In this document: piece by piece, positions 1 to 33,294 of the stretch | Layout of the letters: every line of letters begins with the position of its first letter | Position numbering within the stretch: position 1 is the first letter of the stretch | Sequence record: DRR378314_2199 | DNA length: 33,294 nt | Reading direction: 5' to 3' (one strand) | The notes under the pieces: generated by a model | Database searches by the model: none | What the model saw: only the letters and a program-made list of their open reading frames with translations | What the model was told of the DNA's origin: nothing | Translations under genes and position numbers: made by a program

Positions 1-150
1 ACCCGCTGGCAAGAACAACAGAGGTGCCTTAATCTGAGGCTGGCTTCGTGGTTTTCACCGCGCCTAAAGGTACCAGTTTACAGGAAGGATGTTTGGGAGC
101 AGAACGAGAATAGACCCTATCAGGGCGGTTTCAGACTCTATTTGAGCTCA

Positions 151-260
151 TCCCGCAGCTTGGTCCCTCATATCCCGGGAATCGGGCCGCTTTATCCTGT
201 ATTTGGGTCCTTATCATACCGTGTTCAGGTTCCCTTGCTCCTGTATCGAGGTCCCTAAAC
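151..260. repeat. Five tandem degenerate 22-bp direct repeats (iterons) of a probable plasmid/chromid replication origin
   Basis: Units at 151, 173, 195, 217, 239: tcccgcagcttggtccctcata / tcccgggaatcgggccgcttta / tcctgtatttgggtccttatca / taccgtgttcaggttcccttgc / tcctgtatcgaggtccctaaac. Exact 22-bp period, T-(C/A)-C-Y-G start and GG at positions 12-13 in all five; directly upstream of parA. Confidence 0.75.
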
Positions 261-356
261 TAGAATAATTCATTGTATAGAATGATAAATTTCAATCCAA
301 ACATCATAAAGAACCTGAAAGCTTCTACAATGTTTAGTGTCTGATTTTTTCATATT
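261..356. other. AT-rich tract next to the iterons (candidate DNA-unwinding element of oriV)
   Basis: tagaataattcattgtatagaatgataaatttcaatccaaacatcataaa... is much more AT-rich than the flanking GC-rich coding DNA and abuts the iteron array. Confidence 0.6.
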
Positions 357-456
357 CTGACAATCCATCTGATCCGTCTTGGCAATTCCCAAACCAAGAG
401 TAGTGTGCGATAAAGCTGCGAATACGCGTCAAAACTGCGCACATACCAGAGGACAT

Positions 457-1851
457 ATGGCCGTAACACCCAAAGCACCCCCGCCTCCCTATTTTAACAT
501 TGATCCCGCGAAGGCCGCCAGTCGTCTGGGGGAACCGATCGATACTGCACGATTCGCAAAGGCCGCCGCTTTTGCCGCCAAAGGCCGTGATGATCTGGCC
601 AAACGCGGCTATGCGCCTGACGGGAAAAAACGCCTGCGCCGGTTTTCCACTTGGGAAATCTGCCGGTATCTGATTGATGTGGCCCCTGCTCATCTGCGGC
701 GTGTTCTTAAAGCGTATCCTGATCTCCCCCAAGGTACGGGCGAAGCTGGCAGCAAATGGTTCACCCTTGAAGAGGTCCTGACCCTGCGCGAACATTTCGC
801 CACGGAAGGCGCGTCGAACAAACAGTACAAATCCTGGCGGCCAGAAGGCCTGCCTGCGAAAGTAATTTCGGTCGCCAACTTCAAGGGTGGCGTTGGGAAA
901 ACATCCACGTGCGCCCATCTGGCGATGTCTGCTGCGCTTGACGGGTATCGTGTGCTTGTCATTGACCTCGACTCCCAAGGTTCGCTGACTTCCATCATGG
1001 GAGGGAGTGTGCCTGACGAATGGTCTACGGCGTTCCCCCTTTTGGCCAAGGATTTTGCACGGCACCTTCAGGCAGAGAATACAGTTCGGCGGGCCAAGGG
1101 CGCGCAAGAGCTGCCCTTCGACGAAACCCTGACAGAAAGCCTTGAGGTTTCGCCGCGAAACCTCATTCAGGAAACCCATTGGCCTAACATTGACCTCATC
1201 GGTTCTCAGCTAAATCTTTATTGGGCAGAGTTTCAGGTGCCCGTCTGGCGGATGCAGGTGCGTAGCTGGCCGCTTTGGGATGCGCTGACAAATGCCTTGG
1301 ACAGCGAAGGCATCCTTGATGACTATGATATTATCCTCCTCGATACGCCCCCTGCCCTTGGGTATTTGACCATCAATGCCCTGGCCGCAGCGGATATTCT
1401 CTTGGTCCCGTTGGGGGCGTCCTTTTTGGAATTCGATTCAACGGGCCGTTTTTTTGATATGCTGTATTCGACCTTCGCCAGCATCGAAGAGGGCGAAAAC
1501 CGCATCAGACGTCAGGATGGATTGCCCGAGATGAAGTTTGAGTGGGATGCCGTGCGCGCGCTGATCACCCGGTTTGATGCAGGGCAGCAGACCGATTTGG
1601 CCAATGTCATTCAGGCCTATTTCGGGGATTTTATGACAACGTACCGGCAGGAAGTGACCGCGATGGTGGGGCAGGCCGGAGAGCAGGTGAACGGAATTTA
1701 CGAAGCGGACTATCGCGAATTTAACCGTGATACCTATGTGCGGGGGCGTGAGGCTTTTGACCGGACGTGGGCCGAAGTGAAAGAGGTCTTGTTGGGAACG
1801 TGGTGGCGGGATCTGCAAGAGTTGAATGAACAGGAGAGCAATGATGGCTAA
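457..1851 (+). CDS. parA: Plasmid partitioning ATPase ParA (type Ia, long N-terminal HTH extension)
   Basis: Deviant Walker A NFKGGVGKTS, VLVIDLDSQGS, Walker B IILLDTPPALG; N-terminal HTH-like RRFSTWEICRYLIDVAPAHLRRVLK; ATG at 457 preceded by AGAGGA (preferred over the TTG at 379). Confidence 0.93.
   Translation: MAVTPKAPPPPYFNIDPAKAASRLGEPIDTARFAKAAAFAAKGRDDLAKRGYAPDGKKRLRRFSTWEICRYLIDVAPAHLRRVLKAYPDLPQGTGEAGSKWFTLEEVLTLREHFATEGASNKQYKSWRPEGLPAKVISVANFKGGVGKTSTCAHLAMSAALDGYRVLVIDLDSQGSLTSIMGGSVPDEWSTAFPLLAKDFARHLQAENTVRRAKGAQELPFDETLTESLEVSPRNLIQETHWPNIDLIGSQLNLYWAEFQVPVWRMQVRSWPLWDALTNALDSEGILDDYDIILLDTPPALGYLTINALAAADILLVPLGASFLEFDSTGRFFDMLYSTFASIEEGENRIRRQDGLPEMKFEWDAVRALITRFDAGQQTDLANVIQAYFGDFMTTYRQEVTAMVGQAGEQVNGIYEADYREFNRDTYVRGREAFDRTWAEVKEVLLGTWWRDLQELNEQESNDG
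1143..1165. promoter_or_regulatory. Candidate parS palindrome inside parA
   Basis: TGAGGTTTCGC-C-GCGAAACCTCA, perfect 11-bp arms; the core GTTTCGCCGCGAAAC recurs exactly at 1906-1920. Confidence 0.65.
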
Positions 1852-2929
1852 GCGACGCAAATTGGAAGCCCCTTCTGCGGATGCTCTGGGGCGCATCGAA
1901 GAGGAGTTTCGCCGCGAAACCCCCGCTCACCCCATATCTGCCCCGATTGCTCAGGTGGCGGCGGAAACCGCCGGGGCCCTTCAAGCTGGCACGCCGGAAA
2001 CCCGGCGGGATGAAGCGCAAGCTGCGGCTTATCGGGATGCGGAAGGGCAGGGGCGGTTGATTAAGGAAATCGCCTTGGTTGAGATCGAGGCGATGTCGAT
2101 GCAGCGCGACCGCACGATCATAGACGACGAGGCGCTGGGTGAGTTGCAACATTCGATTGAAGCGCATGGGCTTAGATTGCCAATTGAAGTCTACACGTTG
2201 AAGGAGCCGGCCGGGACCAAACGCTATGGGCTTTTGTCCGGCTATCGTCGCTTGATCGCGCAACAGAATCTACTGGCGAAAACGGGTGAAGACAGGTTTG
2301 CGCGGATCAAGGCGGTGCTGCGTGACCCGGACCAGATTGGCGGCGCCTTTGTCGCGATGGTTGAGGAAAACGAAATCCGGCAGGATCTCAGTCATTATGA
2401 GCGCGGGCGTATTGCGGTGATTGCGGCACAGCAAGGGGCTTTTGCCACAACTGAAGCTGCGGTGGCAGAGATGTTTGCGGCCGCATCCAAAGCCAAGCGT
2501 AGCAAGATCCGATCCTTTGCGATGATCTTTGAAGCCTTGGGTGACATGCTGCAATTCCCGGAAAGCCTGCGCGAAAAAGATGGCCTGCGTCTTGCGCAAG
2601 GGGTGCGGACCGGGGCAGAGGCGCGGTTGCGTGAAGTTCTGGGGGCAGGGCAGGCGAGCGATGCCAAATCTGAATGGGCGTTGATTGACACTGTCCTTGC
2701 AGAACATGCGTCACCGGATTCCATGGTAAGCCGTGGCGGGCGGCCCCGGACCACCGGTCCAAAGGTTGGCTGGTCGGGCAATGACACTTTGCGCACCTCA
2801 ACGGGGGTCACCATGCGAGCTGAAAGCTCGGGGGACGGATTCTTGATCCGGTTCAGTGGCAAAGGGGTGTCGCAGGATATGATGCAAACACTGATGCGCG
2901 ATATGCAGGTCAAGCTGGAGAAAGGCTAG
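1844..2929 (+). CDS. parB: Plasmid partitioning protein ParB/RepB/Spo0J family
   Basis: ParB N-domain: QRDR, SIEAHGLRLPIEV, YGLLSGYRRL, MVEENEIRQDLSHYERG; overlaps the parA stop; RBS AGGAG at 1832-1836 (start could be 1841). Confidence 0.93.
   Translation: MAKRRKLEAPSADALGRIEEEFRRETPAHPISAPIAQVAAETAGALQAGTPETRRDEAQAAAYRDAEGQGRLIKEIALVEIEAMSMQRDRTIIDDEALGELQHSIEAHGLRLPIEVYTLKEPAGTKRYGLLSGYRRLIAQQNLLAKTGEDRFARIKAVLRDPDQIGGAFVAMVEENEIRQDLSHYERGRIAVIAAQQGAFATTEAAVAEMFAAASKAKRSKIRSFAMIFEALGDMLQFPESLREKDGLRLAQGVRTGAEARLREVLGAGQASDAKSEWALIDTVLAEHASPDSMVSRGGRPRTTGPKVGWSGNDTLRTSTGVTMRAESSGDGFLIRFSGKGVSQDMMQTLMRDMQVKLEKG
1906..1920. promoter_or_regulatory. Candidate parS palindrome inside parB
   Basis: GTTTCGCCGCGAAAC, identical to 1147-1161; lies in the codons for E-F-R-R-E-T. 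Confidence 0.65.
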
Positions 2930-3050
2930 GACACAGGGGCAAAGGTACCCGTTTCCGGTGCGTTGTGACCATGCGTCATTTCACATGCAATCGGATGGTT
3001 CTTCGTCTGATGCATGGCTAGCATGCTGTTGGAAAATAGGGGGAGGACCT

Positions 3051-3728
3051 ATGATGCAATTGGATCAAGCCATGCTGGAACGCCGATCAATACGCGGCTT
3101 TCAGGACAAGCAGGTTTCGCGCGCCTTGCTGGAAGAGATCATTACGCTGGCCAACCGCGCCCCATCGTCGATGAACACGCAACCATGGCATCTGCATGTG
3201 CTGACCGGAGCGCCGCTTGAGAAAGTTCGTGAGGGCAATTCAAACCGTATGATGTCCGGTGTCCCACCGGTGCGGGAGATTGTTGATCATGGTGCCTACG
3301 AGGGGCCTCATCGCGACCGGCAGGTGGGTATCGCCAAGCAGCTGTTTGCGGCCATGGGGATTGCCCGCGAGGATAAGGCGAAGCGGCAGGATTGGGTGAT
3401 GCGCGGTTTTCGCCAGTTCGACGCGCCGGTGTCCATTGTCGTGACTTTTGACAAATCTCTCGAAGGGGGCACGATTGCGCATTTTGATTTGGGGGCAGTG
3501 ACCTATGGGCTGGTCCTCGCGGCGTGGTCGCGTGGCCTGGGGGCGGTGATCAACGGGCAGGGGATTATGCAATCACCAGTGGTACGTGAACATGCGCAGA
3601 TCCCGGATGATCAGGTTATTATGACCTGTGTTGCGCTGGGGTGGCCAAACGAGGATTTCGCGGCGAATGATGTTGTTTCAATGCGCCGTGATATCGGTGA
3701 AATGGCCCGTTTTATCGGGTTCGAATGA
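3051..3728 (+). CDS. Nitroreductase family flavoprotein
   Basis: ERRSIRGF, RAPSSMNTQPW, LAAWSRGLG and ALGWP motifs of the FMN-dependent nitroreductase fold; RBS GGAGG before ATG 3051/3054. Confidence 0.9.
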   Translation: MMQLDQAMLERRSIRGFQDKQVSRALLEEIITLANRAPSSMNTQPWHLHVLTGAPLEKVREGNSNRMMSGVPPVREIVDHGAYEGPHRDRQVGIAKQLFAAMGIAREDKAKRQDWVMRGFRQFDAPVSIVVTFDKSLEGGTIAHFDLGAVTYGLVLAAWSRGLGAVINGQGIMQSPVVREHAQIPDDQVIMTCVALGWPNEDFAANDVVSMRRDIGEMARFIGFE

Positions 3729-3835
3729 AGTTAACCTTTTGATTCAAAAAGATATTCAATAAATTAGCAACCAAACGTTTTCTTTACCAAAAAGACTGGT
3801 TAGCTTGCTGAAGAGTCTTCAAAGGATCAAACCTC

Positions 3836-5425
3836 ATGCGCGACTTTCATGACCCGAAACGTTCCCCGATTTACGCTGGCAATGGTGCCCTGGCCACCTC
3901 GCATCCGCTGGCAACCCAAGCGGGGCTTGAGGTTCTGAAACGCGGCGGTAATGCGGTGGATGCGGCGGTGACCGCAGCGGCGGTTCTGACGGTTGTTGAG
4001 CCCGCAATGACGGGGATTGGCGGGGACGGTTTTGCGCTTATCTCACAGCCCGGCAAGCCGCTGTATGGGTTGAACTCTTCGGGCCGGGCGGCGGCAGCGC
4101 TTTCCAGTGCCATGTTGCGCGATCAGGGCTGGAAAGAGATGGACGATGCATCGGCCCATTCTGTTACTGTACCGGGGGTGGTCAAAAGCTGGGAGAGCCT
4201 GCTGGAAAGCCATGGCACCTTTGGGCTGGACGCTGCGCTGCAACCGGCAATCCGCGCGGCTGAGGATGGGTTTGTGGTTTACCCTAGGGTCTGGAGCGAC
4301 TGGACCACATGTCAGGACAAGCTGTCTGCACAGGGCGTGGGCAGCAAACATTACCTGATCGATGGAAAAGCCCCAAAGATGGGCACGATCCACCGGCTTC
4401 CGGCATTGGCTGCGACGCTAAAGGTTATCGCAGACCAGGGCGCGCGGGGGTTTTACGAGGGTGCCGTGGCGGCCGATATTGTGGCCGAATTGCGCCAGCG
4501 TGGCGGGGTGATGAGCGAAGAGGATTTTGCGACCCATACCGCTGATCCTTGCACGCCCGTCACCGCAGGGTATCGTGATATTGATCTGGCGGAACTGCCG
4601 CCAAACGGCACCGGGATCACAGCGCAGATCATTCTAAACCTGTTGGAGCGTTTTGACGTCGCATCGCTTGCCCCTGACAGTGTCGAACGTTTGCATCTGG
4701 AGCTGGAAGCCGCGCGGGTTGGGTATGCCATTCGTGATGCTCATATCGGCGATCCGGCAACCATGGGTGTGACTGCTGAGGCTCTGATCGACAAAGCCTG
4801 GGCCAAGGGGCTATCGACAAGTATTGATCCAGCCAAACGTAACAATGACCTGCCGCCGGTGGACCCCAATTTCCAAAGTGACACGATCTATCTCAGCTGT
4901 GTGGATCGGGACGGCATGGCGGTTTCCTTGATCAATTCTGTGTTCAAGGGGTTCGGATCCGGGATTGTGACAGAAAAGACCGGGATCCACCTGCAAAACC
5001 GCGGTGCGGGGTTTCGTGTGCTGGACGGGCATCCGAACACGATTGAGGGGGGCAAGCGCCCGCTGCATACGATTATTCCGGCAATGGCCATGGCAGGTGA
5101 CAAACCGCGCTATTGCTTTGGCGTGATGGGCGGGCATTACCAGCCCTGCGGGCATGCGCATGTCATCACCAATATGGTCGATTTTGGGATGGACCCGCAG
5201 GAAGCCTTGGACAGCCCACGTGTGTTCTGGCAGCCAGATGGGACCTTGGAGGTCGAACCGACACTGGGGCAGGGGGTCTTGGACGGGCTGATCGCCAAGG
5301 GGCATAAAGCGGTGTTTAGCACGTCCGCAATCGGGGGTGGTCAGATCATTGAAATTGACCATCAGGCTGGGGTGTTGATTGCGGGGTCTGACCCCCGCAA
5401 AGATGGGTGTGCGCTGGGGTACTAA
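3836..5425 (+). CDS. ggt: Gamma-glutamyltransferase-family Ntn hydrolase (YwrD/HpxW-like, cytoplasmic)
   Basis: ATSHPLA, GGNAVDAAV, EPAMTGIGGDGF, autoprocessing site SD/TIYLSCVD, LQNRGAGF, KRPLHTIIP, GSDPRKDG; no signal peptide. Confidence 0.9.
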   Translation: MRDFHDPKRSPIYAGNGALATSHPLATQAGLEVLKRGGNAVDAAVTAAAVLTVVEPAMTGIGGDGFALISQPGKPLYGLNSSGRAAAALSSAMLRDQGWKEMDDASAHSVTVPGVVKSWESLLESHGTFGLDAALQPAIRAAEDGFVVYPRVWSDWTTCQDKLSAQGVGSKHYLIDGKAPKMGTIHRLPALAATLKVIADQGARGFYEGAVAADIVAELRQRGGVMSEEDFATHTADPCTPVTAGYRDIDLAELPPNGTGITAQIILNLLERFDVASLAPDSVERLHLELEAARVGYAIRDAHIGDPATMGVTAEALIDKAWAKGLSTSIDPAKRNNDLPPVDPNFQSDTIYLSCVDRDGMAVSLINSVFKGFGSGIVTEKTGIHLQNRGAGFRVLDGHPNTIEGGKRPLHTIIPAMAMAGDKPRYCFGVMGGHYQPCGHAHVITNMVDFGMDPQEALDSPRVFWQPDGTLEVEPTLGQGVLDGLIAKGHKAVFSTSAIGGGQIIEIDHQAGVLIAGSDPRKDGCALGY

Positions 5426-6165
5426 GGGGCGTTCTGCCGCCGCTTTGACCGTGCTCTGTAAGAGAACGGCAAGGATAGCAGATAGAGACAATTTGCGATG
5501 ATCAGCGTCGGCCAGGGATAGACCATCAAACAGACCACCAGCACCATGGCGGCAATCACCGCAATGGGCAGATGGGCGCGTTTGATGCTGGCATGTTTGA
5601 TGGAATAGGTTGGCACGGTGCTGACCGCCAACAGGCCAACGCCAATGATGTAGATGGCGCGCAGGATCGGGAAATCAGAGTTTTCCCAGCCGTGCAGATG
5701 CATAAAAACCGGCATCAGTGACAGGCAGGCAAGGGCAGGGGCGGGCACCCCGACAAAATACTCGTCTTTCTTCAGTGAAACATCACTGTCGTCGAGCGCC
5801 AGATTGAACCGCGCCAGCCGCAAGGCACAGCAAACCGCCAGCACGAGAGAGGCAAGCCAGCCCAGATTGGCAAAGTTGGTGTCGATATAGAGCGTATGAT
5901 AGAGCAACACACCCGGCACGATGCCGAAGTTGAAGAAATCCGCCAGAGTATCCAGTTCGGCACCGAAGGGGCTGGCGCTGTCCAGAAACCGCGCCAGTTT
6001 GCCATCGGCAGCGTCCAGAAACACCGCCAATAGGATGAAGTACAGTGCCATCTCAAGATGGCCTTCAAGGCTCATCCTGAGGGAGGTCATACCGGCGCAA
6101 ATTGCGAAAACCGTAACCACGCTGGGTACGATATGGCGCAGCTTGATTTTTGACGAATGGCTCAT
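5422..6165 (-). CDS. pssA: CDP-diacylglycerol--serine O-phosphatidyltransferase (phosphatidylserine synthase)
   Basis: CDP-alcohol phosphotransferase motif [10 protein letters not shown]...[32 protein letters not shown]; directly downstream of psd. Confidence 0.9.
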
Positions 6166-6854
6166 TCAGGGATACCGGGCCGTTGACGGGTTGGGTCGCG
6201 CAGATCAGCAAGGATCGTTTCTCCGGCAACGGCTGTCTGGCCCACGGAAACCAGCGGTGACACACCCTTTGGCAGGTAGATATCAAGACGGCTGCCGAAA
6301 CGGATCAGCCCGAACCGGTGACCGGCACCCAGCTGGCTGCCTTCTTGTACGAAACAGACGATCCGACGCGCCACAAGGCCGGCAATTTGCACCACACCGA
6401 TGCGCGCCCCTTCTTCGGTTTCGATGGTAAGGCTGTTGCGCTCGTTATGTTCGCTGGCCTTGTCCAAAGATGCGTTCAGGAATTTGCCATGACGATAAAC
6501 GATATTGACCACTTTTCCTGCGACGGGCGCGCGGTTCACATGGCAATTAAAGACGTTCATAAAGACTGACACACGGGTCAGTGGCGTATCGCCCAGCCCC
6601 AGATCAGGCGAGGGGACAACATCCTCGATCAAGGAAACAACCCCGTCAGCGGGTGAAATGACCAAACCGTCCTGTTGTGGGACAACCCGCACCGGATCAC
6701 GGAAAAAGTAATAACACCAGATAGTTGCCCCGACGCCCAACCAAAACAAGGGCTCCCAGACAAAAAACAGAACGGCAGTAATCGCGGCAAAGATCGCAAC
6801 AAATTTGCGTCCTTCGTTATGCATCGGCACCGCAACAATCTTGAGCATATTCAT
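6162..6854 (-). CDS. psd: Phosphatidylserine decarboxylase proenzyme
   Basis: [39 protein letters not shown], self-cleavage motif IRFGSRLD. Confidence 0.95.
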
Positions 6855-7272
6855 CAGTAGACTTTCAGGTCAGAGCGAAAGAGCGGCTCAGGCCGCCCCA
6901 ATAAAACTGCTTGCGCACAGCAGATAGATGCATGCAAGCGGTCTGGTTTCCTTGGTGTAGCGAGGCATTTATATCGTTCAGTTGCCAGCCGCTATCACCC
7001 CGGAAAACAGGAGTACCCTAGTGCAATAATCGATTATCTACACCTTAGCGAGTGCAACCGGTGCAAAAGAGCGGGTAGGGCAGGCGCGATATGCCGCAGT
7101 ATCCCTCCCACGAACAGCAATATTTTTGCGGAGGGCATCCATCACGGTCCGAGCAGCTTTGGTCAGATAGACGTCTGGAAATTGATCACGAGGCGGAAGG
7201 GTAGGTCATTTTGGCAGGAAAACCCTTGTGGCTAGGTTGTTCCTCATGATTTTGACCATGTTTCGACGAACC

Positions 7273-9033
7273 TTAGCGGCCCGCTTGCAAGGCTACAAAG
7301 TGACCGGGCGCGGCTTCGGCAAGTTGATAAGGCTGCGCTGCGTCCTTCGCGTCATAGTAGTCGGTCCGGTCCTGTTCGGCGACAACCGGAAGCGCGGTCA
7401 TCGACAACTGTAGGCCGTCCACCCCCTGTACCAATCTAGGCGATGCAGACATCAATCGGCGGGTGTAAGGATGTCGCGGAGCGGAAAACAATGTGCCTGT
7501 TTCTGCTTGTTCCATCACGCGGCCGCGGTGCAATACATAGAGCCTTGCACAAAGCTGTTCCACGATGTGTAAATCATGGCTGATAAACAGACATGCGAAC
7601 CCAAGTTTTTGCTGCAAATTCTTCAACAGATTCAATATCTGGGCCTGAATGGTAACATCCAAAGCTGATACTGGCTCGTCAGCAATGACCAGATCCGGTT
7701 GGCTGACCAATGCCCTTGCAATCGCAACCCGCTGACGCTGACCACCAGAAAGTGCATGCGGATATCGGCTGGCCATATCTGCAGACAGGCCTACAGCGGC
7801 CAATATTTCCATGGCGCGCGCTTGTTTTTCCATTTTGCTGAGATCGCGATCAAACCGCAAACCTTCACGCACGATTTGTTCGATACGCATGCGCGGATTG
7901 AGAGACGAATACGGGTCCTGAAACACGAACCGGATGCGCCGCCGCAACATATATTCTTCCGCCCCTGTGCAATCCCCCAGATTGGTATCGTCAAAAAGGA
8001 CCGTCCCGGATACCTGTGGTACCAGCTTGGCGATGGCGCGACCTATCGTGCTTTTGCCGCTGCCACTTTCTCCGACCAATCCGACAAATTCGCCGGGGCG
8101 GATGGCAAGTGATACGTTGCGCACTGCGTGGTTTACATTTTGTCCGAGTAACCCAAACAGCCGCTTTTCGACGAAATCTATGCTAAGATCATCCACGGCG
8201 AGAAGGGGTGTTGAATCGGTGCCGACAATTGGCGCAGCCACACCCAATTGCGTCGAGGCCAAGAGCCGTTTGGTGTAGTCGTGATTGGGCCGACGCAGCA
8301 CTTCATCGGTGTCGCCGGTCTCGACTAGCTCGCCCTTTTCCATAACTGCAATTCTTTGGGCGAAAGCGGCGACAGCTGCCAGATCATGTGAGATTAAGAT
8401 CACAGCAGTGCCATGCGCGCGCGCCACCTCGGCCATGATGTTAAGCACCTCATGCTGAACGATTGCATCCAGTGCGGTTGTTGGCTCATCAGCGATCAAC
8501 AGCGCAGGTTTCAGCATCATCACAGAGGCGATCATGATCCGTTGCCGCATCCCGCCGGAAAACTCATGTGGGTAACGGTTGACCAATCTCTCCGGGTTTT
8601 CCAGTTTGACCTGCTTTAGCATGTCTATCGCACGCTCACGAATGTCTCGCATGCTTAAATCGGTATGCTCTCGCATGGCTTCAAACATCTGTTCGCCAAT
8701 GCGAAGGTTGGGGTTTAGCGATGAAAGGGGTTCCTGGAAGATCAAACCGATTTCACGTCCACGCAGATGGCGCAGTTCGTCTTTGGTTGCCGGGTTGGTA
8801 ACATCATGGCCATTGAAGTGAATATGACCCTGGCTGACCCGCCCATTTCCCGGCACAAGACCTAGAATGGAACGGCCCAAAACGCTTTTGCCGCTGCCAC
8901 TTTCACCCACGAGGGCAAGGATTTCGCCCCGATCCAGCGTTAGGTTCACATCCCGGATGACCGAAGCCGCGCCAAAGGAAACTTCAAGATTGCTGATCGA
9001 CAGGATCGTGTCATTCTGTTCCAAATCCGTCAT
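7273..9033 (-). CDS. Peptide/nickel-type ABC transporter, fused double ATP-binding protein (DppD/DppF-like)
   Basis: Two NBDs: GESGSGKS...FSGGMRQR...ADEPTTALD and GESGSGKST...LSGGQRQR...ADEPVSALD; ATG 9033 preceded by GAGG. Confidence 0.93.
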   Translation of the reverse strand: MTDLEQNDTILSISNLEVSFGAASVIRDVNLTLDRGEILALVGESGSGKSVLGRSILGLVPGNGRVSQGHIHFNGHDVTNPATKDELRHLRGREIGLIFQEPLSSLNPNLRIGEQMFEAMREHTDLSMRDIRERAIDMLKQVKLENPERLVNRYPHEFSGGMRQRIMIASVMMLKPALLIADEPTTALDAIVQHEVLNIMAEVARAHGTAVILISHDLAAVAAFAQRIAVMEKGELVETGDTDEVLRRPNHDYTKRLLASTQLGVAAPIVGTDSTPLLAVDDLSIDFVEKRLFGLLGQNVNHAVRNVSLAIRPGEFVGLVGESGSGKSTIGRAIAKLVPQVSGTVLFDDTNLGDCTGAEEYMLRRRIRFVFQDPYSSLNPRMRIEQIVREGLRFDRDLSKMEKQARAMEILAAVGLSADMASRYPHALSGGQRQRVAIARALVSQPDLVIADEPVSALDVTIQAQILNLLKNLQQKLGFACLFISHDLHIVEQLCARLYVLHRGRVMEQAETGTLFSAPRHPYTRRLMSASPRLVQGVDGLQLSMTALPVVAEQDRTDYYDAKDAAQPYQLAEAAPGHFVALQAGR

Positions 9034-9034
9034 A

Positions 9035-9877
9035 TCAGATAACCTCGGATTGAGTTGCCGATTTCGGGTCAAGTTCATCGCGCAGGGCATCCCCAAGAAG
9101 GTTCACGCCCAAAAGCGCAACCGAAATGCATAGCCCGGGCAAAAGACCAAGCATTGGGTAGCGCATCAGGTCCGCCTTGGCTTCGGCCAGCATATTGCCC
9201 CAACTTGGTTCCGGTGGCGGTACACCTAACCCCAGAAAGCTAAGGGCGCTTTCCGCCAGAAGCACCCAGCCGAACATCATTGTCGACAAGACGATCAAGG
9301 GTGCCAAACAGTTGGGCAAGACATGCACGACCAATGTGTAAAGGCGACCATTACCCATGCTTGCAGAGGCTTCGACAAATTCACTCTGGCTGATTGAAAG
9401 AACCGAACCGCGCACCACCCGTGTCACTGCGGGCAGATAGGCCAAGGATAAGGCCAGAATAACCCCATATCGGTTGGCACCAATCACCGCCATCAAGCCA
9501 AGCGCCATCAACAGTCCGGGAAAGGCCATGAGCGCATCAAGCACCATCATCAGAAACCGGTCAAACCAGCCACGGAAAAAGCCACCTGCCGCGCCAAGAA
9601 ATGTTCCAACGACAATGGGGATAACCAAGGTGCCCAAACCAATGGAGACCGAAACCCACGCTCCGCGCATCAACCGTGAAACGATGTCGCGCCCGAACAT
9701 GTCCGTGCCCAAGGGATGCATAGCGGAGATTTCGCCAAAGCGGTTCATCAGGTCGGATTTCAACGGATCATAGGGCGTATAAAAACTCCCTACCAACGCC
9801 GTCGCAAATACAAGACTGACAAGTATGATCCCAATCAGTCCATTTGTACGATACAACAGCCGGCCAATAAAATTCAT
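9035..9877 (-). CDS. Peptide ABC transporter permease (DppC/OppC-like)
   Basis: HPLGTDMFGRD, EFVEASASMG, HVLPN, ESALSFLGLGVPPPEPSWG. Confidence 0.93.
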   Translation of the reverse strand: MNFIGRLLYRTNGLIGIILVSLVFATALVGSFYTPYDPLKSDLMNRFGEISAMHPLGTDMFGRDIVSRLMRGAWVSVSIGLGTLVIPIVVGTFLGAAGGFFRGWFDRFLMMVLDALMAFPGLLMALGLMAVIGANRYGVILALSLAYLPAVTRVVRGSVLSISQSEFVEASASMGNGRLYTLVVHVLPNCLAPLIVLSTMMFGWVLLAESALSFLGLGVPPPEPSWGNMLAEAKADLMRYPMLGLLPGLCISVALLGVNLLGDALRDELDPKSATQSEVI

Positions 9878-10821
9878 GACAAACGTACCCTTGGGTCGAA
9901 GAAGGAATAGGCGATATCAATGGTAAGGTTGGTCACCACGTAAATCGCGGCAATGAACAGTAATGCTCCCTGAAGGACGGGGTAATCACGCGCATAGATG
10001 GAATCGACCAACAGTTTGCCAATGCCGGGCAATGTAAACACCGTTTCGGTTACCGCAGCGCCAGACAGCAATCCCGCCAGCATGATCCCAACCATTGTGA
10101 GTGTCGGCGCGAAGGCATTGGGGAAAACATGTCGCCAAAGAACGCGGCGTTCCGGCAGCCCCTTGGCCCGCGCATGCGTGATATAGTCTTTTTGCATGAT
10201 TTCGAGGCTTCCGGCACGCATCATCCGCGTCAGCACGGCAATCTCGGTCAGCGCAAGCGCTGTAACGGGCATGATGAGATAGATCATGCCGCGGCCCAGA
10301 TCTTCGCCAATCGAAACGAAACCTATGGTTGGCAACCATCCCAGTATCGCACCAAACACTACCAGTAACATCAATCCGACCCAAAAGCTGGGCATCGAAA
10401 GCAAGACGATCGAACCAAATACAATGGAATAATCCGTGCTTTGGTTGTGACGGTGCGCCGCCAAAAGTCCCAATGGTACAGCGATCAAAAGAGAGGTCAG
10501 CATTGCAATCAGAACAACAGAGGCAGTTACACCGATCCGTTGCCACAGCAGGCTGCCGACATCCTGACCATTCATGATGGAGGTGCCTAAATTGCCAGAC
10601 AACACTTCACCCAACCAGGTAAGAAACTGGATTGGCAAAGGTTTGTCCAAGCCCAATTGCTCTCGCATCATCGCCAAGGCAGCTTCGTCATCCACGTCAC
10701 CCCCCAGCATCATCAGGGCCGCATCGCCGGGCAGCGCCCGAACCATGGTAAAGATGATGAGGGTAACAATGATGAGGGTCGGAACCGACATCAGTATTCG
10801 CTTTAGTATGAAACTGAACAA
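9874..10821 (-). CDS. Peptide ABC transporter permease (DppB/OppB-like)
   Basis: LPGDAA, LGLDKPLPIQF, GNLGTS, DYITHARAKGL, ETVFTLPGIG, RDYPVLQG, DPRVR; TTG start. Confidence 0.93.
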   Translation of the reverse strand: MFSFILKRILMSVPTLIIVTLIIFTMVRALPGDAALMMLGGDVDDEAALAMMREQLGLDKPLPIQFLTWLGEVLSGNLGTSIMNGQDVGSLLWQRIGVTASVVLIAMLTSLLIAVPLGLLAAHRHNQSTDYSIVFGSIVLLSMPSFWVGLMLLVVFGAILGWLPTIGFVSIGEDLGRGMIYLIMPVTALALTEIAVLTRMMRAGSLEIMQKDYITHARAKGLPERRVLWRHVFPNAFAPTLTMVGIMLAGLLSGAAVTETVFTLPGIGKLLVDSIYARDYPVLQGALLFIAAIYVVTNLTIDIAYSFFDPRVRLS

Positions 10822-10849
10822 GGTCCCGGCCCTCCTGTTTGTTTTCGGC

Positions 10850-12406
10850 TCAACCGTCTACCCGAAGCATCCAACCGCGCAACAGACCGGCACCCCAGTT
10901 CTCAAAACCGGAAACCTTGTCTGACATGCCAACAAACAGGGTGCGGTGGCCAAGTCCAATTGCCGGAACCTCTTCGATAAACATCATGTGCAGCTTATCG
11001 ACGATCTCTTGCCGCAGTTTGGGATCGCCTGTCGCAAGCAAAGTCCCCATCAATTCAATGGCCTCGGGGTTCTTCCAGGCCTTGCGATCCGCAGCGCCGG
11101 TGAACATTTCAAAGCTTAGCCCGGCATGCAGGCGCGGGGAAAAGGTGAAACTTTGCATGCCATAGCCTGTTCCCTTGCGATAGGCATCAAGCTGTGTTCC
11201 CCATTCGACGACTTCCAGCTTTGTGTTCAGACCGACCTCGGACATCATCGCTTGTGCCATCAAGGCGCGTTCATAATAGGCACCCGATCGACGTGTCGCG
11301 AGAATTTTGATCTCGGCACCGTCATATCCAGCCTCTTCCAGCAACGCCTTGGCCTTTTCGGGATCGTACTCGGGGTATTTCGCCTGAACTTCAGTATAAT
11401 TCGCCGACATTGGCGGTACGGGTGAAGGCGATGCCGTTCCAAAACCTTCGGTTATTGCCCCAACAATTTGTTGCGGGTCAATTGCGTGCGCCATGGCCTG
11501 ACGGACCCGCCGGTCATCCAGCGGTGCCTCGCGACTGTTCAGAAGATAGGTATCCCAGACCGCAGAATCGGTTGCGTCAACCTTGAAGCCTGCCGCTTCT
11601 TTAAGCTCTGCTGCGGTTGGCGCATCAATGGACACAAGATCAAGATCGCCCGCTTTCAAAGCAGTGGATCGCACCGCGGCTTCGCTCACGATGTCCCAAC
11701 GAATTTTATCAACTGTTGGATTTTTCCCACCGCCGTAGCCATTTATCGGTTCATCACGCGGCACATAATCCGCGAACTTGTTCACCTCTACATATCGGCC
11801 TGACATGTGTTTGCCCATCATATAGGGGCCGGTTGCAATGGGTGTGTTCCAGCTGCCATCTGCATTGACGGAATCGGGATGCAATACCGCGATCGAACCA
11901 CAATCAAACCGTGCCATAATCGCGAGAAAGACGGCGTAAGGACGGTCGAGTTCGATAACAAATGTATAGTCATCCGTGGCCTTGGCAGATGTTACCTTAA
12001 TGTTGTTCTTTCCGTTAAAATAGTTCACGCAATGCGACTCTGACTGCGGGCCGGCAAGTCGCTCCCACGACCATGCTACCTCTTTCGCAGTCATTTCCTG
12101 CCCGTTATGAAACTTCACACCTTTGCGAAGATGAAAGGTGTATGTTTTGCCATCTTCAGAGATGTCAAAGCTCTCTGCCAGCATCGGAATAATGCTAAAA
12201 TCGCTGCCATAGGTCACAAGCCCTTCAACGATATGGCCGTGAATCTGATCGGTATTGCCATCACGTGTGACGCCGGGGTTGGTGCCACGAATATCAGCGT
12301 TCAGCGATGTGCGCACTATGGATTGCGCTGCCGCAGGCAAGACACCACTCAATCCAAAAGCCGCCGCAAGAACGGCTGTTCCAAGAAGTCTATTTCTTTG
12401 TTTCAC
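10850..12406 (-). CDS. Peptide ABC transporter substrate-binding protein (family 5)
   Basis: Signal peptide (MKQRNRLLGTAVLAAAFGLSGVLPAAAQ), PMLAESFDISEDGKTYTFHLRKGVKFHNG, PIATGPY, DRRVRQAMAHAID. Confidence 0.93.
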   Translation of the reverse strand: MKQRNRLLGTAVLAAAFGLSGVLPAAAQSIVRTSLNADIRGTNPGVTRDGNTDQIHGHIVEGLVTYGSDFSIIPMLAESFDISEDGKTYTFHLRKGVKFHNGQEMTAKEVAWSWERLAGPQSESHCVNYFNGKNNIKVTSAKATDDYTFVIELDRPYAVFLAIMARFDCGSIAVLHPDSVNADGSWNTPIATGPYMMGKHMSGRYVEVNKFADYVPRDEPINGYGGGKNPTVDKIRWDIVSEAAVRSTALKAGDLDLVSIDAPTAAELKEAAGFKVDATDSAVWDTYLLNSREAPLDDRRVRQAMAHAIDPQQIVGAITEGFGTASPSPVPPMSANYTEVQAKYPEYDPEKAKALLEEAGYDGAEIKILATRRSGAYYERALMAQAMMSEVGLNTKLEVVEWGTQLDAYRKGTGYGMQSFTFSPRLHAGLSFEMFTGAADRKAWKNPEAIELMGTLLATGDPKLRQEIVDKLHMMFIEEVPAIGLGHRTLFVGMSDKVSGFENWGAGLLRGWMLRVDG

Positions 12407-12444
12407 GAGCTTTCTCCCTGTTAGTTCTGTTGATTATCTGCCTC

Positions 12445-13557
12445 TTAATGAAGGCTATAGATTGTTGTTTCATTTGATTCATAAGGAAGCTGGCGCACCC
12501 GCAGTTCGCCGGCCCCCGCATCCATCAAAACCATTGCAACGGTGGCAGACAGGTAAGCGTTTGGTTCACCTTCATTGTCTTTTGGTTGTCGTATGATGCC
12601 GCGTGGCAGGCCGAACCGGTCGTCCAATGCGACAGCCAAGGTGTCCAGGTCGTGCTTGACCTCCGCGCCCTCAATCAGGCTGCGCAGACGCCGGTTGCGA
12701 AACAGGGTGTCCGCCCCGCGTGCAATTCCCAGATCACGTTCGCGCACACAGGCTGATGCGTTCATAAAGTGGTTTGAATGGGTCAAGCAGGCACCCTCCG
12801 GCGCGTCCCAGTATATTTCGGTAGGGGTGGTTTCGAAGTTCAGACAATCGCCGCTTTCGGCGCAGCTGATTGTCATGTTGTTCGAAACCGTGCGTGGCAA
12901 ACGATAAAGTTCTGTTAGCGCTTGAGAGTATCCGCCCGCTTCCAGTACCCTGCGCCGGATGACCGACAGTGGCACGCCAAAGGGCGCATGGCCGTCCTGA
13001 CCGCTGACCAGATTATTCCCTGTAATCGCCACACCGCGATCATTGAATCCGGCGCGGGCCAGCCCGCCCGCCTCGACATAGGTCAGAATGTCGGGATGTT
13101 TGTCATTACGGATTTTAAGAACAACCGTGCTTTCGGAACAATCCGCCAACCAATCCCAGTTTTGGACGTGGAGCAATCTCCCGCTTTTCGTCAACTCGGG
13201 CAGAACGACAGCTGAGGTACAGCCATCATCAAGGTTAGAAATATCCGTCGGGCGCTGCGCGTGCAGATTGATAATTTCACTGCGGCCGTTAATCACCAGA
13301 ATCTCTTCCAGTTTGACACCGGCACCTTTGGCGATGCCGCGCAATTCCTCCATGGCTTCGGGAACCTGCGGGGCAAGTGCCTCGCGCAATTCTGCGGCAT
13401 AGGCCAAGACGCTGTCCCAGTTCAGACCGTGTCTGTCCAACAGCGCCTCATAAACCCCAAGGCCGTGACGCACCTGAACATCAGCTTGTTTGCCATAAGA
13501 CAGGCCGCGTTCAAATGCGGGACCTTCTATTTCGACCAGTTTGGGTTGTGTAGCCAT
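12445..13557 (-). CDS. C45-family autoproteolytic acyltransferase/amidohydrolase (isopenicillin-N acyltransferase/Tan-like)
   Basis: ERGLSYG, EELRGIAKGAG, Gly/Cys autocleavage site DDG-C113-TS, QNWDW, GFNDRGVAITGNNL, THSNHF. Confidence 0.88.
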   Translation of the reverse strand: MATQPKLVEIEGPAFERGLSYGKQADVQVRHGLGVYEALLDRHGLNWDSVLAYAAELREALAPQVPEAMEELRGIAKGAGVKLEEILVINGRSEIINLHAQRPTDISNLDDGCTSAVVLPELTKSGRLLHVQNWDWLADCSESTVVLKIRNDKHPDILTYVEAGGLARAGFNDRGVAITGNNLVSGQDGHAPFGVPLSVIRRRVLEAGGYSQALTELYRLPRTVSNNMTISCAESGDCLNFETTPTEIYWDAPEGACLTHSNHFMNASACVRERDLGIARGADTLFRNRRLRSLIEGAEVKHDLDTLAVALDDRFGLPRGIIRQPKDNEGEPNAYLSATVAMVLMDAGAGELRVRQLPYESNETTIYSLH

Positions 13558-14426
13558 TATCGTTTACCCGGTTCAGGCAAGCGATCCCGCAGGACATCAT
13601 TGAAAAACCGTTCGACGTAAGGAAACACTCCGCGCATGTCATGCGGTACGCCGGGGGCCACATCATGCCAGACATCAATACCCCGCGCCTGTAAAGACTC
13701 GCGCAGCGTATCCAGTCGTTCATTACGGTTTTTACCGGCACTATTCGCACCTGGGATCACATCTGGCCCATCTTCGGGGAAGGTGATTTCCCATTCTTCG
13801 GTATCGGCCGCACCGACCGACATATGCACCTTGACCTGCTTGAGTGCATCGAAATCAATGCCATGCCCGAAGATATTGCGGAAATCACGAACGCCGGGCC
13901 ACCAATCCATTGTTTCGTCCAACAAGGTAACAGAGCCGGGCGCGCCGATCGACACCGCCTTTAGGCGGTCAGGATGCAGATAGAGAAACCGATGTGTAAA
14001 ATGCCCGCCGCCGGAGAAGCCAAACAACATGAATTTTTCAAACTGTCGTTTGATCAGCTCTCCGGCTTGCGTCACCATCGCCAAGAGCACATCGTCATAG
14101 CGAATGTCGCCTTCCAGCATGTATTTATAACCGTTGGCATTCAAATCCCCCGCAACACCTACTGGGAAGAGGGGGGCTAAGATTACACAGTTGTTGTATT
14201 TGCCAAAACTTGAAAATGCATTGCGATACTCTGACTGCAGCCGCATTGTGCCATGTACCGCCACAAGAAGATCAAGCTGTCGATCAGGTTCATCCCATGC
14301 ACTTTCCGGGATGTAGAGCATGAACGAGAATCGCGGATCATGCTTGCAAGCCAAAATCGTTGTGTTCCCGGTAAGATAAAGCGTTCGCGTGCGCTGCTCT
14401 CGGTTGTCATTCAGTCTTGGCAACAT
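13557..14426 (-). CDS. Alpha/beta serine hydrolase resembling poly(aspartic acid) hydrolase PahZ1
   Basis: VAVHGT oxyanion motif, ILAPLFPVG, GYKY...IRYD, nucleophile elbow FGFS138GGGHFTHRFLYLHP, VSIGAPG, DWWPGVR, VGAAD208TE-WEI, PGVPH262; similarity to PahZ1 recognised from memory. Confidence 0.8.
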   Translation of the reverse strand: MLPRLNDNREQRTRTLYLTGNTTILACKHDPRFSFMLYIPESAWDEPDRQLDLLVAVHGTMRLQSEYRNAFSSFGKYNNCVILAPLFPVGVAGDLNANGYKYMLEGDIRYDDVLLAMVTQAGELIKRQFEKFMLFGFSGGGHFTHRFLYLHPDRLKAVSIGAPGSVTLLDETMDWWPGVRDFRNIFGHGIDFDALKQVKVHMSVGAADTEEWEITFPEDGPDVIPGANSAGKNRNERLDTLRESLQARGIDVWHDVAPGVPHDMRGVFPYVERFFNDVLRDRLPEPGKR

Positions 14427-14459
14427 TTTCCACGCCTTCCTTTGTGAAAATCTAGGGCG

Positions 14460-14488
14460 ACGCTAGCCATCAAATTTATTGGAGTCAA
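14460..14488 (-). promoter_or_regulatory. Candidate sigma70 promoter of the hydrolase-C45-ABC operon
   Basis: Minus strand TTGACT-N17-TAGCGT, 33 bp upstream of the 14426 start. Confidence 0.55.
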
Positions 14489-14499
14489 AATATATTTAT

Positions 14500-14515
14500 A
14501 AATTGGCGCCAATTT
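14500..14515. promoter_or_regulatory. Candidate GntR/FCD operator
   Basis: Perfect 16-bp palindrome AAATTGGCGCCAATTT between the divergent operons; degenerate copy ATTGGAGTCAAA at 14478-14489 overlaps the -35. Confidence 0.65.
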
Positions 14516-14587
14516 TATGCTGCAATATTGATTGAGCAGGTTTTTATCGCTACAACCCACAAACCACCCGCCGACTCACAGGATAAA

Positions 14588-15262
14588 ATGACAGAACCAA
14601 TCAACGAAGGTGGGGCGAAAATGACCCCGGACGATATTTCGCAACTGCTGATGGCAGATATCAACATCGGTATTTTTCGGCGTGGTGAATGGTTGAAACA
14701 GATTGATCTGGAGCGGCGCTATAGCTGCACCCGTATCAAAGTGCGTAATGCGCTTAGCTACCTTCATTCACAGCGTTTGATTGAACATATTCCGAACCGT
14801 GGATACCGCGTGCCGGAACCAAATCCCTCACGGGAAAAAGAGATTGGCGAGGTTCGTGCCCTTCTTGAGGCCCATGCTGCTGCTGATGCAATTGAGCGTG
14901 CAACAACCGCCGACATCGACAAGTTGCAGTCCCTTGCAGAGGACTTTCGCGATGCGGCCTATAACGGAACATCCTTCGCGCAGATGGAGGCGAACCGCGC
15001 TTTTCACACGGTGCTTTACGGCTTCTGCCAGAATGAGTTCCTGCACGAATTGATTTTGGACATGCGCCGCCAAGGTCCTGCCGCCCCGATTGGTCAGTGG
15101 CAAACCATGGCCCAGTTGCAAAACTCGACCCAGGATCACTTCGACATCGTAGAGGCGATCCGGCAGCGCGACCTGACCGCCTTACGCGGCATTATCGCCC
15201 GCCACATCACCGGGAATCTTCAAGAAATTGACGAAACAGGCACATCGGAGACATCTGTATGA
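14588..15262 (+). CDS. GntR family transcriptional regulator (FCD domain)
   Basis: wHTH GEWLKQIDLERRYSCTRIKVRNAL...IPNRGYRV; FCD motifs RALLEAHAA, NRAFH, QDHFDIVEAIRQRD; start could be 14621. Confidence 0.9.
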   Translation: MTEPINEGGAKMTPDDISQLLMADINIGIFRRGEWLKQIDLERRYSCTRIKVRNALSYLHSQRLIEHIPNRGYRVPEPNPSREKEIGEVRALLEAHAAADAIERATTADIDKLQSLAEDFRDAAYNGTSFAQMEANRAFHTVLYGFCQNEFLHELILDMRRQGPAAPIGQWQTMAQLQNSTQDHFDIVEAIRQRDLTALRGIIARHITGNLQEIDETGTSETSV

Positions 15263-16212
15263 CACTTGACCCGGCTCTTGAACGGATGCTCACTGTTTCG
15301 CGCGAAAAAGGTGGCCCGGCTTTGAATGAAATGGCACTTAGTGATGCCCGTGGTGCCATGCGTGATATGTTTCTTGCCAACGGATACCCCACCTGTCACG
15401 CCGCTGAGGTCACCCATATTCCAGCAGAAGCCTGCGGCGGCACCTTCAGTTTGTACATCTATCGTCCCGCAAACGCCCAGGGCGCACTTCCTGCTGTGAT
15501 CTATTTTCATGGCGGTGGTTTTGTTCTTGGGGATGCGGCCACCTACGACACCCATTCACGCGCCCTTGCTCATCTGCTTGGGGTGGCCGTGGTTTTTGTT
15601 GAGTATCGGCTTGCGCCTGAGTATCGGTTCCCTGCAGCAGTCACGGATACCTGCGCGGCAATCGACTATATTGCCGATGCATCGATTGATCTGGGTCTGA
15701 ATCCAAATTGTCTGGTGGCGATGGGGGAGAGCGCTGGTGGCAATCTTGCGGTCAATGCCGTTCTGCATGCCCATCGAAAGGGTGATCTGCGGTTCAACGG
15801 CCTTTGCCTGATTTATCCGCTTGTCGACATGCAGCCGCTTGCTGAGGCGACTGTGCGCTATCCTTCCGTTGCGAAATTTGGCACCGGTACGAACCTTGAT
15901 TTGGAAGAAATGGGATGGTTCCGCGAAAACTATCTCAACAGCACGGATGAAGGCACCTTGCCGGAAAACACATTGCTGTTTCAACCTGACCTCGATCTGT
16001 TACCGCGCACACGGATCTATGTCGGAGAGTGTGATCCACTGCGTGACATGGGACTGGCATTCGCACCTTTGCTTATTGAAAACGGTGTAGACGCCAAGTC
16101 GGAAATCCTGCCGGGCATGATGCATAGTTTCATGTGCCAGGGGAACGTATCTGCTTTGGCCCTCAGACATTTCTTCCGTATCGTCGAAGATCTGGCTGAT
16201 CTGATGCGCTAG
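15259..16212 (+). CDS. Alpha/beta hydrolase, HSL/Aes-like esterase
   Basis: YFHGGGFVLG, EYRLAPEYRFPAA, GESAGGNLA, CDPLRD, GMMHSF; ATGA overlap with gntR. Confidence 0.92.
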   Translation: MTLDPALERMLTVSREKGGPALNEMALSDARGAMRDMFLANGYPTCHAAEVTHIPAEACGGTFSLYIYRPANAQGALPAVIYFHGGGFVLGDAATYDTHSRALAHLLGVAVVFVEYRLAPEYRFPAAVTDTCAAIDYIADASIDLGLNPNCLVAMGESAGGNLAVNAVLHAHRKGDLRFNGLCLIYPLVDMQPLAEATVRYPSVAKFGTGTNLDLEEMGWFRENYLNSTDEGTLPENTLLFQPDLDLLPRTRIYVGECDPLRDMGLAFAPLLIENGVDAKSEILPGMMHSFMCQGNVSALALRHFFRIVEDLADLMR

Positions 16213-16553
16213 CGTTGCTATTCGATGGGCGGCGACGCTCATAAGAGGGTAACAAACGCGGCCCGTGGTTTCGTGCGCGGCTGGTCATCTGGCAGCCGAT
16301 CGCGGCGAGCGCTGGCTGAAATGATGTGGCGGCACCTGCAATTGATGTTGGTGACGCATCTCTTTCTGCCACACATCTGCTTTGAGAATTAGGTGAGCGA
16401 AATGCAGTAACCGTTGGGCCGCTGGTGAGACTTATTGCTGAGCCGCAGTAAAACGAAACCCCAAGCATGGGAAACAGAACATGGGTTGCCCCAAAGGGCC
16501 ACTTTGAAGATACCAGTTCCTCGACGTCGCGCGTGTCTCAATCCCATTGGGGG

Positions 16554-16582
16554 AAAAGATTGCCTTGATCCAAGGCAATCTT
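16554..16582 (-). terminator. Rho-independent terminator downstream of gabT
   Basis: Perfect 12-bp inverted repeat aagattgccttg-atc-caaggcaatctt (16556-16582), ending in a short T run on the minus strand, 15 bp after the gabT stop. Confidence 0.7.
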
Positions 16583-16597
16583 CTGGGTCGACTGGTC

Positions 16598-17887
16598 TTA
16601 TCCCGCTGAAATAGCGGCCTCAATTGACGCTTCCAGTATATCCAGCGCCTCGTTTACCTGTTCGATTGGCGTGGTCAAAGGTGGCAGCAAGCGCACAACA
16701 TTGCCAAATGTCCCGCAGGGCAGGATGATCAAACCGCGCTCTTCTGCTTCGGCGATGACGCGCCCTGTCAGTGGGGCATCGGGACCATTGCTTTCGCGAT
16801 CCGTGACCAATTCAAAGGCAACCATGGCACCAAGGCCCCGCACGTCGCCAATGGGCTCCATCCCTTGCCGTTCTGCCAGTGCTTTCAGGCGGCTTTGAAT
16901 CATGTCCCCGATCTGGGTCGCACGTTCGCAGAGTACTTCTTCTTCAATCACCTCAAACACTGCATTCGCAGATGCAACAGAAAGCGGGTTGCCGGCGTAG
17001 GTACCACCAATCCCCCCGACAGGAGCTGCATCAACGACTTCGGCGCGTCCTGTAACTGCCGACAAAGGGAAACCGCCCGCCAGCCCTTTTGCCATCACCA
17101 TAAGGTCAGGCACGACACCGGAGTGCTCAAATGCAAACAGCTTGCCGGTCCGCGCCATCCCTGCCTGAACCTCATCGGCAATCAACATGATACCATGGGT
17201 GTCGCAGATCTCGCGCAGCTTCTTCAGGAATTCTTGCGGTGCGATGTTAAAGCCGCCTTCGCCCTGAACGGGTTCGATGATGATTGCGGCAACACGTTCG
17301 GGATCTATGGAAGATCTCAGCATGTTTTCCAGTACCGCAATCGACTGCTCAACCGTGACGCCCTGCATCGCGTTTGGAAACGGGGCGTGCATGACCTCTG
17401 GCGGCATGGCACCAAAGGCTTTTTTATAGGGGTTCACCTTGCCACAAAGCGCCATACCCAACAGGGTGCGCCCGTGAAATGCGCCACTGAAACCAATGAC
17501 GCCAGAACGACCTGTATAGGCGCGGGCCATCTTCACGGCATTCTCAACCGCTTCGGCACCCGTCGTGACCAGCATGGTTTTCTTGTCGAATGACCCCGGC
17601 GTTGACGCATTCAACCGTTCGGCCAGCTTCAGATAGCCCTCGTAAGGTGCGACGTGAAAGCAGGTATGGGTAAACTGTTCAGATTGTTGTGCAACGGCGG
17701 CCATCAGTTTTGGATGGCGATGCCCGGTATTGTTCACAGCAATACCCGCAGCAAAGTCGATGAAGCGTTTGCCATCGACATCCCACAGCTCTGCATTCTG
17801 TGCTCTCGCAGCATAGATGCCCCGTGTGCCGACGCCCTGAGCGACGGCATTCGTCCGACGTGTGATGAGTTCTTCTGTATTGGTCAT
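16598..17887 (-). CDS. gabT: 4-aminobutyrate/5-aminovalerate--2-oxoglutarate aminotransferase (class III PLP)
   Basis: DFAAGIAVNNTGHRHP, THTCFHV, TTGAEAVENAVK, FHGRT, EPVQGEGGF, ADEVQAG, MAKGLAGGFPLS, GGTYAGNP; ATG 17887 with GGAGG RBS. Confidence 0.93.
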   Translation of the reverse strand: MTNTEELITRRTNAVAQGVGTRGIYAARAQNAELWDVDGKRFIDFAAGIAVNNTGHRHPKLMAAVAQQSEQFTHTCFHVAPYEGYLKLAERLNASTPGSFDKKTMLVTTGAEAVENAVKMARAYTGRSGVIGFSGAFHGRTLLGMALCGKVNPYKKAFGAMPPEVMHAPFPNAMQGVTVEQSIAVLENMLRSSIDPERVAAIIIEPVQGEGGFNIAPQEFLKKLREICDTHGIMLIADEVQAGMARTGKLFAFEHSGVVPDLMVMAKGLAGGFPLSAVTGRAEVVDAAPVGGIGGTYAGNPLSVASANAVFEVIEEEVLCERATQIGDMIQSRLKALAERQGMEPIGDVRGLGAMVAFELVTDRESNGPDAPLTGRVIAEAEERGLIILPCGTFGNVVRLLPPLTTPIEQVNEALDILEASIEAAISAG

Positions 17888-17914
17888 AGTTGCCTCCAAG
17901 CGATTCTTGAAAAG

Positions 17915-17943
17915 ATATTGCTCATTATTTTGAGCAATGTTAA
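17915..17943 (-). promoter_or_regulatory. Candidate gabT promoter with a PuuR-type operator in the spacer
   Basis: Palindrome ATTGCTCA-N6-TGAGCAAT (17917-17938) inside minus-strand TTAACA-N17-CAATAT. Confidence 0.6.
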
Positions 17944-17992
17944 CCTTTTTCTTGAGCGAAAATTTGAGTAACCAGCATCTTGGGCCAAAAAT

Positions 17993-18592
17993 ATGAATGA
18001 TAGCGGCAAGATTGAAGAAGAGTTCGATGTAGGGCTGCGTTTACGTGAAATACGCTTACAATATGGGCTTTCGCAACGCCAACTTGCTGATAAGGCCGGG
18101 GTTCCACATGGGCAAATCTCAATGATTGAGACAAATAAGAGCAGCCCCTCTGTTGCATCATTGCGCAAGATATTGGGTGGATTCGGCATTAATATGTCAG
18201 AGTTTTTTGAGCCTGATGTGATCGAACAGACTCAGGTGTTTTTCACGCCGGGGGATCTGAGAGATCTCACATCCCAGCTGTACCAAGGTCAGGACGCCAA
18301 GCGGACGATGCTGACCTTGAAGCAAGTCGGCGATGCCAAAACACATGGTCTGCAAATTTTGCATGAACGCTATGAGGCCGGTGCCGACACCGGTGATGAT
18401 CTGATCGAACATGAAGCGAGCGAAGGTGGCATTGTTATTGCGGGAGAGCTGGAAGTGACTGTCGGCAATGAAGTGCGCGTTTTGAAAGCCGGCGACGCCT
18501 ATCTGTTCAACAGCCGCCAACCGCATCGTTTTCGCAATATCTCTGATCGTGCCGCTGAAGTTGTTTCAGCGTGTACGCCACCTTATTTGTAG
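17993..18592 (+). CDS. puuR: XRE-cupin transcriptional regulator, PuuR-like
   Basis: GLSQRQLADKAGVPHGQISMIETNKSSPSVASLRKIL, MSEFF, cupin GADTG...HEASEGG...GDAYLFNSRQPHRFRN, SACTPP; divergent from gabT. Confidence 0.85.
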   Translation: MNDSGKIEEEFDVGLRLREIRLQYGLSQRQLADKAGVPHGQISMIETNKSSPSVASLRKILGGFGINMSEFFEPDVIEQTQVFFTPGDLRDLTSQLYQGQDAKRTMLTLKQVGDAKTHGLQILHERYEAGADTGDDLIEHEASEGGIVIAGELEVTVGNEVRVLKAGDAYLFNSRQPHRFRNISDRAAEVVSACTPPYL

Positions 18593-18601
18593 GAAGTATA
18601 T

Positions 18602-19696
18602 ATGTCCCCTCTTGAAGGTCTGAAAGTCGTTGAGCTTGCCCGTATCCTGGCAGGGCCTTGGATAGGTCAAACGCTCGCCGATCTTGGTGCTGAGGTGACC
18701 AAGGTTGAAAGCCCTGATGGCGATGACACCCGCACTTGGGGCCCTCCGTTCATCGAGCGGGAGGGCGATAAGAGTGCTGCATATTTCTACAGTGCCAATC
18801 GTGGTAAAAAGAGCCTGCGGGCAGATCTGAAATCCCCCGATGACGTGCAGAAGGTATTGGATCTGATCAAGGACGCCGATATTTTCATCGAGAATTTCAA
18901 GGTCGGGGGACTTGCAAAGTTCGGGTTGGATTACGGCAGCCTGAAAGCCGTGAACCCGGGATTGATCTATTGCTCTGTCACCGGATTTGGCCAGACGGGC
19001 CCGCTTGCCAACCTGCCGGGGTATGATTTCCTGTTGCAGGGCATGTCCGGTCTGATGTCAGTTACCGGAGAGCCCGAGGGCACGCCGCAAAAAGTGGGCG
19101 TGGCGGTTACCGATGTTGTTACCGGTCTTTATGGCACAATCGGGATAATGGCGGCGGTGCAGCAGCGCCATGCGACGGGCAGGGGGCAGCACATTGATAT
19201 GTCCCTGCTTGATTGTGCGACGGCACTTCTTGCCAATCAAAACATGAATTTTCTTGCGTCTGGCACTTCGCCGACCCGCATGGGAAACGCGCATCCGAAT
19301 ATCTGTCCTTATGATGTCTTCGATACGAAGGATGGGCATGTAATTCTGGCGGTTGGAAACAATGGGCAGTTCCAACGGTGCTGCATGGTTCTGGGACTTG
19401 CAGATGTGGCCGAAGATCCACGATTTCTAACCAATCAACTTCGGGTCGATAACCGAAACGACTTGGTGAAAATCCTGACGGCTGCAACGAAGCAATGGCA
19501 CCGCGCGGAGTTTTTGGAGGCGATGTCGGTGAACAATGTGCCCGCGGGACCGATTAATACGATAGGTGAAAACCTCGAGAGCGCCCATTCACAGGCGCGC
19601 GGGCTTGTTGTGGCACCACAAGGCGTCAAGGGTATCCGCACACCAATCGTGTTTTCCGATGCAGAGTTGGCGATCAACCTAACGGCACCAAGCTGA
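18602..19696 (+). CDS. Class III (CaiB/BaiF) CoA-transferase, succinyl-CoA:glutarate CoA-transferase-like
   Basis: LEGLKVVELARILAGPW, LADLGAEV, GDDTRTWGPPF, NRGKKS, ENFKVG, YCSVTGFGQTGP, catalytic Asp region KVGVAVTDVVTG. Confidence 0.9.
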   Translation: MSPLEGLKVVELARILAGPWIGQTLADLGAEVTKVESPDGDDTRTWGPPFIEREGDKSAAYFYSANRGKKSLRADLKSPDDVQKVLDLIKDADIFIENFKVGGLAKFGLDYGSLKAVNPGLIYCSVTGFGQTGPLANLPGYDFLLQGMSGLMSVTGEPEGTPQKVGVAVTDVVTGLYGTIGIMAAVQQRHATGRGQHIDMSLLDCATALLANQNMNFLASGTSPTRMGNAHPNICPYDVFDTKDGHVILAVGNNGQFQRCCMVLGLADVAEDPRFLTNQLRVDNRNDLVKILTAATKQWHRAEFLEAMSVNNVPAGPINTIGENLESAHSQARGLVVAPQGVKGIRTPIVFSDAELAINLTAPS

Positions 19697-19764
19697 CCGT
19701 TGCAAAAGGGCAGGGTGCGGGGCCGAAGCTCCGCTCCCCCCAGCGGTAAACCAGCCGAGGTATC

Positions 19765-19797
19765 AAATAATGAGGTGCCCCGTTGTCGGAGCACCTC
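19765..19797 (-). terminator. Probable terminator of the hyu-Liv operon
   Basis: Minus strand gaggtgctccg-acaa-cggggcacctc followed by attattt, 22 bp after the SBP stop. Confidence 0.55.
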
Positions 19798-19819
19798 GCG
19801 TTCGATTTGTGCTGTTGGA

Positions 19820-20989
19820 TTACTTCAGCAACACGTCCAGAGGAACTGGCTCGCTGATGGTGAAGCTGCCGATCACACCGGGTGTGCCGTTGGTGATCTC
19901 CACGATCTGCATTTCAGCCGTATTCTGGTGGTGAATCTGGTCTGAAAAGCTGCGCGGTCCAAAGACTGTTGGCTCATTTTGCATATTTTCCAGCTCGGCA
20001 GTGACCGCAGATGCTTCAACCGTGCCAGCACGTTCAACAGCTTTAGCCCAAAGGTCGATCAGCAGATAGCCGGGATAGGCATATGTGCTGGACGGTCCGG
20101 CACCGGTTGCCGCTTCGAATGCATCGCGAAATTCATTCACGGCCGGGCGGGTATCATCACCATAGATGGAGCCCTGCACGGGGACGATGAAATTGGACAG
20201 ATCGGGTGCCGCATCTAACCAATAAGAGCCATCCACAGCAGAGCCGTTAAGGATGGTCGAGTTGATCCCAGCCGCCCGGATTTGCCGCACAGCCGAGGCC
20301 GCACCGGGGATGTAGGAACATAGCATTATCACATCAGGTTCTTCGGCGAGGCTTTTGATACGAGTGATCTGGCTTGCGATGGAGGCGTCCCCATTCAGGA
20401 ATGTGTCACGGCCAACAATTTCTCCGCCCGCTTTGGGGAACATCCAGTCAAAGCCTGTGCAGATGCCTTTGTCATACTCAATGGTTGTATCAAGAAGAAC
20501 ATACCCAGTCTTGGCATCACGTTCCTGTGCCGACCATTCGGCAACTGTCGCCCCTTGAACGGCGGCAAGAACCGAGGCTGAAAAGCTGTTGGGCCCGACG
20601 CCCTGAATGCCGGCCTTGATGTCTTCCGCACATAGGAAGAAGGAGTTCAGCCCGGCCCCTTCAGCGGCCAATGCGGCCGGTGCGCCAAAATCATAGTCGC
20701 AGGACACGATCATCATATCGGCGCCTTCGTCAACCAACTGAAGTCCGGCGCTGGCCGATTGGGCCTGATCGCTTTTGGTGTCTGCCTCGATCCATTTTAG
20801 TTGTTTGCCCAGCAGACCGCCATTTGCATTGATTTCGTCGATGCGGATACGTGCCGCCGCGACGGCGGGCGCATCATAGGCTTCGACCCAACCGGATTTT
20901 GCAATTGCAAAACCGATTGTAATGTCCTCTGCCATGGCCGTTGTCGCAAGGCCTAGCGTGATTGTGGTTGCAGTTAGAAAGTGCTTCAT
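19820..20989 (-). CDS. Liv/HAAT-type ABC transporter substrate-binding protein
   Basis: Signal peptide, ITIGFAIAKSG, IDEINANGGLLGKQL, D-T-K-S-D; last gene of a livGFHM-like operon. Confidence 0.9.
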   Translation of the reverse strand: MKHFLTATTITLGLATTAMAEDITIGFAIAKSGWVEAYDAPAVAAARIRIDEINANGGLLGKQLKWIEADTKSDQAQSASAGLQLVDEGADMMIVSCDYDFGAPAALAAEGAGLNSFFLCAEDIKAGIQGVGPNSFSASVLAAVQGATVAEWSAQERDAKTGYVLLDTTIEYDKGICTGFDWMFPKAGGEIVGRDTFLNGDASIASQITRIKSLAEEPDVIMLCSYIPGAASAVRQIRAAGINSTILNGSAVDGSYWLDAAPDLSNFIVPVQGSIYGDDTRPAVNEFRDAFEAATGAGPSSTYAYPGYLLIDLWAKAVERAGTVEASAVTAELENMQNEPTVFGPRSFSDQIHHQNTAEMQIVEITNGTPGVIGSFTISEPVPLDVLLK

Positions 20990-21030
20990 TTGTCGTCTCC
21001 CGTTAGGTGTCGATGTTATTGTTTCTCCGG

Positions 21031-22059
21031 TCAGCGGCCACCGAAACGCAGACGGAGTTCACGCCCACCGGTGATCCCGGCAGGACGTAGAATGAGAACC
21101 AGGATCATGATGACCCCAATGATGATTTCCTGAGCGCCCGTAGGCAGAGCATATGTCGTTTCGCCAATGGCTAACCCGCGTTCCATACGGACAAGCGCCT
21201 CGATAATGATCGACAGAACAAGCACACCCATGACGGCCCCTGTCAGGCTGCCAATCCCGCCCACGACAAGCATCGCCAGCGTGATGAATGTCAGGCCAAG
21301 ATAGAAACTGCTGGGGTTTAACACACCGAGGGAATGGCCAAACAATGCACCGGAAACACCGGCGAAAAATGCAGACACAATCAGGGCGATCAAACGGTGA
21401 CGGTACATATTGATGCCGCTTGCGTCGGCCGCAACCTCATCTTCGCGGCTTGCACGCAGGGCGAGGCCGGAGGCCGAATTGGCATACCATGTAGCGGCCA
21501 GTATGGTGGCACCGGCCCAACCTAATGTGATCCATTGATCTGCATATCGTGTCAGACCGACAACAGATGATGTGGCCCCCGTCACGCCTTCCCAGCTGGA
21601 ATAGACAGTGTAAATGATTGCAAGAAACGCAAATGTTGCGATTGAAGCGGCAATGCCAGACAGCCGCAGGATCGCCGCGCCGGAAACCAAGGCGACACAG
21701 GCCGCAAGCAGACCTGATACAATTGCCGCCGGAAAGACAGGCCATTCGGCAGTTGCCAAAAACGGCCAGAGGTCAGGCAGGAACATGCCCTTCATCTGCG
21801 GTCTAAGTGTCAACCAGGCAGAGCAATAGGCTCCGATTGCCATATATCCAGCATGGCCAAAGCTGACGATGCCGGAATTGCCGACGAAAATCCACAAACC
21901 CACCACAAAGGTGACGCGGATCAGGGTTTGTGCGGCCATACGTGCAAGTGAATTGTCACCCAGAAACGTGACCAGCAGTGTGAAGAGCACCAGGATGCCG
22001 ATCAACAGTAACGGAGTTGACCACGCGCTGAGACGTTTTTGCTTATGTGTCTGTGCCAT
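21031..22059 (-). CDS. Liv-type ABC transporter permease (LivM-like)
   Basis: GIVSFGHAGYMAIGAY, LRLSG, GLALRASREDEVAA, VVGGIGSLTGA, RPAGI. Confidence 0.92.
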   Translation of the reverse strand: MAQTHKQKRLSAWSTPLLLIGILVLFTLLVTFLGDNSLARMAAQTLIRVTFVVGLWIFVGNSGIVSFGHAGYMAIGAYCSAWLTLRPQMKGMFLPDLWPFLATAEWPVFPAAIVSGLLAACVALVSGAAILRLSGIAASIATFAFLAIIYTVYSSWEGVTGATSSVVGLTRYADQWITLGWAGATILAATWYANSASGLALRASREDEVAADASGINMYRHRLIALIVSAFFAGVSGALFGHSLGVLNPSSFYLGLTFITLAMLVVGGIGSLTGAVMGVLVLSIIIEALVRMERGLAIGETTYALPTGAQEIIIGVIMILVLILRPAGITGGRELRLRFGGR

Positions 22060-22062
22060 GCT

Positions 22063-22977
22063 TTACACCCTCGGCTTTGTGGATTTGGGGGCGAACAAGC
22101 CGTTGGGCCGCAGCAACAGGCTGATGATGACCAGCGTATAGAGGAATGCATCGCGAAATGGTCGCACCTCAAGCGGCAGGAACCCCTGTAAAATGACCGA
22201 GACCGCACCAATCAAGAACCCCGCAGCAACCGCGCCCGGCAGGCTGCCCAAGCCGCCGATTACCGTTGCAATAAACGCCACCAGCATGATTTGTCCGCCC
22301 ATCCTGATGTCGGCAACGCCGGTCTGGGTGACCATGATCAGGGCCACCGCAGCCGCCAATGCGCCCGATAGGGCAAACGCCCCGGTGATGACTGCATTCG
22401 CCCGAACGCCCAGCAGGCGTGCCATGGTGAAATTCTCGGCTGCGGCCCGCATCTCAAGCCCGATCCTTGTGCGTTTGAGCAGGAGCGCCAGCGTTACAAC
22501 AACCAGCAAGGTGGTCAGAATGACGATGATCTGCAACAGCGGGATGGACGCACCGGCGACGCTCACCGGTTGGTTCAGTTCTGGCCAAAGACTGATCGCT
22601 TTGGGGCGGCTACTGTAGATCAGCAATAGTGTGTTCTGGATCACGAAACCCAAGGCAAACGAAGAGATCATCATCGCTACCGGCGTGGCGTTGCGCATGT
22701 GCCGGAAGACAAAAAACTCTGATGCAACGGCAATTGCAGCCCCGATCAGCAGCAGAACCGGGATCAGGATAATTGCCGGCGCCTTGCCCAGAAACATGAC
22801 AGCAACCGCGTCGGTAGACGGCACGATCAGGGCAAAGACGCAAAAGGCGATGTATTCCCCATGGGCAAAATTCACCAGCTTCATCACTCCAAAGATTAGG
22901 GCGATCCCCAGGGCGGCCATGGCATAGATCCCGCCAAGGCTCAGAGCATCGAAAAGGAGTTGTGGAATGGCGTTCAT
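22063..22977 (-). CDS. Liv-type ABC transporter permease (LivH-like)
   Basis: GGIYAMAALGIALIFGVMKLVNFAHGE, TRIGLEMRAAAEN, VIGGLGSLPGA, RPNGLF. Confidence 0.92.
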   Translation of the reverse strand: MNAIPQLLFDALSLGGIYAMAALGIALIFGVMKLVNFAHGEYIAFCVFALIVPSTDAVAVMFLGKAPAIILIPVLLLIGAAIAVASEFFVFRHMRNATPVAMMISSFALGFVIQNTLLLIYSSRPKAISLWPELNQPVSVAGASIPLLQIIVILTTLLVVVTLALLLKRTRIGLEMRAAAENFTMARLLGVRANAVITGAFALSGALAAAVALIMVTQTGVADIRMGGQIMLVAFIATVIGGLGSLPGAVAAGFLIGAVSVILQGFLPLEVRPFRDAFLYTLVIISLLLRPNGLFAPKSTKPRV

Positions 22978-23708
22978 ATCGCATCCTCCGACTGGTCTTG
23001 TCCGAAATATGCTTCCTTGAGCAGGTCGCTTTCAGCGAACTTCGCGGCATCTCCGTCTCCCACCACTGCGCCGCCACGCAACAGCAACATACGCCCGCCG
23101 ACACGTGCCGCACGGGCCGAGCTTTGCTCGACGATGATCAGGGTGAGGCTGCGGTCATTTTGCAGATTGACCAATGTCTCATAGACTTGGTCGACGATGT
23201 TGGGGGCCAATCCCAAGGATGGTTCATCCACCAGCATCAGTTTGGGGTTGGTCATCAACCCGCGCCCGATGGCTAACATTTGTTGTTGTCCGCCCGACAG
23301 TGCGCCCGCATTTGCGTTTCGCCGTTCTTTGAGGATGGGGAAGCTTTGGTAAATCTCTTCAATGTCCGTTTCAATGACGGCCTTGTCGCGGCGTATGCCT
23401 GTACCGACGCGCAGGTTCTCTTCCACCGTGAGGGTCCCAAAAATTTCGCGCCCCTCGGGCACCATCGTCAGGCCCAGACGGGCAATCGCCTCGGGGGTGC
23501 GGCCGTTCAACACAACACCATCCACTTCGATCCGCCCATGGGCCGTAGCGACGGCACCACAAATCGCCTTCAGCAAAGAGGATTTTCCGGCACCGTTCGG
23601 GCCGGAAATGAACAACCGCTCTCCTTCTTCAACGGTAAAGGTGACATCGGAAAGTGCGGGGACTTTCCCATAACGGACGGCAACATCGAATATGCCCAGT
23701 TTAGACAT
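22974..23708 (-). CDS. Liv-type ABC transporter ATP-binding protein (LivF-like)
   Basis: GPNGAGKS, VPEGREIF, LSGGQQQMLAIGR, DEPSLGLAP; TGATG coupling to the livG-like gene. Confidence 0.93.
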   Translation of the reverse strand: MSKLGIFDVAVRYGKVPALSDVTFTVEEGERLFISGPNGAGKSSLLKAICGAVATAHGRIEVDGVVLNGRTPEAIARLGLTMVPEGREIFGTLTVEENLRVGTGIRRDKAVIETDIEEIYQSFPILKERRNANAGALSGGQQQMLAIGRGLMTNPKLMLVDEPSLGLAPNIVDQVYETLVNLQNDRSLTLIIVEQSSARAARVGGRMLLLRGGAVVGDGDAAKFAESDLLKEAYFGQDQSEDAI

Positions 23709-24448
23709 CACGCATCCCCCATGTTTTCCGGCTTGTGTTCGGCCCCAAGGTAAGCCTCGCGCACCGCTGTACTGCCAAGGATTGCGGCCTTGTCGCCCTC
23801 TTCAATGATCTTGCCTGCATCCAGCACATACACGTGTTTTGAAAGCGACAGGACCAGTCCGACATTGTGTTCAATCAGCAAGACGCCGCAGGCAAGCTCT
23901 TCTGCGATGCGTTTGATGATCTGGGCCAGATCATCGGCCTCGGTCTCGGACATGCCGGCAGCGGGTTCATCCAGCAGCAGGAAATCAGGCGCGAACATAA
24001 GCGCGCGGGCAATGCCAACGCGGCGCTCGTCAGTATAGGGCAGCCCGGCGGCGGGCAGCTCTGCCAGATGTTCCGCGCCCATCCACGTCAGCAGGCGCAG
24101 GGCTTCCTCCTCGGAACGGTGACGCGAATGGCCCAAGCCCACGCCAGTCACGGCTAGATTGTCCAAAACATCAAGCCCAGTAAACAACCGCCCCGCCTGA
24201 AAGGTGCGGGCAAGGCCGCGGCGGCGAATGTCAAACGGAGCTTTGGTGTTGATGTTCTGACCGTCTAACAGGACGGTGCCAGATGTCGGATCCTGAAAAC
24301 CGGTAATGATATTTATACAGGTTGTTTTACCGGCACCATTGGGGCCGATCAGCCCGACGATCTCTGCCTTGTTGAGGGATATCGTCACGTCATCCAGCGC
24401 CTTGAAGCCGCCAAATGCAACACTGATTGAGCTTAACTCTAGTGACAA
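23708..24448 (-). CDS. Liv-type ABC transporter ATP-binding protein (LivG-like)
   Basis: VAFGGFKAL, GLIGPNGAGKTT, ARTFQ, LLLDEPAAGM, IEHNV, VREAYLG; probable TTG start at 24448 after AAGGG. Confidence 0.92.
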   Translation of the reverse strand: MSLELSSISVAFGGFKALDDVTISLNKAEIVGLIGPNGAGKTTCINIITGFQDPTSGTVLLDGQNINTKAPFDIRRRGLARTFQAGRLFTGLDVLDNLAVTGVGLGHSRHRSEEEALRLLTWMGAEHLAELPAAGLPYTDERRVGIARALMFAPDFLLLDEPAAGMSETEADDLAQIIKRIAEELACGVLLIEHNVGLVLSLSKHVYVLDAGKIIEEGDKAAILGSTAVREAYLGAEHKPENMGDA

Positions 24449-24550
24449 AATTTTACCCTTTTGTTCGTTCGGCCAAACCCGCGTCGTTTTGCAGGCTCCA
24501 TGCGGTGCTCGCACCCGCCAAAGACGGGTGCTTGCGGTTTTCAGATGGCG

Positions 24551-26506
24551 TTAAGACCAATGCGCAATGCTGCGCCGCTCAAAACTTTCGCGGAACTGTT
24601 CGATGGTCTTGGGCAGCGGATCACCGGTTTCCCAGTCGAGGATCACAGCATATCTGCGCACGGCATCCATCGAGTTGATCTCGCCCTTGCGGTACATTTC
24701 CGCGACCTCATCAAGGTCCGAACGTGCCCATGCGACCCGGTTTGCGCGGATATGTGCACGCAACTTTTCTGTCTCGGTCTCATCGACCTCGTATTCGCAC
24801 AGATCCGCGTCAATCTCCTTGATCACCACACCGTAGTCCAACGCCGCGCGCTCGACAGAGACGTATTCATCCACGACATCCATGAGGACCGCTTGGGTTG
24901 TCCTTTCCATCGGATCGCCAAAGCCGCCGCCACCGGCTGTAGGGCGGGCAAATACGTCTCCTGTGTACATCGGGAAATCAGAGAAGACCGACCCAAGCCA
25001 TTCGGATGTGTCCGAACCTGCGCGTTTGATCGTCAAACCGTGCGGCATCGATGGCAAGCCACCATCGACACCCCAAACAACAGCGCGTTCACGGTCGCAG
25101 ACATAGGACATGACGGATTTTTCGCTTTCCAGCAAAAGCGAGGTTTTCTGCACTCCTGCGCCGCCACGCCATTTCCCCGGACCGGCACTGTCTTGTTTGA
25201 TCTGGAACTCCAGCGTGCGGGTCGGATTCACCCTTTCGTTGCCCTCGTTCGGCTGTGACATGAGGCCAGTGCCGAAACACGCCGTGGTGACATCACTGCC
25301 GTCCTTGCCGCGACGACCGCCCCAACCCCCCGGCAGCCATTCGTAGAACATGAAAGTTGCATCTTCATCTCTGCGTTTGTCCGTGCCACCTGCCAACAGG
25401 TATTCGAGGTTGAAAGCACAAGCGATTGCCCGCTCTGGGATGATCTGGGACCACATTTCAAAGACGGAGTTCATGATCTTTTCAAACGGCATCAGGAAAC
25501 CGGTGACGGCAACGGGCCATTGCGCGCTGACAACCGAGTTTTCCGGCGCTTCAACCGAGATCATGCGATAGAAACCACTGTTCAGCGGCAGATCAGGGAA
25601 GAAGGTTTTCATTCCCGCCACCACAGCCGAGAATGTTGCACCCGGTGCAGAATTATACATCGAGCCGATCGTCGGGTGACTACCGTCAAAGTCGTAATGG
25701 ATCTGATCACCTTTGATCGTCATCTTGATGTGGATCGGGATCATGCCTTCACCACCCGAAGGATCACGGTCAATATAGTCAACAGATTCCCAGGTCCCAT
25801 CCGGCAGGGCAGCGATACGCTGGCGCACGGCGCGTTCTACATAATCCTGTACCTCATTCATCCCCTGGGTCACCTGATCGCGACCGTATTTGCGCACCAG
25901 ACGCAGGATCTCTCGTTCAGCGACCTGTGTGGCTTGCGCTTGTGAATGGATGTCGCCAATGATCGACGCGGGATCACGTGTATTGGCCGCAATCAGGTTC
26001 GCCACGTCCTCGCAGAAATCGCCAGCGCGGAACAGACGAACCGGCGTGATGCGGACCGCCTCGCGGAACATTTCTTTTGCGGTTACATCAAATGAGCCGG
26101 GAACAGAGCCACCCAAATCGGACCAATGGCCGTTGGATTGTGAAAAGCCGATCAGCTCATCCTCGTCGAAAATGGGCCGTACCAAACGTACGTCACTGAA
26201 ATGCGTACCACCCGCGTAGGGGTCGTTGATCGCATAGACATCGCCGGGCATCATATCGCCCTTGAAGGCGCGGATAACATCCTTGCATGTAAAGTGAAGC
26301 GTGCCCACGTGAACAGCGATGTCGTCATTGCCTTGCGCAACCGAGTTTCCTGCGGCGTCATGCAGCGCGTTGGAAAAGTCGCGGTTGTAGATAACAAAGG
26401 AATAACAGGTGCGCAGCATCTGCTCTGCCATCTGGTCAACCGAGGTGATGAAGGAATTCTTCAGAACTTCGAACGTGACGGGATCAAGGGGTTTGGTGTC
26501 AGTCAT
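24551..26506 (-). CDS. hyuB: Hydantoinase B/oxoprolinase family subunit (ATP-dependent cyclic amidohydrolase, catalytic subunit)
   Basis: LDPVTFEVLKN, RDFS, AVHVG, NDPYAGGTHFSD, GHWSDLGGSVPGS, DSAGPGKWRGG, TAGGGGFGDP. Confidence 0.92.
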   Translation of the reverse strand: MTDTKPLDPVTFEVLKNSFITSVDQMAEQMLRTCYSFVIYNRDFSNALHDAAGNSVAQGNDDIAVHVGTLHFTCKDVIRAFKGDMMPGDVYAINDPYAGGTHFSDVRLVRPIFDEDELIGFSQSNGHWSDLGGSVPGSFDVTAKEMFREAVRITPVRLFRAGDFCEDVANLIAANTRDPASIIGDIHSQAQATQVAEREILRLVRKYGRDQVTQGMNEVQDYVERAVRQRIAALPDGTWESVDYIDRDPSGGEGMIPIHIKMTIKGDQIHYDFDGSHPTIGSMYNSAPGATFSAVVAGMKTFFPDLPLNSGFYRMISVEAPENSVVSAQWPVAVTGFLMPFEKIMNSVFEMWSQIIPERAIACAFNLEYLLAGGTDKRRDEDATFMFYEWLPGGWGGRRGKDGSDVTTACFGTGLMSQPNEGNERVNPTRTLEFQIKQDSAGPGKWRGGAGVQKTSLLLESEKSVMSYVCDRERAVVWGVDGGLPSMPHGLTIKRAGSDTSEWLGSVFSDFPMYTGDVFARPTAGGGGFGDPMERTTQAVLMDVVDEYVSVERAALDYGVVIKEIDADLCEYEVDETETEKLRAHIRANRVAWARSDLDEVAEMYRKGEINSMDAVRRYAVILDWETGDPLPKTIEQFRESFERRSIAHWS

Positions 26507-26511
26507 GTTTG

Positions 26512-28539
26512 TTACTCCTGAACTCGAATGAGAATGTTCAAATAGGTGTCGACCTCAGCAGTCGTTCTTGGGGGGATCACAACGGTAGAGTCGAACTGCT
26601 CTACAATCGCGGGGCCATCAAATTTCGCCCCCGCAGTCAGATCGTCGCGCTCAAAGATCATTGCTGTATGCGCCTTACCGTCGAACCAAACTTCGCGGGT
26701 GGCATCTGTGGTGGGGGTGTTTTCCTTTACTTCATGCGTTTGCAGTTCCGCCTTGGGCACCATCCCGGTTGCGGTCAGCCCTACGCGGAATATCGACACC
26801 GGTGCATCATCGCGACGATAGTTGAATTCGCGTTCGTGCTCGCGGTGGAAGCCGTCAATCAGCGTCTCGATATCTGTGACACTGGACGGGGCCGCCACAG
26901 CCAGAGAACGCCACTGGCCTTGGTACATCATTTCAACGGTGCGCTGTGTGACGATATCCTTGGCATCAACGCCTTCGTGGCTCAAACGTTCGGCGGCCAC
27001 GGCCTCAAGACGGCCAAAGGCGGCCTCGATATCTGCCGGTTTGGTATCAGCCGCAGCAGCCATGAAACTTTCAGAGAAGTCATGCTGGATATCCACCAGC
27101 AAACAGCCCAAAGCAGAAGTCACGCCGGGGTTTGGTGGGATGATCACTGTCGGGATAGACAGTTCCTTAGCAATTGCCGCGCCATGCAGCGCACCGGCCC
27201 CACCAAAAGCGACCAAGGCAAAATCGCGAGGGTCATAGCCACGGCTGATCGACAAAAGACGCACGGCGTTGGCCATGTTTGCATTGGCCACGGCGACCAC
27301 GGCCTCGGCGGCTTCATGCAATTCCATACCAAAGGGTGTTGCAACCGTGTCTTGTACCGCGGCTGTAGCCAAAGCAGGATCCAGTTGAATTTTGCCACCT
27401 GCCAGAGATGTACCCAAACGGCCCAGAACAACATTCGCGTCAGTGTTGGTCGCCACCTCGTTACCATTCTTGTAACAGGCGGGCCCCGGAAATGCGCCTG
27501 CCGACTGTGGACCGTTGCGCAGTGATCCGCCTTCGTCTTTCCAGGCCAGTGAGCCCCCGCCAGCGCCAATTGTCAGAACTTCGATGGACGGGAACCGGAT
27601 CGGATAGCCGTATTCAATATACCAATCCTTGGTGACCCGCGACTTGCCTTCATAGACCAATGAAACATCCGTGCTGGTGCCGCCCATGTCGAAACCGATG
27701 GAATTTTCAAACCCACACAGGTTGCCGATAAAGCGGCTGGCGATTGCACCGGCTGCAATGCCGGAACCGGCCAAACGCGCGGCAAAGTCCTTGACGCTGG
27801 CCGGTGTCATGACACCCCCGCCAGTATGCAGCAAAAGCAAGTCCCGCTCGTAGCCGCCATCAGACAGCTTGCCTTCAAGGCGCTCGACGTAATCGACCAC
27901 AGAGGGTGAAACCGCCGCATTTGCCATCGTCGTTGAGAAGCGCTCGTGTTCAAAAATCTCCGGCAGAACCTGAGATGAGATGGACACAGGGATGTCAGGC
28001 ATCACACTCAACAGTATTTCGCGCATCCGCTCTTCGTTTGCACCGTTGGTGTAGGAATTCATGAAACAGATTGCGACAGAGGCAACGTCCCGCTTTTTCA
28101 GAATGTGAGCGATGCGGCGCGCCTCGTCTTCGTCAAGCGGTTCCAGCACAGTGCCGTTCGCGTCAACGCATTCCTTGACGACAAGGCGGTCACGGCGCGG
28201 AATATAAGGTTTGGCAACGTCTTTATATGTGTCCCAAAGATCTTCCTTATTGGCACGGCGAATTTCGACAACGTCGCGAAACCCTTCGGTGCAGATCATA
28301 GCGGTGCGCGCCAAGTTGCGTGTGATCAGCGCATTTGTTGCAACCGTGGTTCCGTGCGAGAACATCGAAACCGTGCTAAGGTCGATACCGCCCTGTTCAA
28401 TCCCGTTAAGAATGGCAACCATCGGATCGTCAGGCGTTGAAGAGGTTTTTTCAATGCGGATCGCGCCGGTGATTTCGTCCATGATGCAGACGTCAGTGAA
28501 CGTCCCGCCGACATCCACGGCTACTCTGGTATTTTTCAT
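26512..28539 (-). CDS. hyuA: Hydantoinase A/oxoprolinase family subunit (ATP-binding)
   Basis: VAVDVGGTFTD, HGTTVATNAL, TEGFRD, DMGGTSTD, IGAGGGS, GPQSAGAFPGPACY, FGGAGALH; ATG 28539 after AAGGA. Confidence 0.93.
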   Translation of the reverse strand: MKNTRVAVDVGGTFTDVCIMDEITGAIRIEKTSSTPDDPMVAILNGIEQGGIDLSTVSMFSHGTTVATNALITRNLARTAMICTEGFRDVVEIRRANKEDLWDTYKDVAKPYIPRRDRLVVKECVDANGTVLEPLDEDEARRIAHILKKRDVASVAICFMNSYTNGANEERMREILLSVMPDIPVSISSQVLPEIFEHERFSTTMANAAVSPSVVDYVERLEGKLSDGGYERDLLLLHTGGGVMTPASVKDFAARLAGSGIAAGAIASRFIGNLCGFENSIGFDMGGTSTDVSLVYEGKSRVTKDWYIEYGYPIRFPSIEVLTIGAGGGSLAWKDEGGSLRNGPQSAGAFPGPACYKNGNEVATNTDANVVLGRLGTSLAGGKIQLDPALATAAVQDTVATPFGMELHEAAEAVVAVANANMANAVRLLSISRGYDPRDFALVAFGGAGALHGAAIAKELSIPTVIIPPNPGVTSALGCLLVDIQHDFSESFMAAAADTKPADIEAAFGRLEAVAAERLSHEGVDAKDIVTQRTVEMMYQGQWRSLAVAAPSSVTDIETLIDGFHREHEREFNYRRDDAPVSIFRVGLTATGMVPKAELQTHEVKENTPTTDATREVWFDGKAHTAMIFERDDLTAGAKFDGPAIVEQFDSTVVIPPRTTAEVDTYLNILIRVQE

Positions 28540-28627
28540 TCTTTCATCCTTCAAAAGACAATAGGGCATGCGGGTGGTGCCAGCGAAAGCCGACCCAACT
28601 CATGAATTTTTGTTTGTTGCTAGAGGT

Positions 28628-29590
28628 TTACGGAGGCGCGGCGCGTTGGCTTTGCTGCGCTGCCTTGCGGGTGTCAGTTGGCGTGCAACCGAACTGCCCG
28701 CGATAGGCTTTGTTAAACTGGGATTGGTCTGAGAACCCCCAACGATGGGCGATTTCGGCGATGGTGGTGGTCCCTTCGACGCTCAGATCTTCACGTGCCC
28801 GTACCAGTCGCTTTTCCCGAATGAACCCGGAAATTGATTTGCCAGCACCTGAAAACAGTTGCTGAAGGTAGCGCAGTGAAACATTGCAGGCCTCGGCCAC
28901 CACGCTTGAAGACAGGTCTTCGTTGCTCAGGTTGTTGCGGATAAACTGTTCAGCGCGGTGAAGATGTGCCGCGCGGATGGAGGACATATTGCTGTCAAGA
29001 ACGCGATCATCCCTGCGGATCGCCAAACACAGCAGATCAAGGATGTGCATCCCCGCAGCTGCACGCGCCGATTCATCAAGAAAGTCGACATGTTGTGCCG
29101 TGGTTTTCACGGTATCTAGGAAATAGTTTGCAACACCCGCAGTGCCATCAAAGCTCAACGCCCCCAGTCTGTCCGTGGGCCCGATCCGGGCACGGACACT
29201 TTCAGAAGAGACTTTAAGGACCAACAGCTCATTGGTCTGTTCATGCCAGAACTCATAGGGCAGATCGCCGCGTTCAACCAAAAATTCGCCCGGCGAACAT
29301 GTTGCTTGCCGTGCATTTTGGTTAAACCCGACATTGCCCAATCTGGGGATCGTGATCAGCAGGCTGCTTTCGACTTCGTCCAGAAAGTGGTGTTTATGTC
29401 GTTTGTAGAGGATACCGTCACAGCGCATTTGCGACAATCCAACGATGCCCAGGTTCCAGGTGTTCAACCCGCCCTCAAAGGAGCGATCTTCGATCATGGT
29501 GGTCTCAAGCGGAAAGAACGTGTCAGAAACCGCCGCTTGCCATTGACTGGCATTCAAACGGTTTTTTGAAGCTTTATCTTTAAGACTCAT
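28628..29590 (-). CDS. AraC family transcriptional regulator (FeaR-like N-terminal ligand-binding domain)
   Basis: N-terminal QWQAAVSDTFFPL; C-terminal FIRNNLSNEDLS...VSLRYLQQLF...IREKRL...IAEIAHRWGFSDQSQFNKAYRGQFGCTP; start uncertain. Confidence 0.9.
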   Translation of the reverse strand: MSLKDKASKNRLNASQWQAAVSDTFFPLETTMIEDRSFEGGLNTWNLGIVGLSQMRCDGILYKRHKHHFLDEVESSLLITIPRLGNVGFNQNARQATCSPGEFLVERGDLPYEFWHEQTNELLVLKVSSESVRARIGPTDRLGALSFDGTAGVANYFLDTVKTTAQHVDFLDESARAAAGMHILDLLCLAIRRDDRVLDSNMSSIRAAHLHRAEQFIRNNLSNEDLSSSVVAEACNVSLRYLQQLFSGAGKSISGFIREKRLVRAREDLSVEGTTTIAEIAHRWGFSDQSQFNKAYRGQFGCTPTDTRKAAQQSQRAAPP

Positions 29591-29946
29591 TTCATCTTCG
29601 CCCACACAAACGGCGTTTTGTGTAGAGAAAACCTTAGCATTGTTCGTGTTCATCGCTTTGGCAAAAAGCGCACAAAATCTTGTGAGTGGTCTGCCACGGC
29701 TCACGCCTTGTGGCGTTTTGCTCTTTTGAGGCGGATAATTGGGATTAAAAACAACCCACTAATGCCCGAAGATATGGTCGGGTGCTTGTTGCAATGCCAA
29801 TGGTATTTTGCGTTCTAAGGCAAGAACCTCACACCTTATACGCGAAACCGGCAGAGAAACACATCTTCTTCTGCCCCAAGGTGCCAATTTTTATGCGGTT
29901 GTGGACGAAGGAATCACAAACTGGGCAAGGCGCAGACCCAACAAAG

Positions 29947-31140
29947 TTATCCAACTTTGTTGCCTTGGCTCCAAACGCCGCGCAGCAAGGGTGTTTGGTT
30001 GATTTTGCGCACCCGCAAAACATCACCGCGCAGTCCTGTTTTCAAAACACCACGGTCGTGCAACCGTACGGAGGTAGCAGGGTTGCTGGTGACTGTTGCG
30101 ATTGCGCGGGGCAGGTCATTCCAGATCTCTGCAAGGCGGAAGGCGGCTAACAGCAGCGCCGAGGGCACATAGTCAGATGAGACAATATCAAGAAGGTCGG
30201 TTCTTGCGAGAGACTCTGCCGCAACATTTCCAGAGTGGGAGCCGCCCCTGATCAGGTTTGGCGCCCCCATCATAACCGCAATACCATGGGTTCGGCAGGC
30301 TTCTGCGGCTTCAACCGTTGTCGGAAATTCCGCAAAGCCGACACCGTTGTCCGACGATGTTGCGACCTGATCGGCGGTGGTGTCATCGTGGCTTGCCAGA
30401 ACAGCGCCCAGGCGCTGTGCTTCTGCAACGGCTCCGATCTCATGCTTGGCACCCAGGCGCTTTTGCAGCGCCAGCAAGTTATCAACATGTTCGGTAAACT
30501 CGGCGTCGTTCATCCCGCGTTTTTTGGCGACATAAGTTTTCAACGCTGTCAGGTCACGGAACTGGCGCTGGCCCGGCGTGTGATCCATCAGGCTGACGAT
30601 ACCGACCCTGTCTGAGCGGTCAAAGGCCGCCAATTCATCCAATAGCGTCTCTGAGCAGATTTCAGCCCTGAGGTGCAAGAAATGACTGATCTTGAAATAC
30701 CCTTGATCACGCGCGGCCAAAAGTTCATCCGCCAGTTTGCGGGCGTAGTCGATATAGCGCCCTTTGCCACTGTGAATGGATCCCACTCTCATGGCGTCAA
30801 ACACCGTCGTGATGCCGGTGGAGGCAAGTTCGGCATCGTGAGCGATCAGGGCGGGCAAGTGCGGCCAGTCCACTTCCGGGCGCGGTTCGATATGGCGTTC
30901 GACATTGTCTGTATGCAATTCGACAAGACCGGGAATGACAAGATCGCCGGCACAATCCAAGGCACCGGTTGGGACATGGTCCCCTTCAGTGATGTCACAA
31001 ATGGCGCCCTGTTGAATGGTTACGGAACCAGTGACGACCTGATCCGCCAGAACAAGCTGCGCATTGGCGAGACAGAGGTCGCGTGACACATCGGTGTCAC
31101 AGGCCTTTGTCAAAGAGGACGTGGGAAAAGGGGAATTCAT
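29947..31140 (-). CDS. phnM: Alpha-D-ribose 1-methylphosphonate 5-triphosphate diphosphatase
   Basis: PGLVELHTDNVERH, GITTVFDA, HLRAEI, SLMDHTPGQRQF, ASHDD, AEFPTT, MGAPNLIRGGSHSGN, SSDYVP; GAGAG upstream of ATG 31140 (alternative GTG 31089). Confidence 0.95.
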   Translation of the reverse strand: MNSPFPTSSLTKACDTDVSRDLCLANAQLVLADQVVTGSVTIQQGAICDITEGDHVPTGALDCAGDLVIPGLVELHTDNVERHIEPRPEVDWPHLPALIAHDAELASTGITTVFDAMRVGSIHSGKGRYIDYARKLADELLAARDQGYFKISHFLHLRAEICSETLLDELAAFDRSDRVGIVSLMDHTPGQRQFRDLTALKTYVAKKRGMNDAEFTEHVDNLLALQKRLGAKHEIGAVAEAQRLGAVLASHDDTTADQVATSSDNGVGFAEFPTTVEAAEACRTHGIAVMMGAPNLIRGGSHSGNVAAESLARTDLLDIVSSDYVPSALLLAAFRLAEIWNDLPRAIATVTSNPATSVRLHDRGVLKTGLRGDVLRVRKINQTPLLRGVWSQGNKVG

Positions 31141-31810
31141 GTCATACTCTCGATATTCAATTTTCTATGTACCGCCGGAAGGGGCGTTGGCCGATTTCGG
31201 TGCCTCTTGGCTCGGTTGGGACATTATGTCTGGCCGGGAGGTGCTTCAGCCTGATCTGGCCGATTTGCGTGACACCACGATGACACCGCGGAAATATGGG
31301 TTTCATGGGACCCTGAAACCCCCGTTTCGCCTGAGACAAAACCGAACTGTCGCAGAGCTGGAACAGGCCACGTCGAAACTTGCGGCATCTTTGGCCCCGG
31401 CAATCTGTGACAGCTTGGAACTGACGACGCTGGGCCGGTTTCTGGCCCTGACGCCGCTGGGGGGGAGGGCGTCCGTACAACGGGTTGCGCAGGCTTGCGT
31501 TCGTGAACTTGACGCTTTTCGCATTCCAGCCGACGCGCCGGAGCTGGCGCGCCGTCGCAAGGCGGGTTTGACAGCACGTCAGGAGGCATTGTTGGTGCAA
31601 TGGGGGTATCCCTATGTGATGGAAGAGTTCCGTTTTCACCTGACCCTTTCGGGAGGGTTGTCCCCGGACCAGATCCCGCATTGGATCGAAAATGCACAGC
31701 GTTGCCTGCCGGACTTGCCTGCGCCCTTTGTCCTTGATCAGATCGCTTTGTGCGGGGAGCGGGATGATGGCAGGTTCGAGATGTTGCATCGCTACACGCT
31801 CGCGGGTTGA
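31139..31810 (+). CDS. DUF1045 phosphonate-metabolism protein (2H phosphoesterase fold)
   Basis: RYSIFYVP, WLGWD, PRKYGFHGTLKPPF, WGYPYVMEEFRFHLTLSG (two HxT motifs); RBS AAGGGG; embedded antisense in the phn cluster. Confidence 0.9.
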   Translation: MSYSRYSIFYVPPEGALADFGASWLGWDIMSGREVLQPDLADLRDTTMTPRKYGFHGTLKPPFRLRQNRTVAELEQATSKLAASLAPAICDSLELTTLGRFLALTPLGGRASVQRVAQACVRELDAFRIPADAPELARRRKAGLTARQEALLVQWGYPYVMEEFRFHLTLSGGLSPDQIPHWIENAQRCLPDLPAPFVLDQIALCGERDDGRFEMLHRYTLAG

Positions 31811-32337
31811 AGCAATGTTGCCGCCCGGGCGACGGTCTGGGATAGCGGACCATCATTCGCGAGGTGGATCACCTCAAGCCCGGCGGGCAAGGGTTTGTCA
31901 GCCTGCGCAAGGCGTTTGATGATCTCTTGCTCTGTCTCACGCGCGCGTGCGGTTAGGCGGGATGCCAGGGTTTCCGGTTTTGCGGTCACGTTGAGAACTG
32001 TAATCCGAGGGAAAATCCCTGCCGCTTGGGACAGTGCACTGCGAGAGAAATTGACGAGGCAATCGGTGCCCGTTTCAAGCTGGTGGTTCACAGTGGCCGG
32101 TATGCCGTAGTGCAGCCCATGCGCCCCCCAATGCACTGCAAACGCCCCTTCTTCGGCCAGTGCTTTGAATTCTGCGACTGTCACCGCGTCATAGTCTTCT
32201 CCGCCAAGACCGTGCGCACGGGTGATGACGCGGCGGACCAAATGCAGATCGGGCAGGGTGCGGTGAAGGCCTGCCATGACGCTGTCTTTTCCGACACCTG
32301 ACGGGCCAACAACCGCAATGAGGCGTCCCCGGGTCAT
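31792..32337 (-). CDS. phnN: Ribose 1,5-bisphosphokinase
   Basis: LIAVVGPSGVGKDS, RRVITR, GGED, WGAHGLHYGIP, NFSR, RARE, NDGPL. Confidence 0.94.
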   Translation of the reverse strand: MTRGRLIAVVGPSGVGKDSVMAGLHRTLPDLHLVRRVITRAHGLGGEDYDAVTVAEFKALAEEGAFAVHWGAHGLHYGIPATVNHQLETGTDCLVNFSRSALSQAAGIFPRITVLNVTAKPETLASRLTARARETEQEIIKRLAQADKPLPAGLEVIHLANDGPLSQTVARAATLLQPASV

Positions 32338-33017
32338 GCTGCCATCCCGGGGGTAAAACGGCCAACATCAATTTCGCGATCACAGACCCGGTCTCGGGCG
32401 GCTTCATCATGGAAAATACCGATGATGGCCGCGCCGCGTGCTTTGGCCTCTTCTATCAGGTTCAGCACCACCTCGCGGTTCGCAGCGTCCAGACTGGCGG
32501 TGGGTTCGTCCAGCAACATCGCTGGGTAGCTATGGGCAAAACCACGGGCAATGTTCACGCGCTGTTGCTCGCCGCCCGAAAAGGTGGTGGGGGACAGCGA
32601 CCAAAGCCGTTGGGGGATATTCAATTGCGTTAGCAACGCCTTGGCCCGCCCCTGTGCGTCATCTGCCGCCACGCCTAACGCGCGCAAAGGTTCTGCAACC
32701 ACATCAAGCGTCGGGACCCGCGGCACCACACGCAGGAACTGGCTGACGTAGCCCAGCACATCACGGCGCAGTTTGATGATGTCGCGTGGCTTTGCTTGTA
32801 CAATGTCCAAATCACCGATGCGAATTTCGCCGGCCTGAGTCAGATAGTTGCCATAGATCATCCGCATCAGGGTGGATTTTCCCGCGCCAGAGGCCCCGGT
32901 GAGTGCGACACATTCACCGGGTTCAACCGCGAAGGATACATCATTGATCACTTCGATCACGGCACTTCCCTGATTGTGCAGGGTGAAGGTTTTGGAAACG
33001 TTGTTAAGGTTTATCAT
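32334..33017 (-). CDS. phnL: C-P lyase system ATP-binding protein PhnL
   Basis: KTFTLHNQG, GASGAGKST, GYVSQFLRVVPRV, PTTFSGGEQQRVNIAR, LLDEPTASLD, GIFHD. Confidence 0.96.
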   Translation of the reverse strand: MINLNNVSKTFTLHNQGSAVIEVINDVSFAVEPGECVALTGASGAGKSTLMRMIYGNYLTQAGEIRIGDLDIVQAKPRDIIKLRRDVLGYVSQFLRVVPRVPTLDVVAEPLRALGVAADDAQGRAKALLTQLNIPQRLWSLSPTTFSGGEQQRVNIARGFAHSYPAMLLDEPTASLDAANREVVLNLIEEAKARGAAIIGIFHDEAARDRVCDREIDVGRFTPGMAA

Positions 33018-33020
33018 GGT

Positions 33021-33294
33021 TCATACCTGTAAAACGGAACTGACAAGAAGCTGGCTGTAGGCATGTTGTGGATCGTCCAGCACCTGATCAGTCAGACCCG
33101 CCTCGACCACCCTGCCTGATTTCATCACCATCAACCGGTCCGCCAAAAGGCGCACCACTGCCAGATCATGGGTTACGATGATCGCGGACAATCCCATGTC
33201 GCGCACAAGCCCACGCAGCAGATCCAGCAGCCGCGCCTGAACCGATACGTCAAGACCACCTGTAGGTTCGTCCATGAACACCAGACGCGGGCCG
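33021..33294 (-). CDS. phnK: C-P lyase system protein PhnK (C-terminal part, cut by the window edge)
   Basis: GPRLVFMDEPTGGLDVSVQARLLDL, VTHDLAVVRLL, GLTDQVLDDPQHAYSQLLVSSVL. Confidence 0.93.
   Translation of the reverse strand, partial: GPRLVFMDEPTGGLDVSVQARLLDLLRGLVRDMGLSAIIVTHDLAVVRLLADRLMVMKSGRVVEAGLTDQVLDDPQHAYSQLLVSSVLQV

Follow-up and report, generated by a model that had tools for sequence, protein, structure and literature searches.

IaaA of Escherichia coli is reportedly an isoaspartyl peptidase, an Ntn enzyme for iso-linked peptides. The gene shares this operon, iaaA-gsiABCD, with a glutathione importer, as described in PMC10355420. The same source describes GisABCD-Ggt, the glutathione import system of Staphylococcus aureus, in which the genes of an ABC importer accompany that of a cytoplasmic Ntn hydrolase and the gamma-linked peptide is cleaved after intact import. 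At the level of single enzymes a comparison can be made with PahZ1, the poly(aspartic acid) hydrolase-1 of Sphingomonas KT-1 and Pedobacter KP-2 (6ve6, 9o7u), which is described as cleaving beta-Asp amide bonds (PMC13017698, PMC4456602), as being located in the periplasm, and as positioning its substrate with an Arg, R246 in KT-1 and R215 in KP-2 (PMC13017698).

This work concerns a locus in a window of 33,294 nucleotides, the whole stretch of DNA that was analysed. The host of the operon is a marine Rhodobacteraceae bacterium. Six close-packed genes in the ORF list run on the minus strand from 14426 to 7273, and the genes for a GntR regulator and an HSL esterase diverge from them on the plus strand (Table 1). 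The first-pass annotation had read the six as a PahZ1-like hydrolase, a C45 enzyme, a binding protein, two permeases and a fused ATPase, and each part is there; the gntR and HSL-family genes it placed opposite are present as well, with matches to PF07729 and PF07859. The spacing down the operon is -1, 38, 28, -4 and 1 nt, the start of C45 overlapping the stop of the alpha/beta hydrolase gene (abH) by 1 nt. The ATPase ORF opens at TTG 9096, and the likely start is ATG 9033, 1 nt past the permease stop. The probable start of gntR is ATG 14588, and the first 4 nt of the esterase gene lie within the end of gntR. Read by eye, neither abH nor C45 has a hydrophobic N-terminal segment, in agreement with the earlier statement that the two operon hydrolases lack signal peptides; the binding protein has such a segment, ending AAA|QS.

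Table 1. Features of the locus, in window positions
Feature	Position	Strand	Description	Family match
abH	13557..14426	-	cytoplasmic alpha/beta serine hydrolase, 289 aa, distant PahZ1/LpqC relative	
C45	12445..13557	-	self-processing Cys-Ntn amidohydrolase/acyltransferase proenzyme (predicted), 370 aa	NF040521 + PF03417
Family-5 solute-binding protein	10850..12406	-	periplasmic, signal peptide	PF00496 1.7e-87
ABC permease, DppB/NikB-like	9874..10821	-		PF00528 + PF19300
ABC permease, DppC/NikC-like	9035..9877	-		PF00528
Fused double-NBD ATPase	7273..9096	-	YejF/GsiA architecture	two ABC_tran stretches + oligo_HPY
Operator palindrome AAATTGGCGCCAATTT	14500..14515	.	perfect 16-bp palindrome	
FCD-type GntR regulator	14528..15262	+		PF07729 2.7e-24
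HSL-family (family IV) esterase	15259..16212	+		PF07859 2.5e-52

We judge the locus to be close to both import systems. Like iaaA-gsiABCD, it places an Ntn hydrolase in one operon with an importer made of a family-5 solute-binding protein, two permeases and a fused double ATPase. However, the Ntn enzyme here is a C45 (Cys) and not of the asparaginase-2 type (Thr), the operon also encodes a second, serine hydrolase, and the Gsi equivalog cut-offs are all missed by far (GsiB 134 vs 594, GsiA 473 vs 1077, GsiC 223 vs 463, GsiD 226 vs 484). The likeness to GisABCD-Ggt is seen in relatives from Rhizobium, Bosea and Azospirillum, which have a signal-less GGT-like gene in the abH operon. The window operon differs in having abH and C45 instead of Ggt, and in its predicted regulation by an FCD-GntR protein. 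There is a GGT-like gene in the window (3836-5425), but it sits outside the operon and is not beside it in close relatives; the same is true of an aminotransferase of the GABA-AT type (17899..16598).

The first-pass annotation asked whether the PahZ1-like, C45, Dpp and GntR genes stay linked, and their linkage is conserved. We surveyed the nearest 80 of 567 abH relatives, picked through two abH peptide patterns, so the counts describe the closest relatives only. At least one ABC transporter gene lies beside abH in 75 of these 80 loci and all four do in 65 (binding protein 72, DppB-like permease 72, DppC-like permease 71, ATPase 66). A GntR homologue is present in 52, in 46 of them divergent and directly upstream of abH. 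C45 is found in 44, directly after abH in 18 of the 44, and the HSL esterase in 9. The linkage of abH to the importer is kept, but C45 is not constant and the esterase is lineage-specific. With this C45 query there was no match in two Pseudomonas genomes that carry abH and the importer. The partners of abH vary by lineage and may be C45, GGT, CE4 deacetylases, a Cys/Met PLP enzyme, an aminotransferase, or none; in some relatives an MFS carrier replaces the ABC importer. Signal-less GGT-like genes occur in 9 of the 80 loci, and in Rhizobium, Sinorhizobium, Azospirillum and Bosea this Ntn hydrolase is coupled to abH. On Rhizobium plasmids the gene overlaps the abH stop, and on S. meliloti pSymA the match lies directly after abH. 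In other relatives abH forms a fusion with a Peptidase_M19 dipeptidase (48% identity) or with a CN_hydrolase, an amidase of the nitrilase superfamily. What is conserved as a core is abH together with the importer, while C45 belongs to a set of amide hydrolases that replace one another or are added.

The centre of the palindrome AAATTGGCGCCAATTT is about 81 nt distant from each of the two start codons, that of abH and the gntR ATG, and the window holds a single exact copy. Its 12-bp core, ATTGGCGCCAAT, recurs without change in 39 of 51 related loci that have the GntR cluster and in 1 of 29 that lack it. Since related loci keep this core at a matching position, the palindrome is more than chance, and the clear operator described earlier between the divergent units stands. 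The regulator belongs with the FadR/FCD subfamily of GntR proteins, which join a GntR winged helix at the N-terminus to an FCD domain at the C-terminus; it scores 86.4 bits with PF07729 and 25.9 bits with PF00392, just below the cut-off of 27. The esterase, of the hormone-sensitive-lipase family, scores 178 bits with PF07859 (Abhydrolase_3) and has the HGGGF oxyanion motif and GESAGG; it reaches no NCBIfam equivalog (LipP1 family, 222 bits against a cut-off of 350).

No Pfam or NCBIfam family matches abH. It has the alpha/beta hydrolase fold and a Ser-Asp-His triad, Ser138 (GFSGGG), Asp208 and His262, that is unchanged across 20 aligned relatives. Searching the PDB with phmmer gives PahZ1 KP-2 (1e-6), LpqC (3.8e-6) and PahZ1 KT-1 (1.6e-5), and the family profile gives 1.5e-15, 5.8e-9 and 4.2e-12 for the same three. 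These chains also take Foldseek ranks 1-5 when the AF2 model is used (mean pLDDT 90.9; best matches 6ve6, 9o7u and 3d0k, TMq 0.64-0.71). PahZ1 is the closest solved relative in both fold and sequence, and the two share the triad and a basic loop past the catalytic Asp. Many Arg residues are invariant in abH; two of them, R234 and R237, lie in the loop that matches the one holding the positioning Arg of PahZ1; R234 pairs with that Arg in one HMMER alignment and is shifted in the profile alignment.

The description of abH as PahZ1-like is right about its nearest solved relative, but membership of the PahZ1 family fails and we reject it. The identity is 19-23% in the Foldseek alignments, whereas PahZ1 KP-2 and KT-1 are given as 35-41% identical and the active homologues described were chosen at more than about 40% identity to KT-1. 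The PahZ1 lipase box is reported as GHSAG (GFSAG in KP-2), and that of abH is GFSGG, with G[FY]SGGG as the family consensus. PahZ1 is periplasmic, but the abH N-terminus, MLPRLNDNREQRTR, has no hydrophobic segment by eye. Given these differences, the context of abH cannot by itself reveal the natural substrate of PahZ1, as had been hoped. Unlike PahZ1, abH is encoded behind a small-molecule importer, which makes a polymer substrate unlikely; the depolymerisation first proposed is unsupported and would be improbable with an importer of the Dpp type, and in some relatives the MFS carrier serves instead.

The JGI annotation names many abH relatives "poly(3-hydroxybutyrate) depolymerase", and one of the nearest structures is LpqC (3d0k). 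These facts, with the co-located HSL esterase in 9 of the best 80 of 567, could be taken to mean that abH is of the PHB-depolymerase or esterase type and that the locus breaks down imported hydroxy-acid oligomers, depsipeptides or fragments of synthetic polyamides and polyesters with the esterase helping. The names are automatic, however, and the family-5 importer, C45, GGT, M19 and the aminotransferase all indicate amides, which contain nitrogen. The neighbours scanned included no hydroxy-acid dehydrogenase, and we find this argument very doubtful.

Fungal IAT (isopenicillin-N acyltransferase) reportedly takes off a delta-aminoadipyl group. Drosophila Tan, also a C45 enzyme, is described as cleaving beta-alanyl amines (PMC1285064). 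The operon's C45 passes both family models (NF040521, 235.8 bits, cut-off 85; PF03417, 43.3 bits, cut-off 23.2) and aligns with IAT 2x1d at 3e-19, with DGC113T set against DGC103T of IAT; the D-G-C is unchanged in 44 of 44 sequences. Like IAT and Tan it is predicted from its sequence to be a self-processing proenzyme, in which cleavage at Gly112|Cys113 would free an N-terminal Cys nucleophile. Unlike them it belongs to a bacterial subfamily and is linked to an importer. We know of no characterised member of this subfamily.

The importer is of family 5, with SBP_bac_5, two BPD_transp_1 permeases and an Opp-type ATPase with an oligo_HPY tail. The ATPase scores 523 bits with YejF and 473 with GsiA, both under cut-off, and every NCBIfam equivalog lies far under its cut-off for the binding protein. 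Its closest solved relatives are HbpA (3m8u, 1e-45) and DppA (1e-43). The DppA match brings up ordinary peptide salvage, in which alpha-linked di- and tripeptides, perhaps with D- or acidic residues, are imported and abH and C45 are cytoplasmic peptidases. The fusion of abH to an M19 dipeptidase fits this, as do the DPP4/FAP-type serine peptidases at lower Foldseek ranks for abH. The residues that matter are Asp408 and Arg355 of DppA, which presumably hold the ammonium and carboxylate groups of the peptide. In three alignments, at about 25% identity, no acidic residue occupies the Asp408 position in the binding-protein family, which keeps an invariant Arg beside it in the motif S-x-R-[LF]-[DH]. 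DppA-type binding of alpha-dipeptides is thus not what the HMMER alignments to DppA and HbpA and the family alignment indicate, and a free alpha-amine is probably absent from the ligand. Furthermore, none of the partners GGT, C45 and CN_hydrolase is an alpha-peptidase, an omega-aminotransferase is linked, and the dedicated repressor and conserved operator argue for one specific inducer. We consider peptide salvage unlikely.

In NCBIfam the binding protein matches NikA best and the permeases match nickel-transporter types best, in every case below the cut-off. These matches might suggest a Nik/Cnt-like importer of a metal chelate (opine-type or citrate/hydroxamate), with hydrolases that free the metal or recycle the parts. 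One Achromobacter paralogous operon does adjoin a TonB-dependent receptor and an FhuF-like reductase, the Foldseek list for abH includes the fungal siderophore esterase EstB, and the aminotransferase could process released diamines. But of the 4 extra loci examined just 1 has such TonB/FhuF neighbours, the nickel and opine equivalogs all score far under their cut-offs, the regulators across abH loci are GntR, LysR or IclR, and GGT and M19 as partners do not suit this idea. The handling of metallophores or siderophores seems to us quite unlikely.

A class-III aminotransferase is present in 18 of the 80 loci, and the three tested are all AptA-type, above the NCBIfam cut-off. This omega-aminotransferase gene is found in two unrelated arrangements: beside the C45 module (Bosea, Microvirga), and last in an Achromobacter abH-ABC operon that has no C45. 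One could argue that abH or C45 is a pantothenase that frees beta-alanine for the aminotransferase. The probable lack of a free alpha-amine in the ligand would suit this, as would the abH-only operons of the P. fluorescens group, from which the first description of pantothenase reportedly came. Yet PanE, PanB and dehydrogenases for handling pantoate were not seen in the neighbourhoods scanned, and GGT and M19 are left unexplained. Breakdown of pantothenate or pantetheine seems to us highly improbable.

We believe, with somewhat more confidence than doubt, that this is a substrate-inducible catabolic locus that imports a small anionic peptide-like compound and cuts its likely non-alpha amides with two cytoplasmic hydrolases. 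The non-alpha reading is drawn from several directions: among solved structures abH is nearest to the PahZ1 enzymes, which cut beta-Asp amides; the known C45 relatives Tan and IAT act on beta-alanyl and delta-aminoadipyl groups; the place of the second hydrolase is shared or taken by GGT, M19 and CN_hydrolase, all enzymes for unusual amides; the AptA-type aminotransferase is linked; the binding-protein family has an Arg beside a position that is not acidic; and abH has its invariant Arg residues. Uptake followed by cytoplasmic cleavage of such amides, as first proposed, gains partial support from this evidence, but the isoAsp peptides, beta-Asp-Arg and beta-alanyl amides named as substrates are unsupported.

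We infer the chemistry of the locus, including the class of substrate. Without inducer, to judge by conservation, an FCD-GntR dimer would sit on the palindrome between the divergent promoters and repress both units. By homology, the family-5 protein would capture the small, anionic, peptide-like compound in the periplasm, and the permeases and fused ATPase would bring it in intact. In the cytoplasm abH and C45, made in coupled translation, would cut it, C45 having first cleaved itself at Gly112|Cys113 before acting as an Ntn amidohydrolase. The bonds would most likely be non-alpha amides of the gamma-glutamyl-, beta-aspartyl- or beta-alanyl-type, or those of an N-blocked peptide, and the products would be ordinary and omega-amino acids. 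The HSL esterase, made with the repressor, may be a lineage-specific accessory that perhaps strips an ester or acyl decoration.

The gene set of abH, importer and repressor is real and conserved across many relatives. What holds for the Bosea or Rhizobium relatives need not hold for the window operon. Since the partner genes differ between lineages, different members of this family may act on different compounds.

At the centre of the system is a hydrolase family not represented by any database model. Its representative here is abH, the predicted alpha/beta serine hydrolase encoded by the first gene of the operon; it matched no Pfam or NCBIfam model at E values up to 10, and in the Protein Atlas it fell only into generic alpha/beta hydrolase clusters. 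The intergenic spacings along the operon are -1, 38, 28, -4 and 1 nt, so its genes form one tightly packed unit. Two sequencing runs presumed to be RNA covered 5000-19000 with nothing more than short, scattered contigs of low depth, which speak neither for nor against its expression. All the genes named in the first-pass annotation were recovered in the ORF list and family scans. Judging the N-termini by eye, we also agree with it that abH and C45, the predicted Cys-Ntn proenzyme encoded by the second gene, carry no signal peptide; the binding protein does carry one. By homology the host organism belongs to the Rhodobacteraceae; a protein of Rhodobacteraceae bacterium D3-12 shares 91% identity with abH. 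The first genes of the window encode a ParA/MipZ-type ATPase at 379-1851 and, at 1826-2929, a ParB_N protein; the window may therefore be part of a plasmid or chromid.

Genes of the operon and of the divergent unit, with the basis of each assignment
Feature	Coordinates	Strand or orientation	Basis
abH, 289 aa	14426..13557	-	ORF list and family scans
C45, 370 aa	13557..12445	-	NF040521
Family-5 binding protein	12406..10850	-	family scans
Permease 1	10821..9874	-	family scans
Permease 2	9877..9035	-	family scans
Fused two-domain ATPase	ORF 9096..7273, probable ATG 9033	-	family scans
FCD-type GntR gene	14528 (probable ATG 14588)..15262	divergent from operon	family scans
HSL-type esterase gene, HGGG and GESAG motifs	15259..16212	divergent from operon; 4-nt overlap with GntR gene	

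The closest solved relatives of abH are two poly(aspartate) hydrolases, PahZ1 KP-2 (9o7u) and PahZ1 KT-1 (6ve6), and LpqC (3d0k). A phmmer search of solved chains with abH gave 1e-6 for 9o7u, 3.8e-6 for 3d0k and 1.6e-5 for 6ve6; a family profile of 20 relatives, chosen for named and diverse organisms among the 120 abH matches listed, gave 1.5e-15 (9o7u), 4.2e-12 (6ve6) and 5.8e-9 (3d0k). When the AlphaFold model of abH (mean pLDDT 90.9) was submitted to Foldseek, the same three structures filled ranks 1-5 with TMq of 0.64-0.71 and identities of 19-23%. Ser138 (in GFSGGG), Asp208, His262 and many arginines are invariant in the 20 aligned relatives. The fold and triad are shared with PahZ1, but abH fails the PahZ1 family tests on identity, motif and location, and for this reason the locus does not by itself point to the natural substrate of PahZ1, as the first-pass annotation had thought it could. 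abH has a large family: the number of 50%-identity cluster representatives is 304 when E<=1e-30 is required, 1202 with a limit of 1e-10 and 3111 with one of 1e-3. Frankiales-type proteins fuse an abH part (48% identity) to a Peptidase_M19 dipeptidase, and other abH fusions involve a CN_hydrolase amidase, AtuA/DUF4387 or an MFS carrier. In a 609-aa protein of the fungus Mycena chlorophos (P0128) a DAGAT domain is combined with a segment resembling abH, 43% identical over 77% of the query; this may be either a gene-model merger or a true eukaryotic homologue.

The linkage between abH and the importer, which the first-pass annotation had proposed to check, is conserved. Relatives of abH numbered 567 in genomes, and we analysed the best 80 loci; these were obtained with two abH peptide patterns, so they represent close relatives only. 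Genes were counted in each locus by tblastn with the window proteins (E<=1e-10, at least 50% coverage). At least one transporter gene is present in 75 of these best 80 loci and all four in 65, the individual counts being 72 for the binding protein, 72 and 71 for the permeases permB and permC, and 66 for the ATPase. Five loci lack ABC genes altogether; one belongs to Stella and four to Caballeronia/Paraburkholderia, and in the scanned Caballeronia locus, L062, abH is followed by an MFS carrier. A GntR homologue occurs in 52 of the same 80 loci, divergent directly upstream of abH in 46, and a class-III aminotransferase in 18.

A constant role of C45 and of the HSL esterase in the system is not borne out. 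The esterase is found in 9 of the best 80 loci. C45 was counted in 44 of them, immediately following abH in 18 and lying elsewhere inside the 7-kb flank in 26, which is an underestimate; Achromobacter has extra C45 copies just past the 7-kb flank of the abH locus or in a second complete operon, ordered C45-permease-permease-ATPase-abH-SBP, where SBP is the binding protein. The window C45 query found no match anywhere in the genomes of two Pseudomonas with a LysR-type abH locus. A complete paralogous operon ordered C45-permease-permease-ATPase-abH-SBP, in Achromobacter sp. Bel (L103, G010:C56:180000-198000), adjoins a TonB-dependent receptor and an FhuF-like ferric reductase.

The window's own order, GntR/abH-C45-SBP-permeases-ATPase, is shared by loci of marine Alphaproteobacteria as well as by those of Erwinia, Sodalis, Halotalea and an Enterobacterales MAG. 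The order LysR/abH-SBP-permeases-ATPase, without C45, belongs to the Pseudomonas fluorescens group and some Achromobacter loci. Culturable carriers include Pseudophaeobacter profundi and Albibacillus kandeliae. In the abH tree, which has 78 rows and leaves out three loci whose abH ORF lies outside the cluster, the window falls among loci from marine Alphaproteobacteria, and almost all of the LysR-type loci come together in a single clade. Three loci from 'Rhizobium sp. L1K21' and two Nitratireductor (L002, L005, L008) are of the Rhodobacteraceae type, with 79-81% abH identity, and nest in the Rhodobacteraceae-type clade; this suggests transfer of the locus among marine Alphaproteobacteria.

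The predicted operator also held up. It is a perfect 16-bp palindrome, AAATTGGCGCCAATTT, at 14500-14515, whose centre is some 81 nt away from each of the two start codons. The exact core of the palindrome, ATTGGCGCCAAT, is present in 39 of the 51 loci with a GntR ORF cluster versus 1 of the 29 without (best 80 of 567), in almost all cases no more than about 100 nt upstream of abH. With one mismatch the core appears in seven further loci and at a site upstream of C45 in Pandoraea, and Achromobacter and Bordetella loci with a downstream GntR have a second near-copy before the binding-protein gene. Within the window the exact core occurs once, and matches with at most two mismatches number 5 against 3.2 expected. 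We regard these comparisons as strong evidence for a putative regulator-operator pair kept together across two proteobacterial classes. A search for the 12-mer operator in the genomes of five relatives found no shared regulon beyond the abH loci: seven sites lie outside them, six inside ORFs and one intergenic beside a DUF411 gene. Since these five genomes share no further targets, the GntR regulator looks local.

By model score and cleavage motif the second enzyme is assigned to the C45 family. It scores 235.8 bits against NF040521 (cut-off 85), its DGC113T aligns with the self-cleavage site of fungal IAT, a characterised C45 enzyme, and the D-G-C motif is invariant in all 44 C45 sequences. 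Our search found no fused (longer) C45 forms, which is weak evidence. No study of a bacterial C45 protein was found among the matches listed in the literature on IAT, Tan and beta-alanyl enzymes, and a literature search pairing peptidase C45 with ABC transporters gave nothing relevant. In an Achromobacter locus (L100, G008:C1) two CE4 polysaccharide-deacetylase domain genes lie directly upstream of the C45-SBP module on the same strand (10085-12864). A Caballeronia locus (L101, G009:C9, 8319-12175) reads LysR/C45-MFS-Cys/Met-metabolism PLP enzyme, which parallels LysR/abH-MFS-DUF72 in L062 of the same genome.

Amide hydrolases besides C45 replace it or share its place next to abH, namely GGT (gamma-glutamyltransferase-like Ntn hydrolase) in Rhizobium, Sinorhizobium and Bosea. 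GGT-like genes occur in 9 of the best 80 of 567 loci, and in three of these the gene is truncated where the locus ends. The GGT-like gene overlaps the abH stop in Rhizobium johnstonii 3841 pRL12 and Rhizobium sp. NZLR1, the order in both is SBP-abH-ggt-permease-permease-ATPase-ATPase, and the Rhizobium in-operon GGT has no signal peptide. Neither the available R. leguminosarum pRL12 literature nor the text of PMC3333776 was found to mention the abH-ggt locus of this plasmid. A GGT-like match lies directly 3' of abH in S. meliloti Rm41 pSymA. One Bosea cluster unites C45, abH, GGT and an aminotransferase, so neither C45 nor GGT simply stands in for the other. Bosea and Microvirga have an omega-aminotransferase scoring as AptA above the NCBIfam cut-off next to their C45 module, and in Achromobacter one ends a C45-less abH-ABC operon; the assignment covers the 3, out of 18 aminotransferases, that were scanned against NCBIfam. 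A literature search on AptA yielded nothing of use.

The window has a GGT-like gene and a GABA-type aminotransferase gene of its own, and we count neither as part of the system. The GGT-like gene (3836-5425) lies about 1.8 kb beyond the ATPase gene, with psd and pssA between; its product lacks a signal peptide and is thus probably cytoplasmic, and shares 32% identity with the GGT encoded inside the Rhizobium operon and 43% with that of Phyllobacterium (L021). No match to it was found beside the operon in the flanks of two close relatives. The aminotransferase (17899..16598) was rejected because it is absent from the flanks of relatives L001-L008 and L023. Its gene (TIGR00700 above cut-off) looks like part of a separate small unit at 16598-19696 with a cupin-HTH regulator and a family III CoA-transferase. 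In a second catabolic unit, at 19820-29704, hydantoinase/oxoprolinase A and B subunits are encoded together with a branched-chain-type ABC importer and an AraC regulator. The last genes of the window (31792-33017) encode a guanylate-kinase-like protein and an ABC ATPase, a pair we take to be reminiscent of phosphonate-utilisation genes.

We favour a small, acidic, N-blocked or iso-linked amide as the substrate because the relatives, partner hydrolases, fusions, aminotransferase, binding-protein residues and C45-module neighbours together point that way. In DppA, Asp408 and Arg355 bind the ammonium and carboxylate groups of the peptide. When the binding protein is aligned with DppA and HbpA, the position of DppA Asp408 is not acidic; its family keeps S-x-R-[LF]-[DH] throughout at that place, plus a [KR]R pair near the Arg355 region. 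Among the enzymes, the characterised proteins closest to abH are the PahZ1 hydrolases, which split beta-Asp amide bonds of poly(aspartate) according to the available text of PMC13017698 and PMC4456602, and the C45 enzyme Tan cleaves beta-alanyl amines according to that of PMC1285064. The first-pass annotation had proposed uptake and cleavage of a non-alpha amide, and this is partly supported: chemistry of that class is plausible and has gained a firmer footing, but the particular substrates named there are not borne out. The identity of the substrate may differ between lineages.

We are quite confident of the more general statement that this is a GntR-controlled import-and-hydrolysis locus. 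We lean slightly towards the narrower view that what is imported and cleaved is an acidic amide, either non-alpha or N-blocked. A broader reading makes abH an unrecognised family of cytoplasmic iso-peptide hydrolases that, with C45, GGT-like or M19 partners, forms a widespread bacterial route for the intact uptake and breakdown of gamma-glutamyl- or beta-aspartyl-linked compounds. We consider that reading unlikely; its candidate substrates would be glutathione analogues, phytochelatin-type (gamma-Glu-Cys)n, gamma-Glu dipeptides and short pieces of poly-gamma-glutamate.

The closest known kind of system is an ABC importer with a cytoplasmic hydrolase for an iso-linked peptide. E. coli IaaA is an isoaspartyl-peptidase. 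The available text of PMC10355420 gives the make-up of the E. coli operon as iaaA-gsiABCD, describes S. aureus GisABCD-Ggt as an ABC importer with a cytoplasmic hydrolase, and counts a cytoplasmic Ggt paired with an importer as no more than the second case known. The window transporter is no orthologue of Gsi, every equivalog score being far below cut-off. Ordinary peptidases are ineffective on gamma-glutamyl, beta-aspartyl and beta-alanyl compounds, which are abundant in plant, algal and microbial exudates, and to our knowledge few bacterial routes for their uptake and cleavage have been described. The locus offers a compact, widely conserved gene set with a matched, predicted repressor/operator pair, and the operator could be used as a reporter. 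Finding the substrate would give functions to a hydrolase family without a model and to a bacterial branch of C45. If the iso-peptide reading were true, PahZ1-like enzymes and bacterial C45 proteins would for the first time have a natural role assigned to them.
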